Shown here piece after piece: positions 1-64,000 of a stretch of DNA of 64,000 nt (the stretch's first letter is position 1; each line of letters begins with the position of its first letter). This DNA is from Trichodelitschia bisporula. Its lineage: Eukaryota. The translations under genes and the position numbers were made by a program. Location: NCBI GenBank assembly GCA_010356995.1, contig ML996689.1, forward strand, positions 62,001 to 126,000, read 5' to 3'. Below the pieces are notes generated by a model. The model had not been told where the DNA came from. It was given only the letters and a program-made list of their open reading frames with translations, and ran no database searches.

Positions 1-1271
1 CTCCAGAGGCTCCTTCTATCTCCACAGCATCCTTCTGCTTAACAGCACTCTCTGCTTCACAGCTCGCGAGGACCAAACTCCCCAGCAGATACACCGCTTC
101 ATTGATCTCTCGGGTGCCTCGATGGAGTCCCAAGGCTCAAATTTCTCCACGGAAGACCCCAGAGCCTCTCGGCCGGGGATTAAAGTGAAATCAAGCGGCG
201 GTACGAGTTGATGATGGCTTTATTTCGATGGTCCTTTCGAGCTACATAAGGGAGAACTGCCGGTACGAGTTGAACCGTAGTCTTGATCCGATTCGCTATG
301 AGGTCATGTGCTTACGGTCGTTTACGAGGCAGCCACAGGTCATACTCGTCTATGACAACTTTGACATGATGGATACCGTTCGGGATCAGAATGTGGGGTC
401 GAGCGGTGACTCCATGTTCAAGGCCCGCCGTCCAAGAACACCCGCGCCGAGCTTCCCACTCTCCCTACGAGCCCTCTGAGTTTGAGGCCGAAACCTATTT
501 TTACGGCTTCCCCAGCCAGTCGTCCCGTCTCGTTGCTCGGGCCAGCTTCAACGTCTGGATGAGGCCGAAGGGTCCCGAGGCGTACCTGAACTCGGTTCTA
601 TGATGGCATGGCAATGCAGAAAGAATTTAAGTCCGTGTAGAAGGAGCACTTCTGCGAGATCGAGCAGTTCTCTCGCAGCCAGAAGCGTCAGAGGGCTGGA
701 GTAGAGCCGGAGTATATTGAGCCATTCCAGATCTTTGGGGCGCGGCCCGGAATAGCGGTCGCCAGCCTGTCCCGTCTAAGCGCGTCAAGGAGAAATATGA
801 AAGGTGTGGTAGTCCAGACAGTAAGAGTATGCCTGTACAGGGTAGCACGTGATTATGATCACATGATTAGTGGCATGGGTTTGCCAAGAGGTGGATGGAG
901 GAAGGAGCCATGGAGGAGCTATGAGTATATGATGGCAAAGTTTTCCTTTCCCTCTCTTCTCTCCCCATCCATCTACAAGAATACCGTACAGAATCCAAAA
1001 TTTGTTCTGTTCACGTTTCGTGTTGTCATTTGTTGCTTTGATTGACTACGTCACTCTGAGAGTCGCCCTCTCACCACCAGATGTTGAGATGAAGGTTTCT
1101 ATATTGCTCAGCAGTAACCATGACATGCCTACCGCATCGCTCCTTGCTTTTCCTGCAGAACGTGCAAATGTCCTGATAGCTTTTGCGCCAAACGCTCCAA
1201 ATGCCAAATTAACATAAGCCGTTCAAGAGGACAGAGCTTCAATCGTCCTCAAATGCCTAAACCCTAGCATC

Positions 1272-4200
1272 TTACTTCTTCCCCCAATACCGGCTCACCA
1301 CCTCACTACCACTGCCCTCCGCGTCCTCCGCGTCCGCTGCCAGCCGCTTACCCCTCTTCCCAGTGGACCTCCGCGTCGCGCGCCTCTTCGGCGGCTCCGG
1401 AGCCACATCCTCCACCACCACCTCTTCCTCCTCCTCGCTGTCTGGAACGGCCTTCGCCTTCGGAATGGGCCTCGCCTTCGGAACAGCCCTCGCCTTCGCA
1501 ACAGGCTTCGCCTTCGGAACGGGCTTAGCCTTCGGAACAATAACCACCACGCCCCTTGCCCGACGCGTCGTCCGCTTAAACGGCTCGGGTTCGGGCTCGG
1601 GAGCTAGATCCTCGGTCTCGCCTTCTGAGTCCGGCACGGGCCCCGGGGCTCGCTTCGCCACTTCCGGCGAGTCCTCTAGCTCCATTTCGTCCTCGGAGTC
1701 GGGCACGGGCGCCCGCGTTGGCACCACTGGTTCGGCCTCTTCCACCTCCTCTTTGGAGTCGCGAACGGGATCGCGCGTCATGCGTCTGCTGCGCCGCTGG
1801 GGTGACGAGGCGGGAGGGTGCACGTCAGACATGATGTCTTCTCCGTCGTCCATGACGTCGTCCTCGTCTTCCGTATCTGGCACTGCGGCCTTGCGCATTG
1901 CGGCTACGGCTGCGGCGCCGGCGGAGCGGCGGGAACGACGGACAGGTGGGGAGGGGACTGAGGCTGGGACGTCGCCGGCCATTAGCAGATCTTCGTCTTC
2001 GTCTTCGCTGTCGCGGATGGCGACTTTACGGGACTTTTTGGTTGTCGATTTGCGCTGCTTGCGGGCGGCGGGGACTGCGGCTGGAATGTCGGGCATCGAG
2101 AGATCTTCGTCTTCGTCTTCGCTGTCGGGAATGGCGGCTTTGCGAGGCTTCTTGCCCGTTGATTTGCGTGGTTTGCGGGAGGCGGGTACGTCGGGGGTTT
2201 CGGCGGGGCTGCTGAGTTCGGAGTCGCCCTTCGTCACTTCATCGTCCGGCGTCTGCTGTATATGAAGCGACTGCAGCGATTGCAGAGACGTGGGTGTGAA
2301 GGGATACTTCGACTTGACCTTCTCTCCGCCGTCCTTGTCCTCGTGCTGGTGATCGATCTCCAGCTCATGATGGTGTTCCTCGCCCTCGCCGGCGGGCAAG
2401 AAACCCCCAGCCTCATGCTCATCTCCAGCTGTGAAGAAACCGCCACCCTCCTGCTCCTCTCCAGGCGCAAAGAAACCCCCCTCTTCCCTAGGTCCAAGGC
2501 CCCCGTCCTCAACCTGACCTTCAACCACAGGCCTCGCGCCCCCCAGCCCCTTCTTAACAAACGGATTCATCGCCTCCGGCAAATTCCCATCCTGATCGCC
2601 ATACTCCTTCCTCACCCGATCCATAACCCTCAAGCCAAGACAAAACTTCCTCCACAGCCCCAGCAGCATCTGCTCCCTCTTCTTATCCTCCCTCTCCTGC
2701 TTCCTCCTCTCCTCCTCCTCCCACGCCTCAATAAGCGCATCCTCATGCTCCGCCGCAACCACCACCCCCGTAAGCACCGGCACCGCCCTCCTCCCCCCAA
2801 ACTCAAACCCCGTACACGCCTCCGCATAATCAATCCCCATCCTCCTACATAACTTCCCAGTGCCTCTCAGCGGAACATGCACCGCCCCCTCCGGCACCAT
2901 ACTCGGAACATAAACATCAATATTCCCATACGCATTCTTCGGAATCCGTCCCCCTACTATCGGCGGCGGGATAATCCACTCCGTCTGCCCGAGCCCATAA
3001 AGTCCCTGCAAACTCTTCTCCCCACTCGCGCGCTCCGCCTCCGCCAGCTCGCGCCGCCGCGCCGTCGTGACTGCCCTGTACGGGACCCATTTGAGCGGCT
3101 GCTCGGCCTCGCGAATCGCCCGGCCCTCTTTGTGCCATGTCTCGACGCTCTTGCAGGGCACAACGTCTTTGCGCAGGTACACCGGCTCGCGGACTTCGGG
3201 GACTTTCTTGCCGTCTTTTGTGCTGGCCTTCTTGACGACGAAGTCGCGCACGGGCTTCACACCTCGTTGTAAAGCTTCTTCCCGCCGCAGGTGTCGCTCC
3301 AACACGTACTTCCCACTCGCCTTAAACGCAGTGAGGGATTCCGGCTCATCCGTCACGTTCTTCGGTGCGCGCACGGGCGCCACGCGCTGCAGGTCCGTGG
3401 CGTCTTCGATATCATCCGCGAGAGTGCGTTTCTGCGGATGTCGTGTGTACCCCCCCATCACGCGCTTGAACCAGTCCAGCTGCTCGAAGCGAATGGCGCG
3501 GCCTAGTTTATTGAAGATCGGGATCTTGATGGGCGGCAGGCGCATGCCCCGTGTCTTGCCGGGCCACACGTGCTTCTTGAGATAGCGCACTGTGACGTCT
3601 TTCGCGGTGCCGTCGGGCGAGTAGGCTACGACGTAGGCGATGACTTGCTTTGCCTTTTCGGCGGGGCCGCCGCGGGGCTCGAAGAGGGCGAGGTGTTCGG
3701 GGTTGGTGGCGACGGTGGGCGCGAGGAGGGTTGAGACGGGGTAGTATATGTTTGATACTGGGGAGAGGACTTCGGTCCAGTAGGTTGGGAACTTGAGATC
3801 GCGGTCGTAGGACACGGATGCTTGTTTCCGCGGCGTGACGTGCACGGAGACGGCGGAGTCGGAGTCGGCGTCGGAATCGGCGTCGGCTTCGGAACCTGAG
3901 TCCGGTGCCGTGCTGAGGTCGCTGCTTTCGTCGCCGAGACTCATCGGTGCGGACAGAGTCCCACGCTCGGAACGCCGGGTCGGTCTTACAGGCCGGCTGG
4001 AAGAGCCAGCTGATGTTTTAGGAGCCGCACGCTTCGCGCGCTTCTTCGGCGGTGCCTCGCTCTCCTCATGAACCTCTACTGGCTTGACGGGCGGCTTGCG
4101 CGGGCCGGCCTCCTCAGTCTTTGTCCACCCAAACCCCACAGGCTGCAAACTCGCCACAAGCCTTGCCTCAATACCCAGGCCTCTTAGCAGCGCCGTAAAT

Positions 4201-5387
4201 AACTGAGCACTCACATCACGACTCCCCTCGCACCGTCTCGCCGCATCGCGGAATTCATCCAAATTCGCAATGCGCTCGCCGAACCGTGCAGGGTCATGCT
4301 CCTCCGTCTCAAAAGCAGTGACTTCAGCCTCGAGCTCCTTCGTCGAGCGATACCCCTGTTTGCGCAGGGACGGAGCCGTGACGCGGAAGCGCTTCTTCCA
4401 GTACGCGGCTAGGTACTTGAGCAGGCGGAGGAGCGGGTTAGGGCCTGAGGGCGCCGGTGCCGCCAGGCCTTTGCCCTTGTCCTTCTTCTTTATCGCGGGC
4501 GCGGGCTCTAGCGTTGCTTTCCATTTTGCAACTTCGGCCTGCATGCCCGCCCCCAGGCCGTCTACGAGCGACTTTTGTACCTCCGCGTCCGAAATCCAGG
4601 AATTGCGGATCGCGTTATGCCACAGCAGGTAGAGGACGTGCAGGCGGTGGGTCTGCACGCGGATGTACCGCTCTACTTTCGTCGGGCCCTTGCGGCCAGT
4701 TGTTGAGAAATCGTCTACCACGCCGGTGCCGGCTGTGAATGTGATTTCGAGGTCGCCGGAGGGCTCGGGGCCTTCGATGGCGGGAGCTAGCGCGTCTTCC
4801 CAGTCTTCTTCCTCCTCGCTGTCTGCGGCTGGTTTGGCGGAGATGACGTCTTCGAATTCGTCGCTGGCGGATTCGCTGTCGTTGCTACTCTCGGCGATGG
4901 CATTGGGGATGTTGACGGCCACTGTGGACGACTCGGGGGCGTCGAGGTCGTCAAAGATGGTCTTTTTCGGTCTTCCCACTGCACGTTTAGGTGGCTTCGA
5001 CGGAGGCGCAGGCTTCGATTTGGCCTTCCCCTCAGCCTTTTGCGTCGTTTTCGACTTCGGGATCGCCTTCGGTTTCGCCACAGCTCGAGTCCGCTTCTTG
5101 GGCGCAGGGGACCAATCCACCTCCTCCTCATTCTCATCTTCCTCTTCACTCTCTAGCTCACTCAGCTCATCGCTGCTCTCCTCCACATCCTCTTCGTGGG
5201 TATTGGCAACCTCCGCGGGGCGAAGTACCGGAGCGTCGAGATCCTCAAAGATAGTCTTCTTCGCTTTCGCGGCGGAGTTGGTCGCTCTAGGTTTCGGAAT
5301 TACAACATTGGGAGCTGCCGCAGCACGGCGAGGTCGCTTTTTTGGTTCTTCCTCAGAAGCAGAGGGAGCGCGCTTGCGTGGAGGCAT
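1272..5387 (-). CDS. RAD4: XPC/Rad4-family nucleotide excision repair protein (Rhp41/Rhp42-like)
   Basis: 1371-aa ORF. Transglutaminase-like domain (GSRDVSAQLFTALLRGLGIEARLVASLQP, FPTYWTEV, AKDVTVRY) followed by BHD1-3 motifs (YVLERHLRREE, KSVETWHKEGR, GLYGLGQT, IPKNAYGNIDVYVPSMVPEGAVH, DYAEACTGFEF). Long low-complexity tails at both ends. Confidence 0.93.
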   Translation of the reverse strand: MPPRKRAPSASEEEPKKRPRRAAAAPNVVIPKPRATNSAAKAKKTIFEDLDAPVLRPAEVANTHEEDVEESSDELSELESEEEDENEEEVDWSPAPKKRTRAVAKPKAIPKSKTTQKAEGKAKSKPAPPSKPPKRAVGRPKKTIFDDLDAPESSTVAVNIPNAIAESSNDSESASDEFEDVISAKPAADSEEEEDWEDALAPAIEGPEPSGDLEITFTAGTGVVDDFSTTGRKGPTKVERYIRVQTHRLHVLYLLWHNAIRNSWISDAEVQKSLVDGLGAGMQAEVAKWKATLEPAPAIKKKDKGKGLAAPAPSGPNPLLRLLKYLAAYWKKRFRVTAPSLRKQGYRSTKELEAEVTAFETEEHDPARFGERIANLDEFRDAARRCEGSRDVSAQLFTALLRGLGIEARLVASLQPVGFGWTKTEEAGPRKPPVKPVEVHEESEAPPKKRAKRAAPKTSAGSSSRPVRPTRRSERGTLSAPMSLGDESSDLSTAPDSGSEADADSDADSDSAVSVHVTPRKQASVSYDRDLKFPTYWTEVLSPVSNIYYPVSTLLAPTVATNPEHLALFEPRGGPAEKAKQVIAYVVAYSPDGTAKDVTVRYLKKHVWPGKTRGMRLPPIKIPIFNKLGRAIRFEQLDWFKRVMGGYTRHPQKRTLADDIEDATDLQRVAPVRAPKNVTDEPESLTAFKASGKYVLERHLRREEALQRGVKPVRDFVVKKASTKDGKKVPEVREPVYLRKDVVPCKSVETWHKEGRAIREAEQPLKWVPYRAVTTARRRELAEAERASGEKSLQGLYGLGQTEWIIPPPIVGGRIPKNAYGNIDVYVPSMVPEGAVHVPLRGTGKLCRRMGIDYAEACTGFEFGGRRAVPVLTGVVVAAEHEDALIEAWEEEERRKQEREDKKREQMLLGLWRKFCLGLRVMDRVRKEYGDQDGNLPEAMNPFVKKGLGGARPVVEGQVEDGGLGPREEGGFFAPGEEQEGGGFFTAGDEHEAGGFLPAGEGEEHHHELEIDHQHEDKDGGEKVKSKYPFTPTSLQSLQSLHIQQTPDDEVTKGDSELSSPAETPDVPASRKPRKSTGKKPRKAAIPDSEDEDEDLSMPDIPAAVPAARKQRKSTTKKSRKVAIRDSEDEDEDLLMAGDVPASVPSPPVRRSRRSAGAAAVAAMRKAAVPDTEDEDDVMDDGEDIMSDVHPPASSPQRRSRRMTRDPVRDSKEEVEEAEPVVPTRAPVPDSEDEMELEDSPEVAKRAPGPVPDSEGETEDLAPEPEPEPFKRTTRRARGVVVIVPKAKPVPKAKPVAKARAVPKARPIPKAKAVPDSEEEEEVVVEDVAPEPPKRRATRRSTGKRGKRLAADAEDAEGSGSEVVSRYWGKK

Positions 5388-6131
5388 TGTGAAGTGTCGG
5401 ATTCCACGGTGGCGACGCCGGAGGTGAGGCGGAAAGCCCCGATGATGCTATCGTTCAACAGAATTGAGTGCTCGAGATAAGGAAAGGAGAGCTTCGAATC
5501 AGATTCTAAAGGCAGCAAGCACAAAAGAAACAGCAACGCGATGCAATGACGACTTCGGTCGATGGTACCTGTTGCCAGCGACTCGAGGCGACGGCAGCTT
5601 ACGGATGAGGTCGCGCAGCGTGGCGCGTAGTCACATGATGTAAATCACCCTGTCTAGCCTCTTCTGGACATCGTCTGCATCATCAGCCTCGCTTCGGGAC
5701 AATAGACCTTCCGAAAAAGTTGTAACCGCTCCGTTGGGGATACTTGCGGACTGGAATGGCCAGGAATTTCTCACGCGGCCTTCACACATGATCAGAGCAA
5801 GAAGAGTCGCCGTCGCTTTTACAACGCCGATTTTGGCCTTAACATGGAAGATTTCGTACATACGAAGCATGAAAAGCATTCGCGATGTAGACGGGACGAT
5901 AAGTTCCTTCATAAAGGTCGGATGTCAATCGGCAAATGGCCCGACCGTGAAGCAGATGTCGACGAGGTCACATAAAAAAATTCATGACGTGTGAGCAGCT
6001 TGACAGACAGACAGCTGCATGAAGCCAAGTAAGAAACCGCCTTCTAACCTCGCCGCTAAAATCACCAGCATCAGCTTTTTTCCATCATGCAATCCCGAGA
6101 TATCAACCACCACACTCATCCCTTCATCCCT

Positions 6132-8081
6132 TCATCCCTTCTTCCCAGTATCAAGCCAACTAGGCTCAATTCCCCCACAAACCGCCACATAATCCGCCCA
6201 CCTCTCCACCTCCCCTTCAATTTCATCCCCCGTCCAAAACATAGTCCACTTCCCCCCAGGAATCCTCCACGTCCCCCCCGCCCTCTCAAAATACCACTTA
6301 TTAACCGGATTATCCACCCTACTCCTCCACACCACGCCCCCCGGCAAACACGTCCTAACCATAGCATTAAACACCACATCCGCCACGCCCCCACTTCCCT
6401 GCGCCCGTCGCAGCACGGCAAATTTATCAAGGTATGGCACGGCGGGCCGACCCTGCCCGGGGTCCTCCCACGTGAGTATCGCGCCCCCCTCGTACTCCCC
6501 CGCGACGATGATACCGGCTACCCTCCCCTGGATGCGGGAGAGGTAGTGCGCGGCGTCCAAAGGCCTGCCGAAGGAATCTTCAATCAGGTGTCTCAGACGC
6601 GCGAAGTCGATCCGCGGGTCCGATTCTAGGCGCAGTGGGCTGCCGCCCGGGCCGGGGGGGAGCCACGGCTCCGTGCGCGGGTCCGGGATCACGGTCAGTG
6701 GCATGCCGCGCTTGAAGAACGTCGCGGGCGTAGACGAGCCGGCGGGCGCGAGCCGGCCCACCGGCAGGGAAGAGGATATGACGGGCCGGTCGGTGAGCAA
6801 GTTATGCAGCAGCGGATTCCGCTTTGGGCGCGTGCGCACACCCGTCTCGGGCACTTGAGGTGCAACGAGCGCACTCGATGCCGCTTCAGCGGGCGTCGTC
6901 AGCAGGGCTGAGCATGTCGGCGGGACCAGCGCCAGGGCATGTCGAATCAGATCCAGATTCTGCAGCGCGCGGTCATTCCCCGTGTTCTGCATATCCTCGC
7001 GTGTTTCCCCGTACTCCTGCTCCAGATTAATAAAAATATGCGCGCCGTCGGGCCGCCTTGGCGCCGGAATCCCACCCAGCGGGTCAAGGACGATGATTCG
7101 ATCTAAACTTGTGGGCGGTAGATCCGCGTCGATGGGGTTGAGGCCAGCGAAGAGTCGTGTTAGCGCTAGGACTACGTCATCGGCGCTCACGCGCTGGACT
7201 TGCGATGTAGGACTGTAGGCGAGGGGCGGGATGACGAGCACGCGGCCGTGGGAGAGGGGGGAGAGGAAGAGTTTGTGTAGGTGCGCGTCGACGCCGGTGT
7301 TGACTTTGATGTTTGAGGGGATGGCGTTGGAGATGGGGGTGATGGTGAGGGCTTGCGATACTATGCTGGCTTGGACGTGCCGGTGTTGCTGGATTGCGTT
7401 GGCGATGCGCGCGGATTGGGTCATTACGCTATCCCGCCATTCCGGCGTGAGGGGGGGAGTGGAGGGGGGCGGCGTGGGCGGGTCGTCGTCTACTACGACT
7501 ACGCTCAGGAGACCGAGGCGGGCGAGTTGGGCGAGGGTCAGGCCGACGCCGCTGAGGGTTTCATCGTTTAAGGACTGTGGCTCGCGGATTTTGACGATGG
7601 CGACGTGGAGAGGTTCGGTTGTGCGGGGGACGAGTAGGTCGGGGAGCGGCTGGTGAGTGAAGACGGGGCTGTCCTCGATGGACTTGATGGTGCCGTAGAG
7701 ACCGCCGAGATTAACGCCGCTCTTGTACAGCCGCCAGTCGTGATCGCGGGCTACCTCGGGTTGCTTAATCGGAGCCGGCTTCTTCCCCTTGTCCTGTTTG
7801 AAGCGCTTGAGGTACGTTTGCGCATCGCGCTTCGTGGCCGTGGTGCTCAAGACGGAGAGGAAGAAATCGCGGCGAGAGAGCATCTCCCTGACGCCATTCT
7901 GCGGCGTCTTTTTCGTATCAACATCTTTGCCTTGTCGCGAGCTGGTGCAAAGCGGACATCGGAGTCGCTTGAAGCTCTTGAGCTGGCCGGTTAGCGTGGG
8001 CGGGGTGGGGTATGACTGGAGACTGACATTGGGGACGGTCCGGCAGCCCCGCGCCGGAGAGCGGACGACGGAGTGCATCAT
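6132..8081 (-). CDS. ARG2: Mitochondrial amino-acid N-acetyltransferase (N-acetylglutamate synthase)
   Basis: RDFFLSVLSTTATKRDAQTYLKRF, RIIVLDPLGGIP, HIFINLEQEY, NPLLHNLLTDRPVISSSLP and a C-terminal NAT domain (PYLDKFAV, WRSRVDNPVNKWYFERA). Probable in-frame 45-nt intron at 7983-8027 (GTCAGT..GCTAAC..CAG). Confidence 0.9.
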   Translation of the reverse strand: MMHSVVRSPARGCRTVPNVSLQSYPTPPTLTGQLKSFKRLRCPLCTSSRQGKDVDTKKTPQNGVREMLSRRDFFLSVLSTTATKRDAQTYLKRFKQDKGKKPAPIKQPEVARDHDWRLYKSGVNLGGLYGTIKSIEDSPVFTHQPLPDLLVPRTTEPLHVAIVKIREPQSLNDETLSGVGLTLAQLARLGLLSVVVVDDDPPTPPPSTPPLTPEWRDSVMTQSARIANAIQQHRHVQASIVSQALTITPISNAIPSNIKVNTGVDAHLHKLFLSPLSHGRVLVIPPLAYSPTSQVQRVSADDVVLALTRLFAGLNPIDADLPPTSLDRIIVLDPLGGIPAPRRPDGAHIFINLEQEYGETREDMQNTGNDRALQNLDLIRHALALVPPTCSALLTTPAEAASSALVAPQVPETGVRTRPKRNPLLHNLLTDRPVISSSLPVGRLAPAGSSTPATFFKRGMPLTVIPDPRTEPWLPPGPGGSPLRLESDPRIDFARLRHLIEDSFGRPLDAAHYLSRIQGRVAGIIVAGEYEGGAILTWEDPGQGRPAVPYLDKFAVLRRAQGSGGVADVVFNAMVRTCLPGGVVWRSRVDNPVNKWYFERAGGTWRIPGGKWTMFWTGDEIEGEVERWADYVAVCGGIEPSWLDTGKKG

Positions 8082-8627
8082 TGCACTTTGACAGCATCAT
8101 ATGGCGGGGAAGAGCAGCATTGGAGAGGAATTGGGGTGATGGGCGGGCTCTAGGAGTCAATAAAGCAGGTTATTGGGCTGCACGACCGTGATCGCACCAT
8201 GCCCTCACATGCCGATCAAAAATCTTATCTTATCGGAAACTAGCGGAGGCTGGACCCGCTTTGTGCATTGCATTAGGGAAGTGTGCACGTGCATAACGCA
8301 AGGCGAGGTTTCAGCCTTTCGTGATGACAGACTACTCCATTAGTTCTAATCGCATAGGAAAGCGGCTAGAGCCCCAATTGCAATATCAATTGCTCGCTGC
8401 CGCCCAACTTCACCCCCATGTCTACATGATGTTCAACCCACGTAAGCGGCACCCTTGCTCCAGTGACTCCGACGCCCATAATTATCGCTGGGTATCATTG
8501 CTGACGAAGAAGCCGCCCGCAGCTGACCGCATAGTAGCCCTCGGCCTTCCCCTTATATCAGTCCTCAGCCAACCTCAGCAGTCCTCAGTTCCCCATCATA
8601 TTTTTCAGCCTCCAAAGCAACCCCGCC

Positions 8628-9626
8628 ATGACTCCCCGAATCGCCTGGATCGGCCTCGGCAACATGGGCCGGGTATGCCCTCCTCCCCACAATACCACCC
8701 TAACAGAGCACAGGGCATGTCCACCAACCTGGTCCGCAAAGCCTCCCTCTCCCGCCCCCTAATCCTCTTCAACCGGACCGCATCCCGAGCCGAGCAACAT
8801 GCTGCCACGCTGGGTGACTTGGCCGCCGTTGCGCCGACCCTTGAATCTGCTATTACGGACGCGGACATCATATTCACCTCCCTCGGCAGTGACTCCGCAG
8901 TAACATCCACCCTAGACTTCGCCCTATCCCTCCCCATCACAGGGAAACTCTTCGTCGAAACCTCCACCGTCGCCCCCTCCACCGCCTCCGCCCTCGCCTC
9001 ACGGATCACCGCCGCCGGCGCCTCCTACGTATCCATGCCCGTCTTCGGCGCGCCGCCGATGGCCGACGCCGGCGTGGTGGTGTGCGTTCTCGCGGGACCA
9101 GCCGAGGCCGTCGCGCGGGTGAAGCCGTACGCCGCCGGAGTCATAGGCCGCGCGAATATCGATCTCTCCGGGCAAGATCCGGGGCAGGCGCTGCTGCTCA
9201 AGGTGCTCGGGAACACGTTTATATTCGGGATGATAGAGACACTAGGGGCGGGGCTCGTGGCAGCCGAGAAGACCGGGCTCGGCGTGGGGTATATACAGCA
9301 GTTCGTGAATTTGCTGTTTCCGGGGCCGATGGCGATGTATGCGGAGCGGATGGTGGTGGGGACATACTGGCGGAAGGAGGTGAGTGTCCCCCTCCCGGTA
9401 AGGATGCCGTGCTGATGAACAGCCGCTCGGCCCGGTGGATGTCGCGCGGAAGGATGCGGGGCATGCGCTTGCGCTGGCGGAGGGGGCGGGGGCGCGGTTG
9501 CCCGTTGTGGAACTTGCGGAGGGGCATTTGAGGGCTGTGAAGGAGTATATGGGGGAGAGGGGGGATATTGCGGGGATATATGGCGCGTTGAGGCAGGAGG
9601 CGGGGTTGAAGTTTGAGAACGAGTAG
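8628..9626 (+). CDS. NAD(P)-binding 3-hydroxyisobutyrate/6-phosphogluconate dehydrogenase-family oxidoreductase
   Basis: Spliced model starts MTPRIAWIGLGNMG (Rossmann GxGxxG). Also FNRT, LFVETSTV, PVFGAP, LKVLGN and ARKDAGHAL. Introns at about 8673-8713 and 9380-9422. Confidence 0.85.
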
Positions 9627-10470
9627 CTGATCCGGCAAGGACCCGAGCGCCGTGGCGCTTATGGCGAGGGTGTCTTGTCATGGCTTGAAGGTTCGATTTC
9701 CCTATGCTTTTCGTTAGCGTGAGGTAACGATGGCTTTTGAAACTAAAGCTCATGAGGAGAAAGCTTGGTTCAAAGCTTCGACGTGGCCGGTCGCGGGGCT
9801 AGGTATCACTCCTTTTTTGTTCGCCGGAGCCGACATCCTGCTTCCCCAATTCCCCGAACCGGATATTGGGAATCTTATCCACGGCCCGACTGGAGATATG
9901 ACACCTCCCGGCAGCCGAATAGGTTGGGAGCCTGAGAACAACAGGCCAGCGGCCGAGTCAATCGCCTGATACGAGTGAAGGAGATTGCTCAAACTCCCAA
10001 CCGACTGCGTATCGAGGCCTAACCCGAGCGTCTCACGTATTGATAACAAAGGCCTAGTTCCCAGTTACCCAAAGCACTAAAGCAACAATTAAAGATTGCT
10101 ACTTACCGGTACCGCCCACCGCATATCCCAAACTCAGCTCCAACCCCACATCACCATTCAAATCCCCCTAGCGCCATGCACTTCCCCAGACCACGGTAAC
10201 CCTTCCGCACTCCGCTATCCCATGACTATCCACCCCAAATCCCATGCCCGGAACGCCACACCAGCCCAACCAACCAACTCGCGCCCCGGCCCGTCCCCGG
10301 AACAAGGTACCCGCAAGGCTGCCCAGACCCAGTCCACACACCCCGGATAATCGGCATCGCCACGCTAGAGGCGCATTAGAACCGCGCCACGGCCGTCACA
10401 GCAACATACTTAGAAGCTGAGATGGCACCGCGATGCCGTGTTGAAAGTTTGGCCTTTTGCCCCCACGATC

Positions 10471-12213
10471 ATGAAGTCGGATGAGAAGCCAGACGTGCTG
10501 GAGCGCGATTCGCCGTCACCAGACCTCGACCCCGAGCGCGGGGCGGACATCGAGCCCGTAGAGGAAAAAGCATCACCCGAGGTCGCGAATCTGATGGATT
10601 TGGACAAGGGCCTCGTGGGATGGGACAGCGAAGACGACGATGAGAACCCACAGTACGTACCGGCAACCCGCCCGATCAGCTCTCCCCGCTAAGTTTCAGA
10701 AACTGGCGACCCTGGAAAAAAGCTTACAACATGATCCTAATCGGCACAATCTCAACCCTCAGGTACTTGCCCCTCCCCCCCAAACCCCTCGCCTCCTCAA
10801 TGGTCGCCCCCGGCACCGCCCTCACAATGGCCAGCCTGCACGAACCAAGCGCCGTAATCGGCTCCTTCAGTGTCACAATCTTCGTCCTGGGCTACGCCGT
10901 CGGCCCCCTGTTCCTCGGCCCGCTGAGCGAGATGTACGGGCGGTATATCGTGGTGTGCGCGAGCACCGCCGTATTCGACGCATTCCTGCTCGGCAGCGCG
11001 CTGGCGCCGAATATGCCGGGGCTGATCGTAATGCGTTTCCTGGCTGGCATCGGTGGCAGCGGCGTGATGACCATTGCGCCCGCCATTGTTGCGGATATGT
11101 ACCCCATTGAGCGCCGCGCGTTCACTATGAGCCTAATCATCATGGCGCAGAGCGCTGGGCCGGCGCGTAGGTCTCCCCGGGTCCCTCGTGAGGCGGCTGC
11201 TGATGCGTGTAGTTGGTCCTATTTGCGGCGGATTCATTGCTGAGGGCCTGGGCTGGCGGTGGGCGTACTGGATTCTGCTCATGGCGGCGGGGGCTACAAC
11301 CGTATTCCTGCTGCTCTTCATGCCCGAGTCGTATGCGCCGATCGTACTGGCGCGCAAAGCGGCCCGTCTGCGCAAGGAGACAGGGCGGGAAGACCTACAA
11401 ACCCGGCTGGCGCGGGCGGACAACCAATCCACGTTGCTGCGCACAAGCATCGTGCGGCCGCTGAAGGTTCGTCTCCAAGACACCCCCCACTCGAAAACGA
11501 TACTAATTCGCCGGGCAGCTCCTCACCAAATCCCCCATCGCAATCATGATCTGCGGGTACATCGCCACCGTATATGGCTTCCTATACCTCATGTTCACGA
11601 CCATCCCCGACGTATTCCGCGGCTCGTACGGGTGGTCGACATCCATCACAGGCCTCGCCTACACAGGCCTGTGCATCGGGATGCTCGTCGCACTCGCGGT
11701 GATCATGTGCACCAGCGACGCGGCCGCGATGCGGCTCACGCGGGCCAACGGGGGCAAATTCGAGCCCGAGTTCCGGATGCCGCATTCCTTTTATTACGCC
11801 ACGCTGCTGCCCGTGTCGCTGCTGTGGTACGGGTGGACGGCGGAGAAGGGCGTGCACTGGTGCGTCCCATGCCCCCTCAGCACAATCCCTTCCCAACTAA
11901 CGAGCCCAGGATATCGCCCATCATCGGTATGTCGCTCTTCGGCGCCGGCATGCTGGGCCTGTTCATGGCCTCGCAGCTGTACCTCGTCGACGCGTACCCG
12001 CTGTACGCAGCCTCAGCCGCGGCCACCGTTCGTACGGCGTTGAGTATCATAGGCGCGTTTTTGCCTCTTGCTGGTCCACCGCTGTATTCGGCGCTCGGCG
12101 TGGGGAAGGGGAATACGGTGCTGGCGGGGATATCGGTGGCTATGCTGCCGATTCCGATATTACTGTACCGGTATGGGAAGGGGATTCGGGAGCGATGGCC
12201 GGTGGAGTTGTAG
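10471..12213 (+). CDS. MFS transporter, DHA1 (drug:H+ antiporter) family
   Basis: VGWDSEDDDENPQ..W, GPLFLGPLSEMYGR, RFLAGIGG, GWRWAYW, MPESYAPIVL and YLVDAYPLYAASA. Multi-exon with several canonical short introns. Confidence 0.88.
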
Positions 12214-12262
12214 GTGGGGTAGACAAAGGCGTGTTTTGGTATGTCTGTGATGCGTGCGTGCC

Positions 12263-12325
12263 GTTGTGATGGTTGTGATGGTTGTGATGGTTGTGATGGT
12301 TGTGATGGTTGTGATGGTTGTGATG
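12263..12325. repeat. 9-bp tandem repeat (GTTGTGATG)x7
   Basis: Seven consecutive perfect units, 50 bp downstream of the MFS stop codon. Confidence 0.95.
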
Positions 12326-13167
12326 TTGGGATGTCGGTGACGCACGCGATGATGCGGAAGGGTTGGGCTTGTGTTGGACGCTCCTTCCCGGGGGTCGAGT
12401 ATCCAGGCTCGCTGGCGAAGATGAAGCCTGAATGCATGACCAGTATTCGAGACTTCATAGTACGCTGACCATGTTGTCGGCGGCTGGGCAGTCTGGAACA
12501 CTGAACGCGAGACGCGCAATGAGACGTGACGCGATGCGGCATCAAGATCGGGTCAGCATTATCTACGTTGATGGGGAGCACGTAGCATTCACAGAGCACT
12601 CAGTTAAATATGAACAGCCATGAAGCAGTTGGATATATCCGTCATGATCAGAATTACCACAGCGCAAACTCTTCCTCGACAGCCCGCACCAGGCGAACCC
12701 ATCGATGAAAAGAAGCATAAGAGCAGACCATCAAAAATTAAGCCAGTGAGGCCCCCGAAGGAGACTCATACCAACACCTCTCCACGCTGTGCAATGCAGG
12801 AGGTCCTGGCAGGCTTCCGCATTCTTGAGCGCGGATAGCCCCAACAAGGTAAGTATGAAGAAGAGAAGAAGAGGAGGAGGAGGGGAGAGGGCGGTTTTTA
12901 TACCCTCCGAGAGAGGGAGTCAGCTGATCTGGAAAAAGGTTTCTCCGGCTTCAGAAAGGTGCAAGGGCCGTGCCAAAAGGTCGTGGCTGCCCTCGCGCAC
13001 AAAGTCGCCTAGGCAGGGCGGCCACGACTTTTTCCCACGGCCCTTGGTGCATCCTGCACGGCTGTCGGAACATATTTGAGCCGACAAAAAGTTCTGTGAG
13101 CTTCACGGCGCAAATCTTCTCGAGCCTGAACAGTCACTTTTTACGATACCCCTCGCGTTCCGCAATC

Positions 13168-14712
13168 ATGTTTTCCGTTTCTGGATGGAACATATCCGCT
13201 CCCTTGAAAGCTCAGGAAGACAATTCTGCTGCTGCCGCAAAACCCGAGAATCCAAAGAAGCGCAAGCGATTGAACCAGGCCAAGAGCACGCCAGTCACTG
13301 CGGAGAATGTCGTTGATCTATGGTCGAAACATATTGGTGATGAGGAGGATGGAGCAGCTAAGAGGCCCAAGTTGGATCAGGCCGGAAAGAAGAAGCGAGT
13401 GCGCAAGCCTAAGGGGCCAAAAGACGGCAATGAGAAATCTCCCAAAGTGGATGAGGACGACCAGCAGACCGAACCTACAGAGCCCGAACCAATTCCGCAG
13501 TCAGTAGACGACTCCAGCGCCCAGAAGCCGAAGAAGGACAAGAAGAGCAATAAAGACAAGAAGGACAAGCTCCGCAAGCCCGTCGAAGCATCCAATCCCA
13601 CCGACAAGCCCGCCAAACCCACCAAACCCACCTCAACCACCGCCGCAACCACCCTCTCCCTCCCCCCAGCAGTAAACCTAACCCCCCTCCAAACCTCTAT
13701 GCGCGCCAAACTCGCCTCCGCCCGCTTCCGCCACCTAAACCAAACCCTCTACACCACCACCTCTACCAGCGCCCTCTCCCTCTTCACTCAAAACCCGGAC
13801 ATGTTCACCGAGTACCACGCCGGCTTCGCCCAGCAAGTCGAGGTCTGGCCCGAGAATCCAGTGGACACGTATATAGCCGACATCCGCGCGCGCGGTGCCG
13901 TGAAACTAAACGCCAAGGGCGAGAGGAAGGGCCATAAGACCGACGCCGAAGCGGGCGTCCCGCCGCTCCCGCGCGTTCACGGCGAGTGCACGATCGCGGA
14001 TCTAGGCTGCGGGTCCGCGCGCCTGGCCGCGGAGCTCCAACCCCAGCTCAAAAAACTCCATATCCAAATCCGCAGCTTCGACCTCGCGGCCCCCTCCCCC
14101 CTCATCGAAAAAGCAGACATAGCCTCCCTCCCCCTCCCCCCCTCCTCCATCGACATCGCCATCTTCTGCCTCGCGCTCATGGGGACAAACTGGACAGATT
14201 TCATCGACGAGGCGTGGCGGGTGCTGCGCTGGCGGGGCGAGTTATGGGTCGCGGAGATCAAGAGCCGTTTCGCGGGCCGGAAGGACAAGGTGGTTGAGCA
14301 TAGTGTGGGGAAGAAGAAGAAGCATGGGAATCAACGGTCTGAGGCGGAGAGGAAGAGGGCGGTGGAGGCGGAGACGAAGACAGAGGATGCGTTGGCTGTG
14401 GAGGTGGATGGCGTGGAGGCGAAGCGCGAGACAGATGTTGCGGCTTTTGTGGATGTGCTGCGGGGAAGAGGGTTTGTGCTTGATGGGGATACGGCGAGCG
14501 CTGTTGATATGGGGAACAAGATGTTTGTGCGGTTGCGCTTCATCAAGGGCGCGACACCCGTGCGCGGCAAGAACGTGCGAAAGGAAGGCGCGGCCGGGGC
14601 AGGGGCGGAGACGTGGAAGCCGAAGCAAAAGGGCAAGTGGCTCGAGGAGCCGGCCATCAGCCCCGAGGACGAAAACGCGGTGCTCAAGCCATGTGTTTAC
14701 AAACTCCGGTAG
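13168..14712 (+). CDS. RRP8: rRNA-processing protein 8 (25S rRNA adenine-N1 methyltransferase)
   Basis: MFSVSGW start, LTPLQTSMRAKLASARFRHLNQTLYT, YHAGFAQQVEVWPENPVD, IADLGCG, DIAIFCLALMGTNW and C-terminal LKPCVYKLR. Confidence 0.95.
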   Translation: MFSVSGWNISAPLKAQEDNSAAAAKPENPKKRKRLNQAKSTPVTAENVVDLWSKHIGDEEDGAAKRPKLDQAGKKKRVRKPKGPKDGNEKSPKVDEDDQQTEPTEPEPIPQSVDDSSAQKPKKDKKSNKDKKDKLRKPVEASNPTDKPAKPTKPTSTTAATTLSLPPAVNLTPLQTSMRAKLASARFRHLNQTLYTTTSTSALSLFTQNPDMFTEYHAGFAQQVEVWPENPVDTYIADIRARGAVKLNAKGERKGHKTDAEAGVPPLPRVHGECTIADLGCGSARLAAELQPQLKKLHIQIRSFDLAAPSPLIEKADIASLPLPPSSIDIAIFCLALMGTNWTDFIDEAWRVLRWRGELWVAEIKSRFAGRKDKVVEHSVGKKKKHGNQRSEAERKRAVEAETKTEDALAVEVDGVEAKRETDVAAFVDVLRGRGFVLDGDTASAVDMGNKMFVRLRFIKGATPVRGKNVRKEGAAGAGAETWKPKQKGKWLEEPAISPEDENAVLKPCVYKLR

Positions 14713-14781
14713 TTGCCTCTATATGTTTCTACGCCGATAATCTATGTTACAGACTCAATCCCATCAATTGCCTGTTTTGCT

Positions 14782-16058
14782 TTACATGACACCCTTCCGC
14801 TGCGGCTGCATTCCCGCCCACAGCACGATCGGCGGCCCTGTCATCCGCAGCAGCAGCAGCAGTACGCCCACACCGCTGGCCAGGATGACAGCATGTCGCG
14901 TACGCGGCCGCCGCTCGCCGAATTCGGCCCATGCGCGCAGTCCGGACGCGACCTGCTGCCGGATCGTCTCACCACCGAGCTTATAGTAGATCAATCCCGC
15001 GAGCGCGATGCTGTAGCCAAAGAACTGCGTGCCTGTAACGGGGGAGGCGAAGAGCAGGATCGAGGCCGTGACGAGGAGGATGTCTTTCAGGACGCCGCAG
15101 AGGGTGAGGACCAGGGAGGAGGTTTTGCCGATCTGCGTTGCGGTTAGTAGGTGAGTGGAAGGAGGGGAAAGGGGGGATACCAGGAGGACGAGCGAGACGT
15201 TGAGCATGAATGCGACGCTCGCGTTAGCAATGAGGTTCCCCACGCCGACGCGCCAGATGTCCGCGCTACTAATGACCGGAACCTCGACGGCGAGGGCGAC
15301 GATCCCGTTCATCAGCGCGCAGATCGGGGCGTAGTAGTAAAGGCTGACGATGGGGTCCATCTTGTACTGCGCGCTGTTGAGCAGGCGCTCAATCAGCACG
15401 AGGCGCATGGCCTCGAAGCATGTCGCGCCGGCCTGGTACAAGAATCCAGTGAGGTTGAAGTGGATCTCGCCGTATGAGGCGATTACGACGCCGAGCACGA
15501 TCACGAGGACTTTTAGCAGCGTTGGCTTGGAGAAAGGCGCTATGCCGAAGGTCCAGGTGAAGGTGAGGACGACGACCGGGTTCGTGGCTTTGAGCATTTG
15601 GATGAAGGCGACGCTGAGGTACAGGTAGGCTTTGTTGCCGCAGATCAGACTGAGACTGAAGAAGAAGCCTACTGGCATGATGGCTTTGATGTACACGCGT
15701 GGTGTCATCTTCACGCTGTGCCGCTGATCGAGCAGTGTCGTACTATGTGCCATGATTTGGGTCATTATTGTCGCAAATGCCATGTGCCACGTCGTGAGGA
15801 TAACGGGGTAGCGGAATCCGAGCGTGTCGAGTATCCATTTGTTGTACAAGATCGTGCCACTGCTGAAGGCAATCCATGCGCTGTATGTGGTGTGAGTGAC
15901 AGCCTCAAGTTGCGAGCGGTACTCGGTACTTACGCAACGTAGAAAGCGGCATGGGGCGACGACGGCTTCTCCACGGGCTTCTCCAGCAAGGTATCCACAT
16001 CCGCGCGGTCAAGAATTTCTAGCTCTTCAGAGAGCCGTTCGGGGTCCTTGGAAGCCAT
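14782..16058 (-). CDS. Triose-phosphate/nucleotide-sugar transporter family protein (TPT, CAS4-like)
   Basis: YNKWILDTLGFRYPVILTTWH, SLICGNKAYLYLSVAFIQMLKA, MDPIVSLYYYAP and IGKTSSLVLTLCGVLKDI. Introns at 15881-15933 and 15133-15180. Confidence 0.9.
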
Positions 16059-17829
16059 TGCGCAGTTGGAGAGCGAGTTAGCGAGGTAGCGAGCGAAGAA
16101 GAGGCCAAAGTCGCAGCAACGCGCGCGGGCAAACGCACGCAAATAAGCACCCAAGAAATGCAAAGGGTCGTCTAATAACGGATAAGATGCAATATACGCC
16201 GTGCCGTCGGCCGTTCGCCAGGCAATTTACAAGCCAGATACTGGGGACGGGGATCGTCATGGCAGCTTTGCGTGCGGGCTTGGCGCGGGGGGGTATTCTG
16301 GATGCATCGTCTCAGGCTCGGAACGAAATGCAGTTCTTTGCAGCATGGGGAATGGTTCGGAGTGTGTGGAGATCTTGGGCTTTGGATGTGTCGTGTTGTG
16401 TCTCAAGGACGTCGGGAGGGGCCGAGGGGTAGGGGTTTTGGAGGTTGTTTCGAGGCCGCCCGGTACAGCTTGAGCTTGAAGTACAGTGGGCCGAGACCGT
16501 GACAACGTCCGATGTTCTAGAAATTCCCATTTGACAGTGACAAGCATCTTTAGTCGAGTCAGTGGAATGAACGCACGGCAAAGACATATCGGACAGGCAC
16601 TCAACTGTCCGACATGACGGATATGGTTTGATTCCTTGGGCGGCCAGGTGTCTTCAATAACTGCGTCCATGCAGCCATTCAGTAACCACGTATGATGCTA
16701 TGCCAGAATATTCATGTCCGCAAGGCACCTCATGGCGATGAGCATCATCGTTGCTGGTTCAGGGAGTGTCGACATCAGTCACAAGATTGGATGGAATGTG
16801 AGGTCGCGATGCAATCCGCCCGTATGTACTTGGTGGATAGATAATATGGGAGGGGTGAAAGGTGTTGATGGTTGAGGCAAGAGGAAGGAGTATGTTGTCG
16901 ATGTGAGACCATGCTTCGTCATCCAGCCGTATGCGGGAGTCACGATCCATAACTTCGGCAGGAACCACCTCCCCCCCGATACCGCTGGTAAATGGTCTGG
17001 CAGTAACCTCATGCCACTGAACGACCAGTGCAAAATGGCCAGCGAGCTCCCAAAGCCTTTGGTACCCTCAAGTCCCAGTGCCGGCCACTAGACATCTGTC
17101 CAGGGTTATTACCCGGGTACTGGTATGAGCTGACCATAGGGAACCTTGACATTCCATTGAGAGCCATGGCGAGCGCACCGGGAATCAAAGTCTCCGCTAT
17201 ACCTTTCAGTCCCGTCGGCGTGGAGTCCGGCGCGTGATATCGTGCCCCCGCATGGGAGCATATTGATTTCTGAGTACACACCTAGATCAAATGAAGCGTT
17301 AGCGAAAGCTCCATCTAGATGACAAGGGTGTATGTCTGCTCATATATAAACGCCGCTGGCTTGCCGGAGCAATTTCAGCTCATCGCACTTCGAGAAAGTC
17401 GGGGCGGGTAGAGAGATGACAGTTTATACCGCGAGATGTAACAGGAAGAAGCTGCTTACATTTTTATGGATTTAGCGGAGAGCTACAGTGTTTCTCCTCA
17501 ATCATACCCGAGCCTCAGTTCGACGGAAGAGGTTGAACTAAGCCTGGCAGTATGCGGGACGATATCGTATTCGGTGCAATTAACCGTTCTTCTCACTCAG
17601 TATGGGGAAGCTGGAAATGTTGTTCCCAGCGATTCTCCAACTTGCCAAACAGGAAGGATTTGGCCCCAGTTCCATGAACTTTGTAAAGGATTGCTGCCTA
17701 TACCAAGAACAGGTGTTTCGTCAGGACACTGGGGTCGAATCCTTCGCTGTTGACCAGACTCGCTGGAGATGATAAGCAGATGGAAGGGCAGGAGACTCGC
17801 TGTCCCCAGCTTTGTGGTCTTCCCCAGCC

Positions 17830-18554
17830 ATGGCTGGAATCGGACTTCAACGCAATGCCTCCTCGGAGTGCATCATCGCCAGATCAATGAATTTAGTAGA
17901 GCCCGCGGCACCGGCGGAAGCTTCAGAGTCAACCCCACTAATTCCCAAACCAGTGCGTAGGTCACCGCTCGTCTTCTTAATGTGCGCGGCTCGATTGATC
18001 ATCATCGCACTGGGGATTGCATCACTCTCCGTGACCATTTACGCTCACGTCAAATTCGGGGAGATATATCACTACGCCTACGCCGCCGTGAGTAGTCCCT
18101 GAAAGCGCGTGTGCTCAAGGACTGATTCCTACAGCTTCTCTTCAGCCTGGTAGGCAACATTGCGATCGTTGTTGCGAGCTTGGGTTTGAAGGCCGCCTTT
18201 GCCGGCGCGGTATTCGTTGTCCAGATCGGCCTCATTGCTATGGCGTCGCTTGCATGGGCTTTTGTAAGCGCTGTCTTCGGGCCGTGGTTCAGGACTGGTA
18301 TGCCTGGAGACGAAGACATCCCAGCACATCGTCGTCTTCGGTACCAAAACGCGGGTTTGATCGTGGCCCTGTTGTAAGCTCTCTCCCCCCGATGGCGCCG
18401 GACTTCAGAAGGCTTTGCTAGCAAGCATTGCAGCGCCGGCCATGGTATCATGTGGCTATTCCCGGATTTTGCCTACATATTTTCCTACTTCCAGAGGCTA
18501 AGAGGGTGGTGGGCTCGAGAGGTCCGCGAGCGACAAGCTTCTATCCCGGCATAG
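17830..18554 (+). CDS. Hypothetical small multi-pass membrane protein (about 4 TM segments, 3 exons)
   Basis: Introns 18088-18134 (GTGAGT..CTGAT..CAG) and 18374-18433 (GTAAGC..CAG) join three exons in frame with hydrophobic segments and an N-terminal ESTPLI motif. The start could instead be at 17887. Confidence 0.5.
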
Positions 18555-18904
18555 GACGAGGGCACGGTACGTCGGGAGTTGCTACGGTGAGAGTGTGCTT
18601 TCAACCTGCTGTACTCGGACGGTAGGCATCCATGCCTGACATCAGCCGTTGTTCTTGCCGAGACCAGTGACGCGGCCTCCGCTTTCCGCGATGCATGTGT
18701 GCTGCAAGGCCGGCGAATCGGGCGCAGCAAGTTCCGATGGATGGGCAGCGGATGACTGGGGGACCGGTAGGAAGATGCGTGGGCTGCAGTAGAGAATGTT
18801 TACAAAGTACAGCAGAAGGAGAACTGAACGTTGAATTCGGGATGCAAAGACTGCGGTTGCATGAAGGCGGGCAGGTGTAGCTGGGTGGCGTTAGCTGCGG
18901 TGTA

Positions 18905-20012
18905 CCTTAGCGGAGCAGAGGGGTCTATGGAACGATGGTTCGTCGGTTTATAAGTTTAGCGCATGGGTAATTAGAGTATCTAACGGTAAACGATTTGTTT
19001 GATAAACATTTGCTAGATAAGCCATAAGCTTCAGTAAAGCATGTTGTTATGATATAGCCCATGCACGTTTATTTCACATCCATGGTTTTGCCAGGCGAGC
19101 AGTTGATAGAGCGGTTATAAGCCCATAAACCGTTGCCACAACGGTTATCTCTATGATAGGTGGATACCTTAGGCAGCACAGGTAGTGATGGCGTAATACG
19201 GGTACCTTGCCAAGACCGTACAGCCCACATCAAAAATCTGAGCTTTTTCTCTCTCTCTCACACACACTCCACACAGCTCTATCTCCCACTCTCCACGTAG
19301 CTCTATCTCCCGCTCTCCACGCAGCTCTGTCTCCTGCTCTCCACGTAGCTCTATCTCCCGCTCTCCACGCAGCTCTGTCCCCTGCTCTCCTCGCAGCTCT
19401 GTCTCCTACTCTCCACACAGCTCTTTCTCCCGCTCTCCATGCAGCTCTATCTCCCACTCTTCACGCAGCTCTGTCTCCCGCTCTTCATACAGCTATCTCC
19501 TACTGACTATACAGTTCTATCTCCCTCTCTCCATGTAGCTCTTATGACCGTGATACGGCTAACAAGCAGTAGAGCGGCTTTCCCGCAGTCAGGCCTATAA
19601 CTAGCTAAGTATATATCTCCCCCACAACCTCCTTTGACCGCATTTGACGTATTTTGAGGTCAAATGACCTCCAGCGCGGTCCTAGGGGCGAAGGAGGGGG
19701 AGGAGGAACGGCTAGGCTTAATGAATGAAAGCTCATAGCCTACCTCACATGTTTGCTGTGTGTGCGTTTATTCCCACCCATACGTATCTTAAGTAAACGT
19801 TGATAGATGGCTTAAACGCAGTCAAAGGCGGTGAACGGGTTATAAACGCTTAGCAAGCTAACACGTTTATAGCGGTTTACTAATGTATGACTTGCTTTAG
19901 GTAGGGTAAATAAACTGTAGAGCATTGATCACAAAAATAAAACCCGTTTATTAGGATAATTATGATCCACCCATGAATCCATCGTTACAAATACCCCTCT
20001 GCTCCGCTAAGG
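18905..20012. mobile_element. Non-autonomous TIR DNA transposon (Tc1/mariner-type TA target site), 1108 bp
   Basis: Left end TA|CCTTAGCGGAGCAGAGGGGTctatggAACGATGG. Right end CCATCGTTacaaatACCCCTCTGCTCCGCTAAGG|TA. This gives a 20-bp perfect TIR extending to about 34 bp with 3 mismatches. The interior is AT/TpA-rich compared with the flanks and has no transposase ORF. Confidence 0.85.
19266..19542. repeat. 24-bp minisatellite, about 10-11 degenerate copies, inside the TIR element
   Basis: Unit approximately CTCTCCACGCAGCTCTRTCTCCCG. Variants are mostly C/T and G/A transitions. Confidence 0.9.
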
Positions 20013-23000
20013 TAGGCGTGAGGATCTTGTGCTCAACGATGCCATCTACCGATGCAGATGGAACCTCATAAGAAGCCTAGTAATATTCTCCAAGCCTTGA
20101 GCTCATCTGGCTATCTCAGATCCATATCCGGTCACCCGGTCAGCGGACAACCTTCGTTGTGCGGAACCGACACCACATTCGCTCAGCTCACGGACAATTG
20201 AATGGCCGTAGAGGTACCTTGGACGATTTCTACCCCGTCCGTACCGCCGGAATTAGCTTTGAGGCTTTGATACTGGTCTCTGGGGCGACGACATGACGCA
20301 TCGTCGCATGGTCGGGGAGTGGAGACGGGCCCGGTGTCACAGGCGGACGAATGGCACCAATCTCTTACTGTCCTCGGGAATGAAGTCGTTTCATCAACAG
20401 CTTTGTGATAGCTCTTCGAGCTGTTGCTTCTCGAGCTACTGAGCTTATGTTGATGCTGTCCAAACGGCCGCTGCGAGAAGAGTCATTAGCCGATCTCTAC
20501 GGAGTAGAGTGATGGCAATCGCACTTGCCTGGTACTCAACAACTGCGCATGCCTCCCAACCTCAGCATCGCCCGCCCCACCGGACTCCGACCCCGTTGTG
20601 TAGCCATATCAAACAGTCATATCAAACAACCCAGTCCCACCGCATGATCACAACATGAAGCCGTGATCCTTCGCTAAACATCGGTAAACACACTCGACGT
20701 CACTCATCCCCACTCCCGCTCTCCCCCTCCGCGCCACAGTGGATAGTAACCTTGGCAGGGGCACCCCGCGGCTCTGCGAAACGCGCGCCTAATCAGCGCG
20801 CCCCACCATCCATAGCCGCCGCGCCATCCACCCGCGTCAGTCATGTTACGATCGCGCCCCACAAAGCGAAATGCATCCGAAATGAACACGAGTCGCCGGT
20901 GCTATTTCTGACCGCGCCACGCTCTCTCGAAGCCGCACTTGCGCATTTAACCCAAGCCACCAAGTCGGCAGCGAAATGCTGCTCCCTACCTAGCCCGAAC
21001 ACGATATCCTCGAGACGAGGGCGCGAAGCTTGGCTGCATGCGCAGGGAAACACGCGAAACGGAGCGAGTGTTTCTTTGGATCGCGCAGTCGGCACGACGA
21101 GGCGGGCTGCGAAACGTGCGGGCGACGGTCACGATGTGATGGGGATGGAGTTCGCGAGCTAAGGATGACGCCGCCGTTGCTTTTATCGAGGCCACGTCGT
21201 CTCGATGCGGCCCCCACGGGCGACCCACGGCCCCACCCCGTGCTCGCACCCTTCATACCCGATTCCCGGCAGGGCACTGCGAGGCAGCGCCGCGGACGCA
21301 CAGCGTGTTACGTGAGTCCCGGATTGCCAGCTACGAGTACCTGCGTATATACTATCGTAGAGTTCGTATACATATCGGCGAGATATCCGAAGCGGGACGC
21401 GAAGTTTGTACCAAGTACAGGGCGTCGTCAACAGTCAGCACTACTTGTGGGGAAGGGAGAAGCGTGGTATTCTAAGAGGTGACGGAGCGGAGTCGCGCCC
21501 AGCGTGGCTTGCAGCGTTCAATAACGCGGAGCGCCTCGCCGCCTCGTAGGGCCGGCGTGGGAAAAACAGATTGGAAATCCGGCAGTTGGAGGCGAGTCCT
21601 CACGGCGGGATGCAGCATTGCTGCGCCGTCACCATTATGTTACGGGATTCCGCTGCGGAATGCGATGGCCCGACGACGGTGCGACGGACGCAAAGAGAAG
21701 GTGAAGTTTTTCGAAATGCAGGATTCATGATAGCTTCCTCTTCCTTCGGTTCATCGCAGGCGCGTTTCTGCGAGTACGGCCCGGTGGCGCAGGCGGCGCG
21801 GGTGGCGCAATGGGCGAAACGGCAATTTCAATCATGGATCAGCTAGAGCTTCCTTCGGGACGTGGACCAGTGGTGGGCGCGATCGGGGCCAAGCCGGCGT
21901 GCGCCAGAGGGGGTATAATCTCCGATGCGCGGCTGAAGGTGGTTGTTGACAACTTCACGACTCTTTATTGACGGTGTTGACGCCGACGTTCGACGCCGTT
22001 GAAAAGCGACAGACCTAGCCTTGCACTTCGTAGATCACGACAAAGCGCTCGAGCAAGCGCTACAGCATTTTGCTAATTTATCCTCACGGTTTAGCTGAAA
22101 GACCCGGCATCGCATCGAACGAGCCTCACAGCTCTCTCGTCAGAGTCAGGCCGTCGCACCCCGGCGGGCGTCGCAAATCAAACTGGCCAGGCGTTGCGAA
22201 ACAAAGTTTCCTTGCACAAACGCCTCGACAACGTCGAGGGTTGATTCGGGCGCGGCGGGGCGTGCATATTGTTTTAATCTATCAGAGTTGGGGCAGGCTG
22301 TCATTGTGCAGCACCGGCGGGGGTTGGGAGGGTGCGTTGGGCAGCGCGCAGTCTTTGTATGAAAGCTACGAGCAGTTCTGCTTCTCTCCGGACTTCGTCT
22401 TGAGCATCGTCGACTCGGAGCCCTTTTTCATGCGACGGACACACGCCCGGCTTTGGGCTTGCATTGGCTTGCTCCCGCTGCTGCTGCTGGCTGCCGCTCG
22501 CCGCGCGCCGCGCAGCGCTGCCGTCATCTAGCCCTGGCCGACTGCACACGCAGGCGGACGGGTGAGCGAGGCGCAGGGCGGCTGGGCGGCAGGCAGGCCA
22601 GGCCAGCTCTTTGCTAGCACTAGCTGCTTGCTTCAGTAGACCAGTGGACTGTCTCCTTCTCACGCATCGTCAATTTAGGGCCCTGGGAATTGGCCTGCAG
22701 GGGAGTCCCCACCGTTGACGCGCTGGCTGGCTAGTCGTGCGAGCGAACCTTGGACGGCCGGGCGAGCCCTGGTTTGTCGTTGTGCCCGCGTCCGTTGCGG
22801 AGCATGGCTCTGGCGGTGGGGAGTCGAGAAGATTCGGAGTCCGGACGTCGACATTGATGGTTCGGGGCAGGTGATTGTGATTCTTAGTGGGAGAGTTCGC
22901 CGTGGTAGAGTGCCTTGCTGCGCTTCTTCTAGCGAATGACGGTAGAGCAGTCCGGAGGGTCGTCGTACCCCTCTTTCATGCTGGGCAGGTGAGATAGAGG

Positions 23001-24500
23001 AGTACAACACCACAACCAGCATCACCGTAACTGTGGACTAGAAGCCAGGTCTACCCGCCCGCTGGTGCCGTAGGCTAGGGGAGGAGGATGAGTAGGAACG
23101 GTGGATAGGTACCAGAGCATGCCATACAGAGTCGCATGGCTCATGAATGATGAACAATTGAACATGGTCCCTGGGCATGTTCATGTACTTCTACGAGTCG
23201 TGAAATAGGGTCGGATCTGATGTTTTCGCTTCACGAGATGGTAGTGCTGCTTTCTCGGGATGAAAACGCCATGGTCATCAGCTCATGCATCTCGTATCCC
23301 TCTCTCGTTAACCCCCTTCTCTCGTCTTTGATCAAGAAACCTCCCTTCTTCCCAAAGCGTCTAGACCAGGGAACATTTTTGTGCCTTCGCGCCTGTCCAG
23401 GGCCTTGTTCGTCATGCCAATTAGGGTTTAGCGGCTTAGCGGTCCCCCTCGCTCCTCTCTTTCACGCAGCGCTACAGCGGCACCAGGCCGTCTCCCCCCC
23501 CCCCCCCCCGTCCGCCCCATTCCTCCCCTTCCTACCCATCCACCCACCTACACCATCTCCTCCTCCTCCCAAGGCCACCACCCAAGGCTACTCTCCCTAA
23601 ACTCTCTCTCCCCAATCTCATCTCTTCATTCTCCCCCTCTCTATTCCCCCCGTAACCTCCACTAAAAGTTCCACCTTCACTTCTCTCCTTCTCTCCCCTT
23701 GTCCCTTATCCACACACCCTCCTCTTCTCTCCCGACCCTCCCCTTCGTCTCCCCCGAATCGTGGTCCAACAGTCTGCACGGCCAACTCCGCGCTACAACT
23801 TCCCGCCACCCTTCCCCCCCATCGCCAACATTCCCGCAATTCTCCCTTCGATTCCTACGGAATCACGTCGCTCCTTTCGCTCCTCGAGTCCATCCTTCGC
23901 TCATTCGTATAATCGCTCAAGCGGACCCTCACGTCCACACGCCGCTCCTTAATTCAGACTTCAAAACGCACAACGTCAAAACAGCGGACTGGCTCCGAGT
24001 CGCTCTTTTTCGCTGCGCGTCGCCCATTCTTTGTCGCCGACAATTCAGCGTACCAGGCGGGGCCTTTGTTGTGGAGTGTGTCTAGACGCTTCGGTCAAAG
24101 AGCTTGGGCTTTGAGGGTTGGAAAGAAAGAGGACAAGGAGACGAGAGGTCAAAGAGAGAGGACGAATCGGCCGGCACCAGCAACTCGCAAACCACCAAGT
24201 CACCCCGTAGCTCGATCGAGGCGATGATGGTTTAGTTCGCGCCGCCGTCAATCCTTCACCTCACATTCTCTTCGTCGATATTTGCGCATAGTTTGGTGCG
24301 TCGCGGTTTCCGTCTCGAGCAGACATCGTGGACATCGCTGACCGTTCGCAGGTCCCTCTTTAGTCAGACTTTGTTCTGTCAAGTACACTCGTTTATACTA
24401 CGTCCTGACAGTACGTTGATTGGCACTGTGAGAGGCCTGGCTGACTTCTTACAGTATAACGATCCTTGATACCCACGGCTCGACTGCTAAATCTAATACA

Positions 24501-26765
24501 ATGCGGATATCTACAGCAATCTGGTTCGCGTCCCTCGGCCTGGTTTCCTTCCATGGTCCCTTCACACTGGCTGAGGCCGCGCCGGCACCGCAACAGCAAC
24601 AACGAGATCGCCCGCGGTACTACTTCCCCCGGCACGTAAAGCGCCAAATCACGTTCCCCAACACCACCATCCCCTCGGTTGCGCCGGTCGTGGAGCCCGT
24701 GCCATCACCCTCGCTGGATCCCTCACCGGTGGCACCCGTCGTATTACCGTCAAGTAGCGCCCCAGCGATAGTTCCCAATGTGCTTCCGTCAGGCACACTC
24801 GAGTCTATCCAGTCGGTGCTCGGCTTGCCACCTACAACACCGTCAGCGGCCCCGTCGGTTGTCGCCCCTGTCAGCAGTTTCGTAGCGTCGAACTCTGTGC
24901 CGTCGGGCGTGATTGTCGGCCTCTCAACCATCATCTCTGGGTCTGGCGCCGGCGCCGGCGTCGGCAGCGGTGAGATCGAGCCCCCGACCAGTGCGCCGGC
25001 ACCGGTAGCGTCGGCGACAGCAGCTCCGGCCCTGGGCCTGTCCTCGGTATTAAATGGCCTGGTAGGGACTGCTCCGGCCGCCCTACCCTCCGTCGACCCG
25101 CTTGCGCTGCTGCCCAGCGCGTCGCCGCTGCCGAGCATTTCGCCGCTTATCGGGACAGCGCCGCCCTCTGTGGTTCTGCCCTCTGCTAGTCTGCCGGCTG
25201 CTGCTCTGCCATCGGACGGTATTCTTCCCAGCGTGCTCCCTTCTGTGAGCGCGCTTCCCAGCGTGGTGGTTCCGAACGTCTTGCCCAGCGGCAGTGACGT
25301 ACCCGCAGTCCTACCGAGCGGCAGCGATCTGCCCAGTGTCTCTCTGCCAGGTGCTTCTCTGCCAGTCAGTGCTGGGCCCACCGGCAGCGACCTTCTCGGC
25401 GTGCTGCCGTCTGGTACCGGCATTCTCGGCACTGGCACAGCGCCCACGCTCCTTCCCACGGCTGCTCCCTCTGGCAGCGACGTTCTCGGCCTACTGCCGC
25501 CCGTCTCTACCAGTGGCTCGACTACCGCTTCCGATGCTGTTGCCGGCGCATCCGACACTAGCACCGCCTCGGTACCGGTTGGCACGGGCACCACGGCGTC
25601 CACGACTGACAGTGGAAGCACCACGCCTACCGGCACGGCCTCCGACGTTCAGGGCGTTCTTAATGCTTCGGGTACGGGCACCACCACGGCTTCGGATGCG
25701 TCCGCCACTGTCTCCGGCATTACACCGCCCAGCGGTTCCGCAGGCCTCACGGGTGCCCTTGCCAGTGAAACCAGCGTGAGCCCAACTTCCGTCACGGCCA
25801 CCGCCACGGCGACTGCGTCGGACACCACCGATGCGGCAGACCTCCGCCAGGGCCAGTCGACCACCGGCTTCACCATCATCCCCACCGGCACCGACTCCAA
25901 CACCGTCCTCCTAGCACCCACCTCCCTCCTCGTCCAGCCGTCGCAAACCGGCAAAACAACCTCCAGCGCGCCCTCGGGCATCCCATCCAGCATGCCAAAG
26001 GTCATCGCACCCCCCGGCGGGCCCCAGCAAAAGCCCGCAAACACGACCCTCGTGCAAATCGGCTTCACGCACGAACTCAACTACGGCTTCGTCGCCAGCA
26101 ACCCGACCTCCGCGCGCCAAATCTTCGACTTCCTCCCCCGTGGCATCTCCGACGGGCTCCTCCTCGCCGGCGACCCCTACACCCAGGCTAAAATGCAGTC
26201 CCTCCAGCCGTACGACACGTCCAAGGCTATGGGGTACATCACCACGCTTGCGCTCCTCTACGTCCCCTCGGATATGGTCTCGCAGCTCGCGGTCGACCTG
26301 CACACGCCCAATTCGCCGCTGTATAACAACCCCGATGCGACGGTCGCGACGCTCATGTCTTTCGTCAACCCCGCCCTGCCCCTCCTCGCCGGCCAGCCCC
26401 TCGATGGCTCAACGCCCACCACGGACAAAGGCGCCGCAGCATCGCAATCCGCTGCTGCGAACGGCGGCGCCGCACCCTTCGGCGGCGACGCCGGAAACAG
26501 CGAGACGGTGCGCAGCTCTGCGGCTGCGATCTCGGGCTCCGTGGCTGCGGGCGTTATGCTCTATGGCGCGGCGATGGCATATGTGGCCCGTCGGTATAGG
26601 AAAAAGAAGCAGGGGCATCAGCGCGCGAGTAGCATTGGGGGGAGTGGGGATTGGGCGGGGAATCGGGGGAGTCGCGGGAGTGATGGGAGTAGTAATGGGC
26701 GCAGTGTGAGGACGGCGGGGATTTCGGCGCCGGTTATGGCGGAGAATAGTTTGGGGTGGAATTAG
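24501..26765 (+). CDS. MSB2: Signalling mucin Msb2/Hkr1 family
   Basis: Signal peptide, RPRYYFPRHVKRQ, long S/T/P-rich region, HMH domain (VQIGFTHELNYGFV..QIFDFLP..LQPYDT..YITTLAL..INP-like), one TM segment and a tail ending ISAPVMAENSLGWN. Confidence 0.92.
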   Translation: MRISTAIWFASLGLVSFHGPFTLAEAAPAPQQQQRDRPRYYFPRHVKRQITFPNTTIPSVAPVVEPVPSPSLDPSPVAPVVLPSSSAPAIVPNVLPSGTLESIQSVLGLPPTTPSAAPSVVAPVSSFVASNSVPSGVIVGLSTIISGSGAGAGVGSGEIEPPTSAPAPVASATAAPALGLSSVLNGLVGTAPAALPSVDPLALLPSASPLPSISPLIGTAPPSVVLPSASLPAAALPSDGILPSVLPSVSALPSVVVPNVLPSGSDVPAVLPSGSDLPSVSLPGASLPVSAGPTGSDLLGVLPSGTGILGTGTAPTLLPTAAPSGSDVLGLLPPVSTSGSTTASDAVAGASDTSTASVPVGTGTTASTTDSGSTTPTGTASDVQGVLNASGTGTTTASDASATVSGITPPSGSAGLTGALASETSVSPTSVTATATATASDTTDAADLRQGQSTTGFTIIPTGTDSNTVLLAPTSLLVQPSQTGKTTSSAPSGIPSSMPKVIAPPGGPQQKPANTTLVQIGFTHELNYGFVASNPTSARQIFDFLPRGISDGLLLAGDPYTQAKMQSLQPYDTSKAMGYITTLALLYVPSDMVSQLAVDLHTPNSPLYNNPDATVATLMSFVNPALPLLAGQPLDGSTPTTDKGAAASQSAAANGGAAPFGGDAGNSETVRSSAAAISGSVAAGVMLYGAAMAYVARRYRKKKQGHQRASSIGGSGDWAGNRGSRGSDGSSNGRSVRTAGISAPVMAENSLGWN

Positions 26766-27843
26766 GCGGCTTGGTAGGTGGGGTGCTCGCGCTCTGATCC
26801 TGTCTCGTTGCCTCGTACGCCTTGGTCTGTGGTGATCTTGGATAATGTTTGGATATGGCCGGCGGAGGATGCCGGCAAGGGGTTTTGGATGTGATGGAGT
26901 TGCAAAACGGGCGGATGCGATATACCCCCTCTTTGCGCTACTTTTGCACCCGCTTACTACAGTCGAGTCGCACGACTCTTTTTCTTTTTTCTTGTGGTTG
27001 GAGAGATGATCTGGAAGAGGATTTTGGGGTTGGATTTAGGGGTTTGGTGTGCTTTGTTCTTGGGCGGGACGGATCGTTGAGATATCCCCTTCGTTTTTTT
27101 TGAGGTTGGGCACCCTGGTGAAGGCGGGTGTTTGTATCGATATTGCGTCGTTGGCGGGGACTGCGAGAGTAGCCTCCCGCCGCGGTAGCTACCAATTCGC
27201 ATGAACTGCGGAATACTCTTTTCCTTTTTCTTCGTTTCTAGAGGGGGGGTTTCGGTGCATTGGTTGGTGATGAGGGTTGATGAGGTGAGGGGCGGTGTCT
27301 GGGGAGGGTCTAGGGAGGAGCCCGCGGGGGATGGGAGTGTATATAGTTGATGTTGGGGGGGTGGGGGGGGGGGGGTAGTTAGTAATGGAGTATTTTGCTT
27401 CGAGATTTGTCGTGGTGAAGTTGAGGTTCTGCAGGTGGTTAGCAAGGCTGGTGAGACTTCGCGATGGCTGGCGGGACATCGTGCCTCTATGCCATTTGCC
27501 TTGCCCTTAGTTCTAGAATCACACTCGGAAGCTTTCTATGTTCTGTAGAATTGTCGCTGATTGAAAGCTCTCAGTTTGTTTCTGTTCCTGCTGAAGTCGC
27601 TGTGGCAACTCGCACATTCCAGTCTGCGACATTTGCTCGTGATGAGCATTCTGTGGAAGGAACTCTTCGACGAGACCGTCGAAACACAGGTCATGCACCC
27701 ATTAATCCAAACATTCAGATAGAGCTTAGAGCTCATCCTCATGCATTGTACGGGCATCTACGGAACCCCTCATGCCCAATTCTACCCTCTGAACCCACCT
27801 TTCCACTCCCACTTCACACCATTTCACAGTACCTCACAGTGAC

Positions 27844-27875
27844 ATCGGAATGGCCGAGTGGTTAAGGCGCCAGGC
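27844..27875 (+). pseudogene. 5'-half tRNA fragment (Leu/Ser-type D-arm)
   Basis: ATCGGAA-TG-GCCGAGTGGTTAAGGC-G-CCAGG gives an acceptor 5' strand, a perfect A-box/D-arm and an anticodon 5' stem. No matching 3' half was found. Confidence 0.5.
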
Positions 27876-27936
27876 CCATGGAGCCCTTGAATTTTGCTCT
27901 TTATCTTTTAACTGCAGTTCGTGTCTCTTATTACTT

Positions 27937-28008
27937 GGGCTTGTGGTTTAGTGGTATAATATCCGCTTAGCATGCGGATGGTCCCGGGTTCGATTCCCGG
28001 CGAGTCCA
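27937..28008 (+). tRNA. tRNA-Ala(AGC)
   Basis: 72-nt cloverleaf with a G3:U70 pair, anticodon arm TCCGC-TTAGCAT-GCGGA and T-loop GTTCGATTC. Confidence 0.97.
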
Positions 28009-28945
28009 TGCTTTCGCTCCAGTGGTCTAAGACTTTGTCTTAACCTCTGGAGCGGCATCCTTTTTACTCATTTGATGGATGAATTTTTTTTTATGTTGGA
28101 TTGAGAAGGGGATGGATGGACGGTTGGGTGGGGTCAGGACTGTGGTTCGTGGTGCAAAGGGCGAAGTCTTTCGTCGTCGCCCTCCCGATAGTCGCTGCTT
28201 CTTCCGCAGCGGAAACCAGCACAAGACACTGCAACAGCCTTTTTGGAACGCGGCTGCGAACTTTTAGCCCTCCACTAAAAACGGCGTCATAGCAATACTT
28301 AGCTAGTATTATATCTCCTCCCACGCAGCCAGAAGAATGCTCATGCCCAGTAGGGAGGGCGCCACGACTTTTTCGAATAGCACTTGGCGGAGACGGAGAC
28401 GGAGACGTGGGAGATAGCATTGCTGGCTGAAGGTTCGACGTAGCAGCCAGGTGGCAGTGTCTGCATGGTTATTGCTGTACAGAAGGTATACTAGGTCGTT
28501 GACGCTTTAGATTCTAATCTGTGAGAAGTGAAAGAGCGTCTAACGCTTCAGACTCCAAATCTAGAGAAACTAGTGGGTGCCAGCCTTTGATGATAGCCTT
28601 TCGCCTTCAATTTCTCGCAGCTGCAAAAGCATACTTGGACAAAGTCTCCCTCACTCCTCCGTCGTTCTTCGGCTCGCTCAAAACTCAGCCTTCCCACTCC
28701 CAAACTCCACCGTCGTTCTTGAGCTCGCCCCAACCTCGAGTCTTCCCCTCGCCCAAAACCTCTCTCCCAGTAAAACGAATGCACCCCCAACCTCAGTTCC
28801 TCACAAGCGCATCCACAGCGGGAACGTTTTAACCGGCCGCCCTCTCGGTCCTATTAGCCTCACCATCGAACCGGTCTTTGTGGCTCCAGGGCTCGGCACC
28901 CCGAGTAGCAAAAAGAAGCGCCATCGCTGGTTTCGCTGGTTTCGC

Positions 28946-29026
28946 TGGACTCGCCGGGAATCGAACCCGGGACCATCCGCATGCTAGATATGCTAAGCGG
29001 ATATTATACCACTAAACCACAAGCCC
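28946..29026 (-). tRNA. tRNA-Ala(AGC) with a 9-nt anticodon-loop insertion (intron-containing gene or pseudogene)
   Basis: Identical to 27937-28008 except for 9 extra nt (sense TATCTAGCA, + strand 28982-28990). Confidence 0.85.
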
Positions 29027-29360
29027 GTTGCTGTACCGGTGGGGTACGGGGAAAGGCTGAACGACGGCTGAAGGGGGTTGTGTGCTGAGACTCGGGCCGG
29101 GGGGTTGGTGGGTCCCGGGCCGATGGAAGTTCGCGAGAAGTTCGTCTGTTGGGATGTTGCTTGCCAGAAGACAGCTGGAAGGAAGACTAAGACGCTGATT
29201 CGGTGAATACACGAACTTGATGAACAAAAATGCAACGGAATGGGTATACGGATCGTTCAAACCCGGATATCAACCCGCCCATCCTCTCCGCCTTCCCGCA
29301 GTTTATACACTCTCGCCTCAGCGTCCAAAACAGCAAAAAGAGCAGCCGAAGCCGACATCA

Positions 29361-29432
29361 TGGACTCGCCGGGAATCGAACCCGGGACCATCCGCATGCT
29401 AAGCGGATATTATACCCCTAAACCACAAGCCC
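29361..29432 (-). tRNA. tRNA-Ala(AGC)
   Basis: 72 nt. One D-loop substitution (AGGGGT vs AGTGGT) relative to the + strand copy. Confidence 0.95.
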
Positions 29433-29520
29433 TATTGCTGATATCTAGCCTCGTGGCTAACGTTGATGTGTGCCCTCTCCTGCCACCTCTCCTCCCCCTC
29501 TCGCCTTCATCGCTGTTGGA

Positions 29521-30261
29521 TCAAAACCCCAATTCCGCCCTCATAGCCTCCCTCACAACCCCCCCACACAAGCGGGCATGCGGATTCGCCACAACCGCCA
29601 TTCCCCTCCCCACTTCTCCCCCATACACACCCGCCATGAAGAAACACCGACTACCCTCCTCCTCCAGCGCCACCTTATCCCCTTCCAACCCCAACTCCTC
29701 CCCATCCCCATCCCCTCCCCGCTTCGCAGCTTCCCACACCACAGCCCCGCGCTGCGTCCACGCCACCGCCAGCACGCGGGCTTGAGCCGGGCTCACGGCT
29801 CCACCTGGCGGAGGTGTGGCGAGGCTGATCGCGGTGTCGCAATCCGCGAGCGCGGCGCGCATCGCCGTGCTACGCTCTGGGCACGCTGGGTGCCCTGCCC
29901 ATTGCCAGCGGCGCACTTGCGCGCGGTTGTTCCACGCGCTCGCATAAGCAGGCTCATCCGCCACGAGCTTGTCGAGGAGTTTGAGCGCGGCAGATGCCGT
30001 GGCCACGCGGTCGGGGGGGCTAGGCCTGGACTGGCTGGCCTCGCGGTGCTTGGCCTCGTACGCCTCGACCAAGCTGATAGCCTCGCGCTCGCGCTTGCGC
30101 AGAGACAGGAGCCTGGAAGCGGGGACGTGTGGATCGGGCGGGAGGGAGGGGGTTATTGTTGGACCTGGGGTGGGGGCTGCGGAGGGGTCGAAGAGGGTTG
30201 TTAGGATGTGGGTGTCGTGCGGCGAGAGTGCTGCCGATGCCATTGTTATTGCCGAAGCCAT
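29521..30261 (-). CDS. TTC36-like tetratricopeptide repeat protein (probable HmgX-type HPPD accessory factor)
   Basis: DTHILTTLFDP, PAYASAWNNRAQVRR, ALADCDTAISLA, AWTQRG and ANPHARLCGGVVREAM align by eye with metazoan TTC36 as I recall it (DQAVLQAIFNP, ASAYNNRAQARRL, FVQRG, LNPYAALCNRML). Start at 30243, 30261 or 30264. Confidence 0.8.
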   Translation of the reverse strand: MASAITMASAALSPHDTHILTTLFDPSAAPTPGPTITPSLPPDPHVPASRLLSLRKREREAISLVEAYEAKHREASQSRPSPPDRVATASAALKLLDKLVADEPAYASAWNNRAQVRRWQWAGHPACPERSTAMRAALADCDTAISLATPPPGGAVSPAQARVLAVAWTQRGAVVWEAAKRGGDGDGEELGLEGDKVALEEEGSRCFFMAGVYGGEVGRGMAVVANPHARLCGGVVREAMRAELGF

Positions 30262-30888
30262 CATCTGTGGAGAGGGGAAGGCCGATGTGGTCCCGCGGGA
30301 GGAGGCGCCGATAGGCGTATATGTACGTCCGCCCCACGCAAACCGCGACGTCACGCAGCCTTGCGCGCGCAGGACCGCCGCACCAACATTCCACAACACT
30401 TACCCCGCCCCTGCAAACATCTTCATGGCCAGTAACACTCCTCTCCCACTATCTTAAAGCACAGTAAGCCCATTGAATGCACGCGCGGCTGCCGATCCCT
30501 ACCACAGTACACTCCAAATCCGTTGATATCCGCACTTAGCCGCGCCCGCCCAAAAGCAGATCACGAACCCCTCCCCCCCATGCCGCGCGCAGCGCAGTCG
30601 CACGAATAAGCTTGCAGCCTCAGCGGCCGGCGCAAAGCGCAAGAAGTAAGACGCTGCTGCGTTGACGTGGTGGATGCGTGAAATCAAGGATGGGTGGATA
30701 ATGGATGGAGGCGCGGCGATGTCACGCGATAAGGAGTGCGAGGACGGGAGGGGAGTGGTATATCAAGCTGTTTCCGGCGCTGTGTGAGGCTGATATCGAA
30801 CTCAAGATTGTTCTGCCAGTGCAACCGCAACTTAGACCTCACTCTTTACCTCAAATCACACCCTCCATATCGACCAATCCACCCCAAA

Positions 30889-32234
<1,346 letters not shown>

Positions 32235-32241
32235 GAGTAAT

Positions 32242-33078
32242 TCATGGCAGTGTAAGACTCTCCAGACTCCGGTCTACGACGGGCATGTGCGGCACCAACT
32301 GGTTCGGGTCGCGCATGACGGCGGGCACGTCGGCACGCCCGACGGCAAGCTTGCTTTTGACTTTGTCATACGTATCCTCGCGCGCCACGTACTCGCGGAT
32401 GACCTGACGCGTGGCGAACTCGACGAAGACGCGCGTGTCGCGGATGCGGAAGAGTACACCGTCGAGGCGCAGGAAGAAGCGCGACAATAGCAGTAACCGC
32501 GCAGGCATGACGCGGATCTTGCACGAAAGCATCGCAATGCCGTTGTCTGCAAGCTCGTCTTCGTAGAGCACGACCTCGTCGAAGAAGATTATGGGATCGG
32601 GCCGAGTAAGCAGATGCAGTGGGATCTCGGCATCCGATGGTGACAACGGCGGTCCGGTGGTTGTGCCTTTGAAGTCGGTGCTGTACGACCAGTCGAAGGG
32701 CTTGACAACCTCCTTGATGTCCTCATGCACGTGTTGCCTGACAGTTAGCATGATAGGCGGAGGAAAACACGAACAATACCTGTTCTTCTGCCACTCCGAT
32801 GAGTACGCGACTTTGAGCATAGAGCCGCCGGTCTTGTCGACGCGGTCTAGGGCGTCAAATGCCGAAAATCCAATCGACCAGCCGCTCTGTTTATGCTCGA
32901 TGGTCACGCCGTTGTCTCCAAAGATCATCTCCGGCGGCGTGATGCCGAGCTGGGCCGTCATTTGTTCGATGGGGCCGGCCTTGAGGATGGGCAGCTTGTG
33001 CGTCGTAATGGTGAAGCCAGACTGTGTGACCGACTGACCGGCATCAGCTTGCAAAGGAAAATGAGCGGTGATGTCCAT
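32242..33078 (-). CDS. TIP41: TIP41/TIPRL type 2A phosphatase activator
   Basis: [38 protein letters not shown] and [17 protein letters not shown]. In-frame 42-nt intron at 32738-32779. Alternative start at 33102. Confidence 0.95.
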
Positions 33079-33296
33079 CTTGGACGCAGTGGGGTGGTTC
33101 ATCGTGGGCTGGTGGGTTGGTGGGGTTGTGGTGGTTCAACTGCGATCCGAAGTTGTGGTGGCTTGACTCGCAACCCGGCGTCGTGGCGCATCACGTGCTC
33201 AGTTGCCCCGCAACCAGTGTTTCATGGCATCCGAACCCTATCTCGAGCATCGCCATCACAACATCGCAACATCACCTACCAAACACTCTCTACACC

Positions 33297-34569
33297 ATGG
33301 CCTCCGATCTTGAATCACGCTTCGAGGCGATTAGCATCAGCGACGAGAATGAGACCAGCGTACCGACGTACAGCAAGTCCAAGGTTCGTCGTCTGCAATT
33401 ATTCACGTTTTATCTAACCTTCCAGGGCTCGCTGTCCACGGCCATCACCATCACAGGTCTGGGTACCACGGCAAACCAGGCTCGCATGAAGCTCCCGCTT
33501 CAAAAACTGCAAGCACCGAATGCCAAACCAACGGCTACCATCACAAAGGTCACCCTGCCCTCGCAAGCGGCTCAGCAATTCCCAAAAGACGGCTACAGCG
33601 CCCGCACTCCACCCTTAGAGTCCGCCCTCCGCGGCTCCGAGCCGCAGCTCCTCGCTCAACCGCGCCAATTCCACCTCGGCATGTTTGAGATCGGAAAGCC
33701 GCTGGGCAAGGGCAAGTTCGGGCGTGTGTACCTGGCCAAAGAGCGGTCATCGGGCTTCGTGTGCGCGCTCAAGGTACTACACAAGTCGGAGCTGCAGCAC
33801 GGCGGCGTGGAGAAGCAGGTACGCCGCGAGATTGAGATCCAGTCCAATCTTGCGCACACCAATATCCTGCGTCTTTTTGGTCACTTCCACGACAGCAAGC
33901 GAATCTTTTTGATTCTTGAGTTTGCGGCGAAGGGCGAGTTGTACAAGCATCTGCGCAAGGAGACGCGCTTCCCTGAGTGGAAGGCTGCGCAGTACATTGC
34001 GCAGATGGCGTCGGCGCTCAAGTATCTCCATCGCAAGCACGTCATCCATCGCGACATCAAGCCGGAGAATATCCTCGTCGGGATTCACGGCGAGATTAAG
34101 ATCTCCGATTTTGGCTGGAGTGTGCACGCGCCGACGAACCGCCGCAAGACCATGTGCGGAACTCTCGACTACCTGCCCCCAGAGATGCTCAAGCCGGGGA
34201 ACAGCGATGGGTACTACAGCGAAAAGGTTGACCTGTGGAGTTTGGGTGTGTTGACGTACGAGTTTCTCGTCGGCGAGGCGCCGTTCGAAGACACGCCCAT
34301 CATGACCCAGCGGAGGATTGCACGATGTGACATGCAGGTGCCGGCTTTCATTAGCCCGGAGGCGAAAGACCTGATCAAGCGGGTATGTCTTGCCGTGTCC
34401 CTTTGTCTGGCATTAGCTGACCCAGTAGTTACTCGTTCTCGATCCTGAGAAGCGTATCCCTCTCGAGGACATCGAGCAGCACCCGTGGATCATCAAGCAT
34501 TGCGTCAAGGGCGAGCGGGCATACAACCGGGCCTCGGCGTCAAGCAAGTCGCGCAGCAGCGCCGAATGA
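33297..34569 (+). CDS. IPL1: Aurora serine/threonine kinase (Ipl1/Ark1)
   Basis: [49 protein letters not shown] and [16 protein letters not shown]. Introns at about 33384-33425 and 34383-34428. Confidence 0.95.
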
Positions 34570-34720
34570 TTATGAGCACGGCGCAAGGTCATGGGCATGG
34601 GATTCGGGCGTTCAGCGTGATTTGTTTGGCGGTAACAACGGTGTTGGGGCATGAGGCGTGAGGTGTATTGGGTCGTGATATTAGTTACAAGTTCAGTTAG
34701 CAGCCAGAGCGGCCGGCTAC

Positions 34721-35494
34721 CTATCTATAAATCTCATCAAACGGCCGGGTATCTGTAAAGCAGCTGTCCCACACCTCGTTAATGATGCGTGCGGCTTGTA
34801 CGTCATCTTTGATCTGAGGTCGGGCTGCGAGCGATAGCGTTGCCCGTCGCCGCACGCACTCTTGTAGTTGCTGTGTGATCTTCCATTGTCCGCGCTTGAA
34901 GAACTCGCGTGTGAAGCGGCACTCGCCACTCAGCATCGAGGCCCGAATCTCAGTGCATGCCTGGTGGCGCATGTTGTCCGGGTCGACCTTGAAGCGGACG
35001 TGGTCGTAGGCATGTACCATCTCGTGTGCCAGTGTGTCCTCGACCTGCTTGCGGTTGCGCATCTCGTTTGCGCATAGCAGGATGCCGTAGTTTGAGTCAA
35101 AGCCGCCGCTTTGGCTGGTCGTGCAGCGGCGACATCGCACGTTGTCGGAGTTGATCTCCGGGCCGATGTCTGCAATCTCCCGCTGCAGGAAGCTGACGAT
35201 GGGGCCTGGGGGCATTAGCTATGGATGTACTTTAGAACTAGAGTCGAGATGCGGCGACGCACTGTACTTGAACAACCAGTCTCTGCTCTCCTCACACCTC
35301 TTGCAGTCCGACTCCTCCTTGATCACATCCCGCGCCAACAGATACCCGCGCTTCTCCTCATCGGTGATCTCGCCCGTCAGCGCGCGAAACCACGTCTGCC
35401 ATGAATAGAAGCTGGTATCGACGTTTGCGGCCGAGTTGACCGGGACGGGGGGTGAGGCGGACGAAATATGGGCATCGGGTGAGGGGTTGGACAT
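34721..35494 (-). CDS. ATP23: Mitochondrial inner membrane metalloprotease Atp23
   Basis: [17 protein letters not shown] (HExxH), [14 protein letters not shown] and [15 protein letters not shown]. Intron at 35206-35262. Confidence 0.95.
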
Positions 35495-35749
35495 GCTGCT
35501 CGTGGCCTCCGAGGCGCTCCGTGTATTCAGTGAGGAAGGCGGTGCTAAGGCGTGGGAATGCGGAGGTGGAGGCCGTGAAATCCCGCGGGCATAGTTTCTG
35601 CAATTTCTTGCGGAGGTGATGCCGGAGGATCGCCGCGCACCGCGATGGATGCACCACCGCCGACTTCGGTCCCATGAATTTTAAAAATGACTCCGTCTAT
35701 AAACGTCCCACTTCTCCCCGCTGCAATTGGGGAGCACAACCCTGGCACG

Positions 35750-37200
35750 ATGAAGAAGCTTACTATTGTGATTAAGCTCGGTAAGTTCGCTCCGCTGTAC
35801 TGGATTAAGCTGACTTTCTAGGTACGAGCTCTATCGTCGACGAAACCACCCATGAGCCGCTCCTCTCCATTCTCAGTCTCATCGTCGAGACGGCGGTGCG
35901 CCTCAAGAAGGACGGTCACAAGGTGGTTATCGTGTCCTCTGGAGCCATTGGCACTGGCCTGCGCGAAATGGGCATGGAGAAGCGTCCGAAGCAGCTGGCC
36001 ATGAAGCAGGCACTGGCAGCCATCGGACAGTGCCAACTGATAGGTCTCTGGAAGCAGCTTTTCGGGCACATGAACCAACAAGTAGGGCAAATCCTTATAA
36101 CCCGCAACGACCTCGACGAGCGCACACGCTACCTCAATGCGCAGCAGACGCTCTTCCAGCTGCTGGAGTGGGACGCCATCCCCATCGTGAACGAGAACGA
36201 CACACTGGCCGTGACGGAGATGAAGTTTGGCGACAATGACACACTGTCTGCTATCACGGCGGGCCTGGTACACGCCGACTATCTCTTCCTCATGACAGAT
36301 GTCGACTGTCTCTACGACAAAAACCCGCGCTCCAACCCCGACGCAAAACCCATCTTCGTTGTCGAAGACTGCCAAACCCTAACCGCAGACGTCTCATCCG
36401 CCGGCTCAGCCCTCGGTACCGGCGGCATGGGCACCAAAATCGTCGCCGCGCAACTCGCCACCTCCGTCGGCGTCACCACCATAATCACCAAATCCTCCAA
36501 GCCGGGCAACGTGCGCGAAATCGTGCAGTACTGGGAAGCCCTCAAAGCCGCACAGCAAGGCAGCGCGCACAACACCCCCCCAACTTCCGGCACAAATACC
36601 CCCTCCCACCCCGTCTCGCTCGCCAACAGCTCCGTCCTCACCCCTGGGGTCTCGACGCCAGGTAGTGAGACCCCGCCGCTCGCCCCCCCGCCGCTGCACA
36701 CCCGCTTCGTGCCCGACCCGCACCCGATCCGCGACCGCTACTTCTGGATCCTGCACGGGCTGGCCCCGTCGGGCATCGTGTACATCGACGAGGGCGCGCA
36801 CAAGGCGCTCGCCAACAAAGCCGGCCTCCTACCGCCGGGCGTCGTCGACGTCGAGGGCTCGTTCGCGCAGAACCAATCCGTGCGGCTCGTCGTGGTCAAG
36901 CGTATCAAGGTTGCGGGCGAGGGCGAGCCGGCGTATGCGTCCGACCCAGCACCGGTGGAGGTCGGGCGCGCGGTGGTGAATTACTCGTCAGTGGAGATCA
37001 AGCTCATTCGGGGGCATAAGGCGTCGGATATTCGTGGCACGCTGGGGTATGCGGATACGGAGTATGTGGCGCAGAGGGAGAATGTGGCTATGTTTAAGGT
37101 GGAGAGGTCGAGGCCGGTGACGCCGGCGCCGGAGGCGGCTGCTCATACGGGGACTGCTACGACCGCTGCTGCGCCGGCTGCGGCTACGACCGAAGCTTGA
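35750..37200 (+). CDS. PRO1: Glutamate 5-kinase with PUA domain
   Basis: IVIKLGTSS across intron 35781-35821, IVSSGAI, ALAAIGQ, PIVNENDT, FGDNDTLSA, GTGGMGTK and a C-terminal PUA domain. Confidence 0.96.
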
Positions 37201-39074
37201 GGAGGAGGGGAAGACGAAGCCTATTCCTACGTCTGCGGCTCCAACTTCGGCTGAGTCGCCGATGATTCCGACGAGTGGGCCGTTGGACGATGATCATGTG
37301 CCTGGGAAGGCGGCTTAGGCTCAAGGGAAGGAGGTACCGCGGAAGGGGAGCCTGACATCAAGAGCTCTGATCTGGAAGACTGGAAGCGAGCGAGAGGGAG
37401 GGTGGGACGGTGGTGCTTCGTTTTTACTTCTGGTGGGCGCAGGAGTAGTGTGTTCTGGCTGCTCTCTGTTGGGTGGGTGGAGATGGCATGTTATGTGTAT
37501 GTGAGTGTAAGGCTTGATACGATGTCATTCTGGCGGCTTTGGATGCTGACGTGGTTTGGGCGGGATGCCTACGGTAATGCAGTTTACGATATATGCGGAG
37601 TTCTGGAGCGGGATAGACAAAATGAATACTCGGAGGCACAAGGCATCAGAGATGTAAGGCGCTTGACGCTCCTGCAGGCCATTCTTCTCAATGAAACTGA
37701 GCAGCCCCATGCCTGGTGATGTGCGAGGTAGAGATGTGCACCATGAATGCTGCGGGTATGTAACTTTGGTCGACGCCACGAGTAGCACTCGGCTCTTTTC
37801 AACTTCCGGCTCTCCACACTCCTCATCAAGAAAAGCACATTTTCCATCCCATCACTGATCCCGTCACTACTCCCGTCACTTGTCTGATCATTTAATCCAC
37901 CATTCCATTCATTCAACCAAGCTTTCCGAACATCCTCTGAATGTTGACCGGTGCATCTTCGCTCCAAGCTGATACTGATATTGGATAAAAGCTGCTGGTG
38001 AACGTATAGGAGTGTGTCTTCAGGTTGTCGTCAGACTTCCATGAGCGCTAGGTTGGTACAGACCTGTCCGCCACTACAGTGTTTAGAAACCTAAACACGA
38101 CAACATCTGATATTATAAAGGGGAGGTAAGCTCTAGGAGATGCCCCAAAGGAGCCCTAGGTCAGACCTGGAACTAATTGCTTTTATGGCACCAGATGCTG
38201 CAATCCTTAAGGTTTCTAAACACTGGTGCGGCGAACATATCTGTAACAACATAGTGCTCAAGAAAGACTGACGATGAGCTAAAGGGATACTCTTATACAC
38301 TCGCCAACAGGTTATGAGCCTGGCTGTGCTTGCAATTCCTTGTGATATTCGAAGGCCCTCCCCAACCCCATTTGGCCCGAGAAGCATGCAAGCAAGCTGA
38401 TTAAGATCTTCAGAAACCCTATAACCCTCACGGGCACTAACACGCGACAAGGCAGTCAGTTTTGTCAGCTCTACCGTCTAGAACCGCGTTGGACCATGAA
38501 TCACACTGGAAGGCATGGCACCGATGCTTCAGAGAGATATCCGGCTTCTGGAATCTCTAGGCCCACATCCGGGGTGTTGCCTCACTGAATCAGGCGATAA
38601 TAGATATTCAGAAGCTCGACAGCCTCCTCAGAGCTTGACTCTAAGTGAGCAATTTGGACAGACCGTGGAACGGTTCGGAGAACCCCTCGCTGAAGCTTGT
38701 CGGCACCGGTAGATTGCCCGAAGCGGTCACTTGTATCTCGTCTGGCGGCAGCTCCGAGGCTTCATCGTCTCCTCCTGACAAGAACTGTGAGCTGGTCTCT
38801 CAGGGAGCTTGGTGGTTCACGACAGGGACATGTACGACGCCAAGTTCCATCAGTGACCGCCTCACAAGCACATGGTTGAAGAGCAAGGACACGTTCGCCC
38901 CTCGAATGAGACTGAGAAGCACGAGCACTCGGAAGTAACAGCTGCGGCGGCAGCATCTGGGATAGGGCGCTGCTAGATACGCTCAACTGGTATCTGTGAA
39001 GATGGGTAACGGAGAATATTGAGGCTGGGACTATCACCGCGTAAATAACCCAAACAGTGACCACTATCCCCTCA

Positions 39075-41481
39075 CTACTTCTCATCCCCAAAGACCTTCA
39101 CCGTCCACATCCCCCCAGCTGACAGACAATGCTCCCCCACCCCCCCATCCTCACCCACGACCACCTCACCCACCTCCTTTCCCCCCGCATCCACCACGCT
39201 CGCCCGATCCCCCGGCTTAGTATGATACAGTCTGATCTCCCCCCCCTCCCCAACCCAGTCATACCCAAACCCGCCCTCCCCCTCCTCAGCCCCAACCAGC
39301 AACACCGTCCCCTCCCTCACATAAAGCGGCAACGTCCCAAACCCATGCTTCTCCTTGAGCCACCTGGGGCCCACCACCGTCCTCCCATCCCACCAACTCG
39401 TCCACTTCCCCTCAGGCAGATAAACATCCACCTCCCCCCCCTCCGTATACACCGGCGCCACCAGCAGCGCGTCCCCGAGCATGAACTCGCGATCCACGCT
39501 CCACGCCCCCGGATCATGCGGGAACTCTAGCGCCACAGCGCGCACACTCACAGGCCATCCCTTCAGCGCCCCCTCCACCGCCTGCGCCAATATATACGGC
39601 ATCAAACTCCTCTTCACCCTCGTAAACGTCCTCAACACCCCCGTCGCACTCTCCCCCCCCTCCCCCTCCTCAATAAGCCACGGCACGCGATAACTCCCAC
39701 TCCCATGCAGGCGGCTATGACTGCAGAACAACCCCGTCGCCACCCAGCGCTTGTAAATCCACGCCGGCGGCCGCCCCTCAAAGCCCCCGATATCCATGGA
39801 CCAGAAACTGAATCCCCCGAGACCGAGACTCAGTCCGCCGCGTAGGGACTCTGCGAGTCCGGCCATAGTGGACTCGCTGTCGCCGCCCCACACGAGGGGG
39901 AAGCGCTGGGTGCCCGTCGTCGCCGTGCGCGCGAACAGGACCGCTTGCCCTGGGGCATGCGCGTCGAGAGCGCGGTATACGAGCGCGTTATACGCGAACG
40001 CGTAGTAGTTATGCATGCGCGCCGGATCAGACCCGTCATGCCACGCGACTCCCTCGTGCGGAATCCTTTCGCCGAAGTCCGTTTTCAGGCAGTCGACGCC
40101 CGCATCGAAGAGTTTGCGCAGGCAGCCGACGTACCACTCGCACGCCGCGGGGTTAGTAACGTCGATGAGGCCCATGCCCGCCTGCCAGAGATCCCATTGC
40201 CAGATGGACCCGTCGGTGCGCTTGAGCAGATACCCGTTCTGCGCCGCGTGGGTGAACACAGGGGATGCCTGGCCCAGGTATGGGTTTATCCACGCGCAGA
40301 CCTTGCGCGTGAGGCCGGAGGCTTTGAGACGTGCGATGGACTCCGCAGGCGCCGGGAAGGCCTGCGTGTCCCACTCGAAGTCGCACCAGTGGAAGGCGCG
40401 CATCCAGAAACAATCGTAGTGGAAGACTTCCACTGGAATACCCCGCTCGGTCATGCCCTCCAGAAACCCGCTGACCGTGGCCTCATCGTACTCCGTCGTG
40501 AAGCTAGTGGTGAGCCAGAGGCCGAAGGACCAGGCTGGCGGGACGGGGGCGCGGCCCGTGAGGATGGCGTATTTGGTTAGGACCTCTTTAGGGGTCGGGC
40601 CGTGGATCAGGTACCACTTGAGGCGCTGGCCGGAAACGGAGGCTTGCACGCGGGAGCAGCGCTCCGAGCCGATTTCCAGGTCCACGGCGTCGGGCGTGTC
40701 GATGAAGATCCCGTAGCCCCGCGACGAGAGCCAGAAGGGGATGTTCTTGTACGCGAGGTCGGAGGACGTGCCACTGTCCCCATTAGCCCCCTCAACCCCG
40801 AAAGCCAACGCACTCACCCATCCTCATTCCAAACCCTCACACTCTGCCCCACCTTATTCCACGCGCCAAACCTCTCCCCAAGCCCATGAACACTCTCCCC
40901 AACCGCAAGATCCGTCTGCGCAAACACGAAGTGCTCGAATCCGCGCATGTCCCCCGTGGCCTTCATATTTCCCGGCGGCGGAGTCATCGCAAAGCCCACA
41001 CTCCTAAAGCCCAAGCTCGTAACCTCCCTCCCCTCGCCATCCGTAAACGCAAGGCTGAAATTCCGCCTATCCGCGCCCACACTAACACCCAACCCCCCAC
41101 TCCGCAGCGTAACCGCGCCATCATCCTTCCACTCCAGCTCCGGGTTCACCTCGGGCTTGCCGTCGGGATAGAGCTCGAAATGCGGTCCCGGCTGAAGATC
41201 CCCCTTCCAATGCACCACCTCAAGCGAAATAACCCCATCAAACGCCGCCTCGAGGTTAATCGTCAGGGTCGGACAATTAAGCGTATCCCCACGGTCGCGG
41301 ATCTGCTTCGTTGGACAAAGCAACTCAAGTCCATGTGCCGCCGTTTCTTTAACCGTGTAGATATGCTCCGCATAACTGACCGCCTTGTCCGCGGCCGTGA
41401 GCCACATGCCTAGGCCCAGGTTAGCTAGCTTGCCCAGCCACAGCGGGCGCGAGCGAGCGACGTACCATCGCGGAACTTCAT
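39075..41481 (-). CDS. GH31 alpha-xylosidase, YicI/AgdD-like, no signal peptide (cytosolic)
   Basis: Spliced start MKFRDGMWL (introns 41410-41465 and 40774-40817). Motifs RGDTLN, GLGERFG, WNEDGGTSSDLAYKNIPF, WLTTSFTT, DCFWM, nucleophile KTDFGE, acid/base WSMDIGGF and SHSRLHG. Confidence 0.92.
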
Positions 41482-41872
41482 TTTGCAAGACAATGGGGTA
41501 CGATTGGGCAGAAGAGTTGACTCGCGGGCGGCGGGGTATATACGGTACCACAGTACCGTGCCCTGCCCGGCTGCGGAGGAATTAAGTTACCTCAAGCAAT
41601 GGGCCGGGGGTGTGCGCAATTGCCCCGGCCGGGATGGGCCGGTCGGCGCGGCTGGGGGTGCGGGGTGGCGCGGGGCGCGAGGCTCGGGGCGCATCACAGC
41701 GTGGCATGATGGGGTGGCAGGTTACAAGCTTCGGAAACAAGAGTTCGGCTGGTAGTGCTTGTCGCTATGCTACCATACCCCACATCGCAAGCTAGTTCAA
41801 GCTACCCTGCCATGAGCTAACAGTAGCTACCCCACCACGAGCTATCCCGAGCTGTCCTACTGCCGTCCAAAA

Positions 41873-43607
41873 TTAGACCTTCAACCGCGTTGCTAGAATC
41901 CAAGCCGCGGTGTAGAAAACCTGTCCGCGTCAATGGCCATGTTACGACGGCGATGTCACGACAGCTCGGAGAACTTACTACGGAAGCAAAATACGGCGCG
42001 CCGAGCCCCGCGCCGCCGATCCCAATACCCGCGGCCCAAATAGCCGTCATCAGCGGCGTGCCGACTAGCGTGCCGACCGTGCGGGCGAGCATCACGATGC
42101 CGTAGTCCTGCGTACTTGCGCCGATGTGCTCGTCGGTTACGGCGCGGCTTTTGATGAGCGACATGGTGAAGACAGGGAGGGCGGAGCCGGAGGCGTAGAT
42201 TACGAAGGCTAGGTGGGGGATTAGTTCTAGCTTGCGGGGCGGAGAAGGGGGGACGGACAGATGATTAGCATCCACATTTTTGAGGATAGGGCGATGCAGA
42301 GGGCGCCGAGGACGGAGAGGAGTAGGGTGAGTTTTGTGCCGGCGCGGTTTATGGCTGTGCCGTCTAGTGCGGAGCGCGTGAGGAGGCAGCGGACTGTTGT
42401 TGGGACGATGATGGTCAGGCATATGATGTTGACTGCTGCCTTGAGGGAGAGCAGGTAGCCCGCCTATACTGTCAGAAGCCACCTCCGGCGCCGCAAGGAC
42501 AGTGATCTCACATCGGCAAATGTCCACCCGTACCGCTTCGAGATGTACTGCACCAGTACAGGCGTATTCGAGCTCGCCAGCGACGCAAGGCTGAAAATGC
42601 CGAGCAGGATACTGAAGTTCGTGCGGCGGATAGGTAGCTTCTTGATGGTGGATAATCCTTCGGCGAACTTGCTCACCGCACGGCTGAGCATGCTCTGCTG
42701 CCCGCCTCGTGGGACAGGGTCGAGCAATGAGCTGCGCTCTGCCTCATCGCCGCGCTCGCGAAGTTTGGCCTTGACCAAGGGTCGATTCGGAAGCACCAGA
42801 AGCAGCGGCATTGCAGCGAGCAGCAGTCCAATGCCGAGCCAGAACGGCGCCCAAAGATTCCAGGTCATGGTGCGCGCGGCGATGGACGGGCTGAGCAGGG
42901 CCACGATGTACGAGACGGAAGATTGGTACGCAAAAGCGGAGGAACGATGCATCTCAGTGCTCGAGATCTCGATGATGACGCTCGCGATGCTAGACTGGAT
43001 GACGCAGTCCCCGCCGCCAAAGAGCGAGAACAGCGGCGCGAAGAGCATGGCGTAGGTGGGTATGGTGTCGAAGTAGCCTAGCCGTCAGACGTCTTCCGCA
43101 TAGCGTACAGTACACATACCAACAACCACAAGCCACGAGTACATCAGCGCCAAACCGCCCAAATTCGCGCACAAAATAACCCTCCTCCACCCGCGATCCG
43201 CAAGCACGCCCAGCGGAAGTGTCACCAGCAAATCTAACCATCAGCCGCATCCCCACCAGCACACCAGCACACCAGCACCTACCACAAACCACATGCCCCG
43301 TCTCCAGCATCCCCACCAACCACGCCAAGCGCGTCTGAATACCATCCAACTTACACAGCCTTTCAGGCACATCCCCCCCCGGCCCAACCACGCCCGGATC
43401 CCGCTCGAGGTAATACTCGCGACAATACCGCAACTCAACCACACGCGTGAGCGGGAGGTTCATCATGCGAACCGCCATGTTCTGGCACGCGAGCAGGGCG
43501 AGCAGCGCAGCGAGCCGGAGCGCATAGCGGGGATCTTTGGGCGGAGGCGCGGCTGGCGCGTCTGGCGCGTCGGGGGCGGGGACGCTGGACTCAGGTGAGG
43601 CCGTCAT
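41873..43607 (-). CDS. MFS transporter (SLC46/UstT-like clade), multi-exon
   Basis: TRVVELRYCREYY..VPERLCKLDGIQTRLA, FSLFGGG, VQYISKRYGWTF and LGAPYFAS. Several short canonical introns. Confidence 0.8.
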
Positions 43608-45439
43608 GGTTGGGTTGGGGGCTCGGGTCGGCCGTTGCCATGGCTTTTGAAGGGGATCCAGTGTGGGCTGTATTTGTTCGGAGGTTGGTGGAGTGTGAAG
43701 GTAGGCCCGCGGCGGGATGGGTGTCGATCGTGGTGAATGGTGTTGTCCGCACGCCAGTAGGTCCGTGCACGTGAGGCGTTTCGTACGTTCAGCCTTCCTC
43801 ACAAATGGGAGTCCTCTCGGGTTCTTGAGTACGGATATTATGCAGGTCTCAGTACAGCATAATTCAGCCGTGACATTAGCTCCCCACATAGACTTTAATC
43901 GTCATTATAGCAGTGCAGTACGGTGACCTGTGAACGATGCGATAGGCTTATCGATAAGGACATATCACTGCTTTGAGCCAAAGAGAAGCTGCCTTCTGGC
44001 CATTATCGTCGAATACCACAACAGTCTTTGAGCGATCAAAGCGAGCTGGAACAGGTCTGGGAACCCATAGCTCAAGAAGCCCAGGCGGTAAGTCCTCTTT
44101 AAGCTCGGTCGGGCGCTCAAATCTCCGGGCCCCACTGGCGGCCTCTAAGGCGACACTCTCGTCAGCAAGTTGGCAGGTACTTGAGGACAGAGACTTGCCA
44201 GTCCCAAAATCCCGCGCTCCTGGGATTTTCTAACTTGCAGAAATGGCTTTGGCATGCACGAACAATGTGTATCTCTTGCTGACGCCCGCATGTCCTAACG
44301 TCCTAGCTGTTGAGATGGACCACTCCCGTCCATTTGCCCAATACGGTCATCTGCACAGCCGCCGTTTCCGCAGTTCCCACTCATCAATGCAGAAAAAGCC
44401 CTGCAGACGAATGCCCCGCCTCACTTAACCACCGCCCCAATGCATTACCTGCTAGCAATACGCATATGAAGCCGCGAAAGTGGATCCAATACCGCCCAGA
44501 ATTGTTCGGAGCTTTGGAGTGAAGAAAGCTTCCACGACGTTGTGGGGCAGCAGTATCCAGTGATGCAGGAAGACGAGTCAAGAACCTGCATTCCCTCCGC
44601 AAACCGTCGACATCGGAGAAGTGTCTCGGCAGGACTGCAGCGATCGGCGGGTGGCTGCAGATGGCGTTGTTAGGGACGGGAGGCCGGAAGGAGCCGTGCG
44701 GGGCACGAGGGGAGGGGCGGGGGCGGGGCAGGTGGAATGCTCCGTTGGCGACGGCATTGGCGATGTAATGTGGCATCGGACAGTATTTTCTCTGCGAATC
44801 TTGCTAACACCTCGTACTCGGTTGTACGTGGTGTCGCTGTCTTCAGTTCGGCCTTCGGAGTATGGCAGTCACGGCCCAAGGGGCCTTATGTAAACAGCAT
44901 ATTGTACCCCACAAGCGCTTTCGACGCCCCGCAGGAATGCAGGTGCAATGCCCAACCATGAACATCCATTTTGCATTGCAGCACACTAACCACGCACAGA
45001 GAATACGAGGCATACCGCCTGACTCTTCTCTTCTTGCTGCGAAGGTAAGCGCGGCAGCAGAGAATGCGTTGGTGTTGTGGAGCCTGGGATGTAGCTGGTC
45101 CTCTCACTTCAGCCACTAGTTCATTCCCTCGCCTGGATCCGAGTGGAGCGATGCATGATAGGCTAGTGGTAAGGCAGAGAGCAAATATCTGAGGAGAGTG
45201 GGAATGATGGGATCCGGAGGGTAATACAGGTGGGGCTATCAGAATGGCTGGTGGGAGATTCAGTTCGGCAAAGTCCAGAGTGTGGTGATGGCCTGGCGAG
45301 CTGAGGGGTAGTATGAGAGCCCTTTATCTTCAGGGAAGAGCTACAGTTCAAGGAGACACGTGCAGTGGTGACGGTGTGATGTGAACGATTAGACAAAGGC
45401 GAAGAGAGAAAAGAAGAGAGAGAGACGAAGCTAAACTAA

Positions 45440-46782
45440 AATACATGCGGCGGTCCGGCGGCGCACGCGGGCCCTCGTCCCCCTGCCCGTCCTGGGCATC
45501 GCCGTCCTCGAAGGCACGGCTGATGATGTCATCCATGCCGACGGTGTACGACAATGGACGAGCCGAAGGCGGTTTGCGAGGGACCCGGGACACCCTCAGC
45601 CTCATCCGCAACAGGCGCGTTGCCGCCCGTCCCTGTCTGCACATAGCTGTACTCACGTCCCATGTGTGCTTTCCTTTCATCATGCGTACCTTCCGTCATG
45701 AGCGGCCTTCCAGGCTAACATGCTCCTTCACGGACACGCAGGGCTGTGGGGATCTCATTGGGAGACAGGCCAAGCCGAGTGATTTTCGCGTTGTTCAAGG
45801 AGTCTTGAATTCAGCCAACGGTATCCGGTCGACTCGACCTTGAACGCGTCCTCGGGGAGCGACCGACTCGCGGCCATGCCCGATGTTCAATCCTTTCATT
45901 CCAGTACTGAAAACCCCGCTTCAAATGTTTCTGACAATGTCAGGTATGAGCGCCTTGACGGTCGGGTACTGACGATCCGGAAACGTAGAAAACCCAGTCA
46001 TCTTGAGCCCTGTTTACTAACATGTGGAGATAGCATTTCAATGGGAGCCCTCCCGAAGGTCGGTAACAAAAGCCTACGCCGGTTGTTAGTACTCCCTAGG
46101 GCGGGGGATGTAGATGTCGTATACCGTACATACCTCCATCTTCCTGGTCGTTTTGGACTTGTATTGCCTAATTCCGTCCATTACAATCTTCCGTCCGACG
46201 TCGTACTCCCATCCAAGCGGGCCGTTAGCGGGGCCGAATACCTCCGTCCAAGCATCGTCAACCTGGAAGCTTGATGTGTAGAGGAAGGCCTCTAAGCGCG
46301 CCCTAACAGAGATGATGCGCATCCGCTGGTCAGTTGCCGCTTCGGCTTCCTGGACATCCTGCTGCATCTAGGCCTTGGCTCGGCGCTTCCGCTTCTTGGA
46401 CGCTCCTTCGAAGCGCTCATGAATAAGCAGCTCGCGGGGCATGGTGCTGATCCATTGTGACCCTCTGCCCGGGCGGACCTGTTCTTATTAGCATAAGCAT
46501 CAAACTTTGCGGCGTAAACTCACAATCTGAATACTCGCGTTCGCATATCAGCTTCTACTCCTTCCCCATTTGCTACGCAGGGGGGTTTTTCATTGGGTGG
46601 TGGATTGCCGGAGGAAGGAGATATTCCCCACATTTTGAGGACTTTGTCCACTTCTTGGTATTGGTGTTCAAACGGTCTGGACATTGTAGAGGAAAGGCAG
46701 TGAGAAATGCAAGAAATCCCTTACATAATCACCTTCGGATATTCTTCACGGCACCACTCGTATCTGAACGTCGGGCTGCCAT
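45440..46782 (-). pseudogene. Decayed multi-exon gene of unknown function
   Basis: ATG at 46782. Intron-like segments 46677-46732, 46479-46523 and 46074-46133 join exons in one frame, interrupted by TGA (46548-46550), TAG (46368-46370) and further stops. The 3' boundary is approximate. Confidence 0.45.
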
Positions 46783-47304
46783 TGCGGTGTGGTGTGACGA
46801 AAGTAAACGGCTGTTTTGACTGATATCGGCATCAGCTTGGAGCGAAAATGAACAGCCAACATTCAGAGGAAGTTTGGAAGATGGCTTGCATGAATTGAAT
46901 GATGGGTTGCATGACGGCACGAGTGATGAACGAGCGATACGATGAAGGATGGGCTGAGTGATGGGTTGAGTGATGAAATGAGTGATGGGTGGAGGTGTTG
47001 GGTTGAGGTGTTGGGTTGAGGGTTGAGGGTGTTGGGTTGAGGTGTTGGGTTTTTATGGGGAGGTTGAGACTTGAAGTTGGGAAGGAGCCGTGGAGGTCTC
47101 GACTAGGGCTACACAACCTCAGCATCATGGCCTTCCTCACAAATTTACACTCTCAGGAAATGACGTCAACTCATACGAGGTAGTAGCCTAGCGTTGGCTA
47201 CAGCATTCATTTTGTACCGACACCGAGATTTGACACAATTAATCGCCAGTCATGTCCAAGTCGCCTTCGTCCACCCACCGTTCCGCCAACATCTCCATCC
47301 TCGC

Positions 47305-49003
47305 TCATGCCTTCTCCGCCCTATGCTCCACAAGCTCGACATCCCTCTTCTCCAAGTCCTTCGGCAAGGCACCTAGCGCGCGCTCACCAAACAGCAAATC
47401 AATCTCCTCAAGCGACAGCTGCTTCGTCTCCTTGAACACGAAGTAGATAGTCGGAAACGTGATGCACGTGTTGAACGCTATGAAGATGAAGTAGAACTTC
47501 CATGTAATAGCTCCGAGAGCCTGCCTCTATCAGTTTACCACCAGGCCGAGGGATAGAGGAGACTCACAATTGGCGACACCTGCGCCCAAAACGTGCTAAC
47601 GAGCCAATTCCCGATACCAGTCGCGAACGCACTGCCCCGCGCACGGATCGGCATCGGCATGACTTCGCTGGCGTATGTCCAGGATATGGGACCGAAGGAC
47701 AAGCTGAAGATCACGGTGACGCAGAAGACAAAGAACACGCCTGCGATGCTCATGCCGTGGTTCGGGTGGTCGTTGTCGATGCGCGAGCCGATGACCGCGA
47801 CGCAGATGAGCGCGACGGTGATGCCGACCGTACCGAAGAGGAGGGGACGCCGACGGCCGACGCGGTCGGACAGGAACCAGATGAAGAATAAGTCTGATGA
47901 CAGGTTAGGGAGAGGAGGGGTGGAAGAGGGTGGACCGACTCGTCACTGGGCCTACGACGTTGTAGATCCCCGTTACCAGTAGATTCTTGCTCCCTGTGAT
48001 GCCCAGGATCTTGTACATGATCGTGGCGTAGTAGCCGAAGACGTTGACTGTGTTGTGTTAAATCTGTTCTTTGGGACGAGGGTGGGTACCGTACTCCCGG
48101 TGAACTGCGTGAAGACTTGCATCAGGGTCGCATGCATCAGCCGCGTCCGCCATTGCGGCACCGTAAACATAACCTTCCAGCCGGGCGCCGTGATAGCCTT
48201 CTCCGCCTCGATGGTAGCCTTGATCTCGTTGAACTCTTGCAAGATCCACTCCTCGTTCTGGCCATTGAAGTGGAGTTTCCTCAGCTGCGAAGGTCAGCCC
48301 CACCCCTCAACAACAGCAGCATACATACCACCTGCAGCGCCTCCTCCGCGCGATCCTTCTCGACCAACTGGCGCGGACTCTCAGGGAAGAACAGCAAGCC
48401 GAAGATGATAACCGCGCACGGCACCACCTGGAACGCCAGCGGAAAGCGCCAACTAAACGCAGAGTTCGGCAGCTTGCTGCTCCCATAGCCGACCCACGTC
48501 GACACAATGAAGCCGACTCCAATCATCTGCTGCGTTATGCCGATCAAGAAGCCACGGGTCTTCGGATGCGCACACTCGCTCTGGTAAACCGGCACACTCA
48601 TACTCATGAGCCCAACCGCCCACCCCGCCAGCACGCGGCCCACAAGCATCATCGCCAGATTCTGCGCTGCGGTCTGCAAAATCGCGCCGAAAAGACAGAT
48701 GATTGCGCCCATCTGGATCGTCCACCGCCGCCCAATCCGGTCCATGACGAAGCCGCCCATGAGAGAGCCGAGACATGCGCCGCCGTTGAACACGCTGTTG
48801 ATCGCGCCGATGATGGGGCTTGTGTCGATGGTGTTGAAGAAGTGCAGGAAGTGCGGCGATTGGATCACCTCAGTCATCACGCCGGCATCGTAGCCGAAGA
48901 GGAAGGACCTGGCCCGTCAATCAGCCTTGCGCTCGTCCAGAGGCAGAGCAACTCACCCCGTGCCCGCAAACACGGCCAGCGCCGCTGTGAACCACACGCC
49001 CAT
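47305..49003 (-). CDS. Sugar porter (SP family) MFS transporter
   Basis: GSFLFGYDAG, DRIGRR, PVYQSECA, WRFPLAFQ, PESPRQL, QFTG, GPISWTYASEV and KETKQLSLEEID. Multi-exon. Confidence 0.93.
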
Positions 49004-49970
49004 GATGACTGGCGATAGAAAATTCCCACGTCGTTGAAGGTTTCCAGAAACGCACGCTCAGGACCAGCGCCCGGGATAATACAGACAAATATATCGCTCC
49101 GCCGGGATAGCCCTCGGCGCACCTTCGGCCGCTCTAAGTGTCCTCCCCCGCCCACACGTTACACCCACCAGCGACAGCGCAGCAGCGGCGCGTCGTATAG
49201 TTCTAGCGCAGCGCAGCAAGCCAGCAAAAACTAGCCTCCGTCCGCGCAGGTCTCGCCATCTCGTCCCCTCCCCGGCCTGGGATCGGGGTTTTGAATTCCG
49301 GGAAAGACCGCGGTCCGGGCCTGATGCGGGCGGCATATTTCCACCTATCCACCGAGGGAGTTTTGGACATGGTCGTGCCTGGTTCATCGCGTGCGCGGAC
49401 CCCGCACTCGTTGGTGGCTCGCTAATGCGCGCGCATGGCGAGGCTGGGACCCCGCATGTAACGCTGGGGTGACGGCGCTAGGGCGCCACAATGGCACCTT
49501 GATTTGACGTCCCCACTTGGCTGCTGCAACGGCCTCGAGGACCGCGCCGTTGTAACTCTGGGGAAGCGTGCGCGTGGGGAAGAGGCGGGAACATAGCAGG
49601 TAGCGGCGGGAATGTGGGAAATCTGGGGTGCGGCATGAGTCTTGCTAACGGTGGGGAGGGGGAAATCCCGTTGAAAGGACTTGTTGCCGGGGTACGGCTG
49701 GGAAGGGTTGATTGCAATATCGCGGACGATCTAGAGAATTTTGGACGTGCCTGGTTGCGGACGGTGCTGGTTTGGCACTGACGGCGGAAAAGTATGCCCA
49801 TCGTGGTTCTGGTTTGGGTAATTGTGAGGGTAATTAGCGTTGGCTAACTAGCTGAGTAGTGTACGGAGGCCTCCGAGAGCTCAGAGCTGTCATAGCGGAC
49901 CTGGAATATTCGGATATATTAACATACCGGTACCCAGCATGACGACTTCAAGCCTTCAACCATCACCACA

Positions 49971-52373
49971 ATGCGGCTCATCCAACTCACCACGCTGGCC
50001 GCCACGGCGGTCAGCACCGTCCACGCCGTCGCCCTCCCCTCCGACGCCAGCACCCCGCTCTACAAGCAAGCAAGCGCTCCCGTCGAGTCCCGCGTCGCCG
50101 ACCTCCTCAGCCGCATGACCCTCGCCGACAAAACCGCTCAACTCATCCAAGGCGACATCGAAAACTGGCTCAACGTCACCTCCGGCGCGTTCAACGCCTC
50201 CGGTCTCGCAGACTCCATGTCCCTCAAGGCGAGCCAGTTCTACGTCGGCAAGGCCGTGCCGCAGTCCTGGATCGCTGAGAACGTGCAACGCGCTCAGGAG
50301 TACCTGGTGCATAACACGACGCTTGGTATCCCGGCGTATGTGCAGTCCGAGGCGATCCACGGCTTCCTCGTCGTCAACGCCACCATCTTCAACTCCCCCA
50401 TCGCCTACGCCTGCGCCTGGAACCCGGCCCTCGTCGAGAAAATGGCCGGCATCATCGCGCGCGAGGCCCGCGCCCTCGGCGTGAACCAGCTCTTCGCCCC
50501 GCTCGCTGATCTCGCCCGCGAATTGCGCTACGGCCGCGTCGAGGAGACCTACGGCGAGGACCCGCATTTGACGGGCGAGATCGCGTACAGCTACGTCGTG
50601 GGCCTGCAGGCGGGAAATGTGTCCGCGATGGTGAAGCACTTCGCCGGGTTTTCAGCGCCGGAGCAGGGGCTGAATACGGGGCCGGTGCATGGGGGGGAGA
50701 GGGAGCTGCGCACGACGTGGTTGCCACCGTTTAAGAGGGCGATTATTGATGCCGGGGCGTACAGTGTCATGTCTGCGTACCATTCGTACGATGGGATTCC
50801 GGCGATTGCGGATTATCACACGCTCACTGAGGTAAGTCCCCCCTAACCCCACCCCGTCGCAAGGGAGTGAAGCTAACGACCCCAGATCCTCCGCAACGAA
50901 TGGGGCTATAAATACTTCGTCGTCTCCGACGCCGGCGCAACCGACCGCCTCTGCGCCGCCTTCCACATGTGCCGCGCGAAGCCCATCGATTCCGCCGCGG
51001 TGACCATGTACGCGCTCCCCGCGGGAAACGACGTCGAAATGGGCGGCGGCAGCTTCAACTTCAAAACCATCCCTGACCTCGTGGGGAACGGCACGCTCGA
51101 CTTGTCCATCGTCGACGAAGCCGTTCGCCGCGTGCTCCGCGCTAAGTTTGCGCAGGGATTGTTCGAGGAGCCGTATACGGGTGTTTCGGCGAAGGAGGCG
51201 GAGAAATTGATCAATGCGGATGATGCGGTGCAGCTGGCACGCCAGCTGGATGCGGAGTCGATTGTCCTGCTTGAGAACCGGAATAACACCCTCCCCCTCC
51301 GCCGCGACGCGAACATCGCCCTGATCGGCCCCATGGCCTCCGGGCCCATGAACTACGGCGACTACGTCGTGTCGGGCAGCATGCTCCGCGGCGTCACGCC
51401 CCTCGCCGGCATCACCGCCGCATCCAAAGGCCACGTAACCTACACGCAGGGCTGCGATCGCTGGTCCACCTCAACCGCCTCGATCCCGGCTGCCGTTGCG
51501 GCGGCTAAGGCCGCTGACGTCGCCGTTGTGATCGTGGGCACCTGGAGCCGGGACCAGAACGAGCTATGGTCGGGCCTGAACGCAACGAGCGGCGAACACG
51601 TCGACGTTCAATCGTTGAAGCTGTTCGGCGCGATGGGGCCGCTCGTGCGCGCTGTGCTCGATGTCGGGAAACCAACTGTGGTCGTGTTTAGCTCTGGCAA
51701 GCCGGTCGCAGAGCCTGAGATCGCGGCCCGCGCATCGGCGCTTGTGCAGCAGTTTTATCCGGGGGAGCAGGGCGGGCACGCATTGGCCGATGTGCTATTC
51801 GGGGATGTGAATCCAAGCGGCAGACTGAGTGTCAGCGTGCCGCAGGACATTGGCGCTGGCCCTGTGTTCTATGACTATTTGAACAGTGGCCGCGCGGCGG
51901 GGGGGACGGTGCCGGATGTTGGTGTTGTGGGGAATGATAGCGAGGTTGTGTTTGGGCATAGCTACGTGCTCGGGACGCCGGAGGCGATGTACGAGTTTGG
52001 GTTTGGGCGGTCGTACACGACGTTCAATTACAGCGGTGTGCGGCTTGATAGAACGACGGCTGGGGCGGGGGATACGGTAAGTGTGAGTGTGGATGTGCGG
52101 AACACCGGGGACAGGGATGGGATGGAGGTTGTGCAGGTTTATGTCAAGGATGTGATTGCGAGCGTTGCGGTGCCAAATATTGCGCTGAGGGGTTTCAAGA
52201 AGGTGGCGATTGGGAAGGGGGAGAGTGTGAGGGTGGAGATTCCGATTAAGGTTGCGGATCTTGGGGTTTGGAATGTGAGGATGAAGTATGTGGTTGAGCC
52301 GGGAGAGTTTGTGGTGTTTGTGGGGGCGAGTAGTCGGGATTTGAGGGGGAATGCGACGCTGGTTGTTCGGTAG
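49971..52373 (+). CDS. Secreted GH3 glycosidase, closest in my recall to the isoprimeverose-producing enzyme IpeA
   Basis: Signal peptide, LLSRMTLADK, LIQGD, FYVG, KHF, nucleophile SDAGA, GTWSRDQNELWSGLNATSGEHVD and an FnIII-like C-terminus (WNVRMKYVVEPG). Intron at about 50832-50886. Confidence 0.9.
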
Positions 52374-54000
52374 GTGGTGGCGTTGGACGATGGTCTTGTA
52401 TATAGGAAGCGCTGCTGGGACTCGCGATGGATAAAAGTACCACAGAACTGATAATGAGAAGCGTGGATGGAGATCGTCTTGATCTGAGATATACAATTGG
52501 TACCTGAGCGAGAACCCGCAGTCAGTGACAAGTCTGAGCCGAGATCATTGAAGTCGCAGCGAGGTGTCAAGATTGGTACTTTGGTATTCTGTACGACTAG
52601 CTACCTAACGGCCTATGAGCCGTTGGACTGGACGCAGTACCTGCTCGCCACGGCTTCTGGGCCTCGTGGCTCATGCTGTGTAGCCGACTGACTTTCCAGT
52701 CATGGCGAAGTTTATTGCGGGAATCCCATACATCGTCCACAAAGAAGAAAGTCGAGTCAGCCCCATTTCCTTTGGCGCTAATGATGAATCATCTCGTTCT
52801 GGATATGGACACCGGTGCCCATGGAAACCATATGATGCTAAGTAATGTCAGTGTGGTATCCTAGACGTTCAGTTCAAGTTCTCTTACTGTGCCCACATCG
52901 TCGCATCGAAGCCACTTGAGACCATAATCAAAAGCATTCAAGCCCCCAACGTTCCAGCCAAGTTTTACCTCAAGATGCGGCTGAGCACGTTTGCTAGGTA
53001 GGTAGCGGACAAATCTTGATGTCAGAGTGCGAATTTTCGTAGTACACGCAATGATACTGCCCTACGCACCGCAGTCAGTCGCCTACTGGCTCAGAGACCT
53101 AATCTCCTATCACAGCAACAGCTTCTGGTCCACGGATCTCGGATAACCGAGCCATTGCAGAATCGGACCTGGATGCTTTATGAGAATAGCACATACTGGA
53201 AAGAGGAGTCATGCGAAAGTGAGAGTCTGGACCAGGCCGCGAGAGCAATAAGGCTGCGGGTTGAGTTGTCCGGTTGTGCAACTGTAGGTGCCAACTTTTC
53301 AGCTCAGCCAGGTAAAGCGAGTCGAGTGGCCGGATCAAGTCGGACGTAGAGGCTGAGCTTTTGGGCTGTAGAGTTTGAGTACGTTATCAACTAATGGATG
53401 TATGCCATACACGCCAATCCGGGGACCGACCATCTCTGCCTCGTATCACGCGCTGGAATGGTAAGAATGGTAAGAATGGCATACCAATGGGAGCATAACC
53501 ATGTTACCGGGAAAGGAGGCACCGTAGGGTGATTTAAAGTGCGCAAATCCCCAGATACCGTATGATGGGGCTCCCAACGGGCATCTCATGTCACACACCA
53601 TCGTCAGTTACCGCTGAAGGCGAAGGGCACATGTCCGGCTGCCCTTACCCTCGCCCAAAGAGTGAGGCGCGAGGCGGAAGATCAACGAAGAAGTCAGAAA
53701 AAAAAGGCGGACTGCGGGGCGTAAACGCCTAGTTAATATCTTTGGGCGCCTGCGCTTCGAGACCCGATATCCGCTGCAGCATGCAACATCGCCACATGCA
53801 ATGCATCCCTGGGGAACATCACCATCTATGCCCGTGCCATGCGTCGGCCGCACCGCCCGCAGCTGGAACCCCGGTGTCGAGACAGGAAGCGTGGTATCCG
53901 ATTCGACCTTCTATCGTGACATGCTATATGTACAGGTTCGCCCGACACTCACGCCCGACATAAACTGTCAGCACCCAGCAGCATCGTCGTCGCTAGCGGT

Positions 54001-54429
54001 CTAGTGCTTCTTGTCGGCCTCGGCCTTGGTGACGAACTCTCTGTACAGGGCGTTAGCTAGCCGAACCTTGTTACACACTTCACACACCGCCTCCCTTCCG
54101 CACCAGATGCACGTACTTTATGAAGCTCTCCTCGTCCTTGCTCGACGCCTGGATGGGCGGGCCCTGGCTCTTGGCTGAGGCGGGCGAGCGCATGGAAATG
54201 GCGGAGACGGCGAACACGGAGCTGAGCGTGGCAATGGCCAACTGTTTCTCCCGTTAGCAAGGGAGTGTTGCATTTAGGATTCAATGCGAACGATGCGCGG
54301 ACAGCGCAATTAGCGCCACGCAGGCACGCAAACGCGCGGCCGTGGGGGTGGGTAGAGGTGTTGGACGGGGCGTAAACGTACAATGTGCGAGCCGACCTGC
54401 TGGCCGAAGATCTTGTAGTAGGCAACCAT
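54001..54429 (-). CDS. ATP19: Mitochondrial ATP synthase subunit k (3 exons, missed by the ORF track)
   Basis: Spliced protein MVAYYKIFGQQVGSHI/LAIATLSSVFAVSAISMRSPASAKSQGPPIQASSKDEESFI/KEFVTKAEADKKH. Introns at 54242-54381 and 54041-54116. Confidence 0.9.
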
Positions 54430-54992
54430 TGCGTAATTTGGTCCTGAAGGAGGCGAGGTTGGAGTGAGGGTGTGGGGGGGGGTGGTTTGTTCGGGTGGAG
54501 ATGATCAATTGGTTGACAGCGACGGGTTGTGCTTTGGGTGTGACGGGTAAGGTTATGGTGGAGGTTTTTTTCGGAGCTGTTGGTGAGGAGGGCTGGCACG
54601 GCAGCGGTCGGACTCTCTCCTTCGTCGGAGCTCGGAAGAGAACCCGGTTGGATGCCTGAGCGCTACGGATGTATGCTGTGGATGCCTGATGTTGACGTCG
54701 TCACCCATCATGACCCACATCCCACCAGTTCATCACCATTATTTCTCTTGTGCCAACTCGGTTCGGCTCGACCTGCAAAACTTGCATGACTCTTGACACT
54801 ATCTTTTGGTAGCTGCATTATCGCTGATCAACTGCTCGCTCTTCTGTCCTCTTTTGTCCTCCAATCACTCTCTATCCAACACGATCTAGGCCTCCTCTCT
54901 TGTACATGATTGCACTGTACCATACTGTAGGATAAGGATACGATCGGACATAGCCAGCTCGCAGCTCGACTACACACCCTCCCACCGCCACC

Positions 54993-55954
54993 ATGCCCGC
55001 AGACAACGAATCCGACATCCCCCACATCCGCAAAGAATCGCGCCCCGACTTCTCGACTCCGCCGCCAGCGAAGCAGCTCCCCAAAGCACTGCAGGAGACG
55101 CTGGACAATGAGGAGAAAGTATGGGAAGCCATGTACGACGGCACGTAAGTCAGCCGCACACCGCCCCGCCAACCCCATTTGACACCCCTCCAGAGCCGGC
55201 GAGTCAACCGACTCCTCAGTGCGCTACGCCGGCTACGCCTCCCGCGTCCGCACCATCCTCCACTCCGCCCACCGCTACGTAGCCTACACCAGCGACATAG
55301 GCGAGTCCTTCCGCCCCGTCGCGCACCCGTACCTCGTGCGCGGCGCTTATGGTGTCTCATGGGCCTATCTGGCCGGCGACGTCGCGTACGAGGGCTACAA
55401 GGCCTACCTCCAGAACCAGCGGGTGCTGAATCCGCCAGTAGCGCAAGCGAGCTCGAACGTAGGCGTGCAGACGACGCTGGGGCCCGGCGTCGCCGGCGGG
55501 AGCATGGCGGGCCAGCAGAAGGAGCTGCAGCCGCAGCCGGGGCGTGTGGTGCCGATTGAGGACTATCGGGCCGTTATGGCGCAGCGGGCTATTTTTCAGA
55601 GTCTTGCGTCTATGGGGTTGCCGGCGTTTACGATTCATAGTGCGGTTAAGTACTCGGGGCGGGCGCTGAAGGATGCGAAGAATAAGACGTTGCGCTCGTA
55701 TGGTCCAATCGGGGTACGTTCTTTGGGAGTGTCTGCCAATCATCTGCTGACTTGCATAGCTGGGTCTGGCTATCGTGCCGTTCCTCCCCTACATCTTCGA
55801 CGAGCCCGTCGAGCACGCCGTGGAGTGGGTGTTCCACACGGGCTTCAAGGCGGTAGGCGGGCCGTCGGCCGTTGGTGACCGCCCCGTCACCGGCAGAGAC
55901 CATCTGCTGGCCAAAGAAAGCAAAGCCGGTGCCCACAAAGAGAAGGAGTTGTGA
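54993..55954 (+). CDS. MTP18: Mitochondrial fission process protein 1 (MTP18/MTFP1 family)
   Basis: VRYAGYA, RYVAYTSDIGESFRPV, YGVSWAY and FQSLASMGLPAFTIHS. Two introns at about 55146-55193 and 55714-55759. Confidence 0.9.
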
Positions 55955-56375
55955 TGATAGTCCTTGTAATACAAACATCTTCGCTCTGCTCCTTTCGTGC
56001 CTTCGGGATTGGTGTTTTGTACGCCTCTGATTTTTTCTTTGTGCTGGCGGTTTTTCGGATGCCTGCCGGCGATGTCGAGGCCAGTCGTGGACGTGCAGCT
56101 GCGGGGCGTAAGTACCGCATGGCCCGTTTCTCTTTGTACCCGGCTAATAAAAAAATGCCAGGAGTGTTTGAGGACGAGGCATAATCGTACGAACGGGGAG
56201 GAAAACTCACATCCTCAACAATGGGTGAACATCGTGGCGCCGGTCACAATGTCGCGAGTAGCCATGTCGCCAGCACACAGTCCCCCATATAAACCACACT
56301 CTCACACGTACAATTCCTCGCCATCACCAGCTTCAACAGCACAGTCCGCTCTACAGCCTCGTCTTCTGCATAGCA

Positions 56376-57785
56376 ATGCCGTCCACTTCTACAGCAAAGT
56401 CTCCCGTTACTGAACACCGCATCCCCCTTTCCCCCATCGACGAAACCATAATCCGGAACTACACCCGCACAGTAACCCTCTTCCCCTTCAGCAATCAATA
56501 CCTCCGCTCCCACGCCGCCGAAAGAATCGAATCCGCCTTCCAGGCAACCCTCACCCACTACCCGTATCTCGCCGGCACCGTCCAGCGCCAATCGCCCCCG
56601 GGCAATCCTCAGCGCCGCTCCATCCACTACACCCTCCCCCCCCCCACCGTCCGCGATCTCGACCTTTTCAGGGTCGTCGACCTCTCCTCCACCTACCCCC
56701 ACACCTACCCCTCCCTCCGCGCCGCCGGTTTCCCATCCTCCGCCTTCCCACCCTCAACCTTCCACTTCTTCCCCGAAGCACCAGATCCCTCCTCCCCCGC
56801 CCCAATCCTCGGCCTCCAGGTTAGTTTCTTCACCGACGGTCTCGCGCTCGCCTTCTACTCGCACCACTCCGTCCTCGACGGCACAGGCCGAACCACATTC
56901 CTCTCCCGCCTCGCCGCGAACCTGCGCTCTGGCCGCACCGACGACCCCGCAACCGGCCCCCCCGCCGTCGCCGCGTTCCCGACCCCAACCATCCCGGCTC
57001 CGAGCGCGTTGCCGGAATTCCGCATCGCCTCCCCGGGGGAGCCATTTCCGGCCAGTTGGATATCCCACCCCTCCCCCCCACCAAGCCGAATCCTAACTTT
57101 TGCCCCCGCGACCGTAACCGCGCTCAAGAAATCCCTAAACGCACACTCGACCTTCGACGCGCTCACGGCGCTGATATGCGTGTCCATGAGCCGCGCGCGG
57201 TACGCGGCGTTCCGCGCTGCTAATCCCGGGTCCGCGGAGGAGGGCAAGGCCGATGTCCGGCCGCGCTTCGGTCTCGTGCTCGACGTGCGGGGCCGGGCGG
57301 ACCCGCCGCTTCCGAAAGGATACATCGGAAACGCGGCGCTGTATACATTCGCCACCGGTCCGACGTTCGACTCCATGATGTCGGACGCTGCGTCAGCGCG
57401 GGCGGCGGTAGCAAAGGCGATACGGGGTGCTATCGAGGAGGTAGACGGTCCCTGGGTCTCCTCCCGCCTTGCCTTCCTCGCCGCCGCGGTAGCGCGAGGC
57501 GAAGCCGAGCACGTAGGGTGCGGACTCGACTGCGCTGGGACGGACATCATGGTCACATCCTGGGCGGGTTTCAGCGGGGGCGAAGAATGGAGCATTCCGG
57601 GTGCGGGAAGCGTGGGTGCTGTTCGGAAGCCGTGGGGCCCGGTGGACGGGGGAGTGATTTTCCTGCCGCGGGTACCGGGGGGAGGGGTGGAGGTTATGGT
57701 GGGTTTGAGGGAGGGGGTTATGCGGGAGTTTNNNNNNNNNNNNNNNNNNNNNNNNNNNNNNNNNNNNNNNNNNNNNAGGGGTTGA
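56376..57785 (+). CDS. BAHD/Tri101-like CoA-dependent acyltransferase; 3' end hidden by the assembly gap
   Basis: LSPID, YPYLAG, HxxxD motif HHSVLDG, STFDALTAL, LDVRGR..PLPKGYIGNA and VTSW. The true stop is uncertain. Confidence 0.8.
   Translation: MPSTSTAKSPVTEHRIPLSPIDETIIRNYTRTVTLFPFSNQYLRSHAAERIESAFQATLTHYPYLAGTVQRQSPPGNPQRRSIHYTLPPPTVRDLDLFRVVDLSSTYPHTYPSLRAAGFPSSAFPPSTFHFFPEAPDPSSPAPILGLQVSFFTDGLALAFYSHHSVLDGTGRTTFLSRLAANLRSGRTDDPATGPPAVAAFPTPTIPAPSALPEFRIASPGEPFPASWISHPSPPPSRILTFAPATVTALKKSLNAHSTFDALTALICVSMSRARYAAFRAANPGSAEEGKADVRPRFGLVLDVRGRADPPLPKGYIGNAALYTFATGPTFDSMMSDAASARAAVAKAIRGAIEEVDGPWVSSRLAFLAAAVARGEAEHVGCGLDCAGTDIMVTSWAGFSGGEEWSIPGAGSVGAVRKPWGPVDGGVIFLPRVPGGGVEVMVGLREGVMREFXXXXXXXXXXXXXXXRG
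57732..57776. other. Assembly gap (45 N)
   Basis: Run of n characters. Confidence 1.
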
Positions 57786-58749
57786 ACGGATGGAAGAGAG
57801 GGGGCAGGAGCTGGGGAGGGCTGGGAGGAAGAGGAGGTGGAGTGAGGTGAGTAATATGGGCGGACTCTTGTGCTACTATTGTATCATCTCCTTGTACCAT
57901 TGTGTAAGGCTGTAGGTTTGTACTAATGAATTGGCTTTTTTGCGCAGCGGCCGTGTGGGCATCGCGGCTGGCTGCGGGAGTGGGGTGTGGACTGAGGCCG
58001 TTGCATCGCGGAGCATGGGAGGGGCTATTGGCCGCAGGGTCAAGACTCAGCCTTGCGGAGACAAAAATCATCGCCACGCACGAATCTCACGGCAAGCACG
58101 GCAAAGCACGCCGACCGGTCAAGAATGCCATCGCAGTGAGTGGGGTGCTTCATTGCTAACATGCAAGCGATCGCATTATATATGATCCTCATCGTCCTCG
58201 GCCACAATTCCTCGCCTTAAGTGCTGTTACTCGGACTTCTTGTTCTTGTTCTTCTTCTCGCTCGCTGCGGCTTCCGAGGCGGGAATGTTTTCAATACGCA
58301 CAAAGTGCTTGACATTATTACTGACAAAGTCACTAGCACCTCAATCCATCGGGATCTGAAACTGACCGGATAGCCTAGCGAACCTTGCTTGCCAGTACGA
58401 ACAGGCGCTTCCGGCTGCAGTCGTAGGCCCAGGTTCCGTCGAAGCGGGGCCACCGAGCAACTTGACCGCGAATCCTCCGATATAGGCGTGTTCAACGCCC
58501 TGGTCCTGGAGAATCGAAGAGACTGCCTCGATGGTGTGGTTTTATCTCCGGGCACTCCATCAGGTCCAGGGTATTGTCGGGCCAGGCTGCCTCTAGAGCG
58601 TCACCTCCAATCGCCCGGCAGGCCGCCAGAGAATCGTGCCCACCGTTCATAAGATTCATGCGGCACATCACTGCATGGTAGGCGTTGGTTTTGACGAGAC
58701 TCTTGACGGTCTCGGAGACTCGAAGGTTGCGCTACGCAATTTGCTTGCC

Positions 58750-59270
58750 AGTCGACTTTCCAATGCTCGGGGCGCGAAGGCAGAGAGTGGTGGGTGGAGC
58801 TTCATGTTTGATATTGTAAAGACGGGATGAAGAGTGGAGCCTAGGAAAGGGCCTCGTCGTCAGCAACCCTTTATCATACCGCTTCAAGACTTACATCTTG
58901 CGAAGGATGATCTCCCCATAAACTGGCATGGTCAGCTTTCCAGCAGTTGGGGCGCGAAGGCAGAGAATGGTGTATTGGCGTTTCATCTTCCGTCTTTTCG
59001 TAAGACGGTACCCGTATCTGAGGCTGAGAAAGGGCCTCGTCATCAGCAACCCTTTAGAATATCGCTTCAAGACTTACACCTTGCGAAGAAGGATCTCCTC
59101 ATGAACCGGCATGGTCGACTTTCCAACACTCGGGGCGCGAAGGCAGATAACGGCGGGCTGTCGGTTCATCTTCCGTCTTTTTGTGAAGACGGGACGATGA
59201 GTTGAGCCTGGGAAAAGGCCTCGTAGTTAGCAGCCCATCAGCATATCGCTTCAAGACGTATATTTTGCAG
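58750..59270 (-). repeat. Three tandem units of about 180-184 bp, each an exon-like block plus a 54-nt intron, within a decayed gene
   Basis: GGGGCGCGAAGGCAGA recurs at 58769, 58949 and 59132. Homologous 54-nt introns lie at 58841-58894, 59024-59077 and 59208-59261. Confidence 0.85.
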
Positions 59271-60329
59271 AAGATTCTGTCCAGTTGAAACCGGCAATGT
59301 TCTCGACAAACCAAGTCTGAGTCGCAGACGACATCTTGTGGAGAAGGGTGTCGAAGATGGTTCAGGTATTGGAAGGCACCGGCGTCCGGTATGTTTCGGC
59401 GTATGTGTCACAGGCATATCGGATTCGCGGTCACTGTCGGTGCCGCTCTCTTTGCCTGCCTCCTCAGTGGTTGTGCGGGCAGTAGGTGACATGGTCTCAT
59501 GATCTGTCTGCTCTGGGCTTCGGCCTCAAGCTCAGTTTCAGCCCCCTCATCCTCATCAGGAGTGTCGGGACGCAACGTCTCGTCGCGGGTCGGTGAGTCA
59601 TCCGCCATAGCAGCGTCTGACATCGGATCTGACGCACAGCAGTCAATATATGGTTTCCTCGCGCAATGTGCGTAGGGCCATTCACCTACTGATGGGTAAG
59701 GTGTTTGCTCTGAGCAGTTGCTCTCGGCGATGTGATAATGGTCAAAATATTCTGCTTCTGAGCAGGTGCTCTCGGCAGGAGGCGACAATGGTCGGGTCTG
59801 CATGGCAGTTAGCTGCGGCTCTGCTCATGCATGGCATGTAGTCGGAGCTTCTCACGAATGGGCGAGTGCAGCGAGAGATGATTGAATGCTCCGAAGAGTT
59901 TAGAATTCTCGCTGTAACCCTGAGAGATGAAGGGGATAGCAGTATTATGTCCCAGACGTTGCCCGTGACAGTATACCTCACAGAGGTGCTTCTCTAGAAG
60001 ATGCGGAGCAAACAGCAGTCCTGGTGCAGACAAAAGCAGACAATCGAGAGATGAATGAGAGGAAAGCGTTGCAAAGGCTCTATAAGTTCCATCTTGACGA
60101 GCGATGAAAAGATTGATGAATCGGTATTGAGAGATGAAGTGGGAAGCCTTTGAGTTGATGGTGCTGTGGTATGGAAGCTGATGGAGGCGTCGGCTTGACG
60201 GTTTGAGTTTCCGTGGTGGGAAGTGATGAATTGTTGAAAGATGATTGATGATTGGAGAGATGAACGAGAGAAGAAGAGTCAGAGACGCTCGAGACTTAAA
60301 TACACCGTTGGTGCCAAGTATCGTCCCAA

Positions 60330-60453
60330 GCTCCTTCCTCCCATCATGCGCACATTACATCATGTTCCTTCCTAAGAGTGACATGTTCCTTCCCAAGCAA
60401 TGTGCTCCTTCCTCCCGTCATGAGCACATTACATCATGTTCCTTCCCAAGAGT
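60330..60453. repeat. 50-bp imperfect direct repeat (two copies, 74-bp period)
   Basis: GCTCCTTCCTCCCRTCATGMGCACATTACATCATGTTCCTTCCYAAGAGT at 60330-60379 and 60404-60453, with a partial copy between them. Confidence 0.9.
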
Positions 60454-60751
60454 AGCATGCTTGCCTGAGGTGTGTCTACACCAGATTCAAAGAGTCAATG
60501 GGGTGGCAGTCGGTGCCCAACAATGTCACCACATTTCCTGCTAAGCCATAAAGCAAGAAGGGGAGCTTCGTAATATGTAGTTACAGACGCTCACGATGCA
60601 GAGACGTGGCCAAAAAAGTCGTAGTCAAGCCCTGTCCAACATGAGAATGAAGCATGTCATAAGAAAGGCCATTGCCACTGCTGTAGGACGCCTCATCCAC
60701 CCGCCATCAAACCAACGCGCAGCGTCTCCATCACCAAACCCAAGGCCAACC

Positions 60752-63635
60752 CTACTGCGGCACATCCTCAACCCTCAACCCCTTAATAACCTCAATCCTC
60801 GCCTCCGAATCCAGGGTGTAAACACGCAGCCCAACAACGCAAACCGCGTTCCACGGATCTTTGGCAAACATATCATCATCCGTCTCATCGCCGCTGCTCT
60901 CGTCTTCCGACGGCGTCGGTGGGCCATCGACTTCACTGTCCCATGAAAAGTCCGAGTCGGCGACGGAGCTGATCTCGCTCAGCGCGTCCTCGGAATCGGA
61001 TTCGCAGTGGTGGTCGAGCTCGCTCAGGTCGTCGGCGGGTGAGTTCCTGCCGGCACCGGGGGCGGAGGGAGCTTCAGGGGCGGAGGGAGCTTCGGGGGGG
61101 GAGATGCCGGCTTTGGAGTCTTCCTCTTCTTCTTCCTCGTCGTCGTCGTCGTCCTCTTCTTCGTCTTCATCTTCCCACTCGACTTCTTCGCCTTTACCTT
61201 CATCCTTGGCTCCGACCTCGGCCTCAGCCTCGTCATCGCCGTCCTCAGACGAATCTTCAGCTTCAGGCTCAGCGGCCACGGGAACGTCTTTTCCTTTCGG
61301 TTTGACCGTTTCCTCAGCTGCAGGCTTGTCATCCTTCTTCGCAGCGGCCCCCTTCCTACTCATCTTGCCCTTAGCAATCTCCCTCTTAGCCCTCCCAGCC
61401 TTCTCATCCTCCTTCTTCTTCGCCTTCTCAGCCCTCTTCCTCTCCACCCTCTCCCTCCGCTCCGCCTTCTTAATCTCCAACTTCCGCTTCTCCTCCGCCC
61501 TGACACGCCTCTTCCTTGCCTTCTCCTTCGCCCGCTCCTTGCGCCTCTGCCTTCGCTCCACAAGCAGTGCCTCATGCTCCTCCCACCGCGCATCCCGGCA
61601 ATCCTCCCTCTCATTCTCCTTCTCCTTTTCGCGCAACCTCCCCTTCGCATGCGCAAGCTCAAAGCTCCTTCCCACAGCCATAAGTTTCTCAGCCTTGTCC
61701 GTGCGATACTTGCGAATAGCCTCCGCGCGGGTCAGCGCGTCGCCCCGCTCAGCCTCGATCTTGACTAGCACCGTGTACGTGCCGGCATCGAGATGTGTCT
61801 CCGCGCTGCACGAGCGCCGCGAGCCAGGCCGCTCCATCGATCTTAGCAGATACGTCTCCTCGCCCGCGCGATACAGCCGGAAGTGCAGGTAGAACGCAAA
61901 CCGGCCCGCTAGACCACGGAAGTAGCGCTCGTCCGGCTGCGCGAGCACAATAACCGTGGGTCCCGCCTTAGGGAGCGTAAGCGTAAAGCCAGTGTCTAGG
62001 TACGTGGGCGCCCAGGGTGCGTTGAGCGCAGTCCACTGCTGGGTAACGCTCCACTCCGGGCCAATAAGCCGCGTGCGATTGATCTCAGGATAGAACTTGA
62101 GGAAGTCGCGGTAGGCAATCCAGAAGATGCCGTCGTCGCCGAATGTGTGCTGTAGCTCTTTCATAACCTCTGGACTCCACTCGCGGCTGCCGTCCGACCA
62201 CCGCCCGTTCCACTCCACCCGACCCCAGGGGTTGCGGATCTTGAGCAGGCGGACTGTGGATTCGCCTGTGCCGGGCAGCGGCTTGCCTATTTTTGAGGCT
62301 TTTTCTTCTTCCGCTTTGATGTTGGCCGGCTTTGCGATCTCGCGCGCAGAGAGGACGGTGTACGCGTGCCCGCGGACGAAACCTTCTTCGTCGGCCGGGA
62401 GGTCGTCGCGGCCACGCCGGCTGGAGCAGTTGAATAGGAAGGCGTCGTTGACTTGCAAGAGCTCGCGCCACAGCTGCTCTTTGTCGAGGATGTCTTCGGT
62501 GTCGGTGCTGGTGGCTACGCCGCCGGTGAGGTCTTCGATGCCCTCGCTGGAAGGGAGTTAGCTAGTAAGAGGAAGGGGTAGAGTATACGCACCCTGGGTA
62601 TCCCCCCTCAATTGCCTGGTAGTCCCCATGTGCCTTAGCATACGCCTTCTCCATCAGCGGCAACCACGTCTCGTTCAGACTCTCGCAGCTAGCAAAATAC
62701 AGCGCACGACTCCCCTTTCGCAGCCCATCGCGGAAGTCAGCAGGCAGCGGACGGATCTCAGCGCCCAACTGGCACAGCTCCGTGGTGAAGGGGTTCTGGT
62801 CGCCGGGCACGCGGAGGAGATACTCAGTCTGGTAGTTCGTCGCATCGTCGGTGTGCCCAAGACACAACCGATCATCCACCACACTGCTAACCCACTCCCC
62901 ATCGCGAAAGAACACAAACCCATACACCCCCACCTTCTCATCCCTCGCCACACAAAGCCGTTCCAACAACGCCGTCTTCCCACTCAACGCACTCAACGCC
63001 GCCAAAAACCAACAATCCCCATTCCGTCCCTGCCTCACATCCGCCGCGGACGGGCCATCCTCAAAGAAAACCGGATTCTCAAAAATATCCTCCACGCGCT
63101 TCACAGTACCCACGCCCTTCAGTCCCTGGACACTCATAGGCCTCGCCTCCGCCCCCAAACTCTCCAACGTCTCCGGCTTGGCAAGCATAAACAACGGATC
63201 AAAGTACTTAGTATTCAGCCTGCGGGACTCCTGTACTATGGCCGCGACTTTAGCCCGACAACTCGCCGCCGCCTCGTCGAAGCTCGTCGCCGCGCGCTGG
63301 CTCCCCACCACGCCCGCCGTGTTCTGCCGCAGCGTCAAGTGCACCGGTCGGCCCTCGACGTCGCGCTCGACGCCGGATGCGGGTTGGGCGTGCGCGGCGC
63401 GGCGCCCGCGGAGGCGGGCCTTGCGGTCGGTGTGCTTTTTGCGTGTGAATGCGTCCCAGTGATGGTAGAAGGCGTCGTCTTTTAGCTTCTCGGCGGGGTT
63501 GGCGGACGGGGGGTCGTCCGGAGGGGGGGCTGGGGGTGCATCTTCCGCGTCATCGTAGAGGGGGCCTGGGTCGTACTCGTCGCCGACGGGTTGGGGGTGG
63601 GCGTGGCCGTGGGATATGGGGCGGAGGGGACGCAT
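60752..63635 (-). CDS. Calpain-like cysteine protease (fungal CysPc family with charged C-terminal tail)
   Basis: QGRNGDCWFLAAL (Cys), WLPLMEKAYAKAHGDY, GEGIEDLTGG across intron 62547-62592, GHAY (His), RNPWG (Asn) and DPWNAVCVVGLRVY. Confidence 0.92.
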
Positions 63636-64000
63636 TGCTGTGGTGCTTCGGGACGATGGAGGAGGATGGTGGGTTGGAGGGGTGAGTATGGGAGCTTGAA
63701 GTGCTAGCAGGTAGTGTCTCAAAGCTCCGTTGAGGTGAACGAAAGGAGAGAACAGCTCACGCGGGAGAAGCTCTCCTTATATGCATCCCCGCGCCCGCTG
63801 TCGAACCGTGGGGGCTGAAGCGGCTGACGTGCGGTATGCTGCGGGGCAAGGGTAGCTGCATGCGGTCCCGAGCTTCAGCCGTGCACCAGCTAGGACGCTG
63901 GTGGTTGGCCATGATGACATAGAAACGCGATGTTAGTCTCATAAGCAAGTGCGAACAGCTCCTCGGTTTTCTGAGAGGCGGGGCGGGATGAATGCCGCGC

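Follow-up and report, generated by a model that had tools for sequence, protein, structure and literature searches.

Genes and transcripts at the locus

The locus described here lies in a 64,000-nucleotide stretch of DNA from Trichodelitschia bisporula, which we refer to as the window. A GH3 gene and a sugar-porter gene diverge across a gap that is presumed to be a shared promoter, and a GH31 gene lies 5.8 kb from the porter, with an MFS_1 gene and a spliced RNA in between (Table 1); the genes flanking the cluster are housekeeping genes. Contigs from two public runs of one sample (X1 and X2, record type 'RNA?') carry spliced forms and skip every intron of the GH3, porter and GH31 models, with intron ends of GT..AG or CT..AC; the depths of these runs were left out of any gene ranking. 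The GH3 reading frame opens with an ATG at 49971 and closes with a stop codon ending at 52373, and its transcript has a further intron in the untranslated leader, upstream of which the leader contig reaches another 256 nt.

Table 1. Features of the locus, in positions of the window.
Feature	Position	Strand	Evidence
GH3 gene, predicted isoprimeverose-producing enzyme (IpeA-type)	49971..52373	+	Pfam, PDB best matches, spliced run contigs
GH3 exons	49971-50831 + 50886-52373	+	Spliced model, 782 aa, no internal stops
Intron in 5' untranslated leader of GH3 transcript	49792..49859	+	Joint 49791/49860, GT..AG, X1 and X2 contigs
Divergent intergenic region porter/GH3, presumed shared promoter	49004..49970	.	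967 bp, from gene models
Sugar-porter MFS gene, candidate isoprimeverose importer	47305..49003	-	Pfam Sugar_tr, five joints, spliced model
Porter exons (six)	48955-49003, 48329-48906, 48095-48284, 47940-48047, 47567-47893, 47305-47519	-	488 aa, no internal stops; five joints with CT..AC ends (X1/X2 contigs)
Spliced transcript downstream of, and overlapping, porter 3' end	about 45254..47500	-	Joints and contig pieces
MFS_1 'general substrate transporter' gene, between GH31 and porter	41873..43889	-	Pfam MFS_1, five joints, spliced ORF
GH31 gene, predicted YicI-type alpha-xylosidase, no signal peptide	39075..41481	-	Pfam, YicI match, NF007940, spliced model
GH31 exons	41466-41481, 40818-41409, 39075-40773	-	Model of 768 aa, no internal stops; intron joint and loose end in contigs

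The MFS_1 gene is expressed, has five introns and probably starts at a Met at about 43607. It is an unrelated MFS gene outside the conserved cluster; no counterpart was found in related loci, and it falls in generic MFS clusters of the Protein Atlas. The spliced transcript overlapping the porter has introns at about 46074-46133 and 46479-46523; an ORF scan of its spliced form found none longer than 115 aa, and no Pfam match was found for its ORFs. Both features are absent from the preliminary description of this DNA, and the three genes are non-contiguous here.

We also searched for shared regulatory sequence. The XlnR-type site GGCTAR is not enriched in the window (36 matches, 52 expected); of the two copies that lie between the porter and the GH3, one falls within the GH3 leader intron. 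In 18 regions upstream of GH3 genes, neither the best 7-mer (ACCCCGC, 10/18) nor the best 8-mer (7/18) exceeded shuffles, and no shared promoter motif was found for the cluster.

Assignment of the two glycoside hydrolases

Pfam searches of the two GH3 exons returned Glyco_hydro_3 (PF00933), Glyco_hydro_3_C (PF01915) and Fn3-like (PF14310), a three-domain architecture. The model is identical to protein P0125 (100% over 782 aa), and its best PDB matches are the isoprimeverose-producing enzymes (IPases) 5yot, 7eap and 21ji; among solved GH3 structures, P0125 scores 1098 bits against IpeA (5yot) and 1105 against 21ji, compared with 439 for the top non-IPase, 7zb3. In a quick tree, built with neither an outgroup nor the IpeA sequence itself, the window GH3 falls among orthologues that include an Aspergillus melleus protein (P0234), which serves as a proxy for IpeA (1378 bits against it) and is 65% identical to the window GH3. 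By structure matches and tree, the gene groups with IpeA and the other IPases.

The LIQGD and FYVG motifs of the window GH3 align with the same motifs in the IpeA chains 5yot and 7eap, and the LIQGD Gln and FYVG Tyr have been implicated in binding of the xylose side chain. Residues D302 (in SDAG) and E524 (in GEHVD) are invariant in our alignment A1 and aligned with IpeA; by alignment position they match Asp-299 and Glu-523 of PmIPase, which PMC6325624 gives as nucleophile and acid/base, respectively. That source also puts IpeA and PmIPase at 65% identity and has both releasing isoprimeverose. On sequence grounds, we assign the GH3 to the isoprimeverose-producing enzymes rather than to ordinary beta-glucosidases or beta-xylosidases.

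The GH31 model contains the GH31 N-terminal, TIM-barrel and C-terminal domains of Pfam and matches E. coli YicI with an E value of 7e-200. Its KTD, WGGD and DCFW motifs align with YicI D416, D482 and C307/F308, the first two of which we take to be the catalytic Asp pair and the last the Cys-Phe that tells xylosidase from glucosidase. Protein P0245, 99.9% identical to the window model, scores 943.1 bits against NF007940, the NCBI equivalog for YicI alpha-xylosidase (cut-off 606), over protein residues 1-740. Matches to solved chains are weaker for the GH31_4 enzyme 5zn6 (MeXyl31; E 2.8e-42) and the alpha-xylosidase 7wj9 (E 3.6e-22), and an Aspergillus orthologue is 64% identical. We classify the predicted protein as a YicI-type alpha-xylosidase that lacks a signal peptide.

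Signal calls for both enzymes come from Kyte-Doolittle hydropathy: the GH3 has a hydrophobic N-terminal segment that resembles a signal peptide (best 12-residue mean 1.66), whereas the GH31 N-terminus has low hydropathy (0.42) and aligns with the YicI model from residue 1.

The sugar porter

The porter exons match Pfam Sugar_tr (PF00083), and the orthologue P0006 scores 339.6 bits against TIGR00879 (cut-off 237.8). A crude hydropathy scan found hydrophobic stretches spaced as in a 12-span carrier. No GPH-type model appeared among the porter matches (Sugar_tr, MFS_1, TIGR00879), and the Protein Atlas yielded generic sugar-porter and MFS clusters only. Orthologues from four fungal classes are 65-73% identical to the window porter, with source names that are generic or read 'glucose transporter'; among orthologues is A. 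niger An02g08230, at 67% identity. We also considered a T. reesei lead, Tr69957 with the GH31 69944; Tr69957 is described as maltose-permease-like, and no tie between it and the window porter was found.

The preliminary description had placed a signal-peptide GH3, a sugar porter divergent from it across 967 bp and a signal-less GH31 at these positions, and the spliced models, Pfam matches, N-terminal hydropathy and, for the GH31, NF007940 agree on all three genes; the close likeness of the GH3 to IpeA that it had stated, LIQGD and FYVG included, holds up in the structure matches and the motif alignment.

Linkage of the three genes across fungi

We asked how often the three genes occur together elsewhere. 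Pairs were matched by species name and equal-sized contigs, with the window's own species excluded; counted in this way, with equal size standing in for the same contig and adjacency not implied on megabase contigs, the two genes of a pair are found on one contig in 19 of 22 shared species for porter and GH3, 24 of 26 for porter and GH31, and 15 of 19 for GH3 and GH31. Locus tags are consecutive in Chlorociboria (g1360, g1361, g1362) and neighbouring in Pseudogymnoascus australis (006079/006080), Cudoniella (g8016/g8017) and Hymenoscyphus albidus (274/275); Malbranchea has tags 4131/4133 on a 21-kb contig, and Helicocarpus 02060/02062. Non-redundant metagenomic GH3 loci give a similar account: where at least 5 kb is available on both sides (n=13), a GH31 is found in 8, a porter in 7 and both in 7, and where at least 3 kb is available (n=22), the counts are 14, 11 and 11. 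In these loci the genes occur in three different orders and are separated by 0.5-1.4 kb. Linkage of the three genes spans Dothideomycetes, Leotiomycetes, Sordariomycetes and Onygenales, and is conserved in several orders across classes; it is well beyond chance and recurs in many species and on independent metagenomic contigs. This conserved linkage of GH3, porter and GH31 is what is new here.

The association is not universal. Neither partner is present at 5 of the 13 well-flanked loci; most of these 5 belong to one clade, and the rest comprise one Eurotiales-like locus and one that is Leotiomycete-like. Three loci that group with the Xylariales in the tree have the GH31 and no porter, with 10 kb on both sides at L064 only. 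At least one gene pair lies on different contigs in Microthyrium, Pleomassaria, Amniculicola, Aplosporella and Lophium. Some lineages, Aspergillus section Nigri among them, lack the linkage; the Nigri porter and GH31 are not neighbours, and in A. tubingensis their tags are far apart. No fourth conserved gene or regulator was found in the loci compared, where other ORF groups in common are antisense frames or limited to closely related loci.

Proposed pathway and alternative explanations

We favour, as the more probable account, that the three genes form a fungal catabolic cluster for xyloglucan-derived isoprimeverose (Xyl-alpha-1,6-Glc), with the porter as importer. The secreted GH3 would clip isoprimeverose off xyloglucan, as its orthology with IpeA and PmIPase suggests; the divergent porter would then import the disaccharide, a role to which conserved linkage and pathway logic point; and the cytosolic YicI/AxyA-type GH31, judging from its family membership, would cleave it to yield glucose and xylose. 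AxyA of A. oryzae carries no signal sequence and is inferred to act inside the cell; its Km for isoprimeverose is 0.2 mM (PMC10792220). No fungal isoprimeverose transporter was found in the literature searched, and its place in this recurrent group of genes makes the porter a good candidate for the missing importer.

One may postulate an alternative in which the cluster is real, the porter takes up extracellularly released xylose or glucose, and the alpha-xylosides on which the GH31 acts enter by another way. The bacterial models GlcP and XylE match the porter, albeit below their cut-offs, and A. oryzae has, besides AxyA, the extracellular alpha-xylosidase AxyB (PMC10792220). In PMC3415456, An02g08230 goes from 1.0 RPKM to 105.4 on wheat straw, where the authors state that pentoses dominate, and drops to 0.8 once glucose is added; this induction counts in favour of the proposed cluster, but fits a porter for xylose or glucose just as well. 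The 'glucose transporter' names, however, are automatic, and it is hard to see why a monosaccharide porter would have remained next to an IPase and an intracellular alpha-xylosidase in three orders and four classes. A signal-less enzyme, with a relative whose Km for isoprimeverose is 0.2 mM, moreover implies that the disaccharide is needed inside the cell, and we regard monosaccharide import as unlikely.

A less likely possibility still is that the porter carries other xyloglucan fragments or alpha-xylosides, such as XG and XX, or acts mainly as a sensor that imports an inducer. IPases transglycosylate and also act on XG and XX, according to PMC6325624, and xyloglucan oligosaccharides induce the A. 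oryzae genes that degrade them (PMC11975219). Against this, the IPase product is isoprimeverose, which AxyA prefers to XXXG and XLLG (PMC10792220), and nothing in the present data points to sensing.

That the three are chance neighbours, or inherited synteny with no functional tie, seems very improbable: they are non-contiguous in the window, have housekeeping flanks and are unlinked in some lineages, but all three have a place in a single known biochemical pathway, and passive synteny is disfavoured because the linkage has outlasted rearrangement into three orders and orientations, while no other neighbour is conserved.

Comparison with known systems

The bacterial carriers XylP and YicJ belong to the GPH family, and yicJ is arranged with yicI. 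Lactobacillus xylP-xylQ and E. coli yicJ-yicI resemble the fungal locus in that a transporter gene sits beside that of an intracellular GH31 alpha-xylosidase; the window porter, however, is a Sugar_tr sugar-porter MFS, so that the resemblance is one of role only, and the fungal cluster has a secreted IPase as an extra. In lactobacilli, xylP is termed an isoprimeverose permease (PMC12457330). A. oryzae IpeA (GH3, EC 3.2.1.120) and AxyA (intracellular GH31_3) are of the same families and have the same proposed division of labour, but the enzymes were described singly, and neither a transporter nor a gene cluster is mentioned in the two reports (PMC10792220, PMC11975219).

Yeast MAL clusters are likewise eukaryotic and combine a disaccharide permease of the sugar-porter type with a cytosolic glycosidase that splits the disaccharide (PMC6070925). 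They differ in comprising an alpha-glucoside permease, an alpha-glucosidase and an activator, whereas the present cluster has a GH31, serves a different disaccharide under our reading and yielded no activator; the present cluster, unlike MAL, includes a secreted enzyme predicted to produce the disaccharide. Bacteroidetes PULs likewise bring together genes for freeing one glycan outside the cell, importing it and degrading it inside, but the fungal cluster lacks a SusC/SusD pair, a sensor/regulator and an operon, and comprises three genes whose linkage is lost in several lineages. The three-gene, PUL-like pathway of the preliminary description stands with respect to gene families and linkage, while the likeness to a PUL is loose: no regulator or fourth conserved gene was found, some lineages have lost the linkage, and here the GH31 lies 5.8 kb from the porter, on the far side of another gene.

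Implications

Work on xyloglucan use in A. oryzae has proceeded enzyme by enzyme, and the route by which the substrate of the signal-less alpha-xylosidase enters the cell is not known. Going further, we tentatively suggest, with slightly less than even confidence, that the porter orthogroup, including An02g08230, may be the first eukaryotic isoprimeverose importer, derived from sugar porters rather than GPH carriers, and that with the secreted IPase and the bacterial-like cytosolic GH31 it may form an old Pezizomycotina cluster that was reshuffled repeatedly and yet kept together; imported isoprimeverose could also signal to xyloglucan-degrading genes. If this is true, an isoprimeverose importer with a cytosolic GH31 would be useful for yeasts engineered onto xyloglucan-derived sugars. 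Few fungal sugar-catabolic clusters are known, and the locus adds a clear example; its conservation in several classes of fungi singles out one particular gene as candidate for the missing import step, and the orthologue in the tractable A. niger makes the import question testable.

Gene models and layout of the locus

The preliminary description placed genes for a GH3 enzyme, a sugar porter and a GH31 enzyme close together, and this three-gene observation is confirmed. The DNA of the window is fungal-like (G+C about 58%). Contigs from X1 and X2, two public sequencing runs of one sample, cover the stretch and lack short segments bounded by GT..AG or CT..AC: in the GH3 gene one intron of the coding sequence and one of the leader, five introns in the porter gene, and in the GH31 gene one listed joint, with a loose end that runs into a 16-nt first exon. 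We read these spliced contigs as transcripts, the run type being unrecorded. The spliced models are free of internal stops (GH3, 782 aa; porter, 488 aa; GH31, 768 aa), and the top database matches for all three proteins are Trichodelitschia bisporula proteins, with 100% identity over 782 aa for the GH3, 99.9% for the GH31 and 100% across residues 27-488 for the porter. The deposited porter (P0005, 462 aa) is without the first 26 residues, which correspond to a short first exon that is backed by the X1/X2 contigs and makes the first membrane span complete, like that of the orthologues. The contig that skips the GH3 leader intron continues for 256 nt or more on its upstream side, and the start points of the divergent GH3 and porter transcripts may therefore be separated by no more than a few hundred bases.

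Features of the window, with names of the neighbouring genes taken from a Pfam scan
Feature	Position	Strand	Pfam domains or remarks
Rad4/XPC-like	1275-5447	-	
N-acetylglutamate-synthase-like NAT	6135-8096	-	
NAD_binding_2 dehydrogenase	8297-9412	+	
Another MFS	10644-12210	+	
Methyltransf_8	12928-14709	+	
TPT transporter	14785-16008	-	
TIP41	32245-33135	-	
Protein kinase	33072-34445	+	
Peptidase_M76	34724-35218	-	
Glutamate-5-kinase-like gene	35809-37197	+	flanks cluster on one side
GH31 gene	39075-41481	-	GH31 N-terminal, TIM-barrel and C-terminal domains
MFS_1 'general substrate transporter' gene	41873-43889 (ORF)	-	expressed; five introns
Spliced transcript	about 45254-47500	-	two introns with canonical ends; overlaps porter 3' end
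Sugar porter gene	47305-49003	-	Sugar_tr
Porter first exon	48955-49003	-	
Porter/GH3 divergent region	49004-49970		967 bp
GH3 5' leader intron	49792-49859	+	
GH3 gene	49971-52373	+	Glyco_hydro_3, Glyco_hydro_3_C, Fn3-like
MTP18-like gene	55183-55875	+	flanks cluster on other side
ORF containing assembly gap	56262-57782	+	Transferase and TRI-like_N acyltransferase domains
Assembly gap	57732-57776		run of 45 N
Calpain-family protease	60755-63776	-	

The cluster is flanked by housekeeping genes. Within it, the GH31 and porter genes lie 5.8 kb apart with two features between them. The MFS_1 gene has no counterpart among 71 related metagenome loci and only generic relatives; it seems to have been inserted into the cluster in a lineage-specific manner. 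The spliced transcript, whose ORFs do not exceed 115 aa and have no Pfam match, may represent a long non-coding RNA, a gene for a small protein or a 3' UTR of unusual length.

Identity of the two glycoside hydrolases

The close match of the GH3 to Aspergillus oryzae IpeA that the preliminary description proposed is borne out by structure searches. When the full-length protein was compared with every solved structure, it scored 1098 bits to IpeA (5yot) and 1105 bits to 21ji, an entry with the name isoprimeverose-producing oligoxyloglucan hydrolase (IPase), whereas the best other solved GH3, a beta-xylosidase, reached 439 bits; each GH3 exon alone gave the same ranking. With an A. melleus protein that scores 1378 bits to IpeA, and that we used as a proxy for an IpeA orthologue, the window GH3 shares 65% identity. 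The same 65% identity is described between IpeA and PmIPase from Phaeoacremonium, both of which release isoprimeverose and neither of which cleaves cellobiose (PMC6325624), and this level of identity thus spans two characterised members. The SDAG Asp and GEHVD Glu are invariant across an 18-sequence GH3 alignment and both align with IpeA, and the LIQGD and FYVG motifs line up with the same motifs in that enzyme. The Gln of LIQGD and the Tyr of FYVG are implicated in binding the xylose branch. A quick maximum-likelihood tree, with SH-aLRT support only and a midpoint root in place of an outgroup, grouped the GH3 sequences roughly by fungal class, with the window protein among Dothideomycete-like sequences. 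The GH3 reached no cut-off among the NCBIfam equivalog models. It begins with a hydrophobic segment such as a signal peptide would have. Judged by sequence, the window GH3 is an IpeA-type enzyme.

The GH31 was expected to be a signal-less enzyme of the YicI type, and the searches agree. Its large exon matches Escherichia coli YicI at E 7e-200, and the motifs KTD, WGGD and DCFW, whose residues we take to have functional roles in YicI, align between the two. A near-identical deposited protein scores 943 bits on the NCBI alpha-xylosidase equivalog model (cut-off 606) in an alignment that begins at residue 1 of both, and the N-terminus is not hydrophobic. Matches to the solved subfamily-4 chain MeXyl31 (5zn6) and to the alpha-xylosidase chain 7wj9 reached only E 2.8e-42 and E 3.6e-22, respectively, and an Aspergillus orthologue is 64% identical to the window protein. 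We regard the window GH31 as a YicI-type alpha-xylosidase that is predicted to be intracellular. A. oryzae is described as having three GH31 alpha-xylosidases (PMC10792220): AxyA (subfamily 3), which has a Km of 0.2 mM for isoprimeverose and is inferred to be intracellular because it has no signal sequence; AxyB (subfamily 5), which is extracellular; and AxyC (subfamily 4), which has no signal peptide and is poor on isoprimeverose. The closeness of the fungal GH31 to E. coli YicI, including passage of a bacterial equivalog model, is unusual between a fungus and a bacterium, and the gene may have been acquired from bacteria long ago.

Linkage of the three genes across fungi

Whether the three orthologues are syntenic in relatives was the main test left by the preliminary description, and they are linked in most of the named species compared. 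Species names were matched across the protein-search lists for the porter, GH3 and GH31, leaving out T. bisporula, and equal size of the longest carrying contig was taken to mean the same contig; since each list consists of the best 120 matches, absence of a species from a list says nothing. Among the matches listed, the porter and GH3 share a contig in 19 of 22 species (exceptions Microthyrium, Pleomassaria and Amniculicola), the porter and GH31 in 24 of 26 (exceptions Microthyrium and Aplosporella), and the GH3 and GH31 in 15 of 19 (exceptions Lophium, Microthyrium, Aplosporella and Amniculicola). The contigs in common are often short: Lepidopterella 11.6 kb, Malbranchea 21 kb, Chaetomidium 26 kb, Lachnellula willkommii 27 kb, Cudoniella 31 kb and Zalerion 39 kb. 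Locus tags provide direct evidence of adjacency, with all three genes consecutive in Chlorociboria (g1360 GH31, g1361 GH3, g1362 porter) and pairs found in Pseudogymnoascus australis (006079 GH3, 006080 porter), Cudoniella (g8016 GH3, g8017 GH31), Hymenoscyphus albidus (274 porter, 275 GH31), Malbranchea (4131 porter, 4133 GH31), Thermocarpiscus (5114 porter, 5116 GH3) and Helicocarpus (02060 porter, 02062 GH31). As a counter-case, the porter and GH31 have distant tags in two A. tubingensis strains.

Linkage is also seen directly in DNA. When metagenome contigs were searched with the GH3 alignment, 71 loci with at most 10 kb of flank per side were obtained, in which relatives of the three genes were located by tblastn at 45% identity or more; collapsing loci whose GH3 was at least 95% identical left 51 groups. 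Among the 13 groups with at least 5 kb of flank on both sides, 8 carry the GH31, 7 the porter, 7 both and 5 neither; at 3 kb or more there are 22 groups (GH31 14, porter 11, both 11, neither 8). Three gene orders occur, with intergenic gaps of about 0.5-1.4 kb: GH31(+), porter(-), GH3(+) in L001, L003 and L026, where the porter and GH3 are head-to-head as in the window; porter(-), GH31(-), GH3(+) in L010, L011 and L031; and GH31(-), GH3(+), porter(+) in L025, L041, L046, L063 and L071. The trio stays together although its order and orientation vary, as would be expected if clustering were selected for and not if synteny were simply inherited. Linkage varies by lineage: seven loci with neither partner (L017-L021, L024 and L044) form one tight clade in the GH3 tree, the others being a Eurotiales-like and a Leotiomycete-like locus (L066 and L035), and in the Xylariales part of the tree (L064, L038 and L047, of which only L064 has 10 kb on both sides) the GH31 is head-to-head with the GH3 and the porter is absent. 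Comparison of the metagenome loci revealed no fourth gene common to the clusters, and no regulator.

The porter and a proposed pathway

The porter is a sugar-porter MFS protein; compared with orthologues from Dothideomycetes, Sordariomycetes, Leotiomycetes and Eurotiomycetes, it is 65-73% identical over its full length. One orthologue exceeds the TIGR00879 cut-off but not those of the GlcP and XylE equivalogs. The orthologue cluster includes A. niger An02g08230 (deposited protein P0381; 67% identical to the window porter), which belongs to a set of seven transporters whose expression increases 20-fold or more on wheat straw; its RPKM rose from 1.0 on glucose to 105.4 on straw and dropped to 0.8 once glucose was re-added (Delmas et al. 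2012, PMC3415456). It also appears in a table of PMC5598271, and the available text of these two papers gives no substrate for it. Such expression is consistent with an importer of sugars from plant cell walls that is subject to carbon catabolite control, and does not name the sugar.

The favoured explanation for these results is that the candidate porter imports isoprimeverose for the GH31: an enzyme that lacks a signal peptide must meet its substrate within the cell, and no other transporter is conserved alongside both enzymes. The main rival is a porter of xylose or glucose, which the A. niger straw induction and the relatives' generic or automatic database names would fit equally well; the conserved linkage makes it less likely. 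In the export, import and cleavage pathway proposed earlier, the enzyme identities and the linkage hold, and isoprimeverose release by IPases (PMC6325624) and its low-Km hydrolysis by AxyA (PMC10792220) are reported as established in relatives; the role of the porter is drawn from linkage and pathway logic. The divergent region between porter and GH3 may be a shared promoter; XlnR-type sites are not enriched in the window, and no word shared among 18 GH3-upstream regions rose above shuffles.

Among known systems, the closest in logic are bacterial alpha-xyloside systems, in which a carrier is paired with an intracellular GH31, as in the E. coli yicJ-yicI arrangement. One bacterial carrier gene, xylP, has been called an isoprimeverose permease (PMC12457330). 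The bacterial carriers are of another carrier family than the porter. Yeast MAL clusters are also among the closest in logic (PMC6070925). In the available text of the literature searched on isoprimeverose and xyloglucan, neither a fungal isoprimeverose transporter nor such a cluster appears, and work in subscription journals may hold one. The cluster enzymes are predicted orthologues of known enzymes, and the reading based on enzyme identity and synteny passes its computational tests; transport of isoprimeverose and joint induction of the three genes are unproven proposals, and for the transport step the porter provides a directly testable candidate gene.
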